From contig JAIPHX010000002.1 of NCBI GenBank assembly GCA_021734995.1, positions 80,189 to 144,188 on the forward strand: 64,000 nucleotides of DNA, read 5' to 3'. The notes under the pieces are model-generated. The model saw nothing but the letters and a program-made list of their open reading frames with translations, had not been told where the DNA came from and did no database searches. A program made the translations under genes and the position numbers. This stretch comes from Minisyncoccota bacterium (lineage in GTDB: Bacteria > Patescibacteriota > Minisyncoccia > Phycocordibacterales > UBA9973). This document shows positions 1 to 64,000 of the stretch, one piece after another (within the stretch, counting starts at the first letter, position 1; each line of letters starts with the position of its first letter).

Positions 1-70
1 GTTTATACAAGAAGGAGACACTGTAAGAATCAACACCGAAACTGGAGACTACGTAGAGAGAGTTTCCTAA
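1..70 (+). CDS. efp: Elongation factor P, C-terminal fragment (gene starts upstream of window)
   Basis: Frame 2 translates ...FIQEGDTVRINTETGDYVERVS*, matching the conserved EF-P C-terminus (EGDxIKVDTRTGEYVxRV); stop at 68-70. Confidence 0.6.
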   Translation, partial: FIQEGDTVRINTETGDYVERVS

Positions 71-77
71 ATACTAC

Positions 78-112
78 AAAAAAACCTCAGGCTTTCGCTT
101 GAGGTTTTTTTG
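78..112. terminator. Bidirectional rho-independent terminator between convergent efp and rpsR
   Basis: ACCTCA(ggctttcgct)TGAGGT hairpin (84-105), A-run before and T7 run after. Confidence 0.7.
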
Positions 113-136
113 TTTAAAATATTTATCAAACTGCGT

Positions 137-337
137 TTATCTAGCAACAAAAGGAAGTAAACCCAAAAAGCGAGCATTCTTCACGGCACGAGCTAGCTTG
201 CGTTGATTTTTAGACACTACACCAGTTCTTTTGTGCCCTACTATCTTACCATTTGGATTCAAAAATCTCTTTAGAATATCTATATTTTTATAATCTATAT
301 GTTTTATATTGTTTGCTGAGAAATAATCTTGTTTCAT
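137..337 (-). CDS. rpsR: 30S ribosomal protein S18
   Basis: 66 aa; ILKRFL..GKI...R.TG......QRKLA.A+K.AR.L.LLPF signature of S18; in rpsF-ssb-rpsR order. Confidence 0.9.
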   Translation of the reverse strand: MKQDYFSANNIKHIDYKNIDILKRFLNPNGKIVGHKRTGVVSKNQRKLARAVKNARFLGLLPFVAR

Positions 338-380
338 AATTTTACTAATTTATTTTAATTGTTTGTTTATTAAAAATTTA

Positions 381-821
381 TTAAAAAGGAATGTCTTCTG
401 GGTTGATGTCTTCTTCTGGATACTCTATGCTATCTACTTCTTCGGATTGCTTTGAAGCTCCTTGAGCAGGAGAACTTGTAGATGCTCCTCCCCCTTTTGG
501 ACCAAATTGAATTCTATCTGCGATAATCTCCGTGCGATATTTCTTTTCTCCACTAGATTTATCGTCCCAACTTCTAGTCTGCATTCTTCCTTCTACTAAG
601 ATTGAATTACCTTTTTTCATATACTGAGAGACAGTCTCAGCTTGTCTGCCAAATACCACAATATTGTGATAATCAGCGGATTCTTGTCTAGTTCCATTCT
701 TATCTTTCCAAACACGATTGGTAGCCAAGGAAAAAGAACACACCTTAATACCTGAAGGTAAAGAACGCAATTCTGGATCGCGAGTAAGGTTCCCTATTAA
801 CATTGCTTTATTTAAAAACAT
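381..821 (-). CDS. ssb: Single-stranded DNA-binding protein
   Basis: OB-fold SSB N-terminus (NKAMLIGNLTRDPELR...), Gly/acidic tail ending in DIPF; between rpsF and rpsR. Confidence 0.9.
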   Translation of the reverse strand: MFLNKAMLIGNLTRDPELRSLPSGIKVCSFSLATNRVWKDKNGTRQESADYHNIVVFGRQAETVSQYMKKGNSILVEGRMQTRSWDDKSSGEKKYRTEIIADRIQFGPKGGGASTSSPAQGASKQSEEVDSIEYPEEDINPEDIPF

Positions 822-863
822 ATTTTTTATAAAACGCTATCCCAGTAGCTGGTTAACTTATAA

Positions 864-1373
864 TTAAACTGCAGCATCTGCTAGTGCGTCTATTTCTTTA
901 TCTATTTCTTCTTCGTTTACTTCTACGACTTCTTTCTTTTCCTCTTTTGATCTTCTCCCCACCCCACTTCCTGCATAACGTCTGGAAACAAGGGTATTTT
1001 CACGGACAGTCTTGGTAATCAAAAATCTTATAAAGTCTTGATTTAAAGTCAAATATTTCTTTACATCTGCTATTTTAGCAGTCTCAAGCTCAAATTTTAC
1101 CCAACCAAAATATGCAGAATCAAATCTGTGACGGATATTTTTGATGGACTTAGTCATTACGTAAGCTAAAGTAATCATTTTTGGCATTTCGCTAGAAATA
1201 ATCTCAGCCCCCATATTTTCTAAGGTATTTTTCATATCCCCCAATATTCCGATAGTGTTTTCTTCTGTAAGAGTAGGCACTAAAAGATACCCTATCTCAT
1301 AGATTTGTCGGCGTTCCGAGTCTTTTTCGGAATCAATATCTTCTTCTTTTAATACATCTGACATGAACTTCAT
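864..1373 (-). CDS. rpsF: 30S ribosomal protein S6 with acidic C-terminal extension
   Basis: YEIGYLL...core resembles S6; conserved operon context with ssb and rpsR. Confidence 0.8.
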   Translation of the reverse strand: MKFMSDVLKEEDIDSEKDSERRQIYEIGYLLVPTLTEENTIGILGDMKNTLENMGAEIISSEMPKMITLAYVMTKSIKNIRHRFDSAYFGWVKFELETAKIADVKKYLTLNQDFIRFLITKTVRENTLVSRRYAGSGVGRRSKEEKKEVVEVNEEEIDKEIDALADAAV

Positions 1374-1483
1374 CTTAACAGAAAACTTTTAAAATGTCCA
1401 ATTTTTAAATACGTTGTATTATCAATGTTTAGTGGGGGTTTTAAAAAACCTTATTAAAAAAATAATACTATATACAGAGACAA

Positions 1484-2329
1484 TTACACACCCCATACTC
1501 TCTTGGCATTTTGAAACAAGATACGGGCAGTCTCTTTTTCAGAGAGTCCTTTTACTTCTGCAATTTTTTTGACTACTTCTTTTACATAAGAAGGCTCATT
1601 TCTCTTCCCTCTATAAGGGACAGGTGCTACATAAGGAGCATCCGTCTCTGTCATAATCATTTCAATTGGAATATTTTTTATTACCTCATCATAATCTTTA
1701 GTAAAAGTAATCACCCCTGTAAAAGATATAGTAAAACCAAAATCCACAAAAGCTTTTGCTTCTTCTACGCTTCCAGCAAAAAAATGAACATCTCCTTTTA
1801 CTTTGGCATATTCTTTTAAAATCTGTAGGGCGTCTTTGTATGCATTTACACTTTGGTCTTCTTTGTTGTTTCTGATATGCAACATAATCGGCTTCCCTAC
1901 TTCGTTTGCCAATTGAATTTGAGAGATAAAAGCATCTTTTTGTTTTTGGATTGAATCTTTTTCCAAATGAAAATAATCCAATCCACATTCTCCGATACCG
2001 ACAGTCTTTGGATCTTCTAAAAGAATACGATATGCTTCCATATCAAAAATCTCTCCACGAGAAGTAAATTCCTTCCCTCCTTCTCCGAGTTCTTTTTCGT
2101 CATGATATGAAGCTCCTGTGTGAATAGGGTGCAGTCCTATGATGGCATACACTCCTGTCTCGTATTGGTGCGCCATTTCTACTGCTTTTTTTGATGTATC
2201 TATTTGTGTTCCGACATTGATAACCCAAGTATCTGCGTCTAATGCACGCTTTATGACAGCATCTCTGTCTTCATCAAAAGCTTTAAAATTAACATGACTA
2301 TGTATATCTATGTATTTCATACTGATCAA
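1484..2329 (-). CDS. tatD: TatD family metal-dependent DNase/hydrolase
   Basis: MKYIDIHSHVNF... start, GECGLDY and ETDAPY motifs typical of the TatD amidohydrolase fold; adjacent to metG as in many bacteria. Confidence 0.9.
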   Translation of the reverse strand: MISMKYIDIHSHVNFKAFDEDRDAVIKRALDADTWVINVGTQIDTSKKAVEMAHQYETGVYAIIGLHPIHTGASYHDEKELGEGGKEFTSRGEIFDMEAYRILLEDPKTVGIGECGLDYFHLEKDSIQKQKDAFISQIQLANEVGKPIMLHIRNNKEDQSVNAYKDALQILKEYAKVKGDVHFFAGSVEEAKAFVDFGFTISFTGVITFTKDYDEVIKNIPIEMIMTETDAPYVAPVPYRGKRNEPSYVKEVVKKIAEVKGLSEKETARILFQNAKRVWGV

Positions 2330-2421
2330 AATTGTAACACAAAAGATGAGTCAGTGGGAAGTTGCCAATTATTTTAAAGGATAATATATTATATATAAGG
2401 GCTAGATCCATTTTCTAGCCT

Positions 2422-2637
2422 ATGAAGATATTCTTTACCAAACATTTCAAACAAAGATTAAAAGAAAGATCTATCTCTATTTTTCAGATATACCAAATTA
2501 TAAAATATCCAGATTACAGAGAAAAAGTACACCAAGATAGAATATTACTAAGAAAACATTTTGGAAGTAGGTCAATCAATTTAATCTGCGTGATTAAAAA
2601 CAAAAAAATTATAATTATTACAACTTATTCTAAATGA
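2422..2637 (+). CDS. DUF4258-like small protein (putative toxin component)
   Basis: 71 aa; HFKQRLKERSIS resembles the DUF4258 H..ER..ERGIS motif; 4-nt overlap (ATGA) with the following DUF2283-like gene. Confidence 0.5.
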   Translation: MKIFFTKHFKQRLKERSISIFQIYQIIKYPDYREKVHQDRILLRKHFGSRSINLICVIKNKKIIIITTYSK

Positions 2638-2834
2638 AAATAACTTACGATAAAATCGCAGACGCCCTATATATATACTTAAAAAAATCAAAGGTGTCTG
2701 AAACCATGCAAGTAAATGCAGACACTTTTATAGATATAGATAAATATGGAAAATTACTAGGAATAGAAATTCTAAATGCTTCTCATCAAATCCCAAAAGA
2801 AAAACTATTAAAAACAACCACAAGTACCATCTAG
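2634..2834 (+). CDS. DUF2283-like small protein (putative antitoxin partner)
   Basis: 66 aa; MKITYDKIADALYIYL...GKLLGIEILNAS matches the DUF2283 family signature (MKITYD.EADALYI ... GIEILNAS). Confidence 0.55.
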   Translation: MKITYDKIADALYIYLKKSKVSETMQVNADTFIDIDKYGKLLGIEILNASHQIPKEKLLKTTTSTI

Positions 2835-4292
2835 CTACTTCCTCAAAAACAATGGATTGGTAGGTTTTTTATTTTCTTTTATAAAAGCTTGTATCTTGTG
2901 ACTTGTCTCTGGCAACAATGGCCCAAGCAATACTGCGATATTGTATAGCTCTAAAACCATTTCAGATATCAGATTCTTCCCTTTTGCTTCATCTGTTTTA
3001 ATAAGCTTAAACGGCTCTGTGTCTTGAATCTTTTTATCTAAGACTGTAATCTTCCCCCATACATAATCCACCGCTTTTTTTAAATCAAAAGTCTCATATA
3101 TATCAAAATATTCTTTGTGATTTTGTATTATTTCATCAACTGTAGGCAAAATTATTTCTGTATCTAAATATTTTTCAGACAAAGTCAAAAGTCTAGAAGA
3201 AAGATTGCCAATTCCGTTTGAAAGCTTAGCATTGTAAGCTTCTTTAAAACGCTCTGCGGAAAAAGGACTATCTTCAAAACTTCCAACTTCTCCAAGTAAA
3301 AAATATCTCAAGGCATCTGTCCCATATTCTTCTACAATCTCTCTAGGGTCTACCACGTTCCCAAGTGTTTTAGACATCTTTACTCCACCTTGTGCTGTAA
3401 TAAATCCATTCACAATGATCTGTCTAGAATTTGGTGCTCCTACAGCCATAAGCATTGCTTGCCACATTGCAGACTGAAAACGAGTATTGTCTTTACCACA
3501 ATACTGAGTAGGATTTCCTTCTACCCAATATTTTTTGAAATCTCCATTTTCATCAGGCCAGCCAAGAGTAGAGATATAATTTGTAAGTGCATCAAACCAC
3601 ACATACATCACATGGTCTGGATCATTCGGTACAGGCACCCCCCAAGGCATTTTAGTTTTAAGACGAGAAATAGAAAAATCTTGCAGACCATTTTTGACAA
3701 AAGATTTCATTTCATTAAAACGAAATTCTGGTATCACGAAACTTGGATTTTTTTCATAAAAGTCCAAAAGTTTTTCGGCAAAATCTGAATATTTAAAAAA
3801 ATAATTTTCTTCTGATATAAGCTCAAGGGGTCTACCTGTATGATCAGGGCATTCTCCATTGTCGTCTAGCTCAGAATCAGTCTTTTCACTTTCACATCCT
3901 GTGCAATATTTTGCTTCATAATTCTTTTTGTAAATGTATCCATTTTGAGCCACTCTTTTCCAAAATTCTTGGGCTGAAGCTTGGTGTTTAGAATCAGTAG
4001 TGCGGATAAAATGAACATCTTCACTTACTCCAAACATTTTTAACTGTTCTTTAAAAACTTCAAATCCAGCATCTACAAAGGATTGTGTTTCTTGTCCTGC
4101 TTCTTTTGCTTTATTAAAAATCTTGATTCCATGCTCATCTGTACCTGTATTAAAAAACACATCATACCCCATCATTTTTTTGTATCTAGCGATTGTATCA
4201 GCTCGGACAAACTCTAAAGCATGCCCCATGTGCAGTGGTGCGTTTACATAAGGAAGTGTGGTAGTAAGATAAAAAGTTTTATTTGTAGCCAT
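2835..4292 (-). CDS. metG: Methionyl-tRNA synthetase (short form)
   Basis: Class I HIGH-type motif (PYVNAPLHMGH), KMSKTLGN (KMSKS), MetRS zinc-knuckle region (CTGCESEK...CPDH). Confidence 0.95.
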   Translation of the reverse strand: MATNKTFYLTTTLPYVNAPLHMGHALEFVRADTIARYKKMMGYDVFFNTGTDEHGIKIFNKAKEAGQETQSFVDAGFEVFKEQLKMFGVSEDVHFIRTTDSKHQASAQEFWKRVAQNGYIYKKNYEAKYCTGCESEKTDSELDDNGECPDHTGRPLELISEENYFFKYSDFAEKLLDFYEKNPSFVIPEFRFNEMKSFVKNGLQDFSISRLKTKMPWGVPVPNDPDHVMYVWFDALTNYISTLGWPDENGDFKKYWVEGNPTQYCGKDNTRFQSAMWQAMLMAVGAPNSRQIIVNGFITAQGGVKMSKTLGNVVDPREIVEEYGTDALRYFLLGEVGSFEDSPFSAERFKEAYNAKLSNGIGNLSSRLLTLSEKYLDTEIILPTVDEIIQNHKEYFDIYETFDLKKAVDYVWGKITVLDKKIQDTEPFKLIKTDEAKGKNLISEMVLELYNIAVLLGPLLPETSHKIQAFIKENKKPTNPLFLRK

Positions 4293-4344
4293 ATAGAAAA
4301 ATAATATCAGTAAATCGCCTAAAAGTCATTATTTCAAAATAAAA

Positions 4345-4373
4345 GCAAAACGCCCCCTAGGGGACGTTTTTTA
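4345..4373. terminator. Hairpin plus T-run between M16 peptidase gene and metG
   Basis: ACGCCCCCTAGGGGACGT imperfect palindrome (one mismatch) followed by TTTTTT. Confidence 0.5.
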
Positions 4374-4431
4374 ATGAATACACTATTCTATAAATTTTTT
4401 AAATAAAGATCAGAATATTTTTCATGTAACA

Positions 4432-5700
4432 CTAAACCTTTAAAATTTTAAGAAATTCACCCTCGTCTTTAAATGGACCAACAATAGCTAGGTTTAACTT
4501 TGTATTTTGAAATATTTCTTTAGCTACCTTTTGCACATCTTTGTTTGTAATCATCCTCAAAGCTTTTGCTTTTTCTTCTGGTGTTCTGATTTTTTCTCTA
4601 AATAATTCTTGTTGTCCATAGAAACTTGCCAAACTACTAGAAGATTCCAAAGAAAGCTTCATATTGCCTATCAAATACTCCTGTGCTTTTTTGACTTCTT
4701 CTTCTGGTACTCCATTTTCTAATATTTTTTTACATTCTTCTAACACTACTTGGATTACTTCTTTCAACCTACCTTTATCTACCCCAGCTGATATTTGAAA
4801 AGAACCATGATCAGTAGAAGTGTCATTGTATGCATTTACATAGTACCCTACCCCCATTTCTTCCCTCAACTTTTCAAACAAACGAGAACTCATCCCTCCT
4901 CCAAGAATAGTGGAAAGTATGGTGATCGCATAATCTCTTTTATTAAATAAATCATAAGACCTAAAACCTAAAATGAAGTGAGCCTGATCAGTGTCTTTGT
5001 AATGCATTAAGACTGCCGGCTTTTGCTGGGTATCTATAGTTTTCTTTTTTGTCCCCTTTTTTGATTTTGGCATCTGCCCAAAAACTTTTTGAGCTTCTAT
5101 CAAAACATCTTTTGTTGTGACATTACCTGCTACCACAAACAGTGTAGCCTCAGGCACATAATGCAATTTTTTGTATTCAACAAAATCATCTTGTTTCATT
5201 GCTAAAATATTTTCTTTTTCTCCAAGAATACTCCACCCTGCTGGCTGATCACCATACAATAGCTTCATAAATATATCTTGCACGAAAATATTTGGCATAT
5301 CTTTGTACATATTCATTTCTTCTATGATTACTCCTTTTTCTTTTTCTATTTCTGCGACAGGTAATGTAGAATTTAAATAAATATCAGAAACAATATCAAA
5401 AATCTTCTTAAAATTTTTGGCACTAGACTTGGCATAATACCCAGTATATTCATAGCTAGTAAAAGCATTATATTGGCTACCAATAGAATCAAGCTCTCTA
5501 GATATATCTATCGCTTTGGGTCTTTTTGTCGTCCCTTTAAAAAACATATGTTCCAAAAAGTGAGAAATACCGTTTACTTTTTTGTCTTCATATTTACTAC
5601 CTGTCTCTACTAAAATCAAAACATTTGCAGTAGGATTGTCTTTCATTGGCACAGTAAGCACTCTCAAACCATTTTTTAAAGTATTTATTTTATATTTCAT
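4432..5700 (-). CDS. M16 family zinc peptidase (insulinase/pitrilysin-like)
   Basis: HxxEH inverted zinc motif (HFLEHMFFKGT) near the N-terminus, 422 aa. Confidence 0.85.
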   Translation of the reverse strand: MKYKINTLKNGLRVLTVPMKDNPTANVLILVETGSKYEDKKVNGISHFLEHMFFKGTTKRPKAIDISRELDSIGSQYNAFTSYEYTGYYAKSSAKNFKKIFDIVSDIYLNSTLPVAEIEKEKGVIIEEMNMYKDMPNIFVQDIFMKLLYGDQPAGWSILGEKENILAMKQDDFVEYKKLHYVPEATLFVVAGNVTTKDVLIEAQKVFGQMPKSKKGTKKKTIDTQQKPAVLMHYKDTDQAHFILGFRSYDLFNKRDYAITILSTILGGGMSSRLFEKLREEMGVGYYVNAYNDTSTDHGSFQISAGVDKGRLKEVIQVVLEECKKILENGVPEEEVKKAQEYLIGNMKLSLESSSSLASFYGQQELFREKIRTPEEKAKALRMITNKDVQKVAKEIFQNTKLNLAIVGPFKDEGEFLKILKV

Positions 5701-5827
5701 AATTATCTATGTATACCACATTTTTATAGTTATATAAAACATCTGCAAGATTTCCATTTTCCAACAAAAAAACTAGATTTACTTTTACGACATCTTTGAG
5801 AGTGTTACTTTCTTGAAATAAACAAAA

Positions 5828-7036
5828 TTAATCTAATTTACTTTTAATATTTAGTATATTATTTTTCTGTTTTGTTAAAGTCATCAACAAATACACTGTA
5901 ACCATAAAAACTCTTCCGAATCTAGATGCTTTTTTATTTTTACGGAACTCTTCCCTATTTTCTAAATCTTTTAATTCAGGGCTAAAATAAATCTTTTTTT
6001 CTTGAAGAAAACTAATATCATCATTAATTAAAGAAATTCCATGATCAACCATTTCACGCAATAATTCATGGTTATTTTTATGCTTAAATTCCAATTCGAA
6101 ATATTTAAAAGTTTGAAGCCAATAATTATAAATATTTTCCATACCTAAAATCTCATCCCCTTCCCCAATCCCCCCAGATGAATATTTATCTAGATTTAGA
6201 TATAAATCATGGTCGGGGTCTTCTTCATCTAAATCTTCATTAAAGTCGTCAATCAAGTCCTCGTCTGGGCCTTCGTCATCTAAATCTTCATTAAAGTCGT
6301 CAATCAAGTCCTCGTCTGGGCCTTCGTCCTCCCAAAAATCATCTTCCTCCCCTTCTAAAACCCCTTGACACCACATATCATAATCAGTGTTTAAAGAAAA
6401 ATGAATATTAAAACCAAAAAGAGAATCGGGTAACATTTCTTTATGAAGTGCTTCTAAATATAATTCTCCACAATCCAATTTATTATATTTTTCCAAATTC
6501 TCTATAATAGAAAAATATCTATTATAAGAAGATTCTAGTCCTTCATTTCCTTCAGAGAATACTGATTCAAAAATATTTAATCTTTTGTATTCATCACTTA
6601 ATTTATGAAAAATTATTAAAAAATCACTTATTTCATCTATATTTTTAACACCATCCATAAAATCATTTACACCAAAAAAAACATCCAGTAAAGATTGGAA
6701 AACATTCTTTAAAAAGAATGAGGTGTCATTATCCAAATTATCTTTATTAAAAGTTCTTAAAAAATCTACATACTTTTTCATATCTTTAACAACAAAATGT
6801 TTCTTTTTTATTATCGTATCAAAGAATTTTATTTCATCTAATTCTAGATTAATAGTTAAACCAATATCTTCAAAAGCTTTTTCAAGCTCAAAAATGTCAA
6901 CATTAATAACTGTATTTACTTTAATTAAAGTTTCTTGAAAGAAAGAATTAAATAATTTAATTCTTTCTTTCAAGTCTAATTTTTTTATTTCAGATGGGCC
7001 TTGAAAATTATTTTGTTCTAAGGGATTATTATCCAT
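5828..7036 (-). CDS. Hypothetical protein with internal acidic tandem repeat
   Basis: 402 aa, no recognised domain; contains EGPDEDLIDDFNEDLDD x2. Confidence 0.55.
   Translation of the reverse strand: MDNNPLEQNNFQGPSEIKKLDLKERIKLFNSFFQETLIKVNTVINVDIFELEKAFEDIGLTINLELDEIKFFDTIIKKKHFVVKDMKKYVDFLRTFNKDNLDNDTSFFLKNVFQSLLDVFFGVNDFMDGVKNIDEISDFLIIFHKLSDEYKRLNIFESVFSEGNEGLESSYNRYFSIIENLEKYNKLDCGELYLEALHKEMLPDSLFGFNIHFSLNTDYDMWCQGVLEGEEDDFWEDEGPDEDLIDDFNEDLDDEGPDEDLIDDFNEDLDEEDPDHDLYLNLDKYSSGGIGEGDEILGMENIYNYWLQTFKYFELEFKHKNNHELLREMVDHGISLINDDISFLQEKKIYFSPELKDLENREEFRKNKKASRFGRVFMVTVYLLMTLTKQKNNILNIKSKLD
6225..6326. repeat. Perfect 51-bp tandem direct repeat (2 copies) inside a CDS
   Basis: tcatctaaatcttcattaaagtcgtcaatcaagtcctcgtctgggccttcg repeated head-to-tail; encodes a 17-aa acidic unit. 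Confidence 0.9.
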
Positions 7037-7052
7037 AAATTTTTTAAAATTA

Positions 7053-8363
7053 TTACAACCTCTCTTTTATATATTCTTCTAAATCTGCAACTTTTACTCT
7101 CTCCTGCTCTCCTGTATCTCTGTCTCGGACGGTCACCGCATCATCAGAAAGAGTATCAAAATCCACTACTATACACCAAGGAGTACCTATCTCATCTTGT
7201 CTGCGATATCTTTTTCCAATATTTCCATTGTCATCCCATGCTACCCTTCCAAAAATTTCTTTTAGTGGGGCAAAGACTTTTACATTTGCATACTCTACCA
7301 ACTCTGGCTTGTTTTTTAGTAAAGGAGAAACTGCACAAATGATAGGAGCGATACTAGGCTTAAGCTTCAAATATGCTCGGATATCTCCATCTTTATCTTC
7401 TTCTGTATAGGCAGAAGCAAGCAAAGCAATTACTGTCCTGTCTACCCCAAAAGATGGCTCTATCACATGAGGCACCATTTTTTCACCTTTTTCTTCATCT
7501 ATATATTCCAAACCATGACTGTTTAAATCAAAATCAGTCCTATATGCTAAGCCATACAGTTCTTTGCGACCAAAAGGAAAATCAAATTCAAAATCTATAG
7601 TTCGTTTGGAATAGTGAGCTCTATCCTCTTCTGACACCTCAAGCTCATGTATCTTACCCATATCTATCCCTATCTCTTCAATCCATTCAAGCATTTCATC
7701 TCTGAAATATTCAAAATACTTTTCCCATTCATCAGCTCGGACAAAATATTCTATTTCCATTTGTTCAAACTCCCTTGTTCTAAATACAAAATCTCTTGGA
7801 GTAATCTCATTCCTAAAAGCTTTCCCAATCTGTGCCATTCCAAAAGGAAGCTTTGGATGAAAAGCATCCACTGTATTTTTGAAATTCACAAATATTCCTT
7901 GTGCAGTCTCAGGACGCAAATATGAAGTAGCTGAAGAATCTTCTACTGCTCCTATTTTTGTAGCAAACATCATGTTAAATTGCTTGGGAGTACTGAGAAG
8001 CTCTTCATCTTCTGGGCAATGTTGAAATCCATCATCCGAAATCTGTATATGATCTTCTCTGTATCTATTTTTACATTTTGGACATTCTACCATTGGATCT
8101 GAAAAATGATCTACATGACCTGTTGCTTGCCACACTTCTTGACGCATCAAGATAGATGCATCCATTCCATACATATCTCTACGATTTTCCACAAAATTTT
8201 TCCACCAAGAATTTTTAATATTATTCTTCAAAGCTACTCCTAGATGAGCATAATCCCAAGCCCCAGCAAGCCCTCCATATATTTCAGATCCTTGAAATAT
8301 AAATCCTCTCCTTTTACATAGAGATATTATTTTTTCCATCAATTCTTTTTGTGTATTTTCCAT
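7053..8363 (-). CDS. glyQS: Glycyl-tRNA synthetase (class II, single-chain type)
   Basis: 436 aa; RRGFIFQGSEIYGG...AWDY start, class II motifs, GlyRS anticodon-binding C-terminus. Confidence 0.9.
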   Translation of the reverse strand: MENTQKELMEKIISLCKRRGFIFQGSEIYGGLAGAWDYAHLGVALKNNIKNSWWKNFVENRRDMYGMDASILMRQEVWQATGHVDHFSDPMVECPKCKNRYREDHIQISDDGFQHCPEDEELLSTPKQFNMMFATKIGAVEDSSATSYLRPETAQGIFVNFKNTVDAFHPKLPFGMAQIGKAFRNEITPRDFVFRTREFEQMEIEYFVRADEWEKYFEYFRDEMLEWIEEIGIDMGKIHELEVSEEDRAHYSKRTIDFEFDFPFGRKELYGLAYRTDFDLNSHGLEYIDEEKGEKMVPHVIEPSFGVDRTVIALLASAYTEEDKDGDIRAYLKLKPSIAPIICAVSPLLKNKPELVEYANVKVFAPLKEIFGRVAWDDNGNIGKRYRRQDEIGTPWCIVVDFDTLSDDAVTVRDRDTGEQERVKVADLEEYIKERL

Positions 8364-8367
8364 ATAT

Positions 8368-10296
8368 TTATTGTATCACCCTATCTCCTGTAGGGGGGAA
8401 AGAAGGATCATTGGATAATCTAGTATTTAAAGAAGACTTATTGATCCTTACTCCTACATTAGCAAAATCATCCTGTCCCGTAAAGATGGTATCATTTATC
8501 AATGTTGGTGGTGTCCCAAGCTGGGAAAGTGATGGTAAAAGTTCTATCTGAAAACTAACCTCCCTACTTGAGCCCGTCACGCCAATTCCGCGCATCAATG
8601 TTCCAATATTCCAAACTATTTCTTTAGTAGAAGGATTGTAACTCAAGTCTTCAGATGGTGGAGAAACTGGGCCTACAAAGCTAGCCCAAGGAGGAAGTGA
8701 TGTTTTTACTTGAGCTCGTGAGATATTGTTGGCAGTATTGGATAGAGACCACACCACAGTATATGTAGTCTTTTGTTCTACTCTTGGTGGAATAGGACCA
8801 GAATTTTTAAATGCTCCAGAATAATATAATATTTTTGATACAAATCCTGCTTCGGTTATAATACGAATATTTTTTGATTCAGAGTTTTTTAGTTCATTTA
8901 TAGCATAACCATCAGAAGCTTGCCTACCTGCAATAGATACTTCTATGTTTATAGATGGATCAGACAATATACCATTTGTTCCACCAAGCAATGCTAATGG
9001 AGAAAGAGAGAAGCTAACATATCCAGATTTTCCAGGAGGTATGTCAGCAAACTCTTTTAGAGAATTTTTATCCCATACAATAGTATCTTGGGCAGAATTA
9101 TAAAAACCATCTTTCACTTCAATTTTTGATTCGTCTAAAGCATTTCCAGAAAGCTTGGCTCTTATCTGCATATCTGAAATTTTTGTATCCATATTGTTTA
9201 CCCATTTTATTTCTCCTTGTAATTTTGACTTAGTATCTACCGCATATTCATTCTGATAAACACCATTTATAAAAAGATTGGCTGCGATGAACGGCTTTTT
9301 AACAAACACTGTATGGCTTAGGGAATTAAAGACAGTGCCTATCTCAGTCTTGTCTACTAGATTTTCAGAACCACTCCAAACTTTAAAGTTCTTTTCTTCC
9401 CCATCATAAACATCCACCATCTTACCAGTCAAAGTGATTTCTTTTTCTCCTCCTGGAGGTAAATCTCCTAAATTCCAAATATTATTACCAATCACAGGAG
9501 AGGGTCTTGCTGATTGGAATTGAAAACCTACAGGATAGTCTATTTTTATAATCATTCTCTGCACAGATCTTGTCGCATTAAGTTGTGCTTTTATTCTCAA
9601 GGAAATATCTTGATTTGGACTAATCTCCTTTGGTCCTTCTACTAAAATATTTACTGGAGTAGAGCTAATAGACACTTCATATGGTTTTTCTTTTACAAAG
9701 ATAGCATTAGAACCTGCTACTCTATATTCAAGTAAAAATTTAATAGGTTTAATACTTCCCTGTTCTCCAAAAAGCACTACTTTTATATTCTCATTTTTTA
9801 CTCCACCAGAAGGAATACTTCCTAAAGAAACACGCAATTTTTCTGTATCTTTATTAAGGTCAGAAGAAGCACTTCTTGGATATTCCACAAGCAAATCAGC
9901 CAACTCTAGAGCAGAGGTGTTGCGATTGATAATTTCTATTTGAAGAGGCAATTCCTCCCCTCCTCCTGTGAAAGCATTACCCAGCACGGATATTTCAATA
10001 TTTTCATTTGAAATAGTATTTCCTTTTCCAACAAAGTTATAAAAGGCAAAAACAGAAGCAAGTACAAAAAATATTATTGAAAATATAAAGAATTTTTTAA
10101 AGATTGAAGTTTGCATAAATATTTTTTCTGGCAAAAGAAATTTTTTATCTTCTTTATCCCAAGTATCCGAAACTTTATGCTCCAAACTATCATGATGAAA
10201 TTTCATATCACTACGAATTTTCATTTCATAATTTTTACTGTAAAGTTTGGTTTTTAAATCTTCAAGTCTGTTCAGTTTTTCTGAGTCTCGCGCCAT
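8368..10296 (-). CDS. Hypothetical membrane-anchored protein with large extracytoplasmic domain
   Basis: 642 aa; ~65-aa cytoplasmic N-terminus, single TM (FFIFSIIFFVLASVFAFY), Ser/Asn-rich beta-like remainder; 4 nt upstream of glyQS. Confidence 0.55.
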   Translation of the reverse strand: MARDSEKLNRLEDLKTKLYSKNYEMKIRSDMKFHHDSLEHKVSDTWDKEDKKFLLPEKIFMQTSIFKKFFIFSIIFFVLASVFAFYNFVGKGNTISNENIEISVLGNAFTGGGEELPLQIEIINRNTSALELADLLVEYPRSASSDLNKDTEKLRVSLGSIPSGGVKNENIKVVLFGEQGSIKPIKFLLEYRVAGSNAIFVKEKPYEVSISSTPVNILVEGPKEISPNQDISLRIKAQLNATRSVQRMIIKIDYPVGFQFQSARPSPVIGNNIWNLGDLPPGGEKEITLTGKMVDVYDGEEKNFKVWSGSENLVDKTEIGTVFNSLSHTVFVKKPFIAANLFINGVYQNEYAVDTKSKLQGEIKWVNNMDTKISDMQIRAKLSGNALDESKIEVKDGFYNSAQDTIVWDKNSLKEFADIPPGKSGYVSFSLSPLALLGGTNGILSDPSINIEVSIAGRQASDGYAINELKNSESKNIRIITEAGFVSKILYYSGAFKNSGPIPPRVEQKTTYTVVWSLSNTANNISRAQVKTSLPPWASFVGPVSPPSEDLSYNPSTKEIVWNIGTLMRGIGVTGSSREVSFQIELLPSLSQLGTPPTLINDTIFTGQDDFANVGVRINKSSLNTRLSNDPSFPPTGDRVIQ

Positions 10297-10326
10297 ATTT
10301 TTTTATTATATCATATCTTAAGACAA

Positions 10327-10908
10327 TCAAAGATGTGTTTCCTTTAGAGCTTTGTTGATAGTGGCCAATATTTTTGCTCGGCTAGTCGCAAGTTCAAAAA
10401 CAAATTCTGATTGTATTGGTGATTTTATTAGTTTATCATATTCTGGATCACCCCCAATATAGCCCAAATTACCTAAAATCTTCAAAACAATCATTGTTTC
10501 TATATCTCTAATCATCTTTATATCTAGATTCCTCTCTAGAACCAAAAAACCATTTATTAAATCCTCAAACAGGGTTTCATTGGTCTCTTCTCCAGAAAGC
10601 AGTCTTTTCAAGAGACTGGCTACTCTGACAAAAATAGAGAGAGCACTTTTATTGTTTTTTAAATCATCTAAAATATTTGTTTTTGAAGCACTTGTAATAC
10701 GCCAAAAATCTTTTCCTCTCACTAAATCTACTTTTATATAAGAAAAATCTTGTAAAACAAAGCGTAATTTTGAAGAAAGTTTTCGCACCCCTTGAGCAGA
10801 AGCATAGATCATTCCTAGATCCTTTGTAAATAAAACATAATACTTCCCTGTCTCACCAATATTTCGGCTATCTAGTATTAGAGCTTCAGTATGATGTATA
10901 TGATGCAT
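10327..10908 (-). CDS. recO: DNA repair protein RecO (short form)
   Basis: EALILDSRNIGETGKYYVLFTKDLGMIYASAQGVRK.SSK matches the RecO N-terminal OB-fold consensus; no C4 zinc finger. Confidence 0.7.
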   Translation of the reverse strand: MHHIHHTEALILDSRNIGETGKYYVLFTKDLGMIYASAQGVRKLSSKLRFVLQDFSYIKVDLVRGKDFWRITSASKTNILDDLKNNKSALSIFVRVASLLKRLLSGEETNETLFEDLINGFLVLERNLDIKMIRDIETMIVLKILGNLGYIGGDPEYDKLIKSPIQSEFVFELATSRAKILATINKALKETHL

Positions 10909-10915
10909 CTAAAAA

Positions 10916-11560
10916 TTATATCACAAACTCTTTCAGCTCTTCCAGCACAGGAAGTATACTTTGGTCATTTATATCATTTGGTTTTATTTTAGAATTTTTA
11001 AAAACAATTTCTTCTATTTTTTTTCCACAAGATACTAGCTTCTGTCTTTCTTCTTGCTCTGGGTGCTGGTATCTTTTATTTGCCTCATCCATTCTTTCTT
11101 CGTAACTCAATACTCCATAAGGGCCTACTCGCAGATCAGAGTACACTAGTATTTGTATCGGCAAAGATCCACTTTCTAGATTTCTACATAGCGAAGAAAA
11201 TTCTAAAACATCAATAAAATCAATTACTTTTTTAGAAACTTCCATCTCCTCGGCAATCTTTTTATTGGCTTCGTGGTCATTTTCTCCATATTTTTGAACA
11301 AATTGCTGTTGAACATCTCGCCAAAAATCTATCCCTTCTGGATCATAAAATTCTTTTGGGAACACTGAAAAATCTGCTTTTACAATGTTTCCAAAGTCAT
11401 GTAGCAATAAAGATTTTACTATATTATCTTCATCCTCTTTTGAAAGAGGGTCTATTAAATTGGCACAAATAATCTTTGCCACAGAAGCTACCCTCAACAT
11501 ATGTAGCTCTAGATTTGGCATTATCTTGTATTTTTTATATAGGTCGGAGATTCTAGACAT
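10916..11560 (-). CDS. HD domain phosphohydrolase
   Basis: H..RVA..A motif followed by LLLHDFGN (HD motif). Confidence 0.7.
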   Translation of the reverse strand: MSRISDLYKKYKIMPNLELHMLRVASVAKIICANLIDPLSKEDEDNIVKSLLLHDFGNIVKADFSVFPKEFYDPEGIDFWRDVQQQFVQKYGENDHEANKKIAEEMEVSKKVIDFIDVLEFSSLCRNLESGSLPIQILVYSDLRVGPYGVLSYEERMDEANKRYQHPEQEERQKLVSCGKKIEEIVFKNSKIKPNDINDQSILPVLEELKEFVI

Positions 11561-11574
11561 ATGGGTTTGCTATT

Positions 11575-12477
11575 TTATTTATTAAATTTATTCAAAAAAT
11601 CTTCTCTAGTAATATATCCATAAGAGGAATGGATTTGAAACTTTCCCGTTTCAATTAATTTACGAGCTTCATTTTCTCTAAAGTTGCCATTTTTATCGGT
11701 AAACTGTCCCCAAACATCATCTGAGTCAGAAGAACTTTTCTCTTTAAAAATCTTAAAACCAAGATTGCGACACAAAGGAGTAGACAAAAGCCAAGAACAA
11801 CCAATGATATATTTTATATTTTTATAATCTTTTTCTTTTTGAATCATTTTTGCTATATCTTGGAAAGCTTTATCAATACTAGCGAAAGGATTTTCATTTC
11901 TAAATGGATTTTTCCAAAAAGCTTCAAAATGGATAGAAATTCCTTCATCACCATCTTTTATATCCAAACCAGAGCCCTCAAAAAAAGACTGCAATTTTTT
12001 TTCTTTTACTGCATTTACAATTCCAAAACCTCTCATTTCTTTACCTTCTTCTACTATGCTTTGTGGAAGGTGTCTAAAGAATAAGTTACCTCTACCACTA
12101 TTGTATTTTCCAGCTTTTTTTCTTTCCTCTGTATAAAAATTATACAACTCCTCTTTCCAAGAGTTTGGGTTTTGGGCATATAAATCATTTATTTTATTAA
12201 TAGCAATAGATCTAAAGTCTTTTTCTTGGGCTAATTTATAAGATTCTCTCCCTTGATTGAATTCAATCATAGATCTACAACGAGATAAATCGTTTACAAT
12301 ATAAGTATTTTTTGCAAAAAGCTCACCAATAGATATTTCTTTTAGAGGCATTTCTCTTTTTATTAAAGAATCCACATAATCTATTTGCAGTTTTAACACA
12401 TTTTCCAATAAAATATTTTCTTTGTCGCCAACCAATTTTTTTTCAGCAAAAAAACCAAAATGATCTAAGGGGCTCAT
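11575..12477 (-). CDS. Hypothetical protein
   Basis: 300 aa, long intact ORF tightly packed between ileS and the HD gene; no domain recognised. Confidence 0.5.
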   Translation of the reverse strand: MSPLDHFGFFAEKKLVGDKENILLENVLKLQIDYVDSLIKREMPLKEISIGELFAKNTYIVNDLSRCRSMIEFNQGRESYKLAQEKDFRSIAINKINDLYAQNPNSWKEELYNFYTEERKKAGKYNSGRGNLFFRHLPQSIVEEGKEMRGFGIVNAVKEKKLQSFFEGSGLDIKDGDEGISIHFEAFWKNPFRNENPFASIDKAFQDIAKMIQKEKDYKNIKYIIGCSWLLSTPLCRNLGFKIFKEKSSSDSDDVWGQFTDKNGNFRENEARKLIETGKFQIHSSYGYITREDFLNKFNK

Positions 12478-12484
12478 AATTTAT

Positions 12485-15400
12485 CTAAATTTTATTTATT
12501 TCTATTTTAAAGACCATTTCTCCTACAGATATTTGTTCTCCATTATTTTCTGCAAAAGATAATTCTTTTGCTCCTGCTGTCTTTTGTAAATCTTCTTGAA
12601 ATAACTTTATAAGCTCCATTCCTTGAGGATCTGTCTGGACCTTTATAGCCACAACATCACTCGGCACAAGATTTATTTTCTTTCGAAGATCCTGTACTGC
12701 TCTCAAAAACTCTCTATAGTCTCCTTCTTTTTTTAACTCACTGGTAATTTTAGTATCCAAAAAGAAAGACTCTGTTTGATTTAAATCCACTAAAATATCT
12801 TTTATATTTAATTCATCTTTTATTAATTCATTGTATTCTTCAGAAAGAGTATAATTTTTCAACACAATCTTACTCAAAGGCTGACGCACTTTTATCCCTG
12901 CCTTTTGTCTTGCCTCAAAACCAAGAGAGACAGTATCGCGGACGGTATCCATATTGGCCAATACCTTTTCTCTTTCTTTCCCTACTCCAAAAAAATTAAA
13001 GAATCGTGTCATCCACTCTCCATCAACTCTTGGCCATTCAGTCAAATGAATACTTTCTGGTTCATTTTCATTTTTTAGAGAAAGCCATATTGACTCAGCA
13101 GAAAATGGAGCAAACGGAGCCAATATCTTTGCAAAATTTTTCAAAACAAAATACAAAGTTTGTTTTGCTTCCAACTCTCCATCTTTAATACGTTCTCTAG
13201 AGCGACGCAAATACCAAGTAGATAATTCATCTACAAAATTTTCAAAGGGTTTGATAGCTTTATTCATATCATATTCTTCCATCCCGCTTGTCACTTCTTT
13301 TATACATTTTCTCAATCGTTCTACAATCCAAATATCTAAAACATTTTTAGAATCTCCACACAAAGCTTCTCCATTTAAATCTGCAAAGGTTTTTTCTAAA
13401 TCCCTATCACGGTACAACTCATAAAAAGCTAAAACATTAAAAAGTCTCCCCACAATCTTGCTAGATATATCTTGCACTGCTTTTTCAGAAAAATCAGCAT
13501 CTTCTCCTTTCATTAAAGGACCAGCCAAAAGATACATACGCAATGCGTCTACCCCATATCTATCAAACAAAATCCAAGGATCTTCAAAATTACCTTTAGA
13601 TTTAGACATTTTTTGTCCATCTTCTGCTCTTACTGTCCCTGTTGTCACAACATATTTAAATGGTGCATGATCAAATAAAATAGAAGATACTACGTGAGTA
13701 TAATAAAACCAAGTACGGGTCTGAGCGATGTATTCAGCCACAAAACCTGCCGGAAAATTATTTTTCTTCCAATCTTTATTGGAAAATGGAAAATGATCTT
13801 GAGCAAAAGGCATAGAGCTGGATTCAAACCAGCAATCAATCACCTCTGTGATCCTTTGCATTTCCGCTCCACAGTCACATATAAGAGTAATATTATCTAT
13901 ATATGGTCTATGCAAATCCAACTCTCGAGCTTTATTGTGTGGCAGTGGAACAAAATCAAGCGCTCGTATTTCTGCATTATTAAAATAATCAAAACTTTCA
14001 GATTGCATATTGAACTTTTCTTGTTCAAAACCACCTGCAATCATATACATTGCTTGGACAGTATCTCCATGAGAAACAAATACAATATTTTCATTTTTGT
14101 ATTTGTCTTCAAAGTCATATAGAAAATCCCCCACCCTTTCAAAAAGTTCTTTTTGAGATTCTCCTCCCTCTGGATCTGCCAAAAATCTATCTTTTTGATC
14201 TTTGAAAAACTGATGATAATACTCAATGGATTTTCCTTCAAAAATACCCATATCAATCTCTCTGAGTCTTGGTTCAAAAATAATATTTTCTTTTTTAAAT
14301 CCAATAGTATCAGCTAAAATCTCTGCTGTCTCTCTAGCCCTTGGTAAATCAGAAGATACAATCATTGTAATCTTTTTGTCTTTCAAAATCGGGGCAGAAT
14401 TTTTAACTTGCTCTTTCCCTTTTTCCGTAAGAAAATTTTTAAAATGTGGGTCAGAATCAACATAAAACTTTTGATTACTATCTGCCTGCCCATGACGCAT
14501 TACAAAATATTTATTACCAGACTTTTTCCCTTTCTTTTTTAAATCTTCTAAAGAAGAGACGAAGTGTTGTTTTTCACATTTGGTGCATTTCCATACTGGT
14601 AGTGGAGAAGCAAAATATCTATTGCGGGAAATGTTCCAATCGGGAGCATTGTCTACAATATTTTTAAATCTTCCATCTTTTAAATGAGCTGGAACCCAAG
14701 ACATGTATTTTGCGTTTTTAATAATACTGTCTTTTGTTTTATTGATATTGATAAACCAAGAAGGGAGAGCGTAGTAAATAATAGGAGTATCGCAACGCAT
14801 ACAGTGAGGATAAGAGTGATTTATCTTTTCTTTGGCAAAAAGCTTGTTGTTGTGAGCTAGATATTTAACAATCTCAACATCTGTCACTTGGTGACCGTCT
14901 TTTTCTACAGCTTTTGGCTTTACAAACATCCCTGCAAAATCCAAAACTTCTTTTTTAAATTTACCAGTCTCATCTACATGCAAAATCCATGGTATTTTAT
15001 TTGCTCTAGCCAAATCCATATCTTCTTCTCCAAAAGCTGGAGCTTGGTGAGCAATGGCTGTTCCTTTGTCAGTAGTCACAAAATCAGCATGCCAAATCTG
15101 CCAAATATTTGGTTCATTTTTCATAGATTCTTCGTAATATGAAAACACAGGAGTATATTTTTTACCAATCAAATCAGCTCCTTTCAGCTCTCCTAGCTTT
15201 TCGTATTTGTTTTGTTCATTTTTAGAATTATTTTCAGTATTACTTGCAGAAGCATTGGATTGTAGTATTTTTTCAAAATATTCTTTTGAAACTATATACA
15301 CATCCTCTTCCCCGTTTTTACGGAACTTTATATAATCAAAATCTTTATTTACCACGATAGCAGTATTGCCTGGAAGGGTCCAAGGAGTAGTTGTCCATAC

Positions 15401-16087
15401 TATAAGGTATGTATTTTTTTCTTCCTTAAGGGCAAATTTTGCATAGACAGAAATATCAGCTATGTCTTTATAACTATTGTCCATCGCAATCTCAGAGTTG
15501 GCAATCGGGGTCTCACATCTAGCACAATACGCCAATACTCTTGTTCCTTCATAAATCAAATCTTTTTTATTCATTTCAGACAAAGCCCACCAGACAGATT
15601 CCATAAAAGAATTGTCCATAGTCTTGTATCCTCCATCAAAGTCTACCCACCTACCAATACGTTCTACTGATTTTTTCCATTCAGAAGCATAAGTAAGTAC
15701 TTTACTTTTTGCATACTCTGTAAATTTATCTATCCCAAGCTTCTCTATCTCTTGATGCCCTGCAATACCTAGATCCTTTTCAACAATATTTTCTATAGGC
15801 AAACCATGACAATCCCATCCCCATTTTCTAGGAACATAATATCCTTGCATGGTCTTGTATCTACCAATGGTATCCTTAACTGTACTACCCAAAATATGAC
15901 CATAATGCATAAGCCCTGTAGCAAAAGGAGGACCATCATAAAATACATAATGTCCTTTTGGAGACTCTTTTTTTAGACTTTTTTCAAAAGTATTATTTTC
16001 ACGCCAAAACTCTAAGATCTTTTCTTCTCTTTCCGCATTTTCAGATTTTATATTTTCCTTTTGAACTTCTTTGTTTTCTTCTGTCAT
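12485..16087 (-). CDS. ileS: Isoleucyl-tRNA synthetase with embedded histidine-phosphatase-like insertion
   Basis: 1200 aa; HYGH (HIGH), WGWDCHGLP, editing-domain TTTPWTLPGN, HSYPHCMRCDTP, KMSKSKGN; extra ~220 aa between PLPVWKCTKCEKQ and LHRPYIDN. Confidence 0.95.
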   Translation of the reverse strand: MTEENKEVQKENIKSENAEREEKILEFWRENNTFEKSLKKESPKGHYVFYDGPPFATGLMHYGHILGSTVKDTIGRYKTMQGYYVPRKWGWDCHGLPIENIVEKDLGIAGHQEIEKLGIDKFTEYAKSKVLTYASEWKKSVERIGRWVDFDGGYKTMDNSFMESVWWALSEMNKKDLIYEGTRVLAYCARCETPIANSEIAMDNSYKDIADISVYAKFALKEEKNTYLIVWTTTPWTLPGNTAIVVNKDFDYIKFRKNGEEDVYIVSKEYFEKILQSNASASNTENNSKNEQNKYEKLGELKGADLIGKKYTPVFSYYEESMKNEPNIWQIWHADFVTTDKGTAIAHQAPAFGEEDMDLARANKIPWILHVDETGKFKKEVLDFAGMFVKPKAVEKDGHQVTDVEIVKYLAHNNKLFAKEKINHSYPHCMRCDTPIIYYALPSWFININKTKDSIIKNAKYMSWVPAHLKDGRFKNIVDNAPDWNISRNRYFASPLPVWKCTKCEKQHFVSSLEDLKKKGKKSGNKYFVMRHGQADSNQKFYVDSDPHFKNFLTEKGKEQVKNSAPILKDKKITMIVSSDLPRARETAEILADTIGFKKENIIFEPRLREIDMGIFEGKSIEYYHQFFKDQKDRFLADPEGGESQKELFERVGDFLYDFEDKYKNENIVFVSHGDTVQAMYMIAGGFEQEKFNMQSESFDYFNNAEIRALDFVPLPHNKARELDLHRPYIDNITLICDCGAEMQRITEVIDCWFESSSMPFAQDHFPFSNKDWKKNNFPAGFVAEYIAQTRTWFYYTHVVSSILFDHAPFKYVVTTGTVRAEDGQKMSKSKGNFEDPWILFDRYGVDALRMYLLAGPLMKGEDADFSEKAVQDISSKIVGRLFNVLAFYELYRDRDLEKTFADLNGEALCGDSKNVLDIWIVERLRKCIKEVTSGMEEYDMNKAIKPFENFVDELSTWYLRRSRERIKDGELEAKQTLYFVLKNFAKILAPFAPFSAESIWLSLKNENEPESIHLTEWPRVDGEWMTRFFNFFGVGKEREKVLANMDTVRDTVSLGFEARQKAGIKVRQPLSKIVLKNYTLSEEYNELIKDELNIKDILVDLNQTESFFLDTKITSELKKEGDYREFLRAVQDLRKKINLVPSDVVAIKVQTDPQGMELIKLFQEDLQKTAGAKELSFAENNGEQISVGEMVFKIEINKI
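13922..14587 (-). other. In-frame domain insertion within ileS: histidine phosphatase (PGAM/His_Phos_1-like) module
   Basis: aa ~501-722 of IleRS: YFVMRHGQADSN (RHG catalytic motif) ... VFVSHGDTVQAM (second His motif), flanked on both sides by canonical IleRS sequence. Confidence 0.6.
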
Positions 16088-16117
16088 AGAAAGGATTTTA
16101 GCATAAAAACAAAGGTT

Positions 16118-17839
16118 TTACATCTTTTCAGGGGCTTCTACACCGAGCAAATACAATCCTTTCTGCATTACAAGAGTAAAAGCTTTGACTAAATTTACTC
16201 TATATTCCGAAGTTCCTTCTTCTGTGTCTATTATTTTATTTTCAGAATAATAAACATTAAAAGCTCGTGCTACTTCAATCAAATAGCTAGCAATATGATT
16301 TGGAGCAAGCTCTTCTGCGCTTCTCTCTACCACTTCCCCAAATCTATACAAGATTCTCTCAAGTGTAGAAATTTCATTTGATAAATTCCCTTGAATCAAC
16401 TCTCCATTTACTTTACGCAACAAAGATGACGCTCTTGCAAAAGAATATTGTAAATATGGTCCAGAATCTCCATCAAAAGAAATAGATTTATCAAAATCAA
16501 AAATGATATCTCCGTTTAAAGATTGTTTTAAGACAGAATATTTTAGAGCAGATACACTTACTACAGAAGCAATCTTGTCTTTCTCTTCTTGAGACATCTC
16601 TTTGTCTTTCAAAATATCCATTATGGCGGAAAAAGAATCTTGCATTAAAGATTCCCCTGTAATCACATTTCCTTTCCTAGAAGACATTTTACCACTTGCG
16701 AGTCGCATCATTCCGTGTGTAACATGCTTCATTCTAGAAGCCCAATCAGGATACATTTGCTCTATTGCCTTTTCTACTACTTTCATATAGTCTGCTTGCT
16801 CTATCGCAGTAATAACAATGGAAAGATCTGGATTTTCTTTTTCAAACTTAGTAGTAGTCAGAGCAATTTCCTTGGTCTCATAAGTCGGCAAAAGAGCTTT
16901 GGTAATAAAGACTCTAGTGTGTAATTTTGAATCATATTTTTCAGCTTTAAAAACAATAGCTCCTTCAGATTCTTCAAAAACCTTCCCTATATTTTCACGG
17001 ACAATTTTTTCTCCTTTTGGAGCCATTTCACTTTCAAAAAAATAATAATCAAACTTAGTCCCAAGCTTTTTGTATATCTCTTCAAAAGCTTCCAAGGTGA
17101 CTTCTCTCCCCCAATCATAAATATTATTTATCTTTTCATCACTTCTCTCATAAACTTTTTTATTGATTACATCAATTTCTTTTTTAATATTTTCATCAGT
17201 GTCATATAGGTTGGAAGCATAAGAGTAACATTCACCGATGTGCTGAGCTTGTGAAGATACTGGAAGACTTTTGTCTGGCTCTCCTTTATCAAAAATTCCA
17301 TAAATAGCTTTAGCCACATGAAGTCCTACATCCCCTTGATAATTTGCTCGAATCATATTTGCTCCAGAATATTCTATAACGCGAGACAATGACTCTCCTA
17401 TAGTGTTACTCATCAAGTGTCCAACATGAAAAGGTTTAAAAGGATTTGGCTGGGTGTATTCAATCATTACTTTCTTCCCAGCAAAAAGATCATTCTTGCC
17501 GAAGTCTTTTTCTTCTAAAATATCTTGAATACTTTTATGAAAAAAATCAGGAGAAAGATAAAAATTTATAAAGCCTGCTCCTGCTGTTTTTACATCCAAA
17601 AATATTTTTTGAGTATGTTCGTTTTCTTTTATTTTTTCCTTTAAAACTTCTACTATGCTTAGAGCAAAATCTTTTGGATTTTTTTGCAAACTTTTAGCAA
17701 ACACCATAGCTACATTGGAAGAATAGTCTCCATTTGTGTGGTCTTCTGGATGTTCTATATTAAAAGAAACCTCTTCATTTACTCCCAAATCTCTAAGGGT
17801 GCTTTTAATCAAATCTTCTATTGCTCTTTTTATATTCAT
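16118..17839 (-). CDS. argS: Arginyl-tRNA synthetase
   Basis: PNPFKPFHVGHLMSNTIG (HIGH region), GKMSSRKGN (KMSK-like), ArgRS N-terminal add-1 domain, DALR-type C-terminus. Confidence 0.95.
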   Translation of the reverse strand: MNIKRAIEDLIKSTLRDLGVNEEVSFNIEHPEDHTNGDYSSNVAMVFAKSLQKNPKDFALSIVEVLKEKIKENEHTQKIFLDVKTAGAGFINFYLSPDFFHKSIQDILEEKDFGKNDLFAGKKVMIEYTQPNPFKPFHVGHLMSNTIGESLSRVIEYSGANMIRANYQGDVGLHVAKAIYGIFDKGEPDKSLPVSSQAQHIGECYSYASNLYDTDENIKKEIDVINKKVYERSDEKINNIYDWGREVTLEAFEEIYKKLGTKFDYYFFESEMAPKGEKIVRENIGKVFEESEGAIVFKAEKYDSKLHTRVFITKALLPTYETKEIALTTTKFEKENPDLSIVITAIEQADYMKVVEKAIEQMYPDWASRMKHVTHGMMRLASGKMSSRKGNVITGESLMQDSFSAIMDILKDKEMSQEEKDKIASVVSVSALKYSVLKQSLNGDIIFDFDKSISFDGDSGPYLQYSFARASSLLRKVNGELIQGNLSNEISTLERILYRFGEVVERSAEELAPNHIASYLIEVARAFNVYYSENKIIDTEEGTSEYRVNLVKAFTLVMQKGLYLLGVEAPEKM

Positions 17840-17961
17840 ATATTTTTAATGGGAATTATTCCTCACACCTACCAACTCTTTATATTATACCTAATTTCAC
17901 TAATATTATATATTCACCCCAAAACTAGCAAGAACACTGAGCAAAAAAACAATTGGGTTAC

Positions 17962-18387
17962 TTAAAGGTGTCCCGTACTACCTTCTCTCCCATTTCCACG
18001 AGGGGTTTCACTTAAATCACTTACTTCTTGGATATCACAATGTTCAAATTTTTGTACAATCATTTGAATTATTTTTCTTCCTTTTTCTACCACCACTTCT
18101 TTATCAGATGTATTAAAAAGACAAATTATCATTTCACCCCGATACCCTGCGTCAATCACTCCTCCCATTACTTTTAATCCTAGATTAAAAGATACTCCTG
18201 ACTTGTCCCAAATAAAACCAACATATCCTTCCGGTATTTCTACTGCAATCCCAGTCTTTATATTCACTCTTTCTTTAGGAGGAAAAACAGCCTCTTCTAT
18301 CGCATAAAAATCAATCCCTGCGTCACTTGCGTGGGCTCGAGTAGGGATCTTTGCTTCAGGATGTAATTTTTTAACTTTTAAAATCAT
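17962..18387 (-). CDS. dut: dUTP diphosphatase
   Basis: AHASDAGIDFYA, GLKVMGGVIDAGYRGE, ETPRGNGREGSTG dUTPase motifs. Confidence 0.9.
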   Translation of the reverse strand: MILKVKKLHPEAKIPTRAHASDAGIDFYAIEEAVFPPKERVNIKTGIAVEIPEGYVGFIWDKSGVSFNLGLKVMGGVIDAGYRGEMIICLFNTSDKEVVVEKGRKIIQMIVQKFEHCDIQEVSDLSETPRGNGREGSTGHL

Positions 18388-19076
18388 ATTTTATTTTTAA
18401 TTTTAATTTTAACAAAAATCATTTCATGAATTTTTTCTGGTGGCAAAATCTCGTTTTTGTCTGCACAATCTATCCTAATCCAATTTTTTTCAAATTTAGA
18501 AAGCCATATAGCACTAGCTCTAGAATTTTTTAGAAAAACTGCATCTGCTTCATGTAGATCTTTTTTGTTACCAAGATAATTTCTTTTACTTTTTTCATTT
18601 CTTTTTTGGATAAGACGTAAAGATGTCTCTACGGGGATACTTAGATAAAAAACCATATCAGGCTTTGGAATTTTAAATACTTTATACTCCATCTCTGCTA
18701 GCCACTTCATAAACTCTGCTCTTTTTTTAGGATTTTTTATCTTTCCTCCTTGGTGAATTTGATTGGCGCTCACGTATCTATTTGCCAATACAATATATCC
18801 TTCTTTCAACCATTTTTCTAACTTTTCCTTAGACTCAAAACGGTCCGCGGCATATAGCACCGAAGCAATTTTAGGATGCACTTTTATAAAATTATAGTAT
18901 TGCTCAGAAAGACAATGCCCAATGAAGGAACCAAAAAAGTTTGAATAGTACTCTGGAAAATCAACGATTTTTACTTTGTGTCCCTCTTTTTTTAAACGTT
19001 TAAATAAAATGTTTACTTGAGTAGATTTGCCACTACCATCTGTCCCATCAAAAACAATCAATTTACCTTTTTTCAT
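18384..19076 (-). CDS. tmk: Thymidylate kinase
   Basis: P-loop FDGTDGSGKST, LANRY (DRY-like) motif; 4-nt overlap with dut. Confidence 0.9.
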   Translation of the reverse strand: MKKGKLIVFDGTDGSGKSTQVNILFKRLKKEGHKVKIVDFPEYYSNFFGSFIGHCLSEQYYNFIKVHPKIASVLYAADRFESKEKLEKWLKEGYIVLANRYVSANQIHQGGKIKNPKKRAEFMKWLAEMEYKVFKIPKPDMVFYLSIPVETSLRLIQKRNEKSKRNYLGNKKDLHEADAVFLKNSRASAIWLSKFEKNWIRIDCADKNEILPPEKIHEMIFVKIKIKNKI

Positions 19077-19191
19077 TCTTTTAATATATCACAATTCCCC
19101 AAGTTCTTTAAGAGCCTCTTTATGCTATACTATCCAAAAAGTCGGCAGAGTTTTTGAAAAACCTTTATTATTTAAGGTTTTTTATTTTTAA

Positions 19192-19797
19192 ATGAAGAAA
19201 AAGAAAGATACTCTGCCAAAACATATCTGGGATATTTTTTATAGATTTAAAAAAATGAAGAAAGGTGAGCTGGTTAAGAACCCAACAAAAAAGTTGCTAA
19301 CAAATCTTGTGGTTTCAGAACAAATTTGGGGCTTAAAATTCAATAAAATATATTTTACCAATAAATCTTTAAAACATTTATCAGAAAAGAAAGATTTGGG
19401 AGAAAAATTATTAAAAAACATTCACATCATCTTTAAATCTCCACATGAGACAAGAGAAGCAAAGAATATAGATAGGTTTTTTCTTATCGGAGACATAAGG
19501 GTCTCTTCAAAAAAAGTTCAGACAGTTGTCACTTTAGAAAAGTCTAAAAACGAAAGTGGCATAATAATTACAATATTCCCTACAAACAAAAAATACCTTG
19601 AGAAATTTGAGTTGGTTTGGAGGACGGCAAAGCTCACTTCTAAAAAAGAAATGTCAGTCCCTCCATACGCATATCAACAAAATGTTGACGCTGGCGGTCG
19701 AACCGATGAATTTTCCGCTCATAAACCAACTCAAAGCTCTCAAAGTACTAAATCCAGTATATCAAAACCAAAACAAAAAGGTCAAGCAACTCTTTAG
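19192..19797 (+). CDS. Hypothetical protein, paralog A of duplicated family
   Basis: 201 aa; shares MKKKKDxLPKHIWDxFYRFKKMKKGEL, IFPTNKKYLEKFEL.WRT and QSSQSTKSSISK.KQKGQ with paralog B. Confidence 0.6.
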   Translation: MKKKKDTLPKHIWDIFYRFKKMKKGELVKNPTKKLLTNLVVSEQIWGLKFNKIYFTNKSLKHLSEKKDLGEKLLKNIHIIFKSPHETREAKNIDRFFLIGDIRVSSKKVQTVVTLEKSKNESGIIITIFPTNKKYLEKFELVWRTAKLTSKKEMSVPPYAYQQNVDAGGRTDEFSAHKPTQSSQSTKSSISKPKQKGQATL

Positions 19798-19875
19798 AAT
19801 CTATCTTGCAATTCCCCCCAGTTCTTTAAGAGCATCTTTGTGCTATACTATCCAAAAAGTCGGCAGAGTTTTTGA

Positions 19876-19906
19876 AAAACCTTTATTATTTAAGGTTTTT
19901 TATTTT
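19876..19906 (+). terminator. Hairpin plus T-run after paralog A (a copy also lies upstream of paralog A at ~19160-19190)
   Basis: AAACCTT(tattattta)AAGGTTT followed by TTTT. Confidence 0.5.
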
Positions 19907-19909
19907 TAA

Positions 19910-20494
19910 ATGAAGAAAAAGAAAGATGCTCTGCCAAAACATATCTGGGATGTTTTTTATAGATTTAAAAAAATGAAGAAAGGTGAATTGATTGAAAATG
20001 GCTCCAAAAAAATAGGGACTAAAATTTACATTTATAGACATATCAAAAATACCATGTCTACCCCAAAAAAAGTATATTTTTCTCATTTAACAATAAAACA
20101 TATGGCAGAAAAAAATATATTAGGTGAAAAATTATTAAAAATAACTCCAAAGATTTTATTAAAACCAGATGAAATTAGACATGGGATCAAAAAAGATAGA
20201 CTAATTTTTATCAAAAACACAAAGACGACTTCTCACGCAAAAAATACAGCAGTGGTCATTGAATCCAAAACAAAAAATACCTGTATTGTTGTCACAATAT
20301 TCCCCACAAACAAAAAATACCTTGAGAAATTTGAGTTACTGTGGAGGACGCCGGCACCAAATGGTGTTCCCTCCATGCGGCAACACTTCAAAGAAGTGGC
20401 TCGCGGCAAGCGATTTCCCGCTCATACAGCAACTCAAAGCTCTCAAAGTACTAAATCCAGTATATCAAAATTAAAACAAAAAGGTCAAGAATAG
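19910..20494 (+). CDS. Hypothetical protein, paralog B of duplicated family
   Basis: 194 aa; see paralog A. Confidence 0.6.
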   Translation: MKKKKDALPKHIWDVFYRFKKMKKGELIENGSKKIGTKIYIYRHIKNTMSTPKKVYFSHLTIKHMAEKNILGEKLLKITPKILLKPDEIRHGIKKDRLIFIKNTKTTSHAKNTAVVIESKTKNTCIVVTIFPTNKKYLEKFELLWRTPAPNGVPSMRQHFKEVARGKRFPAHTATQSSQSTKSSISKLKQKGQE

Positions 20495-20510
20495 CTTGCG
20501 AAATTATTTT

Positions 20511-20954
20511 CTACCCTAATTCCCCAAGTTCCTTAAGGGCTTCTTTGGCATAAAAACAAATATTTGGTTCTATATCCATCTCATCCAATTCTTTTATTCC
20601 CACCCAGCGTATTTGATCTGTATCTCTTTCTAAGACCAACTTGTCATTGTTTGTTTTCGCAAAATACACACTGACAACTTTTGTATTTTCAAGATTATTG
20701 ATCTGTGCCAAAAATCTTGGAGCAAGTAAATGTTCATAATGATCTTCATCTGAAATATTTGAATGGTGGCCAAACAACTCAACTTCAAGCCCCACTTCTT
20801 CCATTACCTCTCTTTTTGCTGCCTCTATTGGGTTTTCGTGTTGTTCAATATGCCCACCAACAGAAATCCATTTCCCTAATTTTTCATGCAATCTCAAAAG
20901 TACTTTATTTTGAAAGACAATAAAAACTTCTACGGTAAAATCTACTTTTTTCAT
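20511..20954 (-). CDS. NUDIX hydrolase
   Basis: Nudix box GGHIEQHENPIEAAKREVMEEVGLEV (GX5EX7REUXEEXGU). Confidence 0.85.
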   Translation of the reverse strand: MKKVDFTVEVFIVFQNKVLLRLHEKLGKWISVGGHIEQHENPIEAAKREVMEEVGLEVELFGHHSNISDEDHYEHLLAPRFLAQINNLENTKVVSVYFAKTNNDKLVLERDTDQIRWVGIKELDEMDIEPNICFYAKEALKELGELG

Positions 20955-21043
20955 AAATTTAATTTAATGAATATTAAACCACAACATTTAAACATTAAGA
21001 CGTATTGATAACATAAATCTATCCAGATAAGAACTTTTCAAAT

Positions 21044-22288
21044 TTAAACAAAATATTTTGGCACAGGAAATTTCTTTGCTAGCTTTCTTACTTCTTCTCT
21101 CGCCATCTTTATTATTTTCTGATCATCTTTGTTCTTCAAAACCCTTATCATTATCTCTGCCACTTGCTTGCATTCTTTTTCGGTAAATCCACGAGTAGTA
21201 ATCGCGGGTGTACCAAAGCGAATACCAGAAGGATCCAATGGCTTCCTTGTATCATTGGCTATAGAGTTCATATTTAAAGTAATTCCCACTTCATCAAGCA
21301 CGGTCTGTGCTTCTTTCCCCGTAACTCCGATAGAGCCATACACATCAGCAAGAATGAGATGATTGTCCGTGCCTCCCCCAATCATTCTAATACCTGATTT
21401 TTTAAATACTCCTTCCATTGCTTTTGCATTCTTCAATATTTGTCGTGCATATTTTTTAAATTTTGGATTTAATGCTTCTCCAAAAGCGACAGCCTTAGCT
21501 GCAATAGTGTGCATATGTGGACCACCCTGAATCCCTGGAAAAATTGCTTTATCAATCTTCTTTGCGATCTCTTCACTTTCACGAGTAAGAATAATTCCTC
21601 CACGAGGTCCTCGTAATGTCTTGTGAGTAGTAGAAGTAATCACATCAAAACCATAATCAAATGGATTCGGCAAAACTTTTCCAGCAATCAAACCTGCAAT
21701 ATGTGCCATATCTGCTACCGTAATAGCTCCTACTTCTTTAGCAATATCTACAAATTTTTTATAATCCAAACTACGAGAATAAGCGGAAAATCCAGCTAAA
21801 ATTATTTTTGGCTTCGTTTCTTTTGCTACACGACGAAGTTCTGCATAATCTATCTCCCCTGTGTCTGGATTTTTCATTTTGTAAGTAACAAAATTATATA
21901 TTTTGGCAGGTAAGGTCATTGGGTGTCCATGAGTAAGATGTCCTCCATGAGATAAATCCATTCCAAGGATAGTGTCCCCTGGAGAAAGTAAGGCAGAATA
22001 TACTGCTAGATTGGCAGGAGCTCCTGAGTGAGCTTGCACATTTGCAAATTTACAATCAAAAAGCTTACAAATACGCTCAATAGCTAGACGCTCCACTTCG
22101 TCTGTAAAATCTTGCCCTCCATAATATCTCCTCCCTGGATAACCTTCTGAATATTTATTAGTAAAAATAGAGCCCATCGCTTCAAGCACATCTTGAGATA
22201 CGTAGTTTTCAGAAGGAATTAGTTCTAGTCCTTCTTTTTGCCTATTTGTCTCTTTTTTAATTAAATCTTGAATTTTTTTATCTTTCAT
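21044..22288 (-). CDS. glyA: Serine hydroxymethyltransferase
   Basis: LELIPSENYVS, PLP-lysine region TTHKTLRGPRGG, 414 aa. Confidence 0.95.
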   Translation of the reverse strand: MKDKKIQDLIKKETNRQKEGLELIPSENYVSQDVLEAMGSIFTNKYSEGYPGRRYYGGQDFTDEVERLAIERICKLFDCKFANVQAHSGAPANLAVYSALLSPGDTILGMDLSHGGHLTHGHPMTLPAKIYNFVTYKMKNPDTGEIDYAELRRVAKETKPKIILAGFSAYSRSLDYKKFVDIAKEVGAITVADMAHIAGLIAGKVLPNPFDYGFDVITSTTHKTLRGPRGGIILTRESEEIAKKIDKAIFPGIQGGPHMHTIAAKAVAFGEALNPKFKKYARQILKNAKAMEGVFKKSGIRMIGGGTDNHLILADVYGSIGVTGKEAQTVLDEVGITLNMNSIANDTRKPLDPSGIRFGTPAITTRGFTEKECKQVAEIMIRVLKNKDDQKIIKMAREEVRKLAKKFPVPKYFV

Positions 22289-22370
22289 ACAAACATATTA
22301 GCATAAATACAAGAAATCTACCTACAGAAGAGAAAAATCAAAACCACCCCAAACAGTTCCATTTAAATAG

Positions 22371-23231
22371 TTAAAAACCAAACTTCACCACCACACTCCC
22401 CAAAACATCTGTCCTCAAAACCTGTACTCCAAGAGAATTCAAAATATCCAAAACTTCTCTATGAGGATGCCCATAAGAATTATTTTTACCAGCAGATACT
22501 AAGGCAAAGCGTGGAGAAACTTTTTGCACAAAAGGAAAAGAGCTAGAGGTCTTGGACCCATGATGCCCTGCTTTTAAATAGACACTTTTCAAAAATTGCT
22601 CAGCAGTGTTTTCCAATAAAATATTTTCTGTTTCAATCCCCGCATCTCCTGTAAGCAAAAAAGAAAGGTTGCCAAAAGAAAGACGCGTCACCACAGAAGC
22701 AGAGTTGGTCTCCCAGTCATATACATCTCTATCAGGAAAAAGAATATCTAAATATGTATCCCCTCCTAAATCAATCCGTGTTCCCTTTCGCGCTAAAATA
22801 TTTAAAATATTCTTTTCTGCAATTTTCTGAGAAATATTTTTGTAGACGATAGAATCCGTCGCTACTCCTGATTGAAAAATCATACCAACTTCATAAAAAT
22901 CCAAAAGCTCCTTGAGTCCACCAATATGATCGGTATCTGGATGTGTCATTATTACCACATCTATATATCTATCAAAAGATGGCACCACTTCTGCCAATGC
23001 TCCAAGCAATTTTCTAGGAGGGCCTCCATCAATCAATACTTGTGTCCCTGTGGGAGATTGAATAAATAAAGCATCACCTTGTCCAACATCAAGCATTGCA
23101 AACACAAACTTCCCATCAAGGCTTCTAGTTTCAAAGAAAAGCAATACAAAGAACATTACAGATAGTACAAAAAACATCGCCATAGCAGAAGATTTAGGAT
23201 TTTTGTATATGTTTTTAAAGAAAAAATACAT
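22371..23231 (-). CDS. ComEC-type metallo-beta-lactamase domain protein (stand-alone C-terminal ComEC module)
   Basis: N-terminal TM, LDVGQGDALFIQSP...LIDGG and THPDTDHIGG match the ComEC C-terminal MBL domain. Confidence 0.7.
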   Translation of the reverse strand: MYFFFKNIYKNPKSSAMAMFFVLSVMFFVLLFFETRSLDGKFVFAMLDVGQGDALFIQSPTGTQVLIDGGPPRKLLGALAEVVPSFDRYIDVVIMTHPDTDHIGGLKELLDFYEVGMIFQSGVATDSIVYKNISQKIAEKNILNILARKGTRIDLGGDTYLDILFPDRDVYDWETNSASVVTRLSFGNLSFLLTGDAGIETENILLENTAEQFLKSVYLKAGHHGSKTSSSFPFVQKVSPRFALVSAGKNNSYGHPHREVLDILNSLGVQVLRTDVLGSVVVKFGF

Positions 23232-23348
23232 TTTAAAAAATATTAAAAAGGCGTGCTTTCAGGCATGCTATAATAAAGACAGGGAAGATATGTGTCTTTC
23301 CCCCTATCTATTATTAAGTTAACATTTACACATAAAGAAAAAATAAAT

Positions 23349-23939
23349 ATGAAAAAATTTGAAGAAATACAATTTAATATAGGTGAGCTAAAAGGTATCT
23401 CCGCTAAAAACATAGAGGAACATCTCAAGCTATATGCTGGCTATGTAAAACATTCCAATTTAATTTTGGAAAAAATATCAGAATATTCTAATGATATGGA
23501 AGGTAACGCCTACACCATAGGAGAATTGCAAAGAAGATTTGGTTTTGAATACAATGGTATGCGCAATCACGAATACTATTTCAAATCTCTAGAGGGCGGG
23601 GCAAAAACATTACCAGAAGATAGTGTTTTAAAAAAAGAAATCATAAATCAATTTGGCTCTTTTGATCAATGGCTCAGAAATTTTCAAGCAATGGCAATGA
23701 CAAGAGGTGTGGGGTGGGCGGTACTTGCTTTTGATACTCACACAAAACAACTCATACACATCTGGATAGACGAGCAACATTTGGGACAATTAAACGGAGC
23801 TCAGTGGATCCTAGGAATAGATATGTGGGAGCATGCTTTTGTATATGACTACCCTACTTCTCAAAAGAGAAAATACATAGAAGCATTTTTTGAAAACTTA
23901 AACTGGGAAGTGATAGAAGAAAATTTTAAAAAGATTTAG
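23349..23939 (+). CDS. Fe/Mn superoxide dismutase family protein
   Basis: C-terminal GVGWAVLAF...ILGIDMWEHAFVYDY (SOD D..WEHAYY motif with Asp and His ligands), NHEYYFKSL (His ligand region), EEH at the His26 position; start moved to MKKFEE (ORF track gives 23292). Confidence 0.7.
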   Translation: MKKFEEIQFNIGELKGISAKNIEEHLKLYAGYVKHSNLILEKISEYSNDMEGNAYTIGELQRRFGFEYNGMRNHEYYFKSLEGGAKTLPEDSVLKKEIINQFGSFDQWLRNFQAMAMTRGVGWAVLAFDTHTKQLIHIWIDEQHLGQLNGAQWILGIDMWEHAFVYDYPTSQKRKYIEAFFENLNWEVIEENFKKI

Positions 23940-25374
23940 AATATATCTTCCAACTAAAAAATACATAAATCATTAATACCAATATCAGTGGTAAGCTTTT
24001 TATCTGTAGAGAAGCGAGTGGTATTCTTGCCAATAGATCTATCACGAAAAGCTTCCAGTGAAGCAGAAAATATGTAAACTCCAAAAAAGGGAAAGCAATT
24101 ATATGTGAAAATAAATTTAAAAAACCTCCCAAAAATCCAAAAATCATAGTAATCGGAATCGTAGGTAATACCAATATATTAGCAGGCAAAGACACCAAAG
24201 AAAGATTCCCCATTTTGTAAACAACAAAAGGTATTACAAAAACATAAGCAGAAAAAGTAGTAGCAATCATCTCTCTCCACCATTTATTTTCAATCCAAAA
24301 AAAATATTTCTGCACCAAAGGGGTGAAGAAAATTACAGCAATGGTAGCCAAAAAAGAAAGCTGAAAAGACACATCATACACTAAGACAAATGGATTTAGA
24401 ATCACCATTAATAAAGCTACGAATACAATCCCTCTCCATACATCATATTCTCGCCCTGTGGCTTTTGCTACTATTGCTAGACTTGCCATAATCCCTGCCC
24501 TGACAGCAGTCGCCTGCCCTCCCGACATAAGGACAAATAAAAAAATACCAATTACCCCTGTAAAAAATGCCCAGTAAATCGGTAGCCAAGAAAAAAGTTT
24601 CATTATCCATTCAGCAATCATCGTCACATTGTATCCAGAGAGAGCTACTATATGTATCGTACCTGTATCCACAAACTGCTGTCTAAGCTCGGTACTAAAT
24701 CCAGACCGCTCCCCCAAAATCAACCCACCAAGTAAGGTAGATTCTGGAGAAGGGATAACAGCATTCAATTTTTCTAAAAAAATACTTTTTGTTTTATACA
24801 AAAATCTTTTGAGTGGATTTCCCTCCCCTTTATTTACCACCTTTATGTTTGGATAATTCATCAAAAAAAATATTTTATCTTTCTTCAGATATGAAATATA
24901 ATCAAAACTTTTCCCTAAGGGAGTGATAAAATTTTCAGGCAAAATTAAAACACCATTCAATATAACCCTATCTCCATAATCAAAGTATTTTTCAAGCCCT
25001 GTAGTGACGAGAACATTTTGCTTCTCTAGCTTCACTGTGATTTTTTGATTTGTATCTTTCACTTCTGGCTCATTTATCACTATTCCTTCCAAAGATATTT
25101 TTTGTCCTATCTTTTGATAAAAATCAAGAGGAGGATATATATCTGCTATATTGTATCTACTGATACCCAGACCAATAGCCAATAAAAATACACTTGCACA
25201 AATAATTATATTTTTAATTTCCCAAAACACTTTTATTTGCCACAAGAGAAAAATCAAAAACATTGCAACTCCAAAAAGCCAACCAGCAAAATACCAATCT
25301 AAAAAAATAAAGGAACGCATCAGCGTTCCTAGGAGGAATCCAAAACAAATTGTATAAAATATTTTATCCCGCAT
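23926..25374 (-). CDS. comEC: ComEC/Rec2 competence membrane channel domain protein (N-terminal ComEC module)
   Basis: 482 aa polytopic membrane protein; IHIVALSGYNVTMI competence-domain motif; its 3' end overlaps the sod 3' end by 14 nt (convergent). Confidence 0.75.
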   Translation of the reverse strand: MRDKIFYTICFGFLLGTLMRSFIFLDWYFAGWLFGVAMFLIFLLWQIKVFWEIKNIIICASVFLLAIGLGISRYNIADIYPPLDFYQKIGQKISLEGIVINEPEVKDTNQKITVKLEKQNVLVTTGLEKYFDYGDRVILNGVLILPENFITPLGKSFDYISYLKKDKIFFLMNYPNIKVVNKGEGNPLKRFLYKTKSIFLEKLNAVIPSPESTLLGGLILGERSGFSTELRQQFVDTGTIHIVALSGYNVTMIAEWIMKLFSWLPIYWAFFTGVIGIFLFVLMSGGQATAVRAGIMASLAIVAKATGREYDVWRGIVFVALLMVILNPFVLVYDVSFQLSFLATIAVIFFTPLVQKYFFWIENKWWREMIATTFSAYVFVIPFVVYKMGNLSLVSLPANILVLPTIPITMIFGFLGGFLNLFSHIIAFPFLEFTYFLLHWKLFVIDLLARIPLASLQIKSLPLILVLMIYVFFSWKIYSKSF

Positions 25375-25882
25375 TTTTTAACATAGTAGGTTCATTATCA
25401 GCAAAGCTTGTAGCTATCTCATCTGCTCTTTCGTTGTAAGTGTCCCCTGTATGCCCTGCCACATACTTCCAAGTGATATTTAATCCTCTAGTCACAGAAT
25501 ATAATTCTTCCCACAATTCTTTGTTTAAAACAGGTTTTTTAGCAGAATTACGCCAGTTATTTTTGATCCATCCATGAATCCATTCGGTGATGCCTAAAAT
25601 CACATATTTGGAATCAGAAAAAATTTCTATTTCAAATTCATTTTTTCCGGAGAAACTATCTCCTCCTCCCAAAGAATCTTTCTCTCCAAAGAATTCCTGC
25701 CGAATTTTTCTAACTCCCTCTATCCCAGCAGTTAGTTCCATTTGGTTATTGGTCGCCCTGTCTGAGCGCCCTCCCATTTCAAAAATTTTATTACCCACAA
25801 TCAAAATAGCTCCCCACCCTGCAGGGCCTGGATTTCCTCTAGCAGATCCATCTGTATATACAATGATTTTTTCTTTTGACAT
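25364..25882 (-). CDS. rnhA: Ribonuclease HI
   Basis: IIVYTDGSARGNPGPAGWGAIL, NNQMELTA, SDSKYV, HTGDTYNERAD: full RNase H catalytic signature. Confidence 0.9.
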   Translation of the reverse strand: MSKEKIIVYTDGSARGNPGPAGWGAILIVGNKIFEMGGRSDRATNNQMELTAGIEGVRKIRQEFFGEKDSLGGGDSFSGKNEFEIEIFSDSKYVILGITEWIHGWIKNNWRNSAKKPVLNKELWEELYSVTRGLNITWKYVAGHTGDTYNERADEIATSFADNEPTMLKNAG

Positions 25883-25976
25883 TATCCAAGTATATCATTG
25901 AAAGCAAGATGGTCAAAAAACATTCAAAAATCTCTTTTAAAACATATTTTTTAGATAGTTTTCGTTTTTTAAAAAA

Positions 25977-27764
25977 CTAAAAAACATCCACCACCCTCAG
26001 TCGTAGCTCTGCCCTTCCCCTAAAACGCGACAAGTCAAAATTGGCAAGTAAATCTACGGACATCCCTTCTGCTAAAGTATTTACAGAGAAAGAATCTAAT
26101 GAAGAAAAAAAAGAAATAGCGACCCCTTTGTTGCCCACAGTATCTCTAAAAGATATTTCAAGATGCTCTCCTCCATTTTTACCGAACTTTTTTATTTTCT
26201 CTATAATCACACTCTTAAAAAGAAAAATGGGTTTTGGGTTGCCGAGCCCGAAAGGTTCTAGTTTTTCTAAATCTCGCCAATTTTTCATATTTACTTCAGA
26301 GAGTTTCATTTCCAAATCATATCGCATATTTTCTTTTGTCTCTTCTTTCTTAATTTCAAAAAATGTTTTTGAAAGAACCCCTTCCAAAAAAGGTACTTTT
26401 TCTCGTGAGGTACTGAACCCTCCCGCCAGCTCATGCCCGCCAAACTCATTAAAATAATCTTTAGCGGAAGACATAAGCTCTACCACAGAGACAGATCCTG
26501 GAGAGCGACAAGAGCCACGAATACAATCATTCTCATCTGCTCCCCACACAAAGACAGGTCGCTTGTATTGATCTACAAGCTTGCCTGCTACTAGTCCAAG
26601 TACTCCTACTTTCCATTGAGGGTTTCCAATCACAATCACTTCTCTTATAGATTCAGTTATTTCTTTTTTTTCAAAAATTTTATGCACTTCACGCATAATG
26701 CCTTTTACTAAAGTTTTTCTATCGTCACTTATTTTTATAAGATGTTCAGCTAAAGCGCTCGCCTTAGCAATGTCCACAGAAGAAAGAAGCTCATAAGCTC
26801 GCATTGGGCTATCCATTCTAGAAGCTGCATTTATTTTTGGAATAATCATAAAACTAAGATCATCTGCAGATAAATATCTAAAATCTATTTTCATTTTTGA
26901 AAAAAGCTTTTGTAGTCCTGCCCGAGGAGTCTTACGCAAAACTTTCATTCCAAAAAATGAAATAGCTCTGTTTTCCCCCAAAAGAGGAACCATATCTGAT
27001 AGCGTAGCCATACCTGCCATATCAAGTAGCCACTTCTCCCAGCCAATATGCACATTTTCTTTTATCATTTTTATTGCCTTTGGATACTTTGTGTTTGCCT
27101 CTTCTCCTTGTCTGTCTGTCTCTTTTTCTATCTCTATATTTTCTTTCTCTTTTTTTTGTATATCTTTCACTGCTTCAATATCTCCTTGCTCGGCAAAAGT
27201 TATTAGTCCCTGCACAAGTTTAAACACCACTCCTGCCCCACAAAGCATTTTGGATGGATACTGATCTATTTTTGGATTAAGTATAGCAAAAGCTTTTGGT
27301 AATACTTCTGGTGGAAGATGGTGATCAGTGATAATCACATCTATATTTTCTTTTTGCAAAACATCCACTTCTTCTACCGCTGTAATTCCTAAATCTATAG
27401 TAATCAGTAAATGCACATTTTTTTTAATAAAACCCTCTATAGCAGGAAGGTTTAAGCCATAACCTTCGATATTTCGTTCTGGTATATATACTTCATAATT
27501 GGTAAAACCTATTTTCTGGAAAAAATCAGACAAAATCACCGCTCCTGGGATACCATCACAATCATAATCAGCATAAATTAAAATATTTTCATCTTTATCA
27601 ATAGCCTGTAAAATCCTTTCGCATACAGTCCGCATATCTCGCATCAAAAATGGATCCAAAAAATCCCTCTCATAGCTTGGATTCAAAAAAAGGTCTGCTT
27701 CTTCTACAGAAGAAATACCTCTTTTTTGTAACAATTGCATCAAAAAATCCCCATACTTTTGCAT
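25977..27764 (-). CDS. recJ: Single-stranded-DNA-specific exonuclease RecJ
   Basis: DHH family motifs (YADYDCDGI, ITIDLGIT, ITDHHLP), DHHA1-like C-terminal region; 595 aa. Confidence 0.9.
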   Translation of the reverse strand: MQKYGDFLMQLLQKRGISSVEEADLFLNPSYERDFLDPFLMRDMRTVCERILQAIDKDENILIYADYDCDGIPGAVILSDFFQKIGFTNYEVYIPERNIEGYGLNLPAIEGFIKKNVHLLITIDLGITAVEEVDVLQKENIDVIITDHHLPPEVLPKAFAILNPKIDQYPSKMLCGAGVVFKLVQGLITFAEQGDIEAVKDIQKKEKENIEIEKETDRQGEEANTKYPKAIKMIKENVHIGWEKWLLDMAGMATLSDMVPLLGENRAISFFGMKVLRKTPRAGLQKLFSKMKIDFRYLSADDLSFMIIPKINAASRMDSPMRAYELLSSVDIAKASALAEHLIKISDDRKTLVKGIMREVHKIFEKKEITESIREVIVIGNPQWKVGVLGLVAGKLVDQYKRPVFVWGADENDCIRGSCRSPGSVSVVELMSSAKDYFNEFGGHELAGGFSTSREKVPFLEGVLSKTFFEIKKEETKENMRYDLEMKLSEVNMKNWRDLEKLEPFGLGNPKPIFLFKSVIIEKIKKFGKNGGEHLEISFRDTVGNKGVAISFFSSLDSFSVNTLAEGMSVDLLANFDLSRFRGRAELRLRVVDVF

Positions 27765-27792
27765 AAGAGTTATTCTAACATATATATCAGAA

Positions 27793-28860
27793 TTACTTTT
27801 CTAAAGCTTTAATTCCTGGCAATGTGCCTTTAGCCAAAAAGTCTAAAGTAGCTCCTCCTCCAGTAGAAACAAATCCAAGCTTTTCTTCTATTTTCATCTT
27901 TGAAATTATAGCCACAGTATCTCCTCCTCCAACAACACTCTCCACTTTCATAGAAGCGAGTGTTTTCAAAGTATTTTTTGTTTCACCCATTCCACTTGCT
28001 TCATATCTACCAAGTGGACCGTTCCAAAGAACAAACTTAGATTTTTTGATTATCAATGAAAGCATTTTGGAAGATTCGGGACCAATATCTACAATGTAGT
28101 CATTTTTGGAAATATCGCCTAGCTTTTTAGCATATCTTTTACCCAAAGATTCCACCCATACATCTTGTGGTAATACCAGCTTTTTATTTTTCAAAATATT
28201 TTTTATTCCATAATCATTCTCATCCAAAAGAGACTTGCCTACTTCATAACCACTAGCTTTAAAAAAGTCATTGGCCAAAGCTCCCCCGACAAACACAGTA
28301 TCTGCCAACTTTAAATATTTTTTCAACAAAGGCATCTTGGTAGAAAACTTTGCTCCACCGAGGATAAACAAAAAAGGATGTCTAGAATTTTTGAAAGCTT
28401 TAGATAGATTGTGTGATTCTTCTTCAAGCTGAAATCCAGCATAACTAGGTAAAAGTTTGGGTACACTGACAATAGAAGCATCTTTCCTGTGTGAAACTGA
28501 AAAAGCTTCATTTACATAAATATCAGCTTGCCCTGCAAGAGTTTTGGCAAAAGATAAGTCATTGGCTTTTTCTCCTGCAAACTTTCTAACATTCTCAAAA
28601 AATATAACCCTATCTTTCGGTGCTTTAGAAAGAGCAAAAAATCTTTTCTTTACTGGCTCAATACTTTCAGAGCCGTCCTTTCCTAAATGAGTAACTAGTA
28701 AAAGATTGGCTCCTTTTTTTAATAAAAAATCTATTGTCTTTAAGGATTTTTTGATACGAAAGTCATCAGTTACTTTTCCTCCAGCAATGGGGACATTGTA
28801 GTCCACCCTGACTAAAACTTTCTTCCCTTTCAAATTTTTTAAACTTTTAATTGATTGCAT
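27793..28860 (-). CDS. pgk: Phosphoglycerate kinase (compact, 355 aa)
   Basis: VLVRVDYNVP...KVTDDFRI...LLLVTHLG; C-terminal GGGDTVAII...TGGGATLDFLAKGTLPG. Confidence 0.9.
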   Translation of the reverse strand: MQSIKSLKNLKGKKVLVRVDYNVPIAGGKVTDDFRIKKSLKTIDFLLKKGANLLLVTHLGKDGSESIEPVKKRFFALSKAPKDRVIFFENVRKFAGEKANDLSFAKTLAGQADIYVNEAFSVSHRKDASIVSVPKLLPSYAGFQLEEESHNLSKAFKNSRHPFLFILGGAKFSTKMPLLKKYLKLADTVFVGGALANDFFKASGYEVGKSLLDENDYGIKNILKNKKLVLPQDVWVESLGKRYAKKLGDISKNDYIVDIGPESSKMLSLIIKKSKFVLWNGPLGRYEASGMGETKNTLKTLASMKVESVVGGGDTVAIISKMKIEEKLGFVSTGGGATLDFLAKGTLPGIKALEK

Positions 28861-28863
28861 AAA

Positions 28864-29652
28864 TTATTTTTTATTAGGACCTTTTAAAGAGTTTAAATTC
28901 TCGGAGGTTTTAATTATTTCAGTAAACTTTGCGGGGTTTAAACTTTCTCTCCCCACCAAAAGCCCGTCGGCTTTTCCATTCTCCAAAAAATCCAAAGCAT
29001 TTTTTGTATTTACAGATCCACCATAGAGAATCTTTACTGTATCGGTAGCGCTTTTACCAAATTTATCATTCAACACTTTTTTGATAAGTAAGCTCATTTC
29101 CAAAAATTCAGCACTAGTAGCTTCGCGGACAGCAGTCTTCCCTATCGCCCAGATTGGTTCATAGGCAATAATGACTTTTGCTAAAGAGTTTTTGGAAACC
29201 TTGTCTAACGCGGATTCAACTTGTTGTTTTACAAAATTCAAATATTTATGATCTGCATCTCTCTCTGTTTCCCCAACACATAAAATTGGAATAATTCCAG
29301 AAGCCAAACATCCCCTAACTTTTCTATTTATTTCTTCATCTGTATATTTGTGTCTTTGTTCAGAATGTCCTACGATAGTATATCTAACTCCAAGAGTATC
29401 TAGCATTGAAGCTGATATCTCCCCTGTAAAAGCTCCTGACTCTTCCCAAAAAGCATCTTGAGATCCTAGAGATATCTTGGTAGAAACTTTTTTTAATTTT
29501 TCTAAAAATAATGCAGGCGGGCAGATGATGACTTGAGTTTTTTTAAGAACAGCAAACCCTTTTGCAATTCCAGAAAAAATCTTTTCTGCCTCTTTTAAAG
29601 ATACAGGATTCATTTTCCAATTACCCACAATTATTTTTTTATTTATAGCCAT
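28864..29652 (-). CDS. tpiA: Triosephosphate isomerase
   Basis: IIVGNWKMN, IVGHSEQR, IAYEPIWAIGK, YGGSV motifs; adjacent to pgk. Confidence 0.9.
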   Translation of the reverse strand: MAINKKIIVGNWKMNPVSLKEAEKIFSGIAKGFAVLKKTQVIICPPALFLEKLKKVSTKISLGSQDAFWEESGAFTGEISASMLDTLGVRYTIVGHSEQRHKYTDEEINRKVRGCLASGIIPILCVGETERDADHKYLNFVKQQVESALDKVSKNSLAKVIIAYEPIWAIGKTAVREATSAEFLEMSLLIKKVLNDKFGKSATDTVKILYGGSVNTKNALDFLENGKADGLLVGRESLNPAKFTEIIKTSENLNSLKGPNKK

Positions 29653-29665
29653 TTATTGATTATAA

Positions 29666-29703
29666 CAAAAAAACCTCCCAAAAAATAGAGAGGTTTTTTT
29701 TGT
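29666..29703. terminator. Hairpin flanked by A-run and T-run downstream of the giant surface protein gene
   Basis: aaaaaACCTCccaaaaaatagaGAGGTttttttttt. Confidence 0.5.
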
Positions 29704-29721
29704 TAAAAATTTCTTTTTATT

Positions 29722-32700
29722 TTATTGTTCTTTGTATGTTGGCTTTTTTGCTGTTCCTCCATCTTCAGTAACATTAAGGGTGACACTTTTTGGAGCAAAC
29801 CGAGTTCCTTCTCCAGTACAATACAAAGTGTATACATGTTGACCTTCTGTCTGAAATGGACCAACAAGGGAACTCCCCTCTGTTGCTCCCTTTGTATCAA
29901 AACCATCTCCATTACACTCTATAGCATTCATAGAAGACCAAGAAAGAGTAGAAGTGGCATCAAAAGCAATCCAAGAAGGACTCACAGAAAGACTGGAAGA
30001 ATATATAGTTTCTCCTTTTTTACAAATTTCTTCTTTGTCATCCCAATAAAGGTTACTTGCACAATCTGCTGAAGCATTACTTGTGTCTAACTCCACTCCA
30101 TTGTGATACAAGAAAAACCCATATGTTTCTTTTTTTACTGAATATTTTACCTTTGTACCAGAAGTATCTGTTGAGACTACAGTATTGCGAGGAGGATTCA
30201 CAGTAACAGCAGTATCCGCTTCTGCGGTTAGATTACCAGTAGACCAAGTCAAAGAAATATCACAACTTCCGCTGTTTTCTTGAATAATACAACCTGTCGC
30301 AGAAAGGTTCCCAAACGGCACTCCGGCTTCTCCAACATTTACGCTTACCCAAGCTCCACAGTTGTTGGTTTCATCTGATTCTGTGATTTCCCCATTATTA
30401 TCACTAGAAGATTTATCGGCACATACTCGGATCCAATAAGATCCATTATTGTCAAAAGTATGTTGTTTTGTAATACTTTGATTTGTTCCCGCAGAAAGAG
30501 ATGATATTTGAACAGAAGAAAGGTCTGTGATATTCCCTTCAGCATTATCTGGATTATGATCTGCTACTTGGAAAAAGTTTGGGAAAGCAGTAGAGATGTT
30601 TGCACTACCAATGTTTGAAATACTTCCAGAAAGATTGGCTACTTGTTCTGCAGAGAAATTTGTTGGCCCTGTATAGCTAGCAGTAAGGTCAGGAGAAGGG
30701 CCAACTTTTACAGAAATACTACCCCAACCAGAACAGTTGTTGTTTTCTAGAGATTCTGTTATTTTCCCATCATCACCACTATTTTTCTTGTCTACACAAG
30801 CTCGGAGCCAATATGTTCCCACAGCATTAAATGTATGACTTGTAGTCATTGTTTCAGAACTATTTACTCCTAAATTTTTAAAATCATAAGAAGTAAGATC
30901 TGTAATTGCAGCAGTTTCTCCTCCTCCTTGAGCATTCGCTACTTTAGCGAATGAATTATATGAACTATTCCCTTGTCCAGAAGGGGCACCTATTCCTTCT
31001 TCTCCACTAGGATCAGGATTTATGGCTGAAACTTGCATAAATCCATCAAAACCACCACCTGTAGCTTTTAATCCTTGGTTTGTAGCGACAGCTGTAAGAT
31101 TTAATGCTTGATTTACTGTAGCTTCTTTTGGAGAAACACTACTTATCACAAGATCAGGCATTGGATTATCTGCTAAAGCTATTGTAGTCCAAGCCCCACA
31201 GTTATTTCCTTCATCTACTTCAGTAATTGTCCCTGCACTATTTCTATTTTCTTTATCTACACAAAGACGCATCTTATATCCACCTTCAGAATATGCTCTT
31301 AAATCAACATTACTTAAATTAATTAACTTCTCCTCTCCTGCATTCAAAGCATTTACATCAAAACTTGGAAGATCAACCTCTATTAATGCATTTACTATTT
31401 GTGCTCCATGTTTAAAAGCTGAAAGGGGTAATTCTTGTAATTGCAAAAATGCCTTGAAAGATGCTCCTGTAGCTACTCCACCAATATTTTTTACACTTGT
31501 ATTTATTGATGCATTTGGTCCAATTTGAAAAGTCGTAGGGCTGATACCCCCAGGAATAAGATCAGGAAGGGACCCGATGACAATTTTAGAATATGGATGG
31601 CTACAGTTATTGTCTTCATCTGACTCCACTATGCGTCCTAGATCTAAAATATTTTGTTTATCAGTACAAACCCGCACCCAGTATGTACCGGATTGAGTAA
31701 AGGTATGGTTTACATCTACAGTCAAAGATCCCCCTGGTGCAAGTGGTGGCTTTGCCACTGCTGGTGTTGAGTATGGGAATTGAGAGCTTGTCTGCGCGTT
31801 TACCTTTTTTGTGTTTTTAGTTAACTTCGCTAAAATATTTTCTTTTACACCTCTCTGTTGGGTCAGCTCTGGATTTGAGCTTGGGTCTTGATCTGTTATT
31901 TGGAAAAAGGAATTAAAGCTAGCACCTGTGGTTTCTCCTCCAATGTTTTTAACAATAGCAGAAAATTTTACTGGTTTATTTATAGTAGAAGCTGTAGGGG
32001 TGAATGTTACAGGGTCTGGGCGAAGATCTGGGGGGATTTTAACATCAATAACCAAACTATTACTTAAAATATTATTATTATCTTGGTCTTTACCCTTAAT
32101 ATTAAAAGTGATTTTTCCTGATCTTGAGGATAAATTTTTAGTCAGAACAACACCATTAACAGGACCTGAAAAATCAGGAGTACTATACCCAGAATTAACA
32201 TTCATACTTGTTGGATTATAATTAAATATATTATGTTCTATATCAGAGACACCTAACTTTTCTAGATTAAAACTAAGTACTTCAGAATTTTGGTTCGAAA
32301 ATGTAATTTTCTTTTCACTACTTACTGGTGTATTAGAAACCCCTCCTGTCCCAGTATTAACATTACCACTCCAATTAATTTTTAAATAAGGAGAAGCGGG
32401 TGTTTCTAATACATGAATTTTTGCATATCCTACAGTTTTGTATTCAGGAAATTCAGATTCAACTCCTTGAACTCGCAAAGTATAATCCCCGGCAGTAGTT
32501 GTGGGCAGAGAAACAATATTTACTGCTGTTGTCCCTAAAGAAATATTAAATTTTTTGACGGTAGAAGGGTTTTTACCGCTTACCTCTATAGCATTAATAC
32601 AACCATTTTGTTGACAATCTCCTTGAAATAAGCTTACATAGTCTGAATATGTATTCACTTGATTTCCATTTTTCTTTACTAAATTAAACATAAAAGACTC

Positions 32701-33624
32701 TCCAATAGAGATTGTTTTTGGTTCTGGAGACAACACAATACATAGAGGACAATCCACTTTTATAGTTGCTGTCTTAGATAACCCATACGGAGAAGTAAAG
32801 GTAACAGAACGTTCATAAGGAAAAGTAGATACTTTTTGACTCAAAAGACTTTCTTTAATTTTCATACATTTAAGTGGTTCTTCTTGTGGATTATTATTAA
32901 AATAACAATTCACAAAAGGCAAATCAAAAATATCACCCAAGTTCTGACCAGTAACATTAGCAGTATGACTAATATTAGGACCTTCTTTTATTAAAAATTT
33001 TATTGTTTCACCTGGAGTTGTATTATAAAATGAAGGGGCTACCATTAACCCTGATGGGTGTGCGGTAACTGTTACAGGTAAGTCTATCTCTTTTTGACCC
33101 AACTTAATCTGATCCCCTCTCCAAGCACGTTTGTAAGCTTTTACTTTAAAGGTAAATGTTTCAACTTGAGTAACTGTGCTATTCATTTTTAGTGAAAAAC
33201 CTTCCACATTACCATTAAAGATGGTAATGTTACTTGGTTTATTTTCAGTAACTAAATTACCATTATTTAATACAAAAACAATATCACACCCTGTTATTAT
33301 TGTCCCATTATTATTTGTTACCCCGTAACCATATTTTTCGCAAGATACTGCAGTATTAGGAGGAGTACCAGTACATTCATCGTATCCAGATACATCACAA
33401 CCCACTGAGTCATTAAGAAAATTCGTTAATTCCGGCCCTGGATTTGGTGTTTGAATAAACAAATACTGTTCATAGGAAGAACCAGTTCCATATTGCATAT
33501 TTGCACTTCTTGGATAAATCCCGACACCACCATCACCACCACCCACTGCATAAACAGGGGTAAAAAAAGATAAGCTAAAAACAAAACAAAACACTAGAAA
33601 GATATATTTTATATATTTAGACAT
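29722..33624 (-). CDS. Giant secreted/cell-surface protein with four CARDB-like repeats
   Basis: 1300 aa; signal peptide/TM MSKYIKYIFLVFCFVFSLSFFTPVYA; four ~100-aa repeats starting PDL(I/R/V/T)..., each with N(I/Q)G and a terminal E(S/V)DE.NNC(G/S)W, i.e. the CARDB signature. Confidence 0.8.
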   Translation of the reverse strand: MSKYIKYIFLVFCFVFSLSFFTPVYAVGGGDGGVGIYPRSANMQYGTGSSYEQYLFIQTPNPGPELTNFLNDSVGCDVSGYDECTGTPPNTAVSCEKYGYGVTNNNGTIITGCDIVFVLNNGNLVTENKPSNITIFNGNVEGFSLKMNSTVTQVETFTFKVKAYKRAWRGDQIKLGQKEIDLPVTVTAHPSGLMVAPSFYNTTPGETIKFLIKEGPNISHTANVTGQNLGDIFDLPFVNCYFNNNPQEEPLKCMKIKESLLSQKVSTFPYERSVTFTSPYGLSKTATIKVDCPLCIVLSPEPKTISIGESFMFNLVKKNGNQVNTYSDYVSLFQGDCQQNGCINAIEVSGKNPSTVKKFNISLGTTAVNIVSLPTTTAGDYTLRVQGVESEFPEYKTVGYAKIHVLETPASPYLKINWSGNVNTGTGGVSNTPVSSEKKITFSNQNSEVLSFNLEKLGVSDIEHNIFNYNPTSMNVNSGYSTPDFSGPVNGVVLTKNLSSRSGKITFNIKGKDQDNNNILSNSLVIDVKIPPDLRPDPVTFTPTASTINKPVKFSAIVKNIGGETTGASFNSFFQITDQDPSSNPELTQQRGVKENILAKLTKNTKKVNAQTSSQFPYSTPAVAKPPLAPGGSLTVDVNHTFTQSGTYWVRVCTDKQNILDLGRIVESDEDNNCSHPYSKIVIGSLPDLIPGGISPTTFQIGPNASINTSVKNIGGVATGASFKAFLQLQELPLSAFKHGAQIVNALIEVDLPSFDVNALNAGEEKLINLSNVDLRAYSEGGYKMRLCVDKENRNSAGTITEVDEGNNCGAWTTIALADNPMPDLVISSVSPKEATVNQALNLTAVATNQGLKATGGGFDGFMQVSAINPDPSGEEGIGAPSGQGNSSYNSFAKVANAQGGGETAAITDLTSYDFKNLGVNSSETMTTSHTFNAVGTYWLRACVDKKNSGDDGKITESLENNNCSGWGSISVKVGPSPDLTASYTGPTNFSAEQVANLSGSISNIGSANISTAFPNFFQVADHNPDNAEGNITDLSSVQISSLSAGTNQSITKQHTFDNNGSYWIRVCADKSSSDNNGEITESDETNNCGAWVSVNVGEAGVPFGNLSATGCIIQENSGSCDISLTWSTGNLTAEADTAVTVNPPRNTVVSTDTSGTKVKYSVKKETYGFFLYHNGVELDTSNASADCASNLYWDDKEEICKKGETIYSSSLSVSPSWIAFDATSTLSWSSMNAIECNGDGFDTKGATEGSSLVGPFQTEGQHVYTLYCTGEGTRFAPKSVTLNVTEDGGTAKKPTYKEQ

Positions 33625-33699
33625 TTGATTAATTTAATTAAATTGATTATATTAATTATATCTTTTTTTAAATATTTATACAAGTAAAAAGATCCCTAA

Positions 33700-33735
33700 A
33701 AATAAAAACCGCACAATTTTGTGTGGTTTTTATTT
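33700..33735 (-). terminator. Rho-independent terminator after secreted-paralog gene 1
   Basis: AACCGCACAA(tt)TTGTGTGGTT (one G.U pair) followed by a T-run. Confidence 0.55.
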
Positions 33736-33751
33736 TTCATCTTTATATCAC

Positions 33752-34489
33752 TTATTGAGTCAGTAATGGTTTCAATTTCCCTGGATATTCTTGAACCTCA
33801 ACATATGCATGGTTGGTCATCTCATTATTATCCAAATTTATACCAATCTTCTTTACTTTCTTCCCTGCAGGAATAGGCCAATAATGTGTTTGCCAATCAT
33901 TAGTTAAAATTTTTCTTGAACCACCATAGATATCAAACCCACCTCCATAATAAGAAAGAGCTACTGTTATTGCCCCCTCCCCTCGTACAGTTAATGGAAC
34001 TTGATTTCCTGAAATAGTTACATATTTGTTGAAAGTACCTTGAAAAGATTGCAACTGATTCGGCTCAAAACCTTGTTTTTCAATAATATTGTTTGCATAA
34101 TTTATATTTCTATTTTCTGACCTTCTTGAAATTAAAACATTATTATTTTTTTCAAAATTAAACTTATTAGTTAAATTTATATCACTTCTTTTTGATCCAG
34201 TTAATCTACTTGTGTCGTAATTTCTTTCATTATCTACACTAGATAATCTGTTTAACGGCAAAACATCTTTTATGTTTTTTGTAATATCCTCACCAACAAC
34301 AGTAGCTCTTGTATTTAAATTTAATAAGTGCAGACTAGAAAGTCTAAAAGTGCTGTCCACATACCCTTGCAATAACATAGATTCTGGTAAGTAGCCAGAA
34401 AACTCCCACCCACTCGCCTCCACCTTCTCCGCAAAAGAGAAAGATGCGACTAAAGCTAGGGACAAAATTGTTAATATTATTTTTTTCAT
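33752..34489 (-). CDS. Secreted hypothetical protein, paralog family member 1
   Basis: 245 aa; Sec-type signal MKKIILTILSLALVASFSFA; C-terminal block GNQVPLTVRGEGAITVALSYYGGGFDIYG...WPIPAGKKV...TNHAYVE shared with 35410-36021. Confidence 0.6.
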   Translation of the reverse strand: MKKIILTILSLALVASFSFAEKVEASGWEFSGYLPESMLLQGYVDSTFRLSSLHLLNLNTRATVVGEDITKNIKDVLPLNRLSSVDNERNYDTSRLTGSKRSDINLTNKFNFEKNNNVLISRRSENRNINYANNIIEKQGFEPNQLQSFQGTFNKYVTISGNQVPLTVRGEGAITVALSYYGGGFDIYGGSRKILTNDWQTHYWPIPAGKKVKKIGINLDNNEMTNHAYVEVQEYPGKLKPLLTQ

Positions 34490-34798
34490 TTTTTTATAAT
34501 TAGTCTATTAAAATATAATTTATGTTTTAATGATTAAAGTTAATTGATAAACTTTTCGCACATTTCGCACAAATAGTACTTATATAATATCTACTTAGTA
34601 GTATACCACAAATAAAATAAAAAAGCAATTAGCAAGCCTAAAAAGTGGATAGCCTGTGGATAACTTTTTGGGGCTAAAATAGCCTTACCTTATAAGGGTT
34701 TTATAGATACAGAAAATAAAAAAATATAAACATTTGATACTGAGACAAAAATAAAAAACCATCCATACGGCGGTTTTTTATTAATTTAGAAATCTAAA

Positions 34799-35398
34799 TT
34801 ATTGAGTAATTAATCCAGGAGATTTTAATTGGATATAAGGGCTTTCTAATGTTCCTCTATTACTTAATTCTAAAACAATAGTTGTAATTGTGGCATTTGG
34901 TTTAACAGGATATGTGTATGTTCTCCAATTTGGAGTCAAAACGGCTCCTTGACCAAAAGCTATAAATCCACCATCGGAATAAGCAAGGGCAAAATTAACT
35001 CTTCCTTCCCCTTTTACTGTAAAAGTAATAGTATTTTGTTGTAAATTAACTTCTTGTACAAATTTTGTAGCAAAATCAACAACTTGAACATCTTCAGGAT
35101 TGTTTTGGTTCCCTATTTTAGAATCTGTGTTTACTGTTGATCTTAAATCATTTGAACGAGAAATAGCAGTAAGAGCATTTAGTGGAGGATCCCCTACTTG
35201 CTTTGCATGCAAAGCAACATATTTATTACTAGGTATTACCCACCCTTTTATTATAGCCCCTGGAGGAAAAGACATGTAATTAGCAAAATACCAACTACCT
35301 CCTTTACCTGAATATGGTTCTGCTTTAGCTGTATCTCCAAACAAAGGAGAAAAAGCTACCGCTAGAAACAAAATTGTTATGTATATTATTTTTTTCAT
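34799..35398 (-). CDS. Secreted hypothetical protein, divergent member of same family
   Basis: 199 aa; signal peptide; TFTVKGEGRVNFALAYSDGGFIAFG block aligns with the paralog core. Confidence 0.55.
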   Translation of the reverse strand: MKKIIYITILFLAVAFSPLFGDTAKAEPYSGKGGSWYFANYMSFPPGAIIKGWVIPSNKYVALHAKQVGDPPLNALTAISRSNDLRSTVNTDSKIGNQNNPEDVQVVDFATKFVQEVNLQQNTITFTVKGEGRVNFALAYSDGGFIAFGQGAVLTPNWRTYTYPVKPNATITTIVLELSNRGTLESPYIQLKSPGLITQ

Positions 35399-35409
35399 CT
35401 TTATACTAC

Positions 35410-36021
35410 TTATTGTTCTAATAATGGTTTCAATCTGTCTGATTGTTCTTTAATCTCAACATATGCATGATTAGTTTGATAATTGTTTTGCAAATTTATA
35501 CTTATCATACTAACTTTTTTACCTGCAGGAATTGGCCAATAATATGTTTTGAAATCACTTGTTAAAACTTTTCTTAAAGTACCATATATTGTAAAGCCTC
35601 CATTTTGATAAGACAAAGTAACTACAATAGCACCTTCTCCTCGTACAGTTAAAGGAACTTGATTTCCTGAGACAGTTACATATTTATTGAAATTACCTTG
35701 AAAACTCTCAAAGTTGTTAGGCTCAAATCCTATTGCATTACTAATATTAATTGCATGGCCAGTGGTTCTATCTACATACCTTTTTATTGTTGAAACACTG
35801 TTTCTGTGACTATCAATCAAAGATGCGCCACCTCTTCTTGTATCAATTCTTTCTAAATGCAGACCAACAATTCGAGAGGACACATTCTCTATGTGTTGAT
35901 TTATTATAAAATTTTCTGGAAAATAACCAGCAAACTCCCACCCACTCGCCTCCACCTTATCCGCAAAAGAGAAAGACACCACTAAAGCTAAAGATAGGAT
36001 TGTTAATATTATTTTTTTCAT
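35410..36021 (-). CDS. Secreted hypothetical protein, paralog family member 3
   Basis: Start moved to MKKIILTILSLALVVSFSFA (ORF track begins 24 nt upstream at 36045); ~70% identical to member 1 over the C-terminal 100 aa. Confidence 0.6.
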   Translation of the reverse strand: MKKIILTILSLALVVSFSFADKVEASGWEFAGYFPENFIINQHIENVSSRIVGLHLERIDTRRGGASLIDSHRNSVSTIKRYVDRTTGHAINISNAIGFEPNNFESFQGNFNKYVTVSGNQVPLTVRGEGAIVVTLSYQNGGFTIYGTLRKVLTSDFKTYYWPIPAGKKVSMISINLQNNYQTNHAYVEIKEQSDRLKPLLEQ

Positions 36022-36280
36022 ACTTTTCACATTTTTCATATTCATTTATGTTTGTTAATCTAACACACATTTTAAAATATGTAAATCGCCTGTGATAATG
36101 TGCACACACATATGGTGGTTAATTAAGACTGCCATATCTATGCGAATTTATACACATTACCTTCGTATCCCCCTCCCCATAAAGCCCTTGCATTATGTTT
36201 TCACATATAGTACTATATATAGCATACAAGTCCTGCACCGAAGGGGCTTTTTTTATTTAAAATAACACACAATTAAATAT

Positions 36281-37534
36281 ATGTTAGACATAAAAACATT
36301 CAAATCAGCGTTAGAACAACTAGAAACTGAAAGAAAAATTCCAAAAGAAAAAATACTTGAAGCGATAGAGCAAGCCATGGCTGCCGCCTACAAAAAAGAC
36401 TACGGAAAGCGTGGGCAGATTATTCGTGCCAAATTTGACCAAGACACAGGAGTGGTAGATTTTTATCAAATCAAAATAGTAGTAGATGAAAGCATTGCTA
36501 GAATGGATGAACCAGAAGAAGGAGAAGAAGAATATTCATTCAAAGACACCGAAGATGAGAGAGTTCGTTTTAATTCTGAGCACCACATTCTTCTTGAAGA
36601 TGCTCGTATTATAAAAAAAGACGCAGAATTAAATGACGAAATTGTCTTTCCACTAGAAGCAAAAGACGATTATGGACGCATTGCAGCTCAAACAGCCAAG
36701 CAAGTCATAATTCAAAAGATTAGAGAAGCAGAAAGAACATCTATCATGGATGAATATGGTACAAAAGAAGGAGAGATTGTTTCTGGAATGGTTCAAAAGA
36801 TAGAGAGAGGAAATATTTATGTAGATTTTAATAGAGCTACAGGGGTAATAACTCAAGAAGAACAAATTCCTAGAGAATATTTTGACAGAGGTCAGAGAAT
36901 CAAAGCATACCTATACTCTGTAGAAGATGCTCCAAGGGGTATTAGTCTTCGTCTTTCTCGTACTCACCCAAAGTTTTTAGAAAAACTTTTTATGGTTGAA
37001 GCTCCTGAGATAGAAAGTGGAGTAGTAGAAATAAAGTCCATTGCCAGAGAAGCAGGATCTCGTTCAAAGATTGCTGTTCTTTCAAATGATGAGCACATTG
37101 ATCCTGTAGGATCTTGTGTTGGACAAAAAGGAACAAGAGTAAACACTGTATCTCAAGAACTTGCTGGAGAAAAAATAGACATTATCCCATGGTCTGAAGA
37201 CCCTAAAACTTTTATTACAAACGCTCTTTCCCCTGCTAAAGTAATATCAATTGAAATAAATGAAGAAGAAAAACAAGCTCTAGTAGAAGTACCTGAAGCA
37301 GAATTATCTCTTGCAATCGGAAAAGGCGGACAAAATGTAAGACTTGCTGCAAAACTTACTGGTTGGAAAATAGACATCAAAGGAAATGGTGCGGAATCTA
37401 CAGAAGAGAAAGAAACAGATAATACGACTGATTCTGAAGAAAACACAGATGATGCGACAAGTGACTCAGAAACAGCAGAAAACAACACAGAAAATGATGC
37501 AGAGATTGTCACAGAAAAAGAAGAGACTAAATAA
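36281..37534 (+). CDS. nusA: Transcription termination/antitermination factor NusA
   Basis: N-terminal NusA domain, S1 domain (EGEIVSGMVQKIERGNIYVDF), two KH domains (GSCVGQKGTRV.., AIGKGGQNVRLA), acidic tail. Confidence 0.9.
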   Translation: MLDIKTFKSALEQLETERKIPKEKILEAIEQAMAAAYKKDYGKRGQIIRAKFDQDTGVVDFYQIKIVVDESIARMDEPEEGEEEYSFKDTEDERVRFNSEHHILLEDARIIKKDAELNDEIVFPLEAKDDYGRIAAQTAKQVIIQKIREAERTSIMDEYGTKEGEIVSGMVQKIERGNIYVDFNRATGVITQEEQIPREYFDRGQRIKAYLYSVEDAPRGISLRLSRTHPKFLEKLFMVEAPEIESGVVEIKSIAREAGSRSKIAVLSNDEHIDPVGSCVGQKGTRVNTVSQELAGEKIDIIPWSEDPKTFITNALSPAKVISIEINEEEKQALVEVPEAELSLAIGKGGQNVRLAAKLTGWKIDIKGNGAESTEEKETDNTTDSEENTDDATSDSETAENNTENDAEIVTEKEETK

Positions 37535-37571
37535 AACTTGAAAAAAGAAATTAGAGTAGTATTATAGACAT

Positions 37572-38156
37572 ATGGCAAACATAGATCAAAAACCTTCAAA
37601 ATATATGCTTAATCTTTTGCATGTTCTTTCTCCTTTTGCGGATGAAGAAAAAAAGGTATTAAACGCTATCGTAGAAATAAACTCAGGGACTATCAATAAA
37701 TACGAGCTGATTACTGAGACAGGTCAATTAAAATTAGACCGAGTGGGATATTCTTCCCTCGCTTATCCTTTTGCTTATGGAGCAATTCCTAAAACATGGG
37801 ATTACGATGGTGATCCACTTGATATAGAGATTGTAAATGTTATGGAGCCATTAGTTCCAGGATGTCTAGTAGAGGCCCGTATCATTGGTGTAATGAAATT
37901 TGAAGATGCTGGAGAAATAGATGACAAAATCATTGCAGTCTTGGCAGACGACAGGAGAAGTGATCATATTCAATCCTTAGAAGATTTAGGAGGGCAATTT
38001 CAAAAAGAGACTACTTACTACTGGGAACATATCAAACACTTAAAAAAACCAGGTACAGGCATCATTAAAGGTTTTTTTGATAAAGAAGAAGCTATCAAAG
38101 TTGTCCAAGAGTGTGCTGATAGATACACTGATATATATTTAAAGAAGTTTGAATAA
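37572..38156 (+). CDS. ppa: Inorganic pyrophosphatase (family I)
   Basis: NAIVEINSGTINKYE...DRVGYSSLAYPFAYGAIPKTWDYDGDPLDIEIV PPase signature. Confidence 0.9.
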   Translation: MANIDQKPSKYMLNLLHVLSPFADEEKKVLNAIVEINSGTINKYELITETGQLKLDRVGYSSLAYPFAYGAIPKTWDYDGDPLDIEIVNVMEPLVPGCLVEARIIGVMKFEDAGEIDDKIIAVLADDRRSDHIQSLEDLGGQFQKETTYYWEHIKHLKKPGTGIIKGFFDKEEAIKVVQECADRYTDIYLKKFE

Positions 38157-38171
38157 AGAAAGTTTTTTCCA

Positions 38172-38206
38172 CAAAATCCCCTTTTATAAAGGGGATTTTG
38201 AATTTT
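38172..38206 (+). terminator. Rho-independent terminator after ppa
   Basis: AAAATCCCC(ttttataa)AGGGGATTTT perfect stem, T-rich tail. Confidence 0.75.
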
Positions 38207-38293
38207 AGTGACTAAATGTATTTATTTCTGCTATAATAAAAAGGTGTCTTTTCCGACACTGGTTATTATTAGTATTTAATATAAATAAAAAAA

Positions 38294-39109
38294 ATGAAAA
38301 CAAAAAATTATTCACGCATATTATCACTCGCTTTGGTTTTAGTTTTTTCTTTGGCTTTTAGCCAAGTAGTATTAGCAGAAAGTTCAAATCCACTTTCTCC
38401 AAGTCCAAGACCTCTTCCTCCTGTAAAACCAGAAAGGAAAGAAATTAAAGACAAGTTTGAAATTGAAAAAAAAGAACTTAAAGAAGAAATGAAGGCAGAA
38501 AAAGACGAAGTTAAAAAATTACTAGATGAGAAGAAAGAGAGCATCAAAACTGAAATGGAAGCAAAGAGAGAAGCTGTCAAAAATGCAATGGAATTAAAAA
38601 GAGAAGAAATCAAAAAGAATCTAGAAGTTAAAAGAGAAAACTTGAGAGAAAAATTTGAAGACAAAAAACCAAGTTTAGTTAATAGTTTAAAAGAAAAAAT
38701 AGCTGGTAATGATGATAAAAAACCTGAAGCTCCTGCTGTACGAGTAGCTTTCAATTTTGGAACAGTAGCTGAAAATTTAGCCAAAATTGCAGATAGAATA
38801 AATTCAAGAATAGATACAGTAGAAGAATTAGGAGCAGATGTTTCTGTTTCAAGAGAATTTATGACTTCAGCAGAGACTAGTCTTGCAAAAGCTATGGGCT
38901 ATATATCAGAACTAAAAACAAATGTTGACACAAAGACCGCAAACATGGAACAAGCAAAGACTTTAGCAAAATCAGCAAAAGAAGCATTAAAAGAAGCTCA
39001 TGGTTACATGAGAAAAGCATTAGAGAGCTTAAAAACAAAAGCTTCTGAAGTAAGGAAAAGTGTTACCTCAAGTTCTGCAGAAGTCGCTCCAAGCGCTGAA
39101 GTAGAATAA
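38294..39109 (+). CDS. Secreted K/E-rich coiled-coil protein
   Basis: 271 aa; signal peptide (ILSLALVLVFSLAFSQVVLA); heptad-like KEEMKAEKDEVKKLLDEKKESIK repeats. Confidence 0.55.
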   Translation: MKTKNYSRILSLALVLVFSLAFSQVVLAESSNPLSPSPRPLPPVKPERKEIKDKFEIEKKELKEEMKAEKDEVKKLLDEKKESIKTEMEAKREAVKNAMELKREEIKKNLEVKRENLREKFEDKKPSLVNSLKEKIAGNDDKKPEAPAVRVAFNFGTVAENLAKIADRINSRIDTVEELGADVSVSREFMTSAETSLAKAMGYISELKTNVDTKTANMEQAKTLAKSAKEALKEAHGYMRKALESLKTKASEVRKSVTSSSAEVAPSAEVE

Positions 39110-39157
39110 TATTAAAAGTCGTATCATTTATAAATTAACAATAATTTAACAAATAAA

Positions 39158-39412
39158 ATGGAACCAACAGTAGAAAAATCAAAAAATGTTTGGGTTAGTG
39201 TAATTATAATAGTGCTTATGCTTGTAATAGGAGGAATATATCTTCTAAATAATAAAGGAAGCATGGAAAACAACACTGAGGAGTCTGCAGTCGTAGAAGA
39301 ATCTGCTGAAATGTCAGTAGAGACAGCTCCTACTGTGACTGAAATCCAAAATATTGAAGAAGATTTGGGAGATTCTATGAATATAGATAATTTGGACGAA
39401 GGTTTGCAATAA
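39158..39412 (+). CDS. Small hypothetical membrane protein
   Basis: 84 aa; single TM (VWVSVIIIVLMLVIGGIYLL) then acidic tail; followed by a terminator. Confidence 0.4.
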   Translation: MEPTVEKSKNVWVSVIIIVLMLVIGGIYLLNNKGSMENNTEESAVVEESAEMSVETAPTVTEIQNIEEDLGDSMNIDNLDEGLQ

Positions 39413-39432
39413 TTATTGTAACAGTTCTCTAC

Positions 39433-39466
39433 AAAAAACCCTTAAACGGGGTTTTTTGTTTTTCTA
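39433..39466 (+). terminator. Rho-independent terminator
   Basis: AACCC(ttaaacg)GGGTT followed by TTTTTGTTTTT. Confidence 0.65.
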
Positions 39467-39511
39467 TACAAAAATTTGAAAATAAAAGAGTTTTAGTATA
39501 GGATAAAGTTT

Positions 39512-40600
39512 ATGATACAAATAAAAATAAATAAACTACCAAAAAGTGAATTGGAGATAGAGGCACAATTAGAAGCAAATGTATTAGAGGCACTCTTTCC
39601 AAAAGCGCTAAAGAATATTAGTGAAAATATTGAAATGGACGGATTTCGTAAAGGAAAAGTCCCAGAAAATATCATTTTATCCAAAGTTGGAGAATTAGCG
39701 ATTTTAGAAGAAGCAGCAGAAATAGCGATCAATGAAAATTATCCAAAGATCCTAGAAGAAAACAAGATAGATGCTATTGGTAGACCTTCTATTACAATCA
39801 CCAAAATAGCTCGCAATAACCCATTGGAATTTAAAATAAAGACAGCTGTATTGCCTGAAGTAAATCTTCCAGACTATAAAAAAATATCCCAGAAAACTAT
39901 CAGTGATATAAGTGCTGAAGATAAAAATATTGAGGTATCTGACCAAGAGTTAGAAAACACCATAATGGATATTCGCAAATCTCGTGCTCCAAAAATCAAC
40001 ATGCAAGACATAGCAAAGAAAGATGAACCAACAGAGGAGAATAAAAATACAGAAGAAGTAAAACTCCCAGAAGTGGAGCTTCCAGAATTAAATGATGACT
40101 TCGTCAAAGCTCTAGGGCCATTCAAAGATGTAGCAGATTTTAGAGAAAAGCTAAAAGAAAATATCAAGCTTGAAAAAATAAACCAAGCACGAGAAAAAAC
40201 ACGCTTGAAAATCATAGAAGCAATCATAGAAAAAACTGAAGCAGAAATACCTGAAGTATTGATAGATTCTGAACTAGAAAAGATTCTCTATAGAATGGAG
40301 ACAGATATCAGCGCAATGGGTTTAAAATTTGAAGATTATCTTGTCCATATCAAAAAAACCAAAGAAGACTTACGCAAAGAATTTAGACAAGATGCAGAGA
40401 AGAAAGCAAAGTTTTCTCTTGTTTTGTTTGAAATCTCTAAACAAGAAAATATAAAAGCAGATACAGAAGAAGTAGCAAAAGAAGTAGCTCATATCCTAGA
40501 ACACTACAAAGATGCTGACCCTGACAGAGCTCAAATGCATGCTGAAAATGTCTTGACCAATGAAAAGATTTTCCAATTTTTAGAGAATCAGGGGAAGTAA
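39512..40600 (+). CDS. tig: Trigger factor lacking the PPIase (FKBP) domain
   Basis: N-terminal ribosome-binding domain with GFRKGKVP signature; C-terminal chaperone arm present; no FKBP block; sits upstream of clpP. Confidence 0.8.
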   Translation: MIQIKINKLPKSELEIEAQLEANVLEALFPKALKNISENIEMDGFRKGKVPENIILSKVGELAILEEAAEIAINENYPKILEENKIDAIGRPSITITKIARNNPLEFKIKTAVLPEVNLPDYKKISQKTISDISAEDKNIEVSDQELENTIMDIRKSRAPKINMQDIAKKDEPTEENKNTEEVKLPEVELPELNDDFVKALGPFKDVADFREKLKENIKLEKINQAREKTRLKIIEAIIEKTEAEIPEVLIDSELEKILYRMETDISAMGLKFEDYLVHIKKTKEDLRKEFRQDAEKKAKFSLVLFEISKQENIKADTEEVAKEVAHILEHYKDADPDRAQMHAENVLTNEKIFQFLENQGK

Positions 40601-40659
40601 AAACACTATTCTATTAAAAAGAGAAGGGCTATACTTATATGACCAAATAACTTCCATCG

Positions 40660-40965
40660 CTACACTAGCTCTATTTTTTTACCTAAGGCTTTGGATATTT
40701 TATACAAAGTACCTAAAGAAAAACTATGCTTTCCACTTTCTATACGAGAAATAAAGGATTGTGGTAATTTTGTCTTTTCAGCAATAGTTTTTTGTGTCAT
40801 TTTCTTTTGAATGCGCGTATTTCTAATTTTTTTTACTAAGTACAAACGAGAAATCTCTTCATAGTAAACTTTTTGATAGAATTTTGATTTTGAAAATTGA
40901 TCAAAAACATCTTTACTAGAATAAAGCTTTAGCGGACTTTTGATTTTTTTATTTTTTTTAATCAT
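40660..40965 (-). CDS. XRE-family HTH antitoxin (HigA-like)
   Basis: MTQKTIAEKTKLPQSFISRIESGK helix-turn-helix; directly downstream of, and overlapping by 4 nt with, the toxin-like gene. Confidence 0.7.
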   Translation of the reverse strand: MIKKNKKIKSPLKLYSSKDVFDQFSKSKFYQKVYYEEISRLYLVKKIRNTRIQKKMTQKTIAEKTKLPQSFISRIESGKHSFSLGTLYKISKALGKKIELV

Positions 40966-41270
40966 ATATTATATTTAATATACTTATATACTTTCTCCAT
41001 TTGAAATAAATAACTTTTCGGGGTTTTGGATGTCTTCTTAATAAAAATATAAATAAAATATATATTTTTATCTTTCACAAAGAAAACCAAGCGGTATCTT
41101 TTTACAATCAATTCTTTAATCTCTCCTTTTAGTTTTTTAGTATAAACAACCCTGAAATCTCCCTCTTCTAAGAAACTAATAGAAGCGTGTATTTTTGCTT
41201 GATCTGTTTCTGGTAATTGTTTTATAAACAAAGAAACCTTTTCGGTAAAAAAAGAATTATACATTTTCAA
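40962..41270 (-). CDS. RelE/ParE-superfamily toxin (HigB / Gp49-like)
   Basis: 102 aa; KKLKGEIKELIVKRYRLVFFV...IYIFIKKTSKTPK resembles the HigB/Gp49 (K.L.G.L.ELR...YRI.YF...H.F.KK.QKTP) family; toxin-first order typical of higBA. Confidence 0.6.
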   Translation of the reverse strand: MKMYNSFFTEKVSLFIKQLPETDQAKIHASISFLEEGDFRVVYTKKLKGEIKELIVKRYRLVFFVKDKNIYFIYIFIKKTSKTPKSYLFQMEKVYKYIKYNI

Positions 41271-41310
41271 AATAAATATTTTATAATGAAAATTAAATCT
41301 TTCTGTTTAG

Positions 41311-41332
41311 AGTATATCAATATTGATATACT
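41311..41332. promoter_or_regulatory. Perfect 22-bp palindrome in the higBA promoter region (candidate antitoxin operator)
   Basis: AGTATATCAAT|ATTGATATACT, 41-62 bp upstream of the toxin start codon. Confidence 0.5.
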
Positions 41333-41479
41333 AGTGTCAAATATAAAAAAATCAATTATATATAAATATTGTAAATAAGTTGTAAATTAAGTATATATAT
41401 CAATAAAACATGAGGTCTGAGAAGTCTCCTGTATGGTAGACGCGTACAGGAAATTGATTTTATTTCCAAAAAAAGTATA

Positions 41480-42088
41480 ATGAACATTATGTTAATACCC
41501 ACAGTAATAGAAAAGTCCCAGTTTGGTGAAAGAGCTTATGATATATACTCTCGTCTTTTGCGTGAGCGTATTATCTTTCTTGCAGGACCAATAGATGACC
41601 ACACTGCCAACATTGTCATCGCACAGCTTTTATTTCTAGAGTCTGAAGATTCAAAAAAAGACATCAGCTTTTATATCAACTCCCCTGGAGGATCAGTCAC
41701 TTCTACTCTTGCTATTGTAGATACTATCAATCACATTAGACCAGATGTAGCTACTTTTTGTGTAGGAATAGCAGCTTCCGGAGCAGCGATCATATTATCT
41801 TCTGGTAAAAAAGGAAAGAGATACATTCTTCCAAACGCAGAAGTTATGATTCACCAGCCACTTGGAGGAGTAGAAGGACAAGCTACTGATATTGCTATCA
41901 CAGCAAAACACATTTTAAAGACAAGAGAAAATCTAAACAAAATGCTTGCAAAAAATACCGGTAGACCTGTAGGCCAAATAGAAAAAGATGTAGAGAGAGA
42001 TTTCTTTATGGACGCTGAAGAAGCAAAAAAATACGGGATTATAGATGAAATAGTCACGAAATCCAAAGCTACAAGTTCTAGCAAGTAA
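41480..42088 (+). CDS. clpP: ATP-dependent Clp protease proteolytic subunit
   Basis: [29 protein letters not shown] motifs; 202 aa. Confidence 0.95.
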
Positions 42089-42350
42089 TATATCAGCCAA
42101 AAGCTCTTAAAAATACTATTTTTTAATTCTTAAAATCATTTTTAAGGCTGTTTTTGGCATTTTCTGGACTTTTGTCTATATTTTTGGTACATTTCTAATG
42201 TAGATTTTTAATAATTATTTTGAAACAGTTTATAGGAATACACACATGTTGTTGAAGAAAATAAATCACAAACGGATTTTTGACTTAAAAAAAGTGAGTA
42301 AGATTAAGACCACAATATAGGGGCGTGTTCTTGTAAGCTGAAAAACGCTT

Positions 42351-43880
42351 ATGAGTGAAACAACTATAATTCTTTTAGGAGGCTTGGTACTCCTTTTAGG
42401 ACTTGCTATCGGATATTACCTCCGATTGGTAATTGCTCTTGGAAAAAAGAGATCAATTGAAATAGACATCAAACAAATGATGGTCGGAGCTAAAGAAGAG
42501 GCTCAAAAAGTAGTAGAGGAAGCCAAGAAGAAAAGTGAAGATAAATTAGCAGAGCTTCGTGAAGAAGAAAAAAAACGAGAGCAAGATTTTAAAGATACTG
42601 AAAAACGTCTTATCAAAAAAGATGATTTTTTGGATGCTCGTCAGACTGAGCTTGATAAAGAAGCTGAGGCAATAAAAGTTAAAGTAGAGGAAATAAAAAA
42701 GATACAAGAAAGAGTATCTAAGGTAGAGGAAGAGAAGCGCGTAGAATTAGAAAGAGTCGCCAAACTTTCTCAAGAAGATGCAAAAGAAGAACTAATGCAT
42801 GAAATTGAAAAAAAGTATGAAGAAGATATTTTAATCAGAATGCAGAAATTAGAAAATATGGGAACTGAAAAACTAGAAAGTAGGGCAAAGGATATATTGG
42901 CTACTTCTATCCAAAGACTTGCTTCTAGTACTGCTTCTGATCTAATGACCACTACTGTCACATTGCCCAATAACGATATTAAGGGAAAAGTAATAGGAAA
43001 AGAAGGTAGAAATATTCGTGCTTTTGAAAGAGCTTCTGGGGTAGAGCTCATTGTAGATGATACTCCAGGATCAATCATTATTTCTTCTTTTGACCCTGTA
43101 AGAAGACAAGTAGCTAGACTAGCTCTGGAAAATCTAATACTAGATGGTAGAATCCAACCAGCTAAAATAGAAGAATTAGTAGAGAAGGCAAAAGAAGATA
43201 TAAACAAAATAATCAAAGAAAAAGGAGAACAGGCAGTGTTTGAGTGTGGTGTATTTAATTTTGATCCTAGAATTGTGGCAATCTTAGGAAGATTGTATTT
43301 CCGCACAAGTTATGGACAAAATGTTCTCCAACACTCAGTAGAGATGGCACATATCGCAGGAATGATTGCCGAAGAGCTTGGAGCTGATGTACAAATAGCT
43401 AAAGCGGGAGCATTAGTACATGACATAGGAAAAGCTCTTGACCATGAGGTGCAAGGAACCCACGTAGAAATCGGTATTCGTATTCTTCAAAAATTTGGAG
43501 CAGACGAAAGAATTATTACAGCAATGAAATCTCACCATGAGGATTATCCTTATGAAACAGTAGAAGCTATCATTGTGCAGACAGCCGATGCTATCTCTGG
43601 TGGACGTCCAGGAGCTCGTAGAGACTCTGTAGAGAACTATATAAAGAGACTACAAGACTTAGAGGCCTTAGCAAATAGCTTTGAAGCTGTAGAAAAATCA
43701 TATGCTCTTCAAGCTGGTAGAGAAATTCGCATATTTGTTACTCCTGAAAAAATATCAGATACTGAGGCAAAGCTTATGGCTCGTGAAATAGCTCAAAAAA
43801 TAGAACAAGAGCTAAAATACCCTGGTGAAATAAGAGTTACAATGATTAGAGAAACTAGAATTATTGAGTACGCTAGATAA
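42351..43880 (+). CDS. rny: Ribonuclease Y
   Basis: N-terminal TM, coiled-coil, KH domain (GKVIGKEGRNIRAFERASGV), HD domain (HSVEMAHIAGMIAEELG...LVHDIGKA). Confidence 0.9.
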   Translation: MSETTIILLGGLVLLLGLAIGYYLRLVIALGKKRSIEIDIKQMMVGAKEEAQKVVEEAKKKSEDKLAELREEEKKREQDFKDTEKRLIKKDDFLDARQTELDKEAEAIKVKVEEIKKIQERVSKVEEEKRVELERVAKLSQEDAKEELMHEIEKKYEEDILIRMQKLENMGTEKLESRAKDILATSIQRLASSTASDLMTTTVTLPNNDIKGKVIGKEGRNIRAFERASGVELIVDDTPGSIIISSFDPVRRQVARLALENLILDGRIQPAKIEELVEKAKEDINKIIKEKGEQAVFECGVFNFDPRIVAILGRLYFRTSYGQNVLQHSVEMAHIAGMIAEELGADVQIAKAGALVHDIGKALDHEVQGTHVEIGIRILQKFGADERIITAMKSHHEDYPYETVEAIIVQTADAISGGRPGARRDSVENYIKRLQDLEALANSFEAVEKSYALQAGREIRIFVTPEKISDTEAKLMAREIAQKIEQELKYPGEIRVTMIRETRIIEYAR

Positions 43881-44044
43881 TATATAGTTACGAAAGAATA
43901 ATTTGACTAAATTGATACATTCTCTATACCCCTTGCCTAAAAAAACCCTTGATATATAATATATGTATGTACTTTAAGGGTAAGTCTTTTAATGAAAATT
44001 AAGAGACCGGTCGAAAGATTATTAAAAATAACTTTTAAAGAATA

Positions 44045-44317
44045 ATGAATAAACAAGCATTAGTTGAATGGGCACACGGTAAATTAGGCGGGACAAAAGT
44101 CCAAGCTGAAGAGTTAGTAGATGGAGTCTTTGATTCTATTGTTGGTACTTTAAAAAAAGGAGATGAAGTATCAATAGCTGGTTTCGGAATTTTTTCCGTT
44201 AAAGCAAGAGCAGCAAGAATGGCTCGTAATCCAAAAACTGGAGAACAAGTAAAAGTTGCAGCTACAAAAGTTCCAAAATTCAGAGCTGCTAAAGCACTGA
44301 AGGATGCAGTAAAATAA
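44045..44317 (+). CDS. hup: HU family DNA-binding protein
   Basis: 90 aa; GFGIFSVKARAARMARNPKTGEQVKV... HU/IHF arm signature. Confidence 0.9.
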   Translation: MNKQALVEWAHGKLGGTKVQAEELVDGVFDSIVGTLKKGDEVSIAGFGIFSVKARAARMARNPKTGEQVKVAATKVPKFRAAKALKDAVK

Positions 44318-44349
44318 TTTTCTATTCGCGCGCGAACAGAAATATATCA

Positions 44350-44378
44350 AAAAGCACAGACATCGTCTGTGCTTTTTG
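44350..44378. terminator. Bidirectional terminator between convergent hup and lexA
   Basis: GCACAGAC(atc)GTCTGTGC perfect stem, A-run before and TTTTT after. Confidence 0.8.
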
Positions 44379-44396
44379 TATTATGTAGTATTTTGT

Positions 44397-44966
44397 TTAG
44401 TACTTCCTAATAACGGCTTTGACTATTGCCACGATATTCATACTATTCTCTGGGTAAATAAGTTTATAGTTTTTATTTGCTGGCTCAAGCCACATCTTTG
44501 ATCCACTTTTACTTTTGCGTAAATATTTCATAGTAAATTCTCCATCTACTTCAGCAATCACAATGTCACCTTCTTTTGCAGTATTTGTCTTTTCTACTAT
44601 TACCATATCCCCTTCTTCTATATGAGCATCAATCATAGAATCTCCATCTACTTCTAGTATGTATGTTTTTTCTGTATCTTTAACGAGAAAATCTTTTAAG
44701 TTCATACTGTCTTCAACTTCTTCGGCAGTAGAAGGAAAACCTGCTTTTACAGAACCAAGCAAAGGAACCTCTCCAAAAGAATCTGAGGGTATCAATCTGC
44801 CTAGATTATCTTTAGCAACAAAACCCATAGAAATCAATTTTTCAACCACCCTAAAAACTGCATTCTTGGACTTGAATCCAAAAATCTTCATCATCTCAGA
44901 ATATGAGGGCATTCTCTTGTTGTTTCTATAAAAAGATTCTATTTTTAATTTATATGGGTTTTGCAT
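44397..44966 (-). CDS. lexA: LexA repressor
   Basis: N-terminal winged HTH; S24 peptidase domain with GDSM (Ser nucleophile) and a downstream Lys; AG cleavage-site context; 189 aa. Confidence 0.9.
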   Translation of the reverse strand: MQNPYKLKIESFYRNNKRMPSYSEMMKIFGFKSKNAVFRVVEKLISMGFVAKDNLGRLIPSDSFGEVPLLGSVKAGFPSTAEEVEDSMNLKDFLVKDTEKTYILEVDGDSMIDAHIEEGDMVIVEKTNTAKEGDIVIAEVDGEFTMKYLRKSKSGSKMWLEPANKNYKLIYPENSMNIVAIVKAVIRKY

Positions 44967-45047
44967 TTATTATTTATATAAACTTTGTATTTATTACTTA
45001 TAAGAATTTGATTTTATTGTTTACAGAAATCTTGTATTTACTACAAT

Positions 45048-45067
45048 AGTATTATACCGATAATACT
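45048..45067. promoter_or_regulatory. Inverted repeat AGTATTA-N6-TAATACT upstream of lexA, with direct repeats TTGTATTTAYTAC at 44984-44997 and 45031-45044
   Basis: Read directly from sequence; 82-101 bp upstream of the lexA start; function unknown. Confidence 0.3.
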
Positions 45068-45255
45068 GAAGTGAGTGTAGGGAAAAATTTTTGAAAGAAA
45101 TTCCTTCTAGTATGATAACGGACTTTCCTTAAAAGTAAACGATGATCTCTCGCCTCTTTTGAATAAGATTCCCCTGCTAAAATCTTAAGATCAATCTGTC
45201 TATTGATCCTTTGTATTTCCATTTCTAACATTTTTAAATATTGTGATTGTGACAT
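45052..45255 (-). CDS. Small hypothetical protein, likely first gene of an SOS-regulated operon with lexA
   Basis: 67 aa basic protein; ~55 nt downstream of a strong LexA-box promoter (45321-45348); no domain recognised. Confidence 0.4.
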   Translation of the reverse strand: MSQSQYLKMLEMEIQRINRQIDLKILAGESYSKEARDHRLLLRKVRYHTRRNFFQKFFPTLTSVLSV

Positions 45256-45320
45256 TTTTTTATAAAAGTTACTTGTTGCTAAACGACCTAACTATTTGTT
45301 ACTAAACTAACTTGTTTTTA

Positions 45321-45348
45321 GTATATGTGAACGAGCGTTCACTGTCAA
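45321..45348 (-). promoter_or_regulatory. Sigma-70-type promoter with a Cheo-type LexA box (SOS box) in its spacer
   Basis: Minus strand reads TTGACA-gtgaacgctcgttcaca-TATACT: perfect -35, 17-bp spacer, 5/6 -10; the spacer contains the perfect palindrome GTGAACG-CT-CGTTCAC = GAAC-N4-GTTC. Confidence 0.65.
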
Positions 45349-45393
45349 GAATTTAGATGTGGATAACTACAATTCACTTTAAAAACAAAGCTT

Positions 45394-46944
45394 CTACATA
45401 GGCTTGGGACGATATTGTAAGGCTTCCAATATATGTTTATTTTGAATAATGGCAGACTGATCCAAGTCGGCAATAGTTCTAGCTACCTTCAAAATCTTTT
45501 TGTAAGCTCTCATTGATAAAGACATTTTTTCTATACTTTGAATAAATAATTCACGGGATTCTTGGGATATACTGTACGCATCAAAAAAATTTGTATCTAT
45601 CTCTCCTATATTTTTTATAGAGGTATCTATAGGGGTAGTTAAATTTTGTTTTATTGAGCTCTGTATTTTTTCTCCCATTTTTCTGCCAGCTATAACTCTT
45701 TTTTTTATCTCAACACTTGTTTCTGTTTTTTCTGTTTTATTTAAAATATTAAAATCCACTTGACCGACCGAAACCCACATGTCTATTCTGTCTACAATAG
45801 GTCCTGATAATTTTCTTTTATATTTATACAAATCTACCGCTGTGCATTTACACAAATCTTCTTTTAATGATGCATAGCCACACGGGCAAGGATTCATTGA
45901 AACAATTAAAATAAAATCAGCAGGAAAGATAATGCTTGCATTCGCCCTTGTAATTGTAATTTCTTTTGATTCTAATGGTTGTCTTAGTGCTTCTATTACC
46001 CTTCTATCAAATTCTGGAAATTCATCCAAAAACAAAACTCCCTTATGTGCCAAAGTAATCTCTCCTGGCTTTGGATTTGTCCCTCCTCCTACAATAGATG
46101 TATAAGAAGAAGTATGGTGAGGAGATCTAAAGGGTGGGTGAAATATTAAATTATTTTTATTTAATCCAACAGCAGAATGAATACTTGTTACTTCAAATAT
46201 TTCTTCATACTCTAAATCTGGCAAGATGCTAAGAAAAGCATTCGCAAGCATTGTCTTCCCTACTCCTGGTGGACCGTACATAGCAATATTGTGCTTGCCT
46301 GTCGCCGATATCTCTAATGCTCTTTTTATTGATTGTTGTCCTTTAATTTTTGCAAAGTCATTTTTGTTTTCAGTTGATAAATAATCTTGTATCATCGTCT
46401 TCTGCTTGCTTTGAGCCAAAATTTTTAACCCAAGCAAATGATTGGCAACATCTGCAAGACTTTTTACTCCAAAAATTTTGATATCTTTTACAAAGATTAC
46501 CTGTGATATATTTTCTTCTGGTAAAAAAACTTGCTTGAAACCTTTACGCCTAGCTTCTTCTACCAACGGCAATGCCCCTTTAATAGAAAATATTTTTCCA
46601 TCCAGCCCAAGTTCCCCTAAAAATATTTTATCTCTCGGGTCAAAAGAAATCTGTTTGTCTGCCAACAAAAAACATACAGCAATAGCAAGATCAAAAAAAG
46701 TCCCCTCTTTTTTTATATCAGCAGGAGACAAAGAAACTACTATTTTTTTGTTTAAACTTCTTGGAGACACAAACCCAGAATTTTTAATTGCAGAGCTAAC
46801 TCTGTCTTTTGATTCGTCTATAGATTTGTCAGGCAAGCCGATAATTGAAAAAGAGTGTAGCCCAATAGAAACATCTATCTCTATGTTTAAAATGTTTGCC
46901 TTTAAAAAATTTATTTGAGCTGAATATACTTTTGCAAAACTCAT
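45394..46944 (-). CDS. comM: YifB/ComM family Mg-chelatase-like AAA+ ATPase
   Basis: N-terminal Lon-protease-like domain, Walker A GPPGVGKT, Walker B LFLDEFPEF, C4 zinc motif; 516 aa. Confidence 0.9.
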   Translation of the reverse strand: MSFAKVYSAQINFLKANILNIEIDVSIGLHSFSIIGLPDKSIDESKDRVSSAIKNSGFVSPRSLNKKIVVSLSPADIKKEGTFFDLAIAVCFLLADKQISFDPRDKIFLGELGLDGKIFSIKGALPLVEEARRKGFKQVFLPEENISQVIFVKDIKIFGVKSLADVANHLLGLKILAQSKQKTMIQDYLSTENKNDFAKIKGQQSIKRALEISATGKHNIAMYGPPGVGKTMLANAFLSILPDLEYEEIFEVTSIHSAVGLNKNNLIFHPPFRSPHHTSSYTSIVGGGTNPKPGEITLAHKGVLFLDEFPEFDRRVIEALRQPLESKEITITRANASIIFPADFILIVSMNPCPCGYASLKEDLCKCTAVDLYKYKRKLSGPIVDRIDMWVSVGQVDFNILNKTEKTETSVEIKKRVIAGRKMGEKIQSSIKQNLTTPIDTSIKNIGEIDTNFFDAYSISQESRELFIQSIEKMSLSMRAYKKILKVARTIADLDQSAIIQNKHILEALQYRPKPM

Positions 46945-47009
46945 ACCTTAAGCTAAAAATTATTCCGCTCAAGGCAGTATGTTAATAAAAATATTTTTCT
47001 ATACAGAAA

Positions 47010-47372
47010 CTAGTCGTTTAGATGCTCTTTGCAAGTGTGGGCTGCTGGATTAGCTTCTAGCCTGTCTTCTTCTATTTCACCACCACATACATCACACAAA
47101 CCAAAAGAATCCTTATGAAGCTCAATCAAGGATTCTTCTATGGAAGACAATCTTGCTTGTAAAACTTCTAAAATAGAAACTCTAGACTCGGAATCTTCAA
47201 ATCTATCTGCCATGTCGTTTTGATCTGATTCTGGTTCTTCTATTTTTTCAGGCACAGCTTCCCATTCGTTTGTCTCAGAATTAAATACCCCAATATCAGA
47301 CAAATCTGCCAATATTTCTGCTTTCTCTTCCTCCAACTTTTGTTTTATTTGTGCTTTTTTATTCATAAACAA
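47010..47372 (-). CDS. DksA/TraR family C4 zinc-finger protein
   Basis: C-terminal CDVCGGEIEEDRLEANPAAHTCKEH matches C..CG..I...RL.A.P.A..C; acidic coiled-coil N-terminus. Confidence 0.7.
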   Translation of the reverse strand: MFMNKKAQIKQKLEEEKAEILADLSDIGVFNSETNEWEAVPEKIEEPESDQNDMADRFEDSESRVSILEVLQARLSSIEESLIELHKDSFGLCDVCGGEIEEDRLEANPAAHTCKEHLND

Positions 47373-47416
47373 ATATTAGCACATTAAAAAAGAAAGGTAA
47401 ATTATCTTGTTTGGGC

Positions 47417-48277
47417 TTATTTTTTAATTTTCCCGCTCAACAATCTAAGTATTATCTCTCTAGCTGTATCAATATTGTCAGTAATCACTACTGAATCATT
47501 GCTAGAAAAAACATACATCATTGCGATATTGCCATCTTTATCATATAAAATTCTAGCATTTTTGTTTACGATAAATTTGTCTTCAAATGGTTTGACTGTA
47601 AGGTATATATTTTCATTAGTAATCTCTGTCCCAAAAAAATTACTCATATCAGCAAAAAGGCTTTTTTCCCAAATAAGCATTTTGGGAAAAACATCTGTAA
47701 AGGATCTAGCTTTCAAAAGAATAAATGGGTGTTTGGTGTTTTCTTTAGTTTTAAATACCCCCATTAAAAATCCTGTTTTTAAAACATTAATTCCCTCCAA
47801 AGGATATGATGAATTAATTTTTTCTAAAAACATTCTAGAACTCAAAACATTCTTTCCCTCAGAAAAATACACACCCTCCATTCCTCCAATCTTCACATCT
47901 GTATTTGATATTTGGTTGTAAAACAAAGTAGCAACTTCGTTTTTGGTTGGAAGATTATCTATTTCTAAAAAAGTAGTTTTATCTGTAAAGATAATCGGTG
48001 TAAACTGAGTATCCACTATAGCTGTAAAAACATTTTCTTTTAAAAAAACAGAAGCAAAGACAGCTCCTGTCGCCCCAATTATCAAAAAAAGGCCAATTAA
48101 CATAAAAATTTTATTTTTAGTGCTTTCGGGAGATAAGTTTTTCTTTTGTAAATCTCGTTCTTCTTCTTCGTGAATAATCTTTTTTATCAATCCCCCTTTT
48201 TCATGCTCCAAAACCCTGACCATGTCGTCAGTAAAGGTTTCAATATTTTTTAATTTTGGTTTATTATCAGAATCCAT
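47417..48277 (-). CDS. Hypothetical membrane-anchored protein
   Basis: 286 aa; one TM (IFMLIGLFLIIGATGAVFASVFL) after an ~55-aa N-terminus. Confidence 0.5.
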   Translation of the reverse strand: MDSDNKPKLKNIETFTDDMVRVLEHEKGGLIKKIIHEEEERDLQKKNLSPESTKNKIFMLIGLFLIIGATGAVFASVFLKENVFTAIVDTQFTPIIFTDKTTFLEIDNLPTKNEVATLFYNQISNTDVKIGGMEGVYFSEGKNVLSSRMFLEKINSSYPLEGINVLKTGFLMGVFKTKENTKHPFILLKARSFTDVFPKMLIWEKSLFADMSNFFGTEITNENIYLTVKPFEDKFIVNKNARILYDKDGNIAMMYVFSSNDSVVITDNIDTAREIILRLLSGKIKK

Positions 48278-48344
48278 TTTAAATAATGTTTACTGAATAC
48301 CCTTTTAGTATATTTTCAGTAATATTATATTCTATAATAACATT

Positions 48345-48375
48345 ATAACACTAAAGAGAAAATCTTTAGTGTTAT
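48345..48375 (-). terminator. Long hairpin downstream of pnp (putative terminator / RNA-stability element)
   Basis: ATAACACTAAAG(agaaaat)CTTTAGTGTTAT perfect 12-bp inverted repeat; no strong T-run, so termination function is uncertain. Confidence 0.45.
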
Positions 48376-48413
48376 AATCTACCTTCTTTATTTAAAATAT
48401 TAAAGCTTAGAAA

Positions 48414-50537
48414 CTAGGATTTTTTGAAAAAATCTTTATCAGCTTCTTTAATAGAAAGACTGATCCTACCTTTATCGTGCTCTACTCGTAAAACTTTTAC
48501 AGGTACAATCATTCCTTCTTTTACAACATCAGTAATTCTTTCTATCCTAAAAGGAGCAAGCTCTGATACATGCACCATTCCATCAACAAAAGCATTCAAT
48601 TTCACAAAAATACCAAAGTCAGCAATCTTTACGACTTCTCCTTTAAGCATTTCTCCTGGTTGAAATTCTCTAGTCATTTCAAAAATCATTTCTTTTGCCT
48701 TCATTGCAGAATCCCCTACTCCAGTAAGATATACTGTGCCATCATCTTCTATTGTAATCTCCGCTCCAGTCTTTTCTTTTAATTCTTTTATAGTCTTTCC
48801 TCCACTACCGATCACCATTCCAATCTGGTCTGGTTTTATCTTCATAGTCAAAATCTTTGGTGCGTTTGGAGAAATATCTTTTCTAGGAGCTGAAATTTCT
48901 TTTTCAATAACATCCAAAATAGTAAGTCTTGCTTTTACGGCTTGTTTCATTGCTTCATCAAGTATTTTTATTGAAACCCCATCTACTTTCACATCAAGCT
49001 GTATTGCTGTAATACCATTTCTAGTTCCTGCCACTTTAAAATCCATATCACCATGATGATCTTCTGGCCCTTGAATATCTGTCAAAATTTTATATTTATC
49101 TTCTGATTCATACATAAGCCCCATTGCAATACCTGCAACAGGAGCTTTAATCGGCACCCCTCCGTCCATCAATGCTAAAGTACCAGCACAGATAGAAGCT
49201 TGAGAAGTAGATCCGTTTGAAGCCATTGATTCAGAAACCAAACGCATTGTATATGGAAAATCTTCTACTTTTGGCAACACCATAGCAAGAGCTTTTTCGG
49301 CTAATGCTCCGTGTCCAACTTCGCGACGATTTGTAAATCCGGCTCTTCCTGTCTCTCCTGCAGAATATGGTGGGAAGTTATAATGGTGCATAAATCTTTT
49401 TTCTATATTTGCTTCCATTCCGTCAACCATATATTTGTCTTCAGGTCCTCCCAATGTAAGCACAGAGAATACATGAGTACCTCCTCTATAAAAAATACCA
49501 GAGCCGTGCAAAATAGAAGACATCCCCCCTGCTTGAGCATACAAAGAACGAACTACATCCATTTCCCTTCCATCAGCTCTTTTGTTTTCATTTACTGCCT
49601 TTTGGTGTAAAATTTCATTTTCTTTATCGTCAAACAAATCATCTTCTAAAGCAAAATCTTCTTTCTCAGGATCTTTTTCTTTATAATATTCACGAACTAG
49701 ATTATTCCACTCTGTATGCAATTCATCTATTTCTTTTTTACCTGGACCAGAAAAAATAGCCCCCTCCATTTTTGGTAAAATCTTTTCATTAAACAAAGAG
49801 ACAGATTCATCTGCTATCTTTTCTTTAGCTAAGACTCTTTTTTCTTTACCAATCTCAGTAACTATTTTCTTTTGAAAATCTTCAAGTTTTGTAATCTCTC
49901 CGCTTGCTTTATGCAACGCTTCGGTAATACCATCTTCTGACTCCTCATGAGCAGCCGCTTCTATCATATTTATACTTTGATTTTTTCCACATACCAACAA
50001 ATCAAATTTGTATTTATCATTATCTTCTCTAAGGTTTCTAGGTGCATTTATTTTTAAAGTATCGTCATCATACTTACCAATACGTACAGCTCCGATTGGT
50101 CCATCCCAAGGAATATTTGACACTGCCAAAGCTAAAGAGGCTGCATTTACCGCAAGAACCACAGGATCATTTTCATCTAAAGAAATTACTGTCACAATCA
50201 CTTGTACAGCATGTCTGATAGATTGATCAAAAAGAGGACGAAGAGTCCTGTCTATTACACGACTAGCCAAAACTGCATCCTCTGATGGTTTTCCTTCTCT
50301 GCGCACAAAACGAGAACCTAAAATTTTACCACCAGCGTAAAACTTTTCCATATAATCCACTGTAAGATTAAAAAATCCCAAACCTGCTTGTTTGTCTCTA
50401 GACATACAAGCAGTAGCCAAAACAATAGTTTCACCATATTTTAACAATACTGATCCATGAGCTTGATCAGCCAAATCACTAAAGATAGCAGTCATTGTTT
50501 TGCCACCTATCTCTACACTATATTCTTTCTTTTCCAT
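48414..50537 (-). CDS. pnp: Polynucleotide phosphorylase
   Basis: Two RNase PH domains, KH domain (GMVIGSGGKTIKELKEKTG), C-terminal S1 domain (GEMLKGEVVKIADFGIFVKL); 707 aa. Confidence 0.95.
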   Translation of the reverse strand: MEKKEYSVEIGGKTMTAIFSDLADQAHGSVLLKYGETIVLATACMSRDKQAGLGFFNLTVDYMEKFYAGGKILGSRFVRREGKPSEDAVLASRVIDRTLRPLFDQSIRHAVQVIVTVISLDENDPVVLAVNAASLALAVSNIPWDGPIGAVRIGKYDDDTLKINAPRNLREDNDKYKFDLLVCGKNQSINMIEAAAHEESEDGITEALHKASGEITKLEDFQKKIVTEIGKEKRVLAKEKIADESVSLFNEKILPKMEGAIFSGPGKKEIDELHTEWNNLVREYYKEKDPEKEDFALEDDLFDDKENEILHQKAVNENKRADGREMDVVRSLYAQAGGMSSILHGSGIFYRGGTHVFSVLTLGGPEDKYMVDGMEANIEKRFMHHYNFPPYSAGETGRAGFTNRREVGHGALAEKALAMVLPKVEDFPYTMRLVSESMASNGSTSQASICAGTLALMDGGVPIKAPVAGIAMGLMYESEDKYKILTDIQGPEDHHGDMDFKVAGTRNGITAIQLDVKVDGVSIKILDEAMKQAVKARLTILDVIEKEISAPRKDISPNAPKILTMKIKPDQIGMVIGSGGKTIKELKEKTGAEITIEDDGTVYLTGVGDSAMKAKEMIFEMTREFQPGEMLKGEVVKIADFGIFVKLNAFVDGMVHVSELAPFRIERITDVVKEGMIVPVKVLRVEHDKGRISLSIKEADKDFFKKS

Positions 50538-50776
50538 GCTTTTTAATTTTCACTTACTTATTTTTTAAAGGACATCTCGTGATATCCCCAAAAAACAAAG
50601 CTGTGAAACACGGTTCCTCAAATGAGTTTGACTTCGTATCAAATTCTTCAGACTAAAGTATTGTTCCCTTCAGAAACCGGAACACTACTATCTGTCTGAA
50701 GATGAACCGGATTAACTTATAATTTACTATCATCCTAACACTAGGGGAGTAAAAAGCAAGACTTTTATAATTTTTA

Positions 50777-51298
50777 CTAGCGAACTTTTATATTCCCCAT
50801 CAAAAACTTTTTAGGGCTATCGGATAAGTCCACAAAATCATCTGCTGATTCTTTTAGTTTCATAGAAGTTGTTTTACCGAAAGAAACCACCTCCACTTGT
50901 GCTCCTGTATAGTTTTGTAAATATTCTACCAATGGGACAAAATCCCCATCTCCAGAAATCAAAATAACTGCGTCGAGTCTGCTTGCCATTCTCATAACAT
51001 CTACCGTAAGCCCGACATCCCAATCTCCTTTTTTACTTCCAGAGTGAAAAATCTGTAAATCTTTTGTCTTTGTCTCTATTCCAAGCTTTGTAAGAGCATC
51101 AAAAAAGTTTTTCTCTTCCCCTGCCTCTGTGGTGATCACATAAGCAATAGCACGGACAAGCTTTCTACCAGCCACTGCTTCTTTTAGCACAGCTCCGAAG
51201 TCTACTCGTGCTTTGTATAAATTGCGAGCGGAATGATATAGGTTTTGTGTGTCTATGAAAATTCCAACTCTTTGTTCTTTGTGTTTTATTACTGTCAT
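50777..51298 (-). CDS. NYN domain (LabA/DUF88-like) protein
   Basis: VGIFIDTQNLYHSAR...ILISGDGDFVPLVEYLQ matches the NYN/PIN-like ribonuclease fold. Confidence 0.7.
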   Translation of the reverse strand: MTVIKHKEQRVGIFIDTQNLYHSARNLYKARVDFGAVLKEAVAGRKLVRAIAYVITTEAGEEKNFFDALTKLGIETKTKDLQIFHSGSKKGDWDVGLTVDVMRMASRLDAVILISGDGDFVPLVEYLQNYTGAQVEVVSFGKTTSMKLKESADDFVDLSDSPKKFLMGNIKVR

Positions 51299-51395
51299 AT
51301 GTATTTATAATACCACACTCACTGTCAAAATGGTGTAGCTCTAATTTAATTGTTAAATATTTTTATAATATCTCGTGTAAATAAAAAAAATGGAA

Positions 51396-51656
51396 CTATT
51401 TGTCCATTTTTTTTACTAAAGCGGAGTGACGAGATTTGTCTTTGCGTTCAAGATATTTTAAATGAGTCCTTCTGTCTGCTACCATTTTTATAAGACCACG
51501 GCGAGAGCTATTGTCTTTCTTGTGTGTCTTTAAATGATTTGCAAGCTCACTAATTTGTTCAGAAAGGACGGCCACTTGAACATCAATAGAACCTGTGTCT
51601 TTCTCGTGAATTTGGCTTTTCTTTATAACTTTTTGTTTCTTTTTGGTGTCTAACAT
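51396..51656 (-). CDS. rpsO: 30S ribosomal protein S15
   Basis: 86 aa; GSIDVQVAVLSEQISELANHLKTHKKDNSSRRGLIKMVADRRTHLKYL S15 signature. Confidence 0.9.
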   Translation of the reverse strand: MLDTKKKQKVIKKSQIHEKDTGSIDVQVAVLSEQISELANHLKTHKKDNSSRRGLIKMVADRRTHLKYLERKDKSRHSALVKKMDK

Positions 51657-51704
51657 TTTTTAATCATAGCATAAACTAGAAAAAAATGCAAGCCCCAAAA
51701 GGCT

Positions 51705-52760
51705 CTAAAACCAATTGAAAAGTTTGGCAACGAAGAGGACATAAAGAGCCAAGAAAAATGCCCCTTCCCATAGATATATTTTTTTAGATATTCCTGATAT
51801 AACAAATAGAAGTGTTGCCATTGCCATTACAGGTACACCAATAGCAAAAGTTTGTGTATCTACAGAAAGTTTACCGACAAGTCCTGGAAGACCTACCACT
51901 ACTAATGCGTTAAACACATTTGAACCAAAAATGTTTCCAAGGGCAATTTCTGATTTCTTTTGCAATGCAGCTCTGACTGACACTAGAAGCTCCGGCAAAG
52001 ATGTCCCAATAGCCACTGCGGTAATAGAAATAACTCCTACTCCAATATTCAACAAAGAAGAAAGGTTAATCAAAGAATCTATCAAATATTTTGCACCAAA
52101 AACTAGACCCACTAATCCCACAGCCAACATAACAAAATCTTTGACTTTCAACTTGGGACGAACAGTATTTGCTTTTAACTCTAAATCTTCTAAAACATCT
52201 TTTTTTAGTTCTGCTTCTTCTCTTCTTATTCTTGCTTCATCTTCATCTGCAGGAGAATCATCCCTCTCTTTGTGCATCACTGTATACAAAAGATATATCC
52301 CATAAGTAGCAAGCATTAGTATAGACTCCCCTAAAGTAATCTGTTGATCCCATAAAACCCCAAGCATTAATGCAGTACTGAGCGCGAGTAACGGAAGATC
52401 AAGGTTAATCAAACTTTTACTAACAATTAGTTTTTTGCCTATCAAAGCAGAAAATCCTACTATCAACAAAATGTTGGCGATGTTTGACCCGACAGCATTT
52501 GCTACTACCACTTCACTTACATTTTGCATTACTGCTATAAAAGAAGAGAAAAGTTCTGGTAAAGAAGTTCCAATACCGACTATGGTAACTCCAACAATAA
52601 AAGGAGACAGGCCTAAAGCGAGTCCAATCTTCTCTGCGCTTTCTATGAGCCAATCAGCTCCTTTTACAAGGACAAACAAAGAAATCACAAAAACGATAAT
52701 CCAAAATATAAGCATTGTATTAAAAATTATTTTTAAATTAAAATTAAGTAACAAATACAT
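51705..52760 (-). CDS. Ca2+/Na+ antiporter (CaCA family, YrbG-like)
   Basis: Two alpha-repeats with GTSLPEL (GIGTSLPELFSS, AIGTSLPELLVS); ~10 TM. Confidence 0.85.
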   Translation of the reverse strand: MYLLLNFNLKIIFNTMLIFWIIVFVISLFVLVKGADWLIESAEKIGLALGLSPFIVGVTIVGIGTSLPELFSSFIAVMQNVSEVVVANAVGSNIANILLIVGFSALIGKKLIVSKSLINLDLPLLALSTALMLGVLWDQQITLGESILMLATYGIYLLYTVMHKERDDSPADEDEARIRREEAELKKDVLEDLELKANTVRPKLKVKDFVMLAVGLVGLVFGAKYLIDSLINLSSLLNIGVGVISITAVAIGTSLPELLVSVRAALQKKSEIALGNIFGSNVFNALVVVGLPGLVGKLSVDTQTFAIGVPVMAMATLLFVISGISKKIYLWEGAFFLALYVLFVAKLFNWF

Positions 52761-52916
52761 TAAAGCATATATTGACTAAAAAATTCAACACTCAAGACAA
52801 AAAACATTTGCGTTTAGATACTTGTTCTAATTCCAAAAATTATAACTTGGCACAAAAAAGGCTTTTTAGATTACAAAAATATGTTAATATATTTATATTA
52901 GTAATTTTTTATAGCT

Positions 52917-54602
52917 TTGGAAATATTTACAGAAATCAGCATAATACTCATCATCACTACCGTTATCGCGGTAATTTTTAAAATGTTACGACAACCCATC
53001 GTAATCGGATATTTGATTAGTGGTATTATCGTTGGCCCCTATGCTCTAAATATTTTACAATCAAATGATCAAGTAGAATTATTTTCTCAGATAGGTATAT
53101 CCGTATTGCTCTTTATTGTTGGATTAAGTCTAAACCCAGATACCATAAAAGATACAGGCAAGTCTTCACTTATCACAGGTATCGGCCAGATAGTTTTCAC
53201 ATCTGTGTTTGGTTTCATGATAATGAAAGCCCTTGGTTATTCAGATATAATTTCTTTATATTCATCTATTGCTCTCACCTTCAGCAGTACTATCATAATT
53301 TTAAAACTTTTATCGGACAGAGGAGATCTAGGTACTCTGTATGGAAAAATCTCAATAGGATTTTTGTTGGTGCAAGATGTTGTCGCTACAATATTGTTAA
53401 TCATAGTTCCGTTGGTTGGAGCACACAATTCTACAAATGGAAATCTTGGTGGGCAGTTTGTGAAACTTTTCTCAAGTGGGGTGTTAATCAGTATCTTACT
53501 CTACCTTATATCAAAATATATACTACCTAAATTCTCTGACTACTTAGCAAAATCCTCAGAATTACTTTTTATCTTTTCTGTTTCATGGGGGTTAGTTTTA
53601 GCTACTTTGTTTTATAAAATAGGATTCTCTATAGAGATAGGGGCTTTAATTGCAGGTGTTACTCTTTCCGCTTCAAAATATGCTTATGAAATTAGCTCCC
53701 GAATGAGACCCCTCCGTGACTTTTTTATTGTAATGTTTTTTGTTTTACTAGGATCTCATCTAGCTTTTGGAAATATTCAAAGCCTAATCATCCCTGCGGT
53801 AATCCTCTCACTATTTGTTTTAATTGGTAACCCATTGATTGTATTCATTCTAATGAACTTGCTTGGTTACAAAAATAAAACTTCCTTCATGGCAGGATTG
53901 ACCGTTGCCCAGATCAGTGAATTTTCTTTGATTTTAATTTCATTAGGATATTCTTTGGGACACCTAGATCAAGCATCTGTAACTCTGATTACTTTTGTAG
54001 GAATCATCACAATTGCGGGCTCCACATATTTTGTCATTTATGCAAATGAAATTTTTTACTTCCTTTCAAAGATTCTTCAAAAAATAGCCATTCGTAAAAA
54101 ATTAAAAGACATTGAATTGGAAGATGATTCTGCTCATGAAATGCTCATTTTTGGATTTGGAAGAGTAGGCTCAGAATTTGTAGAGAAAGCAACCGAGAAA
54201 AAAATAAGTTACTTGGCTGTAGATTATGATCCTGAAGTTTTCCAAAATGAAAAAATAGACAGAGAACATTATCGCTTTGGAGATGTAGAAGACTTAGAAT
54301 TTTTAGAAGAAATAAAATTAAAAGAAGCAAAAATAGTAATCTCTACTATTCCTGATCTGCATACAAATATTTTACTTACTCGTTTTTATAGAGCAGAAAA
54401 CAAAACAGGCACTATGATTATAGTTTGTCACACAGCTAAAGACGCAGAAACATTGTACTCTGAAGGTGTCACTTATGTAATACTCCCCCACTACCTTGGA
54501 GCATACCACGCAGTAAAAATGCTTTCTGAAATGGAGACAAATCAAAATGTATTTGATGAAGCAAAAAAAGTGCAGAAAAAACAAATCAGTAAACACTCTT
54601 AA
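52917..54602 (+). CDS. Monovalent cation:proton antiporter (CPA2/Kef-type) with C-terminal RCK/TrkA-N domain
   Basis: 12-13 TM N-terminal transporter domain; C-terminal Rossmann GFGRVG (TrkA-N). Confidence 0.85.
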   Translation: MEIFTEISIILIITTVIAVIFKMLRQPIVIGYLISGIIVGPYALNILQSNDQVELFSQIGISVLLFIVGLSLNPDTIKDTGKSSLITGIGQIVFTSVFGFMIMKALGYSDIISLYSSIALTFSSTIIILKLLSDRGDLGTLYGKISIGFLLVQDVVATILLIIVPLVGAHNSTNGNLGGQFVKLFSSGVLISILLYLISKYILPKFSDYLAKSSELLFIFSVSWGLVLATLFYKIGFSIEIGALIAGVTLSASKYAYEISSRMRPLRDFFIVMFFVLLGSHLAFGNIQSLIIPAVILSLFVLIGNPLIVFILMNLLGYKNKTSFMAGLTVAQISEFSLILISLGYSLGHLDQASVTLITFVGIITIAGSTYFVIYANEIFYFLSKILQKIAIRKKLKDIELEDDSAHEMLIFGFGRVGSEFVEKATEKKISYLAVDYDPEVFQNEKIDREHYRFGDVEDLEFLEEIKLKEAKIVISTIPDLHTNILLTRFYRAENKTGTMIIVCHTAKDAETLYSEGVTYVILPHYLGAYHAVKMLSEMETNQNVFDEAKKVQKKQISKHS

Positions 54603-54714
54603 ACATATTTGATTGTTTGATTGCAGATATTTTTTAAACAAAAAAATATCTATAGAAAAAATATTGCACTGCTAGATACTACATCGGCAAAGAGTGTTCA
54701 AAAATATTTCTGTA

Positions 54715-55722
54715 CTATTTTCTACTATGAAATTTTTTATGCACCTCTCTCAAAGCTTTATCAGTGAAGTGAGTATATACCTGAGTGGTCGAAATATTTG
54801 CATGTCCAAGCATTATTTGAACGCTACGAATATCTGCACCGTTAGAAAGTAAATCTGTAGCAAAAGAGTGTCTTATTACATGCGGTGTAACTTTTTTTGA
54901 AATCCCTGCTTTTATAGCATAGTATTTTACCAATCTTTCTATGGACCTAGTAGTAAGTCTGGTCGGAGCTTTTTGAGAAGCACTTTTGTTTTGTTTTTTC
55001 TTTTCACCATTTCCCTCTTTTCCATCTTTTATTTTTTTATTACTTTGGTTTTTTTCTTCTTTCGCGCCAAACCTATTTGGAATATTTACAAACAAGGCTT
55101 CTTCCATATCTTTTCTTTTTGCTAAATATTCTTTGATTACTTTTTTAGCACTATCTGACAAAAAAACTACCCTGATTTTTTCTCCCTTGCCTCTTATGGA
55201 AAATTCATCTTTAGACAAATCTAAATCTCTATTCAAAGAAACAAGCTCGGAGACACGAAGACCTGTAGAAAAAAATAATTCTAAAATTGCTTTATCTCTC
55301 AGATCTTTTAAATCATTTCCGTCTGGTCCTGCGAGCAACCTCCCAAGCTCCTCTACGCTTATCAAATCCAATCCCCTTTCTTTTGTTTTTGCTAGTTCTA
55401 TTTTATCTGGAGCAATAGCTTGTATCCCTCTTTTATTTAAAAATTTTAAAAAAACTCGCAAAGCAATCAAGTAATAATTCTGCGTATTTTTCTTCATAGT
55501 GCTTTCTGTCTGCCCACGAACCTTTGCTCCTTTTTGTCTATTTAAAAATAATCTAAACTCTCTAATCTTATCTTCAGAAATATCTCTAGGAGAATTTACT
55601 CCTGAAAATTCAAAAAATCTTGTAAGGTATCTTTCATAATTAGCAACAGTTTTTAAGCTTGAGCCTTTCTCAATCTCTAAATATTCTAAAAACCCTCTTT
55701 TTAACTTATCCATTTCTTTCAT
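54715..55722 (-). CDS. Tyrosine recombinase XerC/XerD family
   Basis: N-terminal SAM-like domain; catalytic R...HVIRHSFAT...LGHANISTTQVYTH; lysine-rich low-complexity insert. Confidence 0.85.
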   Translation of the reverse strand: MKEMDKLKRGFLEYLEIEKGSSLKTVANYERYLTRFFEFSGVNSPRDISEDKIREFRLFLNRQKGAKVRGQTESTMKKNTQNYYLIALRVFLKFLNKRGIQAIAPDKIELAKTKERGLDLISVEELGRLLAGPDGNDLKDLRDKAILELFFSTGLRVSELVSLNRDLDLSKDEFSIRGKGEKIRVVFLSDSAKKVIKEYLAKRKDMEEALFVNIPNRFGAKEEKNQSNKKIKDGKEGNGEKKKQNKSASQKAPTRLTTRSIERLVKYYAIKAGISKKVTPHVIRHSFATDLLSNGADIRSVQIMLGHANISTTQVYTHFTDKALREVHKKFHSRK

Positions 55723-55906
55723 TCATCATATTTTACCATTATTTAAAAGAGATGTCGCACAATATTTTTTAACACAATGTTTTACATACTCCCCTGCTAA
55801 CATTTGTTTTCAAATATATATTATCAAAAGCTAATGAGAAAATGATAAATCAAATGCTGGAAAGTCAAAAAGAATATCTAAAAAATAAAAATGTTATAAT
55901 AATAAG

Positions 55907-56713
55907 ATGAAAATAATTAGCTGGAACGTAAATGGGATACGAGCTGTGCACAAAAAAGGAATGTTTTTTCTCTTTTTAGAAAAATACAATCCTGATATTT
56001 TATGTTTGCAAGAAACAAAAGCAGAACAAAGCCAAAATGAAATGGTCTTACCTCTGTATGAAGAATATTGGAATTCTGCTGAAAAAAAAGGATACAGTGG
56101 GACTGCTATTTTTATAAAAAAAGAAATAGTAAAAAAAGAAACACCTAAAGTTTTTTATGACTTCCCTGACTCAATTCAAAAGAAATACAAACTCAAAGAT
56201 AAATATGGTAATGCTGGTAAGGAAGGACGCGTAGTTACTTTAGAAACTGAAAAATTTTATGTTGTGTCTGTGTATACTCCAAACGCAAAAGATGATCTAT
56301 CTAGAATTCCTCTTCGTTTCAAAAACTGGGATCCAGCATTTTTGGAATACGTGAAAATGTTAGAAAAAAAGAAACCTGTAATATTTTGTGGTGACTTAAA
56401 TGTGGCACACAAAGAAGAAGATTTGGCTAGACCGAAAGAGAACAAAGGAAAGAAAGGGTTCACAAGCGAAGAACGTGAAGGAATAGACAAGGTTGTTGAT
56501 GGAGGATTCTTAGACACGTTTAGAATTTTTACAAAAGAAAACGGACACTATACTTGGTGGAGTCATTTTGCAAATGCTCGTGCAAGAAATGTAGGGTGGA
56601 GAATAGATTATATTTTTACAAGCAAAAAACTTTCTTCAAAAATACAAAAGGCAGAAATCCTCTCAGATGTATTCGGTTCTGACCATTGTCCTGTAATGAT
56701 TGAATTAAAATAA
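55907..56713 (+). CDS. xth: Exodeoxyribonuclease III (AP endonuclease)
   Basis: KIISWNVNGIRA, LCLQETK, FCGDLNVAH, SDHCPVMIEL EEP-fold motifs. Confidence 0.9.
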   Translation: MKIISWNVNGIRAVHKKGMFFLFLEKYNPDILCLQETKAEQSQNEMVLPLYEEYWNSAEKKGYSGTAIFIKKEIVKKETPKVFYDFPDSIQKKYKLKDKYGNAGKEGRVVTLETEKFYVVSVYTPNAKDDLSRIPLRFKNWDPAFLEYVKMLEKKKPVIFCGDLNVAHKEEDLARPKENKGKKGFTSEEREGIDKVVDGGFLDTFRIFTKENGHYTWWSHFANARARNVGWRIDYIFTSKKLSSKIQKAEILSDVFGSDHCPVMIELK

Positions 56714-56724
56714 TAAAAAACTTT

Positions 56725-57303
56725 ATGGATTACAAAACTATCTTGGGTGGCATTTCGATAGCAATTCAACTCTTTGCTTACTTTATATATTTTAAAGGAA
56801 TCTATAACGGGAAAACAAAGCCTCATGCTTTTACTTGGTTTGTTTGGGGAGTGCTGAGTATTATCGGCTTTAGTGCTATATACACATCAAATGGAGGAGC
56901 TGGATCATGGCTTACTTTTGTAAATATTATTGCTTGTTTTGCTGTAGCCACCATTGGGATAGTTCAAAAACATGTGAAATATGATAAATATGACTGGCTT
57001 GCTTTATTTGGTGCTTTGCTTGGAGCAGGCCTTTGGTGGATTACTAAAAATCCATTATATGCTGTAATATTAATATCTATATCTGATTTCATTTGTGTAA
57101 TACCAACATTAAGAAAAGCTTACAGGTTCCCTTTTGAAGAAAACGCCTTATCTTTTAGTATGGCTCTGATGTACTATCCTTTATCAATATTAGCACTAGA
57201 GTCACTTACCGTAACAACATGGCTCTACCCTGCCTCTATTGTTTTCACTGATATGTTTTTGGTTTGTATGATTTTGTGGAGGAGGAAAACATTAACTAAA
57301 TAA
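56725..57303 (+). CDS. Hypothetical polytopic membrane protein
   Basis: 192 aa, ~6 predicted TM helices; no domain recognised. Confidence 0.5.
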   Translation: MDYKTILGGISIAIQLFAYFIYFKGIYNGKTKPHAFTWFVWGVLSIIGFSAIYTSNGGAGSWLTFVNIIACFAVATIGIVQKHVKYDKYDWLALFGALLGAGLWWITKNPLYAVILISISDFICVIPTLRKAYRFPFEENALSFSMALMYYPLSILALESLTVTTWLYPASIVFTDMFLVCMILWRRKTLTK

Positions 57304-58698
57304 TTATTTTAAAAAGAAGTCATCAACAAAACCAAAATTGTTTTTTCTTTTATATATATCTTCTGAGATATAATAGAAATAAGGTTTTTTATGTTTAACT
57401 TTTATTTTTATAATCCCCTTGATACATTCTTTTACATTATTAACAGACATTCCAGACTCAACAGATGCTTCCTGTATGAATTTTTCATAAACATTCGCAG
57501 GGCAACCACCATCTAATCTAGTCCTAGCTGAAACTTTTTTTGCTAAATCATAAATAGCATGATTCATCCCCTTCTTATTGTTTTTATTATCAGGAGTTAC
57601 TATTTGTATTTCAAATCTTTTATCTTTTTTTAAACCACCACCAAGATTCTTAGCAGAAACAATACCTGTAATAACAATAGCTTTGTATTCACCCTGAGAT
57701 GTAGCGTTTTTTTCTACTTTTTTATCAATAGTACTTTTAATTTTAATTTTTTTTGAAAACTTTTTATTTTTATTTTTATTTATATTTTTATTTATATTTT
57801 TTAAATCATCAGAACTTAATAAATTAATATCCTCAAAGAGAACATTTTCCACATGCATTTGATTGATTAACCAACCAATCAAAACTTCAGAAATAACTGG
57901 TATATCTTCCTGTTCAATTGAAAGCTTAAAACCAACACCATCTTTTAATGCTTCTTGGATGTTTGCTTCTGGTCTATTTATAAATCTTAAAATAACCTTT
58001 TCAAAATCTTTGGCTCTAGAATTTATTTTTCCTTTTTTATCACCAAATTCTCTCAAGAAGAAAAGTTTGTCACCTTTTCCGTCTGTAGAAATAGAAATAA
58101 GTGGTGAATCTACTTTATTGTCACTAATCATTTTTGATTCGAATAAATCTTTTGCTTTATTTAATTCATTAGCTTCATTCTTTAGTGTCTCATATATAGC
58201 AATCATAACTTTTACTAAACGACAAAAAACTAAAGATTTAGCTAAGGCATGTTTATTACCATTTTCTTTTTTTGCTTTTTGAGTATTTCTAAGGATATAG
58301 AAGATATCTTCTTTAGAACTAATAGATTTTGGAAAATCTTCCACATTTACAAACAAATCTCTTTCAGAATAAAGCAAAACATTTTCCATAAAATCAAAAG
58401 ATTGATTAAAAGCTTTATTTAATCTAGTAAAGACTTCTTCAGACTCTTTACTTTTACCTTCCTTTAAAATTAATTCACTTTTTATATCTAAAACCTTTTC
58501 AATCCAATCTAAAAAAACTTTTTCTTCTGTTTTACCTTCCATATCTGGTAATACTGTAAAATTAAAATCAATTGGTGTTGGTCTTTGTTTTGTAGGGATG
58601 TCATCAAAATCCCCTGCCATCATTTTACCAAAAGAGTCAATTTGCTTTTTTGGGTCTCCAATAGTTCTTTTATCTAAATATGGTAAATTTTCTTTCAT
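57304..58698 (-). CDS. Hypothetical protein with RelA/SpoT-like (RSH) nucleotidyltransferase motifs
   Basis: 464 aa; KGKINSRAKDFEK ... ALKDGVGFKL (D.xG.[RK][IL]) ... GEYKAIVITG ... RFEIQIVT..H.IY (EIQIRT-like), in the order and spacing of the RSH synthetase fold; K/N-rich low-complexity insert. Confidence 0.45.
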   Translation of the reverse strand: MKENLPYLDKRTIGDPKKQIDSFGKMMAGDFDDIPTKQRPTPIDFNFTVLPDMEGKTEEKVFLDWIEKVLDIKSELILKEGKSKESEEVFTRLNKAFNQSFDFMENVLLYSERDLFVNVEDFPKSISSKEDIFYILRNTQKAKKENGNKHALAKSLVFCRLVKVMIAIYETLKNEANELNKAKDLFESKMISDNKVDSPLISISTDGKGDKLFFLREFGDKKGKINSRAKDFEKVILRFINRPEANIQEALKDGVGFKLSIEQEDIPVISEVLIGWLINQMHVENVLFEDINLLSSDDLKNINKNINKNKNKKFSKKIKIKSTIDKKVEKNATSQGEYKAIVITGIVSAKNLGGGLKKDKRFEIQIVTPDNKNNKKGMNHAIYDLAKKVSARTRLDGGCPANVYEKFIQEASVESGMSVNNVKECIKGIIKIKVKHKKPYFYYISEDIYKRKNNFGFVDDFFLK

Positions 58699-58714
58699 AA
58701 AAATATTTTATAAT

Positions 58715-60220
58715 TTAAACTCCATGTTTTTGGTGGAGTTGTTTTACTTCTAATTCTTCTAATTCTTCTTTTTTATCTTTCCCCTTCTTCCCCAATTTCT
58801 GTAATTCTTTATCTGAAAGATTGTTTAATTTTAACACAATTTCAGATAAGATTTCTATTGTATTTTTAGAAGGATCTTCTAATACTTCTTCCAAAAGAGC
58901 ATTTAAAATCCAGCCCATTCTTGGTCCAGCACTAATTCCTAAATTTTTCATCATAAAATTACCATCTATTTTTAGCTGGGAAACTGAAATCGGATCATGT
59001 AATGCTTCTTCTATCATTGCGAAATATTTACGCAAACGATAAGGGGCTTCTTTCTTTTTCATTCCTACCCTATCGCACTCTCTTACTTGCATTAGCCCCC
59101 AAATGTTTTCTTTAGATACTTTAGTAATAATTCTACGCACAGCGGAAAGAGTTATGGTTTCTGTATCTGAAAAAAACATATGATTGCGAATTAATTTTTC
59201 CACAAGTTCTATTTCTTTTTTAGAAAATTTTAATCTCTCTAAAATATTTTTAGTCATTCTTGCTCCCACAACCTCATGCCCATAAAAAGTATACTTCCCT
59301 TTTCCTCCTGCTTTGCTTTGGTCAAATCTTCTAGTGCGAGGTTTCCCAATATCATGAAAAAGCGAAGCTAGCCTTATTTCTAAAGGCCATTTTTTGATTG
59401 CAGAATGTTCCATAGCGTGCAATAAATGATTCCATATATCATAGATATGTTCTCCTAGTTGCTCGCACCCAATCCCCTCTTCTAGTTCAGGAATTATGTT
59501 TTTCAATATGCCAAACTTTTGCAACATTGTAATTCCCACTGCAGGAGAATCTGACATAATTATTTTTACAAATTCATCTCTGATTCTTTCGGCAGATATT
59601 TTTTTTATTAAATCTACATTTTTCAAAATACTTTCTGTTGTTTCGTGTGAAATAGAAAAATTTAATTGAACAGAAAAACGAACAGCTCGCAACATTCTCA
59701 GAGCATCTTCTTGAAATCTTTCCTCCGCTTCTCCTACTGTCCTTAATATCTTTTTTTCTATGTCTTTTAGTCCATCAAACATGTCCATTACTTGTCCTTT
59801 ACTATCCATAGCGAGAGCATTTATAGTAAAATCGCGTCTTTTAAGGTCGTCCGATAGATTTTGACTAAACCTAACATCATCAGGATGTCTAAAATCACTA
59901 TATTCTGCCTCTGTTCTATAAGGAGTTACTTCAATTATCATATATTCTGTTCCTTGTGAAACGGCATCTTTTGTGGTTTCATAAGGAACACACACAGCAA
60001 CAGTACCAAAAGTATTCTCATACACTGTCTTGTCAAAAAGTTTAACAATTTCCTCAGGGACAGCATTTGTAGTAATATCCCAATCCTTTGGCTCTAACCC
60101 CAAAACAAGATCTCTAACACACCCCCCTACTAAATAGGACTCGAATCCATTTTTTTCTAACGTGTGCGTTACATGTAAAACCTCTTTTGGTATTTTTTTA
60201 AGATCTATATTAAATTTCAT
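58715..60220 (-). CDS. cca: CCA-adding tRNA nucleotidyltransferase with C-terminal HD domain
   Basis: Pol-beta head GGCVRDLVLG..DWDITT, RRDFTINA; HD domain LFHDIGKP; start set at MKFNIDL (ORF track's upstream GTG at 60232 would overlap the tRNA-Arg 3' end). Confidence 0.85.
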   Translation of the reverse strand: MKFNIDLKKIPKEVLHVTHTLEKNGFESYLVGGCVRDLVLGLEPKDWDITTNAVPEEIVKLFDKTVYENTFGTVAVCVPYETTKDAVSQGTEYMIIEVTPYRTEAEYSDFRHPDDVRFSQNLSDDLKRRDFTINALAMDSKGQVMDMFDGLKDIEKKILRTVGEAEERFQEDALRMLRAVRFSVQLNFSISHETTESILKNVDLIKKISAERIRDEFVKIIMSDSPAVGITMLQKFGILKNIIPELEEGIGCEQLGEHIYDIWNHLLHAMEHSAIKKWPLEIRLASLFHDIGKPRTRRFDQSKAGGKGKYTFYGHEVVGARMTKNILERLKFSKKEIELVEKLIRNHMFFSDTETITLSAVRRIITKVSKENIWGLMQVRECDRVGMKKKEAPYRLRKYFAMIEEALHDPISVSQLKIDGNFMMKNLGISAGPRMGWILNALLEEVLEDPSKNTIEILSEIVLKLNNLSDKELQKLGKKGKDKKEELEELEVKQLHQKHGV

Positions 60221-60227
60221 TTTTTTG

Positions 60228-60299
60228 TGCACCCGGAGGGAATCGAACCCCCACCAACAGTTCCGAAGACTGTTGTGATATCCATTTCACCACGGGTGC
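60228..60299 (-). tRNA. tRNA-Arg (anticodon TCG)
   Basis: Manual cloverleaf: acceptor GCACCCG/CGGGTGC, D-stem GTGA/TCAC, anticodon stem ACAGT/ACTGT with loop CTTCGGA, T-loop TTCGATT; 72 nt. Confidence 0.8.
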
Positions 60300-60551
60300 T
60301 TTTTAAATAAACTAATAACTATAGTATTATACACTTTTTATTGTTTTATAAAAGGAGCTTACTTAATAACAAATAAACACGAAAAACCATTTTCAATTTT
60401 ACTTGATGTTGAGAAATAACTACGTTTTATATGTTTTTAATTTAATGTCTAAAAAAATATAGAAAAACAAAATTTAATACTTAGAATAATTAAACACTTA
60501 AAATATTTTCATAAATCATTAAAAATCATTAAAAAAGTAGGTACAGGAGAA

Positions 60552-60580
60552 TTGCAATATGGGTTTGATGATAGTATAAT
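60552..60580 (+). promoter_or_regulatory. Candidate sigma-70 promoter for tRNA-Gly(GCC)
   Basis: TTGCAA-N17-TATAAT ~65 bp upstream of the tRNA. Confidence 0.4.
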
Positions 60581-60646
60581 ATTCAATGTTCTTTTAGAAA
60601 AAAAATTAAAATGGACTGAGCTTTGCAGAAAAAGCTTCAGTTAAAA

Positions 60647-60717
60647 AGCGGTCATGGTTTAGTGGTAGAACACGTCCTTGCCAAGGATGAGACGGGAGTC
60701 CGATTCTCCCTGACCGC
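60647..60717 (+). tRNA. tRNA-Gly (anticodon GCC)
   Basis: Acceptor GCGGTCA/TGACCGC, anticodon stem CGTCC/GGATG with loop TTGCCAA, T-stem GGGAG/CTCCC; 71 nt. Confidence 0.85.
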
Positions 60718-60982
60718 ACAACTTAGTGTCTATTTAATTATTCTTTATATGTCCTTTATATCTATCTTTTAAAATAAAGATATACTGTGAATATGTGGAT
60801 AACTTTGTGGGTATTGTTTATAAAGGACATATTTAAACTGTCTAATAAAAGACCAAAAAACCAAATATATGCTTATAATATAAGGTTATCTTAATAAAAG
60901 ACACTAAAAAATAATAAAGTGTTTCACGTGATAGAAGTTTCATAAAGAACCATTATTTAAAATTTATATCTTGCTTATATAA

Positions 60983-61399
60983 ATGCCTAAAATATTTACT
61001 TCTGAAGCTCAAAAAATAGGGGAATTGGGGGAGAAAATTGCTATTAAGTTTCTTATGAAACACGATTTTTTAATAAAAGAACGAAATTATACTAAAAAAT
61101 GTGGTGAAATTGACATAATTGCCTTTAAAAACAACAAACTCTATTTTGTAGAAGTTAAAAGCAGTTTAAAACATCAAAAAAAGTTATCCAGTGGAGGAAA
61201 TCCAGGTTATTCTTCTGAATATAATCCGGCAGACAATGTCCATTATAAAAAGAGAAGGCGATTATCTAAAACAATCCAAATGTATCTATTTGAAAATGAA
61301 ATCCAAAACACTAATTACCAGATAGATCTAATAATTGTAAATATTGATATAGAGAACCGAAAGGGCTCTATAAAAGTGGTAAAGGACATAATCTTGTGA
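60983..61399 (+). CDS. yraN: YraN family (UPF0102) endonuclease-like protein
   Basis: GELGEKIA.KFL...GEIDIIAF.....FVEVK matches the UPF0102 PD-(D/E)xK-like signature; sits between tRNA genes. Confidence 0.65.
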   Translation: MPKIFTSEAQKIGELGEKIAIKFLMKHDFLIKERNYTKKCGEIDIIAFKNNKLYFVEVKSSLKHQKKLSSGGNPGYSSEYNPADNVHYKKRRRLSKTIQMYLFENEIQNTNYQIDLIIVNIDIENRKGSIKVVKDIIL

Positions 61400-61427
61400 T
61401 ATACTCAATTTGTTTTCAGTACATCTT

Positions 61428-61498
61428 CGGGCTGTAGTATACCGGTAGTACAAGCGCTTTGGGAGCGTTTAGACTGGGTTCGATTCCCAGCAGCCCGA
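61428..61498 (+). tRNA. tRNA-Pro (anticodon TGG)
   Basis: Acceptor CGGGCTG/CAGCCCG, anticodon stem AGCGC/GCGTT with loop TTTGGGA (G37), T-arm CTGGG-TTCGATT-CCCAG; 71 nt. Confidence 0.85.
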
Positions 61499-61565
61499 CA
61501 ATAATAAAAAACCTTGTTTTAGAATATAAATTTGATATACTTACTTTCGTAAGAAAATAATAAAT

Positions 61566-61639
61566 GCGGGATTAGTTAAATGGTATAATAACAGTTTTCC
61601 AAACTGTGGTCAGGAGTTCGATTCTCCTATCCCGCACCA
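61566..61639 (+). tRNA. tRNA-Gly (anticodon TCC), 3' CCA encoded
   Basis: Acceptor GCGGGAT/ATCCCGC, anticodon stem ACAGT/ACTGT with loop TTTCCAA, T-arm AGGAG-TTCGATT-CTCCT, followed by ACCA. Confidence 0.85.
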
Positions 61640-61663
61640 AAATTTTTAATAAACTAAAATAAC

Positions 61664-62419
61664 ATGGAATTAAACAATTTATACCCATTTTTAGCAGTAG
61701 GAATAGTAAGTCTTATATCTCTTGTGGGAGTTTTTACTATATCTTTAAAAGAAGAAACTATAAAAAAATACCTTTTCCTTTTTATTAGCCTAGCTACAGG
61801 GGCGTTGCTTGGAGACGCATTTATACATTTAATCCCAGAAAGTTTTGAGGAATCTAGCAACGCTTTGCTCACAAGCTTACTTATCATCTTAGGTATTATT
61901 ATATTTTTTATCTTAGAAAAAATATTACACTGGCATCACCACGGAGAAGACACCGAAGATGCTCATATTCATCCGGTAGGGAAGTTGACTCTTTTCTCAG
62001 ACGGAATACACAACTTAATAGATGGTATTATTATTGGAGCTAGTTTTTTGATAAGTATCCCTGTAGGTATTGCTACTACAATCGCTGTTATAATCCACGA
62101 AATACCCCAAGAAATAGGGGATTTTGCTGTATTGATACATGCTGGATACAAAAAAACAAAAGCTTTATGGTTGAATTTTATTTCAGCGCTAACTTCTTTC
62201 CTTGGAGTATTTATTGCTCTACTTATAGGGGAAAAGACTGAGTCTTTTGTCATTTGGTTTTTACCAATAGCCGCAGGGGGATTTATATATATAGCGACAG
62301 CTGATTTAATCCCAGAAATGCACAAAACAAAAGAGATTAGAAGATCTTTTGTTCAACTTGGAGTAATATTGTTTGGAGTTTTTTTAATGGCGTTAATGAC
62401 TGCTCTTGAAACACACTAA
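61664..62419 (+). CDS. zupT: ZIP family zinc transporter
   Basis: HEIPQEIGDFAVLIHAG ZIP signature (HE.P..LGDFA.L); 8 TM. Confidence 0.85.
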   Translation: MELNNLYPFLAVGIVSLISLVGVFTISLKEETIKKYLFLFISLATGALLGDAFIHLIPESFEESSNALLTSLLIILGIIIFFILEKILHWHHHGEDTEDAHIHPVGKLTLFSDGIHNLIDGIIIGASFLISIPVGIATTIAVIIHEIPQEIGDFAVLIHAGYKKTKALWLNFISALTSFLGVFIALLIGEKTESFVIWFLPIAAGGFIYIATADLIPEMHKTKEIRRSFVQLGVILFGVFLMALMTALETH

Positions 62420-62434
62420 AATATTTCAAAATAT

Positions 62435-62462
62435 AAAAACCCTACTTTCATAGGGTTTTTAT
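62435..62462. terminator. Bidirectional terminator between convergent zupT and the M23 peptidase gene
   Basis: aaaaACCCTA(ctttca)TAGGGTttttt. Confidence 0.7.
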
Positions 62463-62481
62463 ATTATTTATTTTATTATAT

Positions 62482-63546
62482 CTATCTAGCCCAAGAACCA
62501 TCGGCTCCTGGATTTCTAGCCCCATGAACTTCAAAGTGCAGATGAGGTCCAGTAGATCTTCCTGTACTTCCCACAAGGCCTATAACATCCCCTTGAGATA
62601 CCTTAGTACCACTTGTCGTACTTATCTTAGATAAGTGAGCATACAACGTCTGTGTCCCATTTGGATGCTTAATAATAACCAAATTACCGTAACCACCGTT
62701 ATATCCACCTCTAGCAAGCAACACTGTCCCAGAAGCTGAAGCTCTTACAGAAGTACCAGTAGGAGCAGCTAAGTCAACTGAATTTTTTCCATGAATACCT
62801 TGGCTTTTTCTAGCGCTTGGGACAGGATTAATAAAGTATCCTGATAATGTTTTTGTAGGATTTTTCTCATAGTATTTATTATCTTTTGCAATACTTTCTT
62901 TTACATTTACAATTGGCTTGCTATTTTCAACTTCTTTTGTTGCATTTGGAATAATAAGCTTATCTCCTATTGCTAACTTTACATCTTCATCTAGATTATT
63001 GGCCCAAAGAATATCATTTACTTCTATTTTATATTTAGTAGCCAATCCCTTCAAAGTCTCTCCTTTTTTAACTTCGTGCTCTAAGCCGGAAATAGGCAAA
63101 ATAAGAAGAACATCTCCTTCTTTTATGGTATCGCCTTTTTTCATATCGTTTGCCCAAAGGATAGTATTCTGAGTAACTTCAAACATTTCAGCAATCTGGG
63201 ACAATGTATCTCCTTTCCTTACTACATATACACTAGTGCTTTCTGAAAAATCTCCCCCTTTAGCTCCTTCAATAGAGGATACAGCAGATACAGTATTTGC
63301 TACTAAGGCGTTTTGATTTACACTTAAAGACAAATCTACCGTATTGTCAGTAGACTTGTCTTTATCTAAAACATTTATATATGATCCATTTGCCTCTAAA
63401 ATAGGCATATTTTGAGAACCAGTGGTATTATTTTGATTATTTTGCAGAGCTGATCCAATAAATACAAGGCTTTGAGCTGAAGCTTTGTTTCCTAAGATAG
63501 AAGGAAAGAACGCCTCAGCCACATTAGAATATCCAAAAGAAGACAC
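62482..63546 (-). CDS. LysM-domain M23 family metallopeptidase (peptidoglycan hydrolase)
   Basis: Two LysM repeats (YVVRKGDTLSQIAEMF..., HEVKKGETLKGLATKY...); M23 catalytic region GYGNLVIIKH.....YAHL and HLHFEV; start is a GTG with no upstream canonical start, so the 5' boundary is uncertain. Confidence 0.8.
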   Translation of the reverse strand: MSSFGYSNVAEAFFPSILGNKASAQSLVFIGSALQNNQNNTTGSQNMPILEANGSYINVLDKDKSTDNTVDLSLSVNQNALVANTVSAVSSIEGAKGGDFSESTSVYVVRKGDTLSQIAEMFEVTQNTILWANDMKKGDTIKEGDVLLILPISGLEHEVKKGETLKGLATKYKIEVNDILWANNLDEDVKLAIGDKLIIPNATKEVENSKPIVNVKESIAKDNKYYEKNPTKTLSGYFINPVPSARKSQGIHGKNSVDLAAPTGTSVRASASGTVLLARGGYNGGYGNLVIIKHPNGTQTLYAHLSKISTTSGTKVSQGDVIGLVGSTGRSTGPHLHFEVHGARNPGADGSWAR

Positions 63547-64000
63547 TAAGAGAAGCCCAAAAAAGACTCCGGGAAGTAGGGGGGAAGATCTAAGGTGGGA
63601 TATGTATAGTCTTTTTTTAATGAGTCTAACAAGTATTGTAGATATCTCGGCAAGCGACCTGTCTGGATTTGCACCCAGAAATCCGATATTATCGGCATAA
63701 ATAGCTCTATTTTAAGCTTTTTGGTACATTTAAAGGCTATTTTAGCTCTTTTTTCCCAAAAAACTGAGAGATTTCTACAAAATTACAATCTTTCCAGCGT
63801 TTCTATCGTGGTCTTTCCTGCTTCTGATACCGTGTACTATTAAGGGTAGCCCAATACAAAAGGGAAGTCAAATGGTTATCCACACCCAAAACAAAATCAT
63901 TTTCATTTATTTTTAAAAAAACTAAGTTATTTATAAAAATTAAATTTAATATTCCTTAAAAAGCTTTTTATTTTTACTATGTAATAAAATTTATTATATT

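Follow-up and report, generated by a model that had tools for sequence, protein, structure and literature searches.

A Histidine Phosphatase Domain Inserted into the Catalytic Region of Isoleucyl-tRNA Synthetase in Patescibacteria

INTRODUCTION

To our knowledge, aminoacyl-tRNA synthetases (aaRSs) are among the most conserved enzymes known, and bacterial aaRSs rarely carry extra catalytic domains. The extra aaRS domains that are understood, among them the editing domains CP1, INS, and YbaK, brought new quality-control chemistry to light. The 64,000-nucleotide stretch of Minisyncoccota DNA analyzed here (the window; contig JAIPHX010000002.1) encodes an isoleucyl-tRNA synthetase (IleRS) for which an in-frame histidine phosphatase insertion had been proposed from the sequence alone. 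This locus raises the question as to whether a phosphatase is indeed built into the catalytic region of an essential synthetase and, if so, what it might do there. GenBank names the protein (MCF7834004.1 and the identical MCF7862644.1) only a "class I tRNA ligase family protein", which exposes an annotation gap. In the literature accessible without subscription, we found no description of an IleRS or any other tRNA synthetase with a histidine phosphatase.

RESULTS AND DISCUSSION

Host Synthetase

The ileS gene is a single open reading frame of 1200 amino acids (12485–16087, minus strand, as for all features below), as the original prediction stated, and all IleRS and phosphatase motifs quoted there were found at verified coordinates. 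Notwithstanding the insert, the whole protein scores 803.3 bits with the ileS model TIGR00392 (equivalog cutoff: 621.4). The N-terminal part (residues 1–522, 14522–16087) comprises the first Rossmann half with the HYGH motif (residues 61–64, 15896–15907), the CP core, the CP1 editing domain with TTTPWTLPGN (residues 232–241, 15365–15394), CP2, and the first half of CP3 with its CxxC knuckle (C501/C504, 14576–14587), which PLPVW precedes (residues 495–499). The C-terminal part (residues 723–1200, 12488–13921) contains DLHRPYID (residues 724–731, 13895–13918), the second CP3 Cys pair (CDCG, 13868–13879), the second Rossmann half, the KMSKS motif (residues 826–830, 13598–13612), the anticodon-binding domain, and the type-2 C-terminal domain (DUF5915).

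Across 50 homologues, H64, K826, S828, and K829 are invariant or nearly so, and the editing-site residues T232–T234, H347, and D356 are invariant. The CP1 domain matches the structures 1wk8 and 1ue0 with E values of about 1e-19 to 1e-22. The best solved relatives of the IleRS body include Priestia megaterium IleRS2, which matches the whole body (8c8u, E = 4e-206 by sequence; 8c8v, TM 0.82 by fold), Thermus thermophilus IleRS (1ile, TM 0.91 by fold), and yeast IleRS. With type-2 IleRSs (the eukaryote-like, mupirocin-resistant type), the protein shares the HIGH-type motif, KMSKS, CP1 editing, and DUF5915. It is not a MupA/MupB resistance allele (665–707 bits; cutoff: 1900). Judged by its HYGH, KMSKS, and editing residues, the IleRS body is otherwise intact and predicted to charge tRNA-Ile. 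Since the signatures of both aminoacylation and editing are kept, the phosphatase would be an added catalytic center that replaces none.

Limits and Placement of the Insert

The original prediction assigned positions 13922–14587 to a block without counterpart in canonical IleRS. To set the limits, we used a hidden Markov model built from seven insert-less IleRSs. Residues 17–522 align with profile positions 4–477 and residues 723–1198 with positions 480–953. Hence, the true insert is residues 523–722 (200 amino acids, 13922–14521), consisting of a branch-1 histidine phosphatase domain with conserved linkers, where insert-less IleRSs have two profile positions. For this stretch the lack of a counterpart holds. 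Residues 501–522 (14522–14587, CTKC...KKKGKK) on the other hand are canonical IleRS CP3, including the CxxC zinc knuckle, and were wrongly counted in the block.

Alignment to 6ldk combined with published domain limits (PMC7191050) places the insert in CP3, with one Cys pair of this subdomain on either side. T. thermophilus IleRS likewise carries Cys pairs in CP3, but type-2 IleRSs and 1ile have about 2–7 residues where the window protein accommodates a full phosphatase of 200. The possibility that the block is a known IleRS-specific CP2 or CP3 insertion can thus be dismissed: the host loop, which is at the surface of the synthetase, belongs to the known variable CP3, and the insert lies within CP3 without being CP3 itself.

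Both junctions are conserved among 67 orthologues. The N-terminal junction KKSGNKY (residues 521–527, 14507–14527) is a basic linker into phosphatase strand 1 (conservation of K522: 0.91, S523: 0.91, G524: 0.85, N525: 1.00, K526: 0.93, and Y527: 0.97). The C-terminal junction FVPLPHN (residues 712–718, 13934–13954) is a near-invariant linker back into IleRS (F712: 0.99, P716: 0.96, H717: 0.97, and N718: 0.96). In a model of the full-length protein (pTM 0.84), the junction linkers have pLDDT values of 91–96 (N-terminal junction: 93–94; C-terminal junction: 91–94). Near-invariant linkers that are modeled with confidence are consistent with a fixed docking geometry.

The Phosphatase Domain

The Pfam family His_Phos_1 (PF00300) matches residues 528–693 (14009–14506) with E = 8.8e-34 and 117.3 bits (gathering threshold: 21.7), covers profile positions 2–167 of 194, and splits the tRNA-synt_1 match into two. 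Both hallmark motifs named in the original prediction are present. The first is RHG (residues 531–533, 14489–14497) with the predicted phospho-acceptor H532, and the second is SHGD (residues 672–675, 14063–14074) with the second catalytic histidine H673. Between them lie LPRARET (14327–14347) with the second phosphate-binding arginine R583, and GGES (14156–14167) with the predicted general acid/base E643. We compared 227 inserted copies of the domain with 116 copies encoded as standalone proteins (see below). The Arg and His of RHG and also R583 occur in 226 of the inserted and in all standalone copies, E643 in 226 and 115, and H673 in all 343. The complete pentad R531, H532, R583, E643, and H673 is intact in 339 of the 343. 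In the 67 full-length orthologues, these five residues and N538 are invariant and G533 is 99% conserved, at a mean identity over the domain of 0.41. T587 and E610 are also conserved, and the cap region (residues 611–642) is poorly conserved. Retention of catalytic residues while the rest diverged to about 41% identity is a pattern typical of selection for catalysis.

An AlphaFold2 (AF2) model of the insert (pLDDT 92.6, pTM 0.90) adopts the histidine phosphatase fold. The best Foldseek matches (probability 1.00, TM 0.7–0.77) are PspA (4ij5 and 4ij6), GpgP, PhoE, a riboflavin-pathway HFP, and CobC, with dPGM structures ranking below these phosphatases. The riboflavin-pathway HFP (9mmh) was considered as a functional lead and dropped, as it is a structural neighbor without a specific link. 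With PhoE, PspA, GpgP, and CobC (1h2e, 4ij5, 4pz9, and 6nru), all of the small-molecule phosphomonoesterase type, the insert has in common the fold, the size (about 190–200 amino acids), and the Arg-His...Arg...Glu...His constellation. Those enzymes are free-standing and lack the junction motifs KKSGNKY and FxPxPHN, whereas the insert is nested in another enzyme with these motifs conserved. None of the NCBIfam equivalog cutoffs for dPGM, CobC, PspA, or SixA is reached by the insert (CobC TIGR03162: 78.1 of 162.9 bits; PspA: 68.6 of 350; SixA: 32.9 of 74.5; dPGM_arch: 74.9 of 225; GpmB: 64.9 of 261; PRK01295: 32.8 of 316). Consequently, no specificity can be transferred from a known enzyme. The insert represents a complete histidine phosphatase of branch 1, akin to the phosphomonoesterases PhoE, PspA, and CobC, and is predicted to be active. 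The earlier description "PGAM-like" is therefore correct as to superfamily membership but not as to dPGM, whose cutoffs are all far above the scores of the insert.

Could the domain instead be a pseudo-enzyme, retained as a scaffold that replaces the CP3 zinc knuckle, binds tRNA, or mediates complex formation? The zinc ligands C501 and C504 are retained in just 58% of orthologues, so the insert might stabilize CP3 after zinc loss, and a few copies did lose a catalytic residue (E to Q in copy 1 of protein P0372, R to W in P0355). Against these exceptions stand the 339 intact pentads and the conservation of N538, T587, and E610 in a domain of about 41% overall identity, which make a purely structural role very improbable. 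We also considered charge as an indicator of nucleic acid binding and rejected it: the window insert has a pI of 5.3 and inserted domains are near neutral or acidic (median pI 6.2), while the basic standalone domains (median pI 9.3) are suggestive only.

Distribution and Authenticity

All 80 species-representative Patescibacteria loci returned by a query that crosses the junctions span all or nearly all of this query, and 66 of them encode an uninterrupted reading frame of 1150–1250 amino acids end to end at 41–61% identity. At 50% identity clustering, 197 representatives match with E ≤ 1e-30, and among the best 150 nearly all are single-stretch matches over all or most of the query. The architecture is thus common to some 150–197 clusters. 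The synthetase in fused matches is IleRS every time and no other aaRS. The nested architecture is genuine and lineage-wide in Paceibacteria (Patescibacteria/CPR), and profile matches, the predicted fold, and the comparison of relatives all bear out the proposed in-frame nesting of a histidine phosphatase in the catalytic region of an intact IleRS. None of the three refuting conditions set out with the original prediction applies: the His_Phos_1 match is significant, the predicted fold is that of a histidine phosphatase, and H532 and H673 are invariant in orthologues.

A chimeric assembly, or a mobile or intein-like insertion that is either in transit or removed by splicing, would have to account for the same uninterrupted frame in 66 independent assemblies. 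The composition of the insert is also like that of the host gene (GC 0.325 vs 0.341; GC3 0.21 vs 0.25). Two observations could nevertheless be cited for such an artifact or selfish element. The first is that the C-terminal linker ends in HN, which looks superficially like the end of an intein. We found no match to a HINT or endonuclease family in the window protein and no flanking DNA repeats at either insert junction. The residue after H717-N718 is K719 in the window and most commonly E among the 67 orthologues; a conserved Cys, Ser, or Thr nucleophile never occupies this column. Second, many database matches are short fragments. We considered whether these short proteins, many of them on long contigs, represent a naturally split IleRS. 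They end in frameshift tails or begin mid-domain, as expected of truncated or frameshifted fragments of the same architecture, and the 66 genome loci encode one full frame. Hence, the original view that a chimera is unlikely can be maintained, its suggestion of a domesticated selfish insertion finds no support, and the chance that the architecture is an artifact or a selfish element appears vanishingly small.

A Standalone Phosphatase Gene Adjacent to ileS

In related Patescibacteria, the phosphatase is encoded by a separate gene of about 195 codons that precedes an ileS without insert and usually follows directly on argS. In eight contexts sampled from family members with about 40–100% identity to the reference protein P0024, this gene was linked to ileS in every case, and in seven the distance to the start of ileS was between -4 and +11 bp. 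Linkage persists despite unrelated genes (Fic, AbiEii) inserted nearby. The more generic His_Phos relatives P0015, P0030, and P0045 are not linked to ileS. A pattern scan of metagenomes for P0024 relatives confirmed none of 600 pattern matches.

P0024 and its roughly 170 uncharacterized relatives are homologous to the window insert over the full length, including the strand past the Pfam core (33% identity), and share the catalytic pentad and the argS-ileS-recO neighborhood with the fused clade. They differ in being separate polypeptides without the FVPLPHN linker (P0024 ends before that motif), in carrying Q and D in place of N538 and E610, and in their basic character. In the window, argS lies directly upstream of ileS (16118–17839, assigned by Pfam) and recO, a synteny marker common to the standalone-phosphatase lineages, lies downstream (10327–10908). 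Among fused loci, ArgRS is encoded upstream of ileS in 39 of 68 and RecO downstream in 55 of 80. The standalone relatives usually have the phosphatase gene between argS and ileS, whereas the fused clade has the argS-ileS-recO synteny with no separate phosphatase gene at those loci. By Rosetta-stone logic, proteins whose genes stay tightly adjacent over the long term and also occur fused are predicted to interact physically or functionally. Judging from gene order and fusion, the phosphatase and IleRS appear to be long-standing partners.

Further Insertion Sites and GNAT Variants

In other lineages, phosphatase copies occupy two or three further IleRS loops. If the CP3 position is called site A, sites B and C each occur in two or three divergent proteins and site D in one protein only. 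Some copies reside in the anticodon-binding domain, far from the active site, and some IleRSs contain tandem copies (2–4; doubles and one four-copy protein). GNAT domains are a further addition in one lineage: the IleRS P0330 combines them with a site-A phosphatase, and P0115 is a standalone fusion of GNAT and His_Phos. Among bacterial IleRSs, the family NF040702 ("ileS_w_GNAT") offers a precedent for the accommodation of an additional enzymatic domain. The window protein falls outside this family (292 bits; cutoff: 1999) and has no GNAT Pfam match. P0330 is not a member either (241 bits).

In a neighbor-joining tree of phosphatase domains, the standalone family encoded next to ileS groups as a single clade among site-A inserts, and the deep branches are star-like. 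A tree of IleRS bodies stripped of inserts interleaves insert-less with fused lineages, and the former are not monophyletic (0 of 40 bootstraps). The two trees conflict, and these neighbor-joining trees are poorly resolved.

The scatter of insertion sites bears on the most serious alternative, namely that a housekeeping phosphomonoesterase (PspA-like, PhoE-like, or from a cofactor pathway) was absorbed repeatedly into ileS without any interplay with aminoacylation. By chance, an ancestor with a streamlined genome would have had the phosphatase gene in its argS-ileS operon, from where local rearrangement produced fusions that keep the phosphatase expressed together with an essential protein. 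Reduced genomes in which unusual fusions abound are a general feature of CPR bacteria. All of the closest structures belong to metabolic phosphatases that act on small molecules, the cap region varies, the domain is promiscuous in its fusions, as P0115 shows, and insertion sites as remote as the anticodon-binding domain make the geometry relative to the IleRS active site seem unimportant. A mere hitchhiker would hardly remain linked to ileS in eight of eight contexts down to about 40% identity, despite Fic and AbiEii insertions nearby, when the generic relatives P0015, P0030, and P0045 are not. Nor would one expect nested and tandem copies to be confined to IleRS and absent from ArgRS, whose gene is the usual other neighbor, and from every other aaRS, or the linkers to be near-invariant and confidently modeled. 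We therefore consider repeated absorption without functional interplay a possibility to be taken seriously, though a doubtful one.

Proposed Function

Adjacent-gene linkage, copies at further loops and in tandem, and the GNAT variants point to the phosphatase as a dedicated partner of IleRS. The explanation that we favor, and hold to be somewhat probable as a whole, is that the genuine nested phosphatase and its standalone relatives serve IleRS as a dedicated physical partner, enclosed in the synthetase in the one case and bound non-covalently in the other, and act on a phosphomonoester near the synthetase. Hydrolysis would proceed via a phospho-H532 intermediate, with E643 as acid/base and R531, R583, and H673 holding the phosphate. 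Nested and adjacent-gene forms may have interconverted through local rearrangement within the argS-ileS operon. The presence of copies at several loops suggests that precise placement near the catalytic center is not required, and this scatter is consistent with simple tethering or co-expression as well as with mechanistic coupling.

The substrate could be a small phosphomonoester that is processed on or close to the synthetase, for example a nucleotide-type product or ligand, or a phosphorylated tRNA end. Such a substrate is most likely because the fold neighbors are all small-molecule enzymes with a normal-sized cap; a phosphoprotein is less likely. Given the poor conservation of the cap region, the substrate pocket may differ across the family. 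AMP and PPi are made by all 20 aaRSs, and so generic product removal would leave it unexplained why the domain is confined to IleRS. The originally suggested hydrolysis of Ap4A or aminoacyl-adenylate does not fit the usual phosphomonoester chemistry of histidine phosphatases. On chemical grounds, a tRNA 3'-phosphate is a possible substrate. Another gene in the window specifies a CCA-adding enzyme with PolyA_pol and HD domains, and the HD domain of the E. coli CCA-adding enzyme can heal tRNA 3' ends, so that there would be less need for another tRNA-end phosphatase.

A more specific version holds that the domain is a third catalytic site working in cis on IleRS ligands. It might clear the CCA end of tRNA-Ile of a 2'- or 3'-terminal phosphate, or of a phosphate or pyrophosphate added by a toxin, and thereby enable charging. 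Alternatively, it might take the phosphate off an inhibitor that mimics the adenylate, or off IleRS that was inactivated by phosphorylation. We regard this version as rather unlikely. If true, it would mean that a substrate-repair or anti-toxin function is built into the synthetase, and the GNAT-bearing variants would extend this protective logic by a second arm based on acetylation.

Under the favored reading of a dedicated partner, the finding points to an unrecognized phosphate-removing step tied to isoleucine charging in Patescibacteria; at the least, it strikingly illustrates how domain nesting has recurred in the evolution of an essential enzyme. Three arrangements link the phosphatase to IleRS: nesting at the main site, nesting elsewhere or in tandem, and a tightly adjacent upstream gene. 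This link extends over a large radiation of bacteria that are ultra-small and for the most part uncultured. The existence of both fused and split versions provides a clean experimental handle. RNA-handling enzymes covalently joined to a phosphoesterase are also found in the E. coli CCA-adding enzyme Cca with its HD domain and in the mycobacterial bifunctional RNase H/CobC-like acid phosphatase (NF005567). The HD fold of Cca is unlike the histidine phosphatase fold of the insert, and any resemblance of the window protein to these fusions would be one of function only. The insert does match the phosphatase half of NF005567 (77 bits). Both Cca and NF005567 are end-to-end fusions, whereas in the window an aaRS encloses the phosphatase within its catalytic region.

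Host Protein and Insertion Site

The ileS gene (12485..16087, minus strand) is one uninterrupted ORF of 1200 residues. In the encoded isoleucyl-tRNA synthetase (IleRS) we could place every motif quoted in the original prediction: HYGH (residues 61–64), TTTPWTLPGN (232–241), PLPVW (495–499), CTKC (501–504), RHG (531–533), SHGD (672–675), DLHRPYID (724–731) and KMSKS (826–830). The Pfam family tRNA-synt_1 matches in two stretches (E = 1.3e-117) with His_Phos_1 between them, followed by Anticodon_1 and DUF5915, and the protein scores 803 bits against NCBIfam TIGR00392 (ileS, cut-off 621). Despite passing this cut-off, its GenBank entries (MCF7834004.1/MCF7862644.1, Candidatus Paceibacterota) carry only the PGAP name "class I tRNA ligase family protein", which omits the phosphatase domain. 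Judging from the names of matching proteins, this gap is probably common to the whole family.

By sequence and predicted structure, the IleRS body is assigned to type 2. The closest solved IleRS by sequence is the 1032-residue Priestia megaterium enzyme (8c8u, E = 4e-206), with eukaryotic cytoplasmic and T. thermophilus IleRS also among the best relatives; type-1 S. aureus IleRS is a far weaker match (6e-79). An AF2 model of the full-length protein (pLDDT 89.1, pTM 0.84) superimposes best on "P. megaterium isoleucyl-tRNA synthetase 2" (TM 0.82), yeast IleRS–tRNA and 1ile (TM 0.91). Since the IleRS signatures and the editing residues T232–T234, H347 and D356 are invariant among homologues, the phosphatase adds to the editing function without replacing it.

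The insertion was mapped with an HMM built from seven insert-less IleRS. Residues 17–522 correspond to HMM positions 4–477 and residues 723–1198 to positions 480–953, which leaves an insert of 200 residues (523–722, window 13922–14521) where insert-less enzymes have two. The block originally proposed (501–722) therefore contains a real insert and starts 22 residues too early: residues 501–522, with the CxxC knuckle, belong to the canonical IleRS sequence. Residues 19–519 align with residues 19–498 of C. albicans IleRS (6ldk), in which CP3 comprises residues 473–534 (PMC7191050). By this alignment the insert is nested inside CP3, between the Cys pairs CTKC (501–504, window 14576–14587) and CDC (737–739, window 13871–13879), and is not CP3 itself. 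CP3 is structurally variable, with a zinc motif present in the T. thermophilus enzyme (PMC7191050). C501 and C504 are retained in only 58% of insert-bearing orthologues and the downstream pair is missing from some matches (for example the protein P0003), so that a phosphatase-bearing CP3 can apparently do without zinc binding.

Across 67 full-length sequences the N-terminal junction KKSGNKY is conserved, as are F712, P716, H717 and N718 at the C-terminal junction (0.96–0.99), and both junctions are predicted at pLDDT 91–96 in the full-length model. These conserved and confidently modelled linkers point to a fixed docking geometry of the phosphatase on IleRS.

Phosphatase Domain

Apart from the small boundary correction, the original identification of a histidine phosphatase is correct. 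His_Phos_1 (PF00300) matches residues 528–693 with E = 8.8e-34 and 117 bits (cut-off 21.7), and a model of residues 510–726, based on an alignment of 38 sequences, adopts a histidine-phosphatase fold (pLDDT 92.6, pTM 0.90). Its closest solved neighbors are the phosphoserine phosphatase PspA (4ij5/4ij6, E = 4e-14, TM 0.73–0.77), mycobacterial GpgP, the Aquifex riboflavin-pathway HFP, PhoE and CobC. These nearest structures are small-molecule phosphomonoesterases, and true mutases rank lower. The domain stays far below all NCBIfam equivalog cut-offs: CobC (78 vs 163 bits), PspA (69 vs 350), dPGM_arch (75 vs 225), GpmB (65 vs 261) and SixA (33 vs 74.5). The label "PGAM-like" thus holds for fold and superfamily; as a mutase assignment it fails, with both dPGM_arch and GpmB missed by a wide margin.

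None of the 67 full-length sequences lacks the domain (gap fraction 0.006), and N525, R531, H532, N538, G557, S579, R583, T587, E610, E643 and H673 are invariant, including the RHG and SHG histidines of the original prediction. The insert shares a mean identity of only 41% with the window protein, compared to 57–63% for the catalytic halves. Despite this divergence, 339 of 343 domain copies, whether inserted at any site, in tandem or standalone, keep all five residues of the pentad R-H-R-E-H. This pattern points to selection on catalysis and makes a pseudo-enzyme without catalysis very improbable. We favor, with some reserve, a dedicated and catalytically active phosphomonoesterase partner of IleRS, with H532 as the proposed nucleophile.

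Its substrate would most probably be either a small phosphomonoester or a tRNA with a phosphorylated end. Hydrolysis of Ap4A or aminoacyl-adenylate, as suggested earlier, is at odds with the usual monoester chemistry of histidine phosphatases. Removal of a tRNA 3'-phosphate, also suggested earlier, is chemically feasible, but the window already encodes a CCA-adding enzyme (58715–60232, minus strand) that combines a PolyA_pol head with RNA-binding and HD phosphohydrolase domains, and in E. coli Cca the HD domain supplies such activities.

Distribution of the Fused Form

The junction-spanning peptide (residues 470–764) was scanned against one genome for each GTDB species and gave 436 confirmed stretches. 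Those inspected, the best 80, span the query completely or almost completely at 44–54% identity; they belong to Nomurabacteria, Paceibacterota, Campbellbacteria, Wolfebacteria, Zambryskiibacteria, Niyogibacteria and RAAC4_OD1_1. In 66 of these 80 loci a single ORF of 1150–1250 residues aligns end-to-end with the window protein (41–61% identity). Among 1.84 billion representatives of a 50% identity library, 197 proteins match with E ≤ 1e-30; of the top 150, almost every one aligns in a single stretch over the whole query or most of it, and many of these stretches lie in proteins of about 1150–1200 residues. The fused architecture is real and widespread. The GC content of the insert agrees with that of the host gene (0.325 vs 0.341), and a search of the window ileS for junction-flanking repeats found none. 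Recurrence of the full ORF, host-like composition and the absence of such repeats reduce an artefact or intein to a negligible probability; the insert is not a chimera, in line with the earlier judgment.

Standalone Phosphatase Gene

In related Patescibacteria the phosphatase also occurs as a separate gene. The standalone protein P0024 (197 residues) is encoded 11 bp upstream of a 956-residue insert-less IleRS, in which '…CKSCGADKCIGSVKELPKKLKDLHRPYID…' spans the uninterrupted insertion site; the flanking genes, ArgRS on the far side and RecO downstream, are those of the window. The P0024 family comprises at least 170 proteins. Seven further contexts were sampled (roughly 40–71% identity to P0024): five read argS–phosphatase–ileS, one has an AbiEii pair between argS and the phosphatase gene, which overlaps ileS by 4 bp, and one reads phosphatase–Fic–ileS–recO. 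Linkage to ileS is therefore found in all eight contexts, with a gap of −4 to +11 bp in seven. Less closely related generic His_Phos genes (P0015, P0030 and P0045) show no linkage to ileS. In the fused clade, 39 of 68 loci have the ArgRS gene upstream and 55 of 80 have the RecO gene downstream, and the neighborhood contains no separate phosphatase gene. Inserted and standalone domains differ at position 538 (N in 208/227 vs Q in 95/116), at position 610 (E in 214/227 vs D in 113/116) and in median pI (6.2 vs 9.3). The neighbor-joining trees have little resolution and conflict with one another; they neither polarise the change between adjacent and nested forms nor fix the number of events.

Toxin-type gene insertions leave the argS–phosphatase–ileS linkage unbroken: a Fic-domain gene, possibly encoding an AMPylase or kinase, lies between phosphatase and ileS in locus L091 (5307–6434), and in locus L094 (2123–2982) a DUF6922/AbiEii pair separates argS from the phosphatase gene. 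For one standalone family member (P0393, HPM39135.1, of the P0210 cluster) the GenBank label is "Candidatus Pacearchaeota archaeon". Because its 90%-identity cluster mate (in L094) lies among the bacterial genes SmpB, ArgRS and IleRS, the archaeal assignment probably reflects an error in binning or taxonomy.

Additional Insertion Sites

We mapped 241 phosphatase instances onto an insert-less IleRS profile. About 220, including that of the window, occupy site A (profile ~476–480), with tandem doubles in P0358, P0363 and P0386. Site B (~521–532) is used in P0351 and P0372, and site C (~658–670, at the start of the anticodon-binding domain) in P0351, P0361 and P0373. Site D (~405–415) is a single observation from P0289, a very divergent, truncated protein on short contigs (≤3.9 kb) whose arrangement of four copies is provisional. 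Second-site copies keep their catalytic residues (for example P0361, 'YFVRHGETAVN…ISGHAG'). Among 147 representatives, 139 carry one copy, seven carry two and one carries four.

That one host contains the phosphatase at site A and again at sites B and C argues for selection for tethering it to IleRS. In the main rival reading the enzyme is a housekeeping phosphatase hitch-hiking in the argS–ileS operon without mechanistic coupling. The scattered insertion sites and the variable cap region speak for this rival, but we consider it the less probable reading since the linkers are conserved and fusion is strictly limited to IleRS: among the fused matches no other host was found, neither ArgRS nor any other aminoacyl-tRNA synthetase. 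Long-conserved tight adjacency together with fusion is a classic mark of physically cooperating proteins. The partnership of IleRS and phosphatase is conserved in Patescibacteria in nested, multi-copy and split-gene forms, a richer picture than the single insertion described originally. Synthetases with an accessory catalytic domain are a known kind; the IleRS–phosphatase version is apparently undescribed, as no description was found in the literature searched, with most subscription journals outside its scope.

In one IleRS lineage GNAT domains accompany the phosphatase. P0330 (L093 5001–9686; a 13-member cluster on contigs up to 2.1 Mb) is a 1561-residue IleRS with a GNAT domain in the CP1 region (residues ~281–413), a site-A phosphatase (649–818) and then a second GNAT-like stretch; it falls outside NCBIfam NF040702 "ileS_w_GNAT" (241 bits vs 1999). 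P0115 is a free-standing GNAT+His_Phos fusion of 380 residues, so that both domain types may act together.

Other Genes in the Window

Two minus-strand genes separate ileS and recO, encoding a weak HD-domain protein (10916–11560) and a 300-residue protein with a marginal YkoP-like match (11575–12477). Relatives lie downstream of ileS in only 8/80 and 2/80 related loci, and by this comparison the genes are taken as lineage-specific operon additions. The GTG-start ORF of the CCA-adding enzyme overlaps the 3' end of tRNA-Arg(TCG) (60227–60299, minus strand) by a few bases, so that translation probably begins further downstream. Further tRNA genes (Gly-GCC, Pro-TGG, Gly-TCC) form a small cluster at 60648–61639. 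The 194-residue product of an ORF at 19910–20494 (plus strand) contains a PBECR2 domain (phage Barnase-EndoU-ColicinE5/D-RelE-like nuclease 2) and may be a toxin that targets RNA, and the neighboring 201-residue ORF (19192–19797) is without any family match. Two minus-strand genes encode putative surface proteins of 1300 residues with CARDB repeats (29722–33624) and of 642 residues with DUF11 (8368–10296), large proteins of a kind typical of CPR. In the standalone-phosphatase loci L082, L087 and L088, too, recO is followed by a DUF11/CLIPPER-like gene.

Follow-up and report, generated by a model that had tools for sequence, protein, structure and literature searches.

How should a locus be understood in which one giant Ig-like repeat protein lies beside a row of small secreted paralogs? 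The question is raised by a four-gene island located between tpiA and nusA in the genome of a tiny, uncultured member of Candidatus Pacebacteria (CPR/Patescibacteria). The window considered here is a 64-kb stretch of this genome. An earlier note, made by reading the sequence, had seen in the island a surface-structure locus, with the giant protein as an adhesin and the small proteins as accessories, tips or decoys. That the locus is extracellular or at the surface is, as a general idea, backed by the present analysis, and none of the results named in the note as able to refute it was obtained. The locus is real and lineage-specific, but of an ordinary cell-surface kind. The reading that we favor, to which we would give about an even chance, is that the island is lineage-specific and encodes four beta-rich proteins, Sec-exported and acting at the surface or in binding, the small ones resembling carbohydrate-binding modules (CBM). 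In this reading, the domains, the paralogy, the narrow distribution, the pattern of selection, and the terminators are results, whereas the class of fold, the binding of ligands, the location at the surface, the control by DnaA, and any cooperation of the giant protein with the small ones are inferred.

Organization of the locus

The open reading frames of the giant gene (G) and of the three small genes (P1, P2, and P3) are found where the earlier note had placed them (Table 1). All four are on the minus strand and the order of transcription is P3, P2, P1, G. Thus, the giant gene comes last, with the small genes upstream, contrary to what had been written. Housekeeping genes flank the island, with ComEC, RNase H, RecJ, PGK, and TIM on one side and NusA, PPase, trigger factor, ClpP, and RNase Y on the other. 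The intergenic gaps had been described as unusually large. However, this holds for the P2-P1 gap only (309 nt), the P3-P2 and P1-G gaps being of 11 and 127 nt. The same layout is found in four assemblies of the same population. A search for phage or defence signatures with PHROGs and PADLOC models gave nothing below E 0.02, and no relatives were found on IMG/VR contigs.

Table 1. Features of the four-gene island, in window coordinates unless residues (aa) are given.
Feature	Position	Strand	Remarks
G, 1300-aa secreted multidomain protein	29722..33624	-	ORF; K9L98_01455, annotated hypothetical protein, Candidatus Pacebacteria
G signal peptide	aa 1-26	-	read from sequence
G N-terminal region, beta-rich, without family	aa 27-531	-	
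CARDB repeat 1, aa 532-680	31585..32031	-	41.2 bits; PDL aa 532, box aa 667, Cys 653/674
CARDB repeat 2, aa 687-815	31180..31566	-	28.6 bits; PDL aa 687, box aa 802, Cys 788/809
CARDB repeat 3, aa 823-970	30715..31158	-	35.6 bits; PDL aa 823, box aa 957, Cys 943/964
CARDB repeat 4, aa 978-1095	30340..30693	-	40.1 bits; PDL aa 978, box aa 1082, Cys 1068/1089
G C-terminal Cys-bracketed domain, aa about 1105-1205	30010..30312	-	alignment to P0006
G last domain, ~80 aa, aa about 1212-1290	29755-29991	-	
P1, 245-aa secreted paralog	33752..34489	-	K9L98_01460; longest variable insert; own transcription unit
P2, 199-aa divergent paralog	34799..35398	-	K9L98_01465; 11 nt downstream of P3
P3, 203-aa paralog	35410..36021	-	ORF; in-frame alternative ATGs 36039, 36045
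Terminator-like hairpin + U-run after G	29663..29705	-	-18.6 kcal/mol, z -4.6
Terminator-like hairpin + U-run after P1	33698..33737	-	-17.4 kcal/mol, z -5.5; also listed by scan
Terminator-like hairpin + U-run after P2	34750..34782	-	-13.8 kcal/mol, z -3.9
Promoter-like site for G	33655..33683	-	weak -35 TTGTAT, 17-nt spacer, perfect -10 TATAAT; read from sequence
Promoter-like site for P1	34600..34628	-	TTGCTT, 17-nt spacer, extended -10 TGgTATACT; read from sequence; conserved in L001
Promoter-like site for P3-P2	36057..36085	-	TTTACA, 17-nt spacer, TAGATT, upstream TG; scan; block conserved in L001
DnaA-box pair, tandem head-to-tail, 11-bp spacing	34644..34663	-	TTATCCACAGGCTATCCACT; unique in window
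Conserved P3-nusA intergenic region	36046..36250	.	~82-85% identical to L001

The giant protein and its CARDB domains

The whole of G matches the CARDB family PF07705 of Pfam with 107 bits (E 6.3e-31), and each of its four repeats, searched alone, exceeds the gathering score of the family (22.7 bits). The CARDB identification made earlier is thus confirmed by HMM search. Four repeats of about 100 aa had been described. Their number, their PDL start, and the closing box E.xE.NNC(G/S) found in every one of them are as reported, but their length is rather of about 118-149 aa and differs through variable inserts. The repeats share 32-34% identity with one another and each contains a pair of cysteines with a spacing of exactly 21 residues. 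CARDB belongs to the E-set clan of Ig folds and a solved structure is available for one isolated domain of the family (PDB 2KL6; PMC8416519). From this family membership, an Ig-like (E-set) fold is assumed for the repeats of G. It should be reminded that "cell adhesion" in CARDB is a family name and annotation, not a demonstrated function.

By its four domains above the PF07705 threshold, G resembles CARDB secreted proteins such as PF1109 of Pyrococcus furiosus (PDB 2KL6) and these domains are in tandem within a large secreted protein, which is also seen in many members of the family from archaea and bacteria (PMC8416519). G departs from the known CARDB proteins by its long variable inserts, by its conserved Cys pair, and by the rest of its sequence, since no family was matched by residues 27-531 and 1096-1300. 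The region of residues ~1105-1205, which has no Pfam match and is absent from family libraries, aligns with the metagenomic protein P0006, where it is repeated in tandem at least four times (26-33% identity, E 9e-9 to 1e-4). No full-length homologue of G was found among 5.8 billion protein clusters. A single hydrophobic window is observed, at residues 3-29. In the favored reading, G would be a cell-surface or secreted protein with an adhesin or surface-contact architecture, where four disulphide-stapled CARDB domains probably form a stalk between the N-terminal 500 residues and two C-terminal beta domains. The N-terminal 500 residues may hold the real activity of the protein.

The small paralogs

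The three small genes are paralogous, as had been proposed. P1 and P3 share 50% identity (E 9e-80), whereas P2 shares 31% with P3 (E 5e-21) and 26% with P1 (E 3e-17). The conserved C-terminal core motif given in the earlier note fits P1 and P3 only; P2 is far more diverged. The length of P3 is 203 aa in the NCBI annotation versus 209 aa in Logan. No family was recognized with Pfam or NCBIfam, nor below E 0.02 with PHROGs or PADLOC, in line with the statement that the small proteins have no recognizable sequence family. They are devoid of cysteines. Since CBMs bind carbohydrates by a cleft or face lined with aromatic residues, the conserved aromatics of the small proteins (W28, Y138, and others) are suggestive, but no more than that. 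The dN/dS ratio between P1 and P3 is 0.06 in the region of the signal peptide and 0.75-0.80 in the N-terminal and middle parts; with a ratio of 0.34, the core is under purifying selection.

A model of mature P3, of medium confidence and calculated with AlphaFold on an alignment of four sequences, is all-beta with a pLDDT of 58.8 overall and of 60-84 in the core. Residues 36-79, where the pLDDT is below 50, coincide with an indel-rich region. The top Foldseek matches of this model in the PDB were CBM70, CBM4-2, CBM61, CBM29, CBM16, CBM32, and the FedF lectin, with E from 2e-3 to 4e-2, none at 1e-3 or better, and TM of 0.3-0.45. Viral structural matches were tail-fibre and CenC-like CBM domains. 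A generic beta-sandwich would draw Foldseek matches like these. In a separate profile search of PDB sequences, CBM4-2 of Thermotoga Lam16A (1GUI) came first (E 0.09), with an alignment covering the LT.dW.T..f and ..v..I..eL strands. CBM models of Pfam and NCBIfam gave no match to the small proteins up to E 1. From these weak matches, the small proteins probably have a fold resembling that of sugar-binding modules (CBM4/CenC-like), and they look like free-standing lectin- or CBM-like beta-sandwiches.

The best, though weak, matches are therefore with CBM4/CenC-like modules, such as CBM4-2 of Lam16A from Thermotoga maritima (1GUI) and CBM4-2 of Xyn10A from Rhodothermus marinus (1K42), with which the small proteins share a predicted all-beta sandwich and the LT.dW.T..f strand pattern. 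They differ from these modules by the lack of a significant sequence match or Pfam CBM match, by being free-standing instead of parts of enzymes, and by a disordered variable insert of 40-90 aa in the middle of the protein. In the favored reading, P3, P2, and P1 would be tandem duplicates of one small secreted protein, where the conserved strands of the N-terminus probably join the C-terminal core in one CBM4/CenC-like jelly-roll beta-sandwich, interrupted by the indel-rich insert. Such proteins would most likely bind a glycan or another surface polymer, either on a partner cell or on the cell's own envelope, and would diversify quickly.

Transcription units and the link between the giant protein and the paralogs

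Three hairpins followed by U-runs divide the locus into the units P3-P2, P1, and G, where P2 is probably co-transcribed with P3. The putative promoters of P1 and G were recognized by reading; the former is missing from the list of a consensus scan, its -35 box having three matches out of six only. The idea of a single functional unit is not backed by this division, as the small genes are linked to G by adjacency only. Moreover, no second genome was found with G beside the paralogs. Given this, as well as the separate terminators and promoters, a functional link between G and the paralogs is putative.

This leaves room for a model in which G and the paralogs would merely be neighbors in a variable "secretome" patch, the small proteins being structural components of the envelope or matrix and not lectins. 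In addition to the three units, each with its own terminator and promoter-like site, this model can draw on the hhalign comparison, where the paralog core is unrelated to any part of G, on the weakness of the CBM evidence, and on the only outside relative of the small proteins. Their family is nearly an orphan, a profile search among representatives of ~15 billion proteins having found this relative and no other. It is carried, together with a tandem paralogous copy, by a 1.5-kb contig (L001), too short to reveal a homologue of G. However, the presence of four lineage-specific exported proteins on one strand between housekeeping genes goes beyond the usual random placement, even if it is no proof. 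The neighbors-only model is the most probable of the alternatives, but we consider it unlikely.

Variation between lineages

When the window is compared with L001 as DNA, only intergenic regions and signal-peptide codons align (82% and 74%), whereas no alignment is obtained for the codons of the mature proteins. Synonymous divergence between the proteins is above 1, and the L001 paralog that stands in the place of P1 is closer to P3 than to P1. It may be imagined from these data, as well as from the dN/dS of the variable half, that the paralogs represent interchangeable versions of a single host-recognition protein, as in cassette-type surface-variation loci. In this case, the mature parts would be swapped or diversified between lineages, with the conserved upstream regions and signal-peptide sequences acting as recombination arms. 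Nevertheless, the comparison is limited to two loci, and the 90% clusters of housekeeping proteins have members from this organism only. Furthermore, dS is fairly even along P1 and P3 (0.55-0.77), so that recent gene conversion in this genome has left no trace, the layout is constant in the four assemblies, and the conserved flanks could as well be constrained regulatory DNA. We consider a cassette mechanism rather improbable.

In the archaeal VARTIG modules of Thermococcales, recombination was given as the source of variability, and cell-cell recognition was proposed as a function (Makarova et al., 2021; PMC8416519). As in these modules, a large secreted CARDB-like Ig protein is found here beside small, highly variable, lineage-specific genes. 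The likeness would be one of layout, and no homology to VARTIG proteins was seen. In VARTIG, the large gene is upstream, its C-terminal Ig domain is hypervariable, and the downstream genes are mutually unrelated, whereas in the present locus the small genes lie upstream of the large one, are paralogs of one another, and are transcribed separately from it.

Export and anchoring

P1, P2, and P3 each begin with a K-rich n-region followed by a single hydrophobic window and an AxA-like -3/-1 site (VEA↓S, AKA↓E, and VYA↓V), which agrees with the Sec-type N-termini reported earlier. As judged by reading of their N-termini, all four proteins are Sec-exported. Neither G nor the small proteins have a second hydrophobic window. 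Pattern searches in the four proteins found no type IV prepilin motif G↓F(T/S)L(I/L)E, no LPXTG with a C-terminal membrane segment, and no lipobox. Because such cell-wall anchors are missing, "surface" could equally be "released".

These observations bear on the possibility of a pilus or fimbrial locus, where G would be the adhesin and the small proteins would be pilins, tip, or accessory subunits. The layout, a large Ig-repeat protein beside small secreted paralogs, is what recalls such systems, and the fimbrial lectin domain of FedF is one of the weak fold matches. However, besides the missing motifs, the paralogs have no cysteines and the 64-kb window contains no sortase, usher, chaperone, or pilus-assembly gene. 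A pilus is very unlikely and, with a core unrelated to G, the "accessory, tip or decoy" roles proposed earlier find no backing.

The DnaA-box pair

The paired DnaA-box-like motifs noticed earlier in the P2-P1 gap are real and conserved in L001. The pair, made of a perfect TTATCCACA and a second box, occurs once in the window versus 0.15 times expected when up to three mismatches are allowed. Single boxes are close to chance (30 versus 19.8 +/- 4.6 expected). That the gap would be a replication origin, with oriC accounting for the gene spacing, is the least likely of the readings. In its favor are the 11-bp spacing of the boxes, a local minimum of the cumulative GC skew near 36 kb, and genes that diverge at 36.0-36.3 kb. 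However, an origin would be expected to have several clustered boxes and an AT-rich unwinding element, usually beside dnaA/dnaN, at the global minimum of the skew. Here, the boxes are two only, no dnaA or dnaN is found among the ORFs of the window, the skew falls again after 44 kb, its dip following an 8-kb block of plus-strand genes, and the pair stands at promoter distance from P1, ahead of the -35 and -10 boxes.

DnaA is also a transcription factor, acting on dnaA and nrdAB in E. coli and on several operons in B. subtilis. Located ~15 nt upstream of the -35 box of the P1 promoter-like site, the conserved pair, with its consensus box and a second box at 11 bp, resembles DnaA-box-regulated promoters and may tie the expression of P1 to DnaA. 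In contrast with these promoters, the putative target would be an exported orphan protein and not a gene of replication or nucleotide metabolism. In the boldest version, the small genes of this ultrasmall episymbiont would form a rapidly diversifying, cassette-like family whose lectin-type products recognize partner cells. Their mature parts, which face the ligand, would be swapped or hypervaried from lineage to lineage, with promoter regions and signal-peptide codons as recombination arms, and with one copy wired to DnaA and the cell cycle via the tandem operator. We hold this to be quite doubtful, even slightly more so than the cassette mechanism by itself; if true, it would represent a new mechanism of surface variation or host range for CPR bacteria. 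The same arrangement of boxes occurs, as DnaA-box arrays, in at least 120 unrelated metagenome contigs.

Organization of the locus

The locus would best be read as a lineage-specific island of exported proteins, where G, a 1300-aa protein, would be a multi-Ig (CARDB) surface-contact protein and where three small secreted paralogs, P1, P2, and P3, would be tandem, fast-evolving, and probably lectin-like binding proteins. The G+C content is about 33% across the window. On one side, the locus is flanked by housekeeping genes for ComEC, RNase H, RecJ, PGK, and TIM, and on the other by those for NusA, inorganic pyrophosphatase, trigger factor, ClpP, and RNase Y. The four ORFs lie where an earlier note, made from the sequence alone, had positioned them. 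That note described the large protein as followed by the small genes. Because all four ORFs are on the minus strand, the order of transcription is P3, P2, P1, G, and the small genes precede G. The encoded proteins match exactly the hypothetical proteins K9L98_01455 to K9L98_01470, which come from a metagenome-assembled genome of Candidatus Pacebacteria, and the layout is identical in four assemblies of the source population.

Features of the locus and of its surroundings in the window
Feature	Position	Strand	Remark
642-aa protein	8368-10296	-	
Isoleucyl-tRNA-synthetase-like protein, 1200 aa	12485-16087	-	tRNA-synt_1, Anticodon_1
PBECR2-type nuclease-like ORF	19910-20494		
G, 1300 aa	29722-33624	-	fourth and last in transcription order
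Hairpin and U-run after G			z -4.6
P1	33752-34489	-	third in transcription order
Hairpin and U-run after P1			z -5.5
DnaA-box pair	34644-34663	-	P2-P1 gap
P2	34799-35398	-	second in transcription order
Hairpin and U-run after P2			z -3.9
P3	35410-36021	-	first in transcription order
P3-nusA intergenic region	36046-36280		z -2.5 (minus strand), z -1.7 (plus strand)
Promoter-like site	36071-36099	+	P3-nusA region
Terminator-like hairpin and T-run	36228-36249	+	about 30 nt before the nusA ATG
271-aa protein	38294-39109	+	just past nusA and ppa
Gp49-like toxin and HTH antitoxin genes	about 40600-41480		L122 4135-4739; between clpP and trigger-factor genes
Tyrosine recombinase	54715-55722	-	Phage_integrase, SAM-like N-terminal domain
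tRNA gene cluster	60.2-61.6 kb		

The large protein and its CARDB repeats

The identification of CARDB in G, proposed from sequence reading, is borne out by the Pfam search (PF07705, E 6.3e-31 for the whole protein), and each of the four repeats, when cut out singly, exceeds the Pfam gathering score. Every repeat starts with PDL and ends with E.xE.NNC(G/S), as had been noticed, and contains two cysteines 21 residues apart. The repeats share 32-34% identity with one another. They measure 118-149 aa instead of the expected 100 or so, because of variable inserts. A profile built from them recovers four copies in the window, all of them in G. Neither residues 1-531 nor residues 1096-1300 have a counterpart among the Pfam and NCBIfam models. 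No full-length homologue of G was found among 5.8 billion protein clusters, and the word-index search gave, besides the organism's own protein, a single partial match, the metagenomic protein P0006. The latter has at least four copies of the region corresponding to residues about 1105-1205 of G, which shows this region to be a Cys-bracketed domain. Literature searches for CARDB together with CPR, and for the run accessions, returned nothing relevant.

The small secreted paralogs

The paralogy of the three small genes holds: identity is 50% between P1 and P3 (E 9e-80) and 26-31% between P2 and these two (E 3e-17 and 5e-21). All three proteins start with MKKII, continue with a hydrophobic stretch, and then show an AxA-like site, in agreement with the Sec signals that had been proposed for them and that are predicted here by reading the same sequences. 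P1-P3 have no second hydrophobic segment and no cysteine. The idea of accessory, tip, or decoy proteins put forward in the earlier note is unsupported, and so is that of a pilus, as a pattern search found no prepilin motif, LPXTG, or lipobox in them. Consistent with the absence of a recognisable domain reported at that time, P1-P3 had no match in Pfam, NCBIfam, PHROGs, or PADLOC, and alignment of the paralog profile with G (hhalign) related the paralog core to no part of G. Similar short tails are observed at the C-termini of P3 (LKPLLEQ), P1 (LKPLLTQ), P2 (PGLITQ), G (KKPTYKEQ), and P0004, an outside relative of P1-P3 (LKPMRAE). This resemblance could be due to chance or could correspond to a short recognition tag.

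Structure prediction with AlphaFold gave an unusable model for full-length P3 with the three-paralog alignment (pLDDT 41). With mature P3 and a four-sequence alignment, an all-beta model of medium confidence was obtained (pLDDT 58.8 overall, 60-84 in the core), where residues 36-79, with pLDDT below 50, coincide exactly with the variable indel-rich region. Foldseek found no match of this model to the PDB better than E 1e-3. The top ranks, all with E above 1e-3, are mostly CBM70, CBM4-2, CBM61, CBM29, CBM16, and CBM32 together with a fimbrial lectin domain, and the viral structural matches are tail-fibre and CenC-like domains. Independently, comparison of the family sequence profile with PDB sequences ranks 1GUI, the CBM4-2 of Thermotoga laminarinase, first (E 0.09), and the alignment is sensible across the conserved strands. 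Read together, these convergent lines weakly suggest a CBM/lectin-like jelly roll for P1-P3; they fall short of placing these proteins in a CBM family.

As a family, the small proteins are close to orphan. When P3 and P2 were used as queries, word-index searches returned the organism's own proteins only, and no relatives were found in GTDB representative genomes or IMG/VR. A profile search run exhaustively on 1.84 billion representatives added one member, P0004 (E 2e-23). On its 1.5-kb contig, L001, a gap of 274 nt separates P0004 from a truncated second paralog that comes after it, and the tandem layout therefore recurs in this relative. A DNA pattern of the conserved upstream region had no match in the genome contig collection, where the source genome itself is absent.

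Between P3 and P1, dN/dS (Nei-Gojobori) is 0.06 in the signal peptide, 0.75 in the mature N-terminal part, 0.80 in the indel-rich middle, and 0.34 in the C-terminal core, with a fairly even dS (0.55-0.77). Thus, the genes are maintained and their core is constrained. The front half of P1 and P3 is nearly unconstrained or diversifying. The design of P1-P3, a conserved core and a variable insert, is clear. When the window is compared with L001, only upstream intergenic regions and signal-peptide codons are alignable as DNA (82% and 74%), whereas the mature coding parts are not. Either strong constraint on the flanks or replacement of the gene bodies may account for this. In the 90% clusters of housekeeping proteins, consulted as a measure of kinship to the L001 organism, this organism is the only one represented.

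Transcription units and the DnaA-box pair

Three sites combining a hairpin and a U-run, together with the 11-nt spacing of P3 and P2, delineate the units P3-P2, P1, and G. A promoter-like site is found 5′ of each unit; those of P1 and G, with weak -35 elements, would be putative promoters. In Rfam, searched over 29-37 kb with E values up to 1 allowed, the only matches were spurious ones on the P1 terminator.

The 309-nt gap between P2 and P1 contains the P2 terminator, the promoter-like site of P1, and, about 15 nt upstream of its -35 element, the pair TTATCCACAGGCTATCCACT. These paired DnaA-box-like motifs, already spotted by eye, are real: the pair occurs once in the window, where 0.15 is expected, and is kept in L001. 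At least 120 unrelated contigs (L002-L121) of metagenomes from very different environments contain exact copies of the extended motif AAAAAGTTATCCACAGGnTATnCAC, which usually forms the opening unit of an array of 2-8 GTTATCCACAG boxes repeated head to tail every 11 nt. This makes the pair a canonical tandem DnaA site. The architecture of these arrays is strikingly uniform. The contigs were rejected as homologues of the locus, being generic tandem DnaA-box arrays of unrelated organisms. As to the role of the pair, a replication origin (oriC) is rejected because there are two boxes only, single boxes in the window are near chance, dnaA and dnaN were not found in the window, and the GC-skew dip is local. 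The likeliest role would be that of a putative DnaA operator for P1, and the locus would provide an example of such a pair as putative promoter operator in a CPR genome.

Upstream of P3, the P3-nusA intergenic region is about 82-85% identical to L001, far above the adjacent proteins, and has nothing in Rfam. Its plus strand carries a promoter-like site and a terminator-like hairpin. This element could be a nusA leader/attenuator or a small RNA.

Comparison with known systems and significance

The one argument for a possible cooperation between G and P1-P3 is their adjacency. Conceptually, the nearest parallel is found in the VARTIG module of Thermococcales, where a large CARDB-like Ig protein is likewise found beside small variable genes (PMC8416519). 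Gene order sets the two systems apart, as do the paralogy and the part that varies.

The locus is real and unannotated, yet of a kind common in CPR genomes. Taken alone, it is another cluster of hypothetical surface proteins, familiar in kind, which neither opens nor settles a major question. Candidatus Pacebacteria belong to the CPR/Patescibacteria, which live attached to other microbes. To our knowledge, how these organisms recognize their partners is largely unexplained, and lineage-specific exported proteins such as G and P1-P3 are obvious candidates. With its single multi-CARDB protein and its three paralogs, which are small, easily expressed, and probably lectin-like, the locus would make a compact test set.

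Other genes of the window

The 642-aa protein has a weak match to DUF11, an Ig-like repeat (E 9e-6), and may be a second surface protein within the window. The 271-aa protein, secreted, rich in lysine and glutamate, and apparently coiled-coil, has a weak apolipoprotein-like match and is a further exported orphan near the locus; its exact sequence, translated from the ORF start, is absent from the protein collection. The isoleucyl-tRNA-synthetase-like protein contains a complete histidine-phosphatase domain (His_Phos_1, PF00300, E 8.8e-34) at residues 528-693, inside the synthetase body, which is an unusual insertion or fusion. A toxin-antitoxin gene pair, a nuclease-like ORF, and a cluster of tRNA genes are also observed, and the tyrosine recombinase resembles XerC/D or, alternatively, an integrase.

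What the first reader, a model, noticed from the sequence alone, without database searches (positions are those of the whole stretch)
45031..45350. Textbook SOS promoter: Cheo-type LexA box (GAAC-N4-GTTC) embedded between perfect -35 and -10 elements, driving a small ORF plus lexA
On the minus strand, 45348 to 45321 reads TTGACA-gtgaacgctcgttcaca-TATACT: a perfect -35 hexamer, an exactly 17-bp spacer and a 5/6 -10. The spacer consists of the perfect palindrome GTGAACG-CT-CGTTCAC. Its core, GAAC-N4-GTTC with RNRY centre, is the Firmicutes/Actinobacteria-type LexA (DinR) operator. The promoter is ~55 nt upstream of a 67-aa ORF (45052-45255) that is followed by lexA. This argues that (i) LexA here recognises a Cheo-type box, (ii) the small ORF is a genuine SOS gene co-transcribed with lexA, and (iii) the regulon can now be predicted. 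No second GAAC-N4-GTTC was found by eye upstream of recO, recJ, ssb, comM or xth in this window. That is informative about how small the regulon may be, but it needs a computational scan. Between the small ORF and lexA there are additionally two direct repeats TTGTATTTAYTAC (44984-44997, 45031-45044) and an inverted repeat AGTATTA-N6-TAATACT (45048-45067) of unknown role.
Basis: partly seen in the sequence, partly recalled or inferred. Interest (0 to 1): 0.55.

Follow-up and report, generated by a model that had tools for sequence, protein, structure and literature searches.

The report
Autoregulated lexA operon promoter, CPR bacterium

Summary
On the minus strand, 45348..45320 reads TTGACA-(17 nt)-TATACT, and the spacer holds the palindrome GTGAACG-CT-CGTTCAC (45342..45327). 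All 80 related species genomes (Nomurabacteria/Paceibacterota) have GTGAACG-NN-CGTTCAC in the same promoter position, with invariant arms and a variable centre. The same palindrome precedes LexA homologues of only 33-58% identity, most of which lack the small ORF. LexA is therefore the likely binder, though binding is inferred, not shown.

The 67-aa ORF is a genuine, purifying-selected gene that usually abuts or overlaps lexA. It is a helical hairpin with no known family.

The "direct repeats" before lexA are a window-specific, degenerate 24-nt tandem duplication that runs into the lexA start codon. I attach no function to them.

No second operator occurs in the window, in 520 kb of related loci, or upstream of this genome's recA. 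The regulon looks very small and probably excludes recA.

Verdict: an ordinary LexA self-repression mechanism with a GAAC-N4-GTTC core. The Patescibacteria SOS network was studied in 2017, but I could not read that paper. The possible DnaA input and the small protein are the interesting parts.

The parts
45358..45366 (-). DnaA box TTATCCACA, 9 nt upstream of the -35 and 15 nt upstream of the palindrome
   Evidence: Exact consensus in the window. Exact at 14-16 nt from the palindrome in 70 of 79 loci scored; L080 has it at 6 nt. Only 3 other exact boxes occur in 520 kb of related loci. DnaA binding is inferred, not tested.
45343..45348 (-). -35 hexamer TTGACA
   Evidence: Exact TTGACA at 0-1 nt from the palindrome in 74 of 79 loci.
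45327..45342 (.). Predicted LexA operator: 16-bp palindrome GTGAACG-NN-CGTTCAC that fills the promoter spacer
   Evidence: Identical arms in 80/80 related loci with a variable centre (CT/AG/TT/AA/AT/GT). Also found in the promoters of distant lexA homologues.
45320..45325 (-). -10 hexamer TATACT
   Evidence: TATACT in 73 of 80 loci and TATAAT in 4.
45311..45315 (-). Predicted transcription start, about 7 nt after the -10
   Evidence: Inference from the promoter geometry. Supported by three related loci in which the small ORF's ATG begins 6 nt after the -10, implying leaderless mRNA (L034, L042, L067). Not mapped experimentally.
45276..45288 (-). Leader motif GGTCGTTTAGCAA, the window's copy of a recurrent GTCG...TTAGYA leader element
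   Evidence: GTCG occurs within 35 nt of the -10 in 53 of 80 loci against 7% background. GTCG followed by TTAGYA occurs in 25 of 80 against 0.2%. In the window the motif lies further downstream than in most loci. Function unknown.
45052..45255 (-). Small gene: 67-aa helical-hairpin protein of a family that matches no Pfam, NCBIfam or PHROGs model
   Evidence: Conserved in 78 of 80 related loci as MSQxQYLKMLEREIQKINKKIDLKILxGExYxKEARDHKLLL..; the other two are L047 (N-terminally truncated) and L059 (ORF seen by eye). Codon-position differences 0.20/0.14/0.50, other frames closed. No Pfam, NCBIfam or PHROGs hit. AlphaFold2 pLDDT 86.7, two long helices. 298 clusters at 50% identity; the 150 best listed are nearly all short (34-133 aa).
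44960..45040 (-). Degenerate 24-nt tandem array (3.4 copies) that forms the spacer between the small ORF and lexA and runs into the lexA start codon.
   Evidence: Tandem Repeats Finder: period 24, 74% matches. Three-copy alignment. The repeat motif is absent from all 80 related loci, most of which have a gap of -8 to +11 nt here. No stable fold, z = -0.17.
44397..44966 (-). lexA (189 aa)
   Evidence: Peptidase_S24, E = 1.4e-27. TIGR00498 lexA equivalog 120.2 bits against a cut-off of 110.95. Near full-length match (residues 9-187, including the N-terminal region) to the LexA structure 3k2z. Ala75-Gly76, Ser110 and Lys147 are invariant in 27 homologues.
44348..44378 (.). Bidirectional intrinsic terminator shared by lexA and the convergent HU gene; end of the operon
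   Evidence: 14-bp stem followed by a T-run on both strands.

Best explanation
This is the single, self-repressed promoter of a two-gene SOS operon (small helical-hairpin protein, then LexA) in a Candidatus Pacebacteria / Paceibacterota genome (GCA_021734465.1).

Proposed mechanism:
- A LexA dimer binds the 16-bp palindrome GTGAACG-NN-CGTTCAC. The palindrome occupies the whole spacer between a consensus -35 (TTGACA) and a near-consensus -10 (TATACT), so bound LexA excludes RNA polymerase.
- After DNA damage, RecA-stimulated self-cleavage of LexA (Ala75-Gly76 bond, Ser110/Lys147 dyad) frees a very strong promoter.
- The small protein and new LexA are then made from one transcript that ends at the terminator at 44378-44348.
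- A DnaA box 15 nt upstream of the operator probably adds a second input that reports replication status.

Shown here: the sequence anatomy, its conservation, the operon structure, that the small ORF is coding, and that the 189-aa protein is a LexA. Inferred: LexA binding, damage induction, DnaA binding and its sign. The function of the small protein is unknown; my preferred guess is a damage/replication checkpoint effector.

The regulon appears very small and does not include recA in this genome.
For: - Anatomy.
- Conservation: 80 of 80 species-level loci have the palindrome in the same promoter position, with invariant arms, a variable centre, and flanks that otherwise cannot be aligned.
- Distant homologues: the same palindrome lies between the -35 and -10 of lexA genes at 33-58% identity. 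Most of these lack the small ORF and several are leaderless: L122, L140, L167, L148, L206, L286. L169 has the DnaA box and a divergent small ORF.
- LexA identity.
- Operon: the small ORF stop abuts or overlaps the lexA start in most loci, three loci are leaderless from this promoter, and no terminator or promoter-like site lies in between.
- Coding signature of the small ORF.
- DnaA box: exact and position-fixed in 70 of 79 loci, yet rare elsewhere. It is absent from the six lexA promoters that lack the small ORF.
- Small regulon: no other site in the window (up to 3 mismatches of 14), in 520 kb of related loci (up to 2 mismatches), or in the 9.6 kb beyond the window that holds recA.
- An operator in the spacer that occludes RNA polymerase is the standard LexA mechanism (PMC4234289).
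Against: - No binding or expression data exist for this organism. All 80 operators are identical, so nothing is known about which variants LexA tolerates, and weaker regulon sites could have been missed.
- The locus is strongly syntenic (comM upstream in 68 of 80 loci, HU downstream in 64 of 80), so the 80 loci are not fully independent observations.
- The Pfam LexA_DNA_bind match is below threshold (E = 0.0058).
- PMC7739468 groups the 2017 Patescibacteria study with papers on LexA proteins that evolved direct-repeat motifs. The published motif for at least some Patescibacteria may therefore differ from this palindrome. I could not read that paper.
- The DnaA box is a single site, and DnaA binding to it is untested.
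Confidence: 0.75

Rival explanations
1. The palindrome is the operator of a regulator other than LexA, for example the small ORF product or an unlinked dimeric transcription factor. On this view LexA does not control its own promoter through it.
For: No binding data exist. The small protein is always encoded next to the site within the Paceibacteria set. Iterons with the identical 16-mer occur in a phage replication origin, where an HTH_36 protein is the likelier binder, so other proteins can evidently read this sequence.
Against: The palindrome tracks lexA, not the small ORF. Six lexA promoters from distant lineages carry it without any small ORF. The small protein is a bare helical hairpin with no recognisable DNA-binding fold. 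Self-repression is the rule for LexA, and GAAC-N4-GTTC is the established LexA core in Bacillus and Clostridium (PMC4234289).
Confidence: 0.1
2. In this particular genome, lexA is transcribed mainly from a proximal promoter created within the 85-nt tandem-repeat spacer. The distal promoter would then chiefly serve the small ORF.
For: Unlike most relatives, this genome has an 85-nt A/T-rich gap made of degenerate 24-nt repeats just before lexA. A/T-rich sequence easily yields weak promoter-like hexamers.
Against: No minus-strand promoter-like site scoring 9/12 or better lies in 44967-45051. No terminator or stable hairpin separates the two genes. In the large majority of related loci the genes abut or overlap, which leaves no room for a proximal promoter.
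Confidence: 0.1
3. The inverted repeat acts at the RNA or DNA-structure level, for example as the comM terminator or a cruciform, rather than as a protein operator.
For: It lies 52 nt downstream of the comM stop codon and is a perfect 7+7 inverted repeat.
Against: The loop would be only 2 nt, and no T-run follows. The arms are invariant in sequence across 80 species with no compensatory changes, while the centre varies; this is the signature of a protein site, not of a structure. The site keeps a fixed register with the -35 and -10, including in loci without comM upstream. The terminator scan does not call it.
Confidence: 0.02
4. The conserved TTATCCACA is not a DnaA site. It could be the target of another factor, or an upstream promoter element specific to this operon.
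For: There is only one box, whereas DnaA often prefers paired or clustered sites. No DnaA data exist for Patescibacteria. The box was identified only by its match to the consensus.
Against: It is the exact 9-mer consensus, is conserved in 70 of 79 loci at a spacing fixed to within one base, and is rare elsewhere. The same 9-mer flanks the iterons of a low-GC phage origin, the classical setting for DnaA boxes. Joint control by DnaA and LexA has a precedent at E. coli uvrB (PMC6015884).
Confidence: 0.25

Closest known systems
Cheo box / DinR (LexA) operators of Bacillus and Clostridium (GAAC-N4-GTTC)
   Same: The same GAAC-N4-GTTC core, a dimeric palindrome, overlap with the promoter, and self-repression of lexA (PMC4234289).
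   Different: The arms are longer and differently flanked: GTGAACG...CGTTCAC rather than CGAAC...GTTCG. The centre is an invariant G-NN-C instead of A/T-rich. No box precedes recA here, whereas recA is a core target in Firmicutes.
Patescibacteria DNA-damage network (Sanchez-Osuna, Barbe and Erill, Environ Microbiol 2017;19:3465)
   Same: The same superphylum and the same regulator; that paper is the prior comparative-genomics study of this network (cited in PMC8565304 and PMC7739468).
   Different: I could not read it because it is not held. PMC7739468 cites it among cases of direct-repeat LexA motifs, so the motif it reports may or may not be this palindrome. I cannot tell whether it noted the DnaA box or the small ORF.
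E. coli uvrB promoter region, co-regulated by LexA and DnaA
   Same: A LexA box between the -35 and -10, plus DnaA box(es) in the same promoter region. This links an SOS gene to replication status (PMC6015884).
   Different: At uvrB there are several promoters and multiple DnaA sites, and the target is a repair gene. Here there is one box at a fixed position upstream of the lexA operon's only promoter, and its effect is unknown.
B. subtilis Sda, a replication/damage checkpoint protein (from my own knowledge, not checked here)
   Same: A very small helical-hairpin protein whose promoter carries DnaA boxes and which responds to replication stress and DNA damage.
   Different: No sequence similarity was detected; no Pfam family hits the small protein at E <= 0.01. 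Sda targets sporulation kinases, which these organisms lack. Sda is not co-transcribed with lexA.
SOS-induced small division inhibitors encoded beside lexA (SulA, YneA, SosA, ChiZ, SidA; from my own knowledge)
   Same: A small protein under presumed LexA control, encoded next to lexA.
   Different: No homology to any of them, no clear transmembrane segment or LysM domain, and co-directional and upstream of lexA rather than divergent. The assignment is speculative.

Membership tests
LexA repressor (TIGR00498; wHTH + S24 peptidase) | C-terminal S24 peptidase domain with a Ser/Lys catalytic dyad | tested here: met
   PF00717, E = 1.4e-27. Ser110 (GDSM) and Lys147 are invariant in 27 homologues.
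LexA repressor (TIGR00498; wHTH + S24 peptidase) | Ala-Gly self-cleavage site in the linker | tested here: met
   Ala75-Gly76 (V-x-AG-F/L/I-P) is invariant.
LexA repressor (TIGR00498; wHTH + S24 peptidase) | N-terminal LexA-type winged-helix DNA-binding domain | tested here: met
   Pfam LexA_DNA_bind alone is sub-threshold (E = 0.0058). However, the full-length TIGR00498 equivalog scores 120.2 against a cut-off of 110.95, and the profile aligns residues 9-187, including the N-terminal region, to the LexA structure 3k2z.
LexA repressor (TIGR00498; wHTH + S24 peptidase) | RecA-stimulated self-cleavage and damage-inducible derepression | not testable with these tools
   Needs biochemistry or transcriptomics. 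An intein-containing recA is present 0.6 kb beyond the window.
LexA repressor (TIGR00498; wHTH + S24 peptidase) | Operator in its own promoter (self-repression) | tested here: met
   Conserved palindrome in the lexA-operon promoter in 80/80 loci and in seven more distant lexA loci. Binding is inferred.
Cheo-type (Gram-positive) LexA box | GAAC-N4-GTTC core | tested here: met
   GAACGCTCGTTC on the minus strand.
Cheo-type (Gram-positive) LexA box | CGAAC...GTTCG flanks and an A/T-rich RNRY centre (CGAACRNRYGTTYC) | tested here: not met
   The flanks are TGAAC...GTTCA and the centre is an invariant G-NN-C in 80/80 loci. RNRY fits the window only on the + strand (GAGC).
Cheo-type (Gram-positive) LexA box | Boxes upstream of core SOS genes such as recA | tested here: not met
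L307 has no site with up to 3 mismatches and no GAAC-N4-GTTC anywhere in its 15.9 kb, which include this genome's ftsK-orf-recA. None lies upstream of recA in four other Parcubacteria loci.
DnaA box | 9-mer matching TTATCCACA | tested here: met
   Exact at 45366..45358.
DnaA box | Bound by DnaA, with an effect on transcription | not testable with these tools
   Only conservation (70 of 79 at fixed spacing) and rarity elsewhere support function.
SOS cell-division inhibitors (SulA/YneA/SosA/SidA) | Homology or a shared domain (SulA fold, LysM, transmembrane anchor) | tested here: not met
   No Pfam, NCBIfam or PHROGs hit. No PDB fold match with E below 1. The C-terminal tail NFFQKFFPTLTSVLSV is aromatic and hydrophobic but too short and too interrupted to be a canonical transmembrane helix (read from the sequence).
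Sda-like checkpoint proteins | Helical hairpin expressed from a promoter with DnaA boxes | tested here: inconclusive
   AlphaFold2 predicts a helical hairpin and a DnaA box is present. There is no sequence similarity to any Pfam family and no functional data. This is a resemblance, not membership.

The most novel reading that the evidence does not exclude
In Paceibacteria the SOS regulon has shrunk to a single operon. Its only effector besides LexA itself is a conserved, roughly 65-aa helical-hairpin protein, and the promoter combines two signals: DNA damage through LexA and replication-initiation status through DnaA. The small protein would then be a minimal checkpoint effector of ultra-small CPR cells, for example an inhibitor of division or of replication initiation, and a new protein family with that role.
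Probability: 0.2. Interest if true: 0.7.

Novelty: new member of a known kind. Interest (0 to 1): 0.4.

Why it matters
Patescibacteria (CPR) are uncultivated, ultra-small, host-dependent bacteria whose regulation is almost unstudied. This promoter gives three things:
- A sharply defined operator (GTGAACG-NN-CGTTCAC) that can be scanned genome-wide to define the SOS regulon of a large CPR clade.
- Evidence that the regulon is tiny and excludes recA in this genome. If that is general, SOS here is mainly a switch for one small protein.
- A conserved DnaA box at fixed spacing, which suggests that replication status and DNA damage converge on the same promoter.

The small protein is a testable candidate for a CPR cell-cycle checkpoint factor. 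None of this changes the basic picture of how LexA works.

Tried and rejected
- **Direct repeats as the true LexA site.** I first suspected that the repeats near lexA (GTARTAAATACAA) were the real LexA site, because PMC7739468 lists the Patescibacteria study among direct-repeat LexA motifs. I rejected this. The motif occurs in none of the 80 related loci, most of which have no gap there. It is part of a degenerate 24-nt tandem duplication that includes the lexA start.
- **Metagenome scan for other regulon members.** I used a pattern built to exclude lexA-type promoters. Hits were mostly chance matches inside genes of high-GC organisms. Its only useful yield was five more lexA promoters.
- **Viral-contig scan.** It gave two more distant lexA promoters and one phage origin with iterons, but no SOS-controlled phage genes that I could recognise.
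- **One-mismatch GAAC-N4-GTTC sites in the window.** All lie inside ORFs except 50605, which sits in the PNPase leader. I rejected them as operators.
- **Function of the small protein.** Pfam, NCBIfam, PHROGs, a Foldseek search of the PDB and a 1.8-billion-protein profile search gave nothing informative.
- **Rfam and folding of the region from the small ORF to lexA.** No match in that stretch; the only sub-threshold matches sit on the terminator downstream of lexA.
- **RNAalifold on the 5' leader hairpin.** It predicted no structure. Explicit pair counting was needed.
- **The 2017 Patescibacteria SOS paper.** It is not in the library.
Full report
**1. Observation**

On the minus strand the window reads TTGACA (45348..45343), gtgaacgctcgttcaca (17 nt) and TATACT (45325..45320). 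The palindrome GTGAACG-CT-CGTTCAC lies at 45342..45327.

This is the best sigma-70-like site in 44200-45600, at 11/12. Only four sites in the whole window reach 11/12 or better, and this is the only one of them with a 17-nt spacer. It is the only exact GAAC-N4-GTTC in 64 kb. One-mismatch variants are not enriched: 9 were found against 16.6 expected. All of those lie inside ORFs except one in the PNPase leader.

Downstream on the same strand lie a 67-aa ORF (45052-45255) and a 189-aa gene (44397-44966), followed by a bidirectional terminator at 44378-44348.

**2. Organism and the repressor**

The window is the reverse complement of about 2977-66976 of contig JAIPIX010000003.1, from assembly GCA_021734465.1, a Candidatus Pacebacteria (Patescibacteria/CPR) metagenome-assembled genome.

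The 189-aa protein is a LexA on four counts:
- It has a Peptidase_S24 domain (E = 1.4e-27).
- It scores 120.2 bits on the TIGR00498 lexA equivalog, above the cut-off of 110.95.
- Its family profile aligns nearly end to end (residues 9-187), including the N-terminal region, with the LexA crystal structure 3k2z.
- The Ala75-Gly76 cleavage site and the Ser110/Lys147 dyad are invariant in 27 homologues.

The candidate recognition-helix segment (FKSKNA...) is invariant across those homologues. That predicts a conserved operator.

**3. Comparative test of the operator**

I fetched 80 loci, one per GTDB species (Nomurabacteria/Paceibacterota), whose LexA is 65-77% identical to the window's.

- Every locus has exactly one GAAC-N4-GTTC within 800 nt upstream of lexA, always as GTGAACG-NN-CGTTCAC. 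I estimate about 0.01 per locus by chance from base composition.
- The site always sits between the promoter hexamers. TTGACA lies 0-1 nt upstream in 74 of 79 loci, and TATACT lies one base downstream in 73 of 80.
- The arms never vary, the 2-nt centre does (CT, AG, TT, AA, AT, GT), and the surrounding intergenic DNA cannot be aligned. This is the footprint of a dimeric DNA-binding protein rather than of an RNA structure.

Scans of metagenome and viral contigs for the 16-mer added seven lexA loci whose LexA is only 33-58% identical. Contig GC content reaches 0.59. In each, the same palindrome lies between -35-like and -10-like hexamers. Six of the seven have no small ORF, and lexA follows directly. 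In several of them the ATG lies only about 7-8 nt after the -10, so the mRNA is probably leaderless.

lexA is therefore the only gene that is always downstream of the palindrome. This argues that LexA, not the small protein, is the binder. Binding itself remains an inference.

**4. The small ORF**

A homologous ORF lies between the promoter and lexA in 78 of the 80 related loci. Its consensus is MSQSQYLKMLEREIQKINKKIDLKILxGExYxKEARDHKLLLxKVRYHTRR, followed by an aromatic, basic tail. Of the other two loci, L047 has an N-terminally truncated copy. In L059 a GIY-YIG-like ORF is inserted after the promoter and the small ORF follows it (read by eye).

- Pairwise nucleotide differences at codon positions 1/2/3 are 0.20/0.14/0.50, and the other two frames are closed in 78-79 of 79 loci. 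It is a protein-coding gene under purifying selection.
- In most loci its stop codon abuts or overlaps the lexA start (gap of -8 to +11 nt).
- In three loci its ATG starts 6 nt after the -10, implying leaderless mRNA. This ties the ORF directly to this promoter.
- The protein matches no Pfam, NCBIfam or PHROGs family.
- A profile search of 1.84 billion representative proteins found 298 clusters. The 150 best listed are nearly all short (34-133 aa), with no large multidomain protein among them.
- AlphaFold2 predicts a confident helical hairpin (pLDDT 86.7; helices 3-27 and 32-57). No significant PDB fold neighbour was found.

Its function is unknown.

**5. The repeats before lexA**

The 85-nt gap between the small ORF and lexA is peculiar to this genome. 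The motif GTARTAAATACAA occurs in none of the other 80 loci. Tandem Repeats Finder calls a degenerate 24-nt array of 3.4 copies with 74% matches at 44960-45040, and it runs into the lexA start codon.

The region has no stable fold (z = -0.17), no Rfam match and no promoter-like site scoring 9/12 or better on the minus strand. The inverted repeat at 45067..45048 overlaps the small ORF's stop codon in a part of the locus that varies among relatives. I attach no function to any of these elements.

**6. A conserved DnaA box**

The consensus DnaA box TTATCCACA lies at 45366..45358, 9 nt upstream of the -35. The exact 9-mer is present at 14-16 nt from the palindrome in 70 of 79 loci, and at 6 nt in one more. 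Only three other exact copies occur in the remaining 520 kb of those loci.

The box travels with the promoter when the upstream gene is not comM. It is present in the distant locus L169, which has a divergent small ORF. It is absent from the six lexA promoters that lack the small ORF. This co-occurrence suggests that the box is linked to expression of the small protein.

Joint control by DnaA and LexA has an experimental precedent at E. coli uvrB (PMC6015884). DnaA binding here, and whether it activates or represses, are untested.

**7. Regulon**

- No second site with up to 3 mismatches of 14 exists in the window.
- No second site with up to 2 mismatches exists in the 80 related loci.
- A Logan contig that is 100% identical to the window over 6254 nt extends it by 9.6 kb. 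The extension holds ftsK, a 114-aa ORF and an intein-containing recA. That locus contains no palindrome and not even a GAAC-N4-GTTC core.
- Four further Parcubacteria recA loci with the same gene order have no site upstream of recA. I did not establish which LexA type those four genomes carry.

The regulon is either very small or uses operators too degenerate to recognise from an invariant training set.

**8. Mechanism**

I take this to be a classical self-repressed SOS promoter. The LexA dimer occupies the entire spacer of a near-consensus promoter and excludes RNA polymerase. RecA-stimulated self-cleavage then releases a burst of the small protein and of new LexA. DnaA probably modulates the same promoter.

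Section 3 shows why LexA, rather than another regulator, is the likely binder. The evidence against a proximal lexA promoter, against a structural role for the inverted repeat, and against the box being something other than a DnaA site is set out under the rival explanations.

**9. Relation to what is known**

The core GAAC-N4-GTTC is that of the Bacillus/Clostridium Cheo box (PMC4234289). The flanks (TGAAC/GTTCA) and the invariant G-NN-C centre differ, and recA is not a target here. So it works like a Cheo-type operator without fitting the CGAACRNRYGTTYC consensus.

LexA-binding motifs are known to vary widely between phyla (PMC8565304). The Patescibacteria SOS network was analysed in 2017 (Environ Microbiol 19:3465, cited), but that paper is not in the library. 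I therefore cannot say whether this palindrome, the small ORF or the DnaA box were reported there. PMC7739468 cites it among direct-repeat LexA motifs.

I file the finding as a new member of a known kind. The DnaA box and the small protein are its less ordinary features.

**10. Verdict**

The mechanism is ordinary. Interest is moderate (0.4), and rests on three points: the apparently minimal regulon, the conserved DnaA box, and the uncharacterised small protein co-induced with LexA.

Noticed in passing
window 34655-34663 (-), 60794-60802 (-), 63876-63884 (+): The three other exact TTATCCACA boxes in the window all lie between the long ORFs I used as gene proxies. The one at 34663 is followed by a second, near-consensus box (TATCCAC) and by -35-like and -10-like hexamers. 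These may be further DnaA-controlled promoters.
   Followed up: partly
window 40660-41340 (-): A HigB-like (Gp49/DUF891) plus HTH_3 antitoxin-like pair sits behind a promoter TTGACA-18-TATACT (41340..41311). Its spacer and -10 form a perfect 22-bp palindrome, AGTATATCAATATTGATATACT. This looks like a second operator-in-promoter, self-repressed operon in the same window.
   Followed up: partly
L307 6846-9023 (-), 0.6-2.8 kb beyond window position 1: This genome's recA carries an intein with a LAGLIDADG domain (725 aa). It sits directly behind ftsK and a 114-aa ORF, and this gene order is shared by other Parcubacteria. No LexA palindrome is nearby.
   Followed up: partly
L270 7880-8150 (IMG/VR contig IMGVR_UViG_3300005821_000004, GC 0.35): A phage-like contig with a small terminase gene nearby has five iterons, GGTAGTGAACGAnCGTTCAC-like. 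They lie inside a 321-aa HTH_36 gene that I take to be a replication protein. One iteron is identical to the window's 16-bp operator. Two TTATCCACA boxes flank them. This resembles an origin inside a replication gene, and the iterons may mimic the host LexA operator.
   Followed up: partly
related loci L001, L007, L021, L032, L041, L050, L057, L058, L061-L063, L070, L071, L073, L077 (first ~25 nt of the leader): A 5'-terminal hairpin with the loop AAGUCG and compensatory stem changes (GACC/GGUC, AGCC/GGCU, GGUC/GACC). On my 16-sequence alignment, 79.5% of cells are paired against 22-46% for slid controls, and 3 of 5 pairs show double changes. More generally, GTCG occurs within 35 nt of the -10 in 53 of 80 loci, often followed by TTAGTA. 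The window has only the sequence motif (45288..45276), not the hairpin.
   Followed up: partly
related loci L014, L027, L028, L029, L048, L055 (5' leader of the small ORF): A palindromic insertion of about 50 nt (tacccctacccagcctccccctaNNtagggggagg...) recurs in the leader of several species. It looks like a small mobile repeat (MITE-like) that is tolerated between the promoter and the small ORF.
   Followed up: no
L059 (between promoter and small ORF): A 91-aa ORF is inserted between the LexA-controlled promoter and the small ORF. Its sequence (YVYVL...GYANNL...) looks GIY-YIG-like by eye. If so, a nuclease gene has landed inside the operon.
   Followed up: no
window 50540-50780 (-): A leader of about 240 nt lies upstream of the PNPase gene (48414-50537) and contains the only intergenic one-mismatch GAAC-N4-GTTC (50605). 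It is likely a structured pnp leader, unrelated to LexA.
   Followed up: partly
L122, L140, L148, L034, L042, L067: In several lineages the first gene of the operon (lexA or the small ORF) starts 6-8 nt after the -10. This implies leaderless mRNAs from the LexA-controlled promoter.
   Followed up: partly
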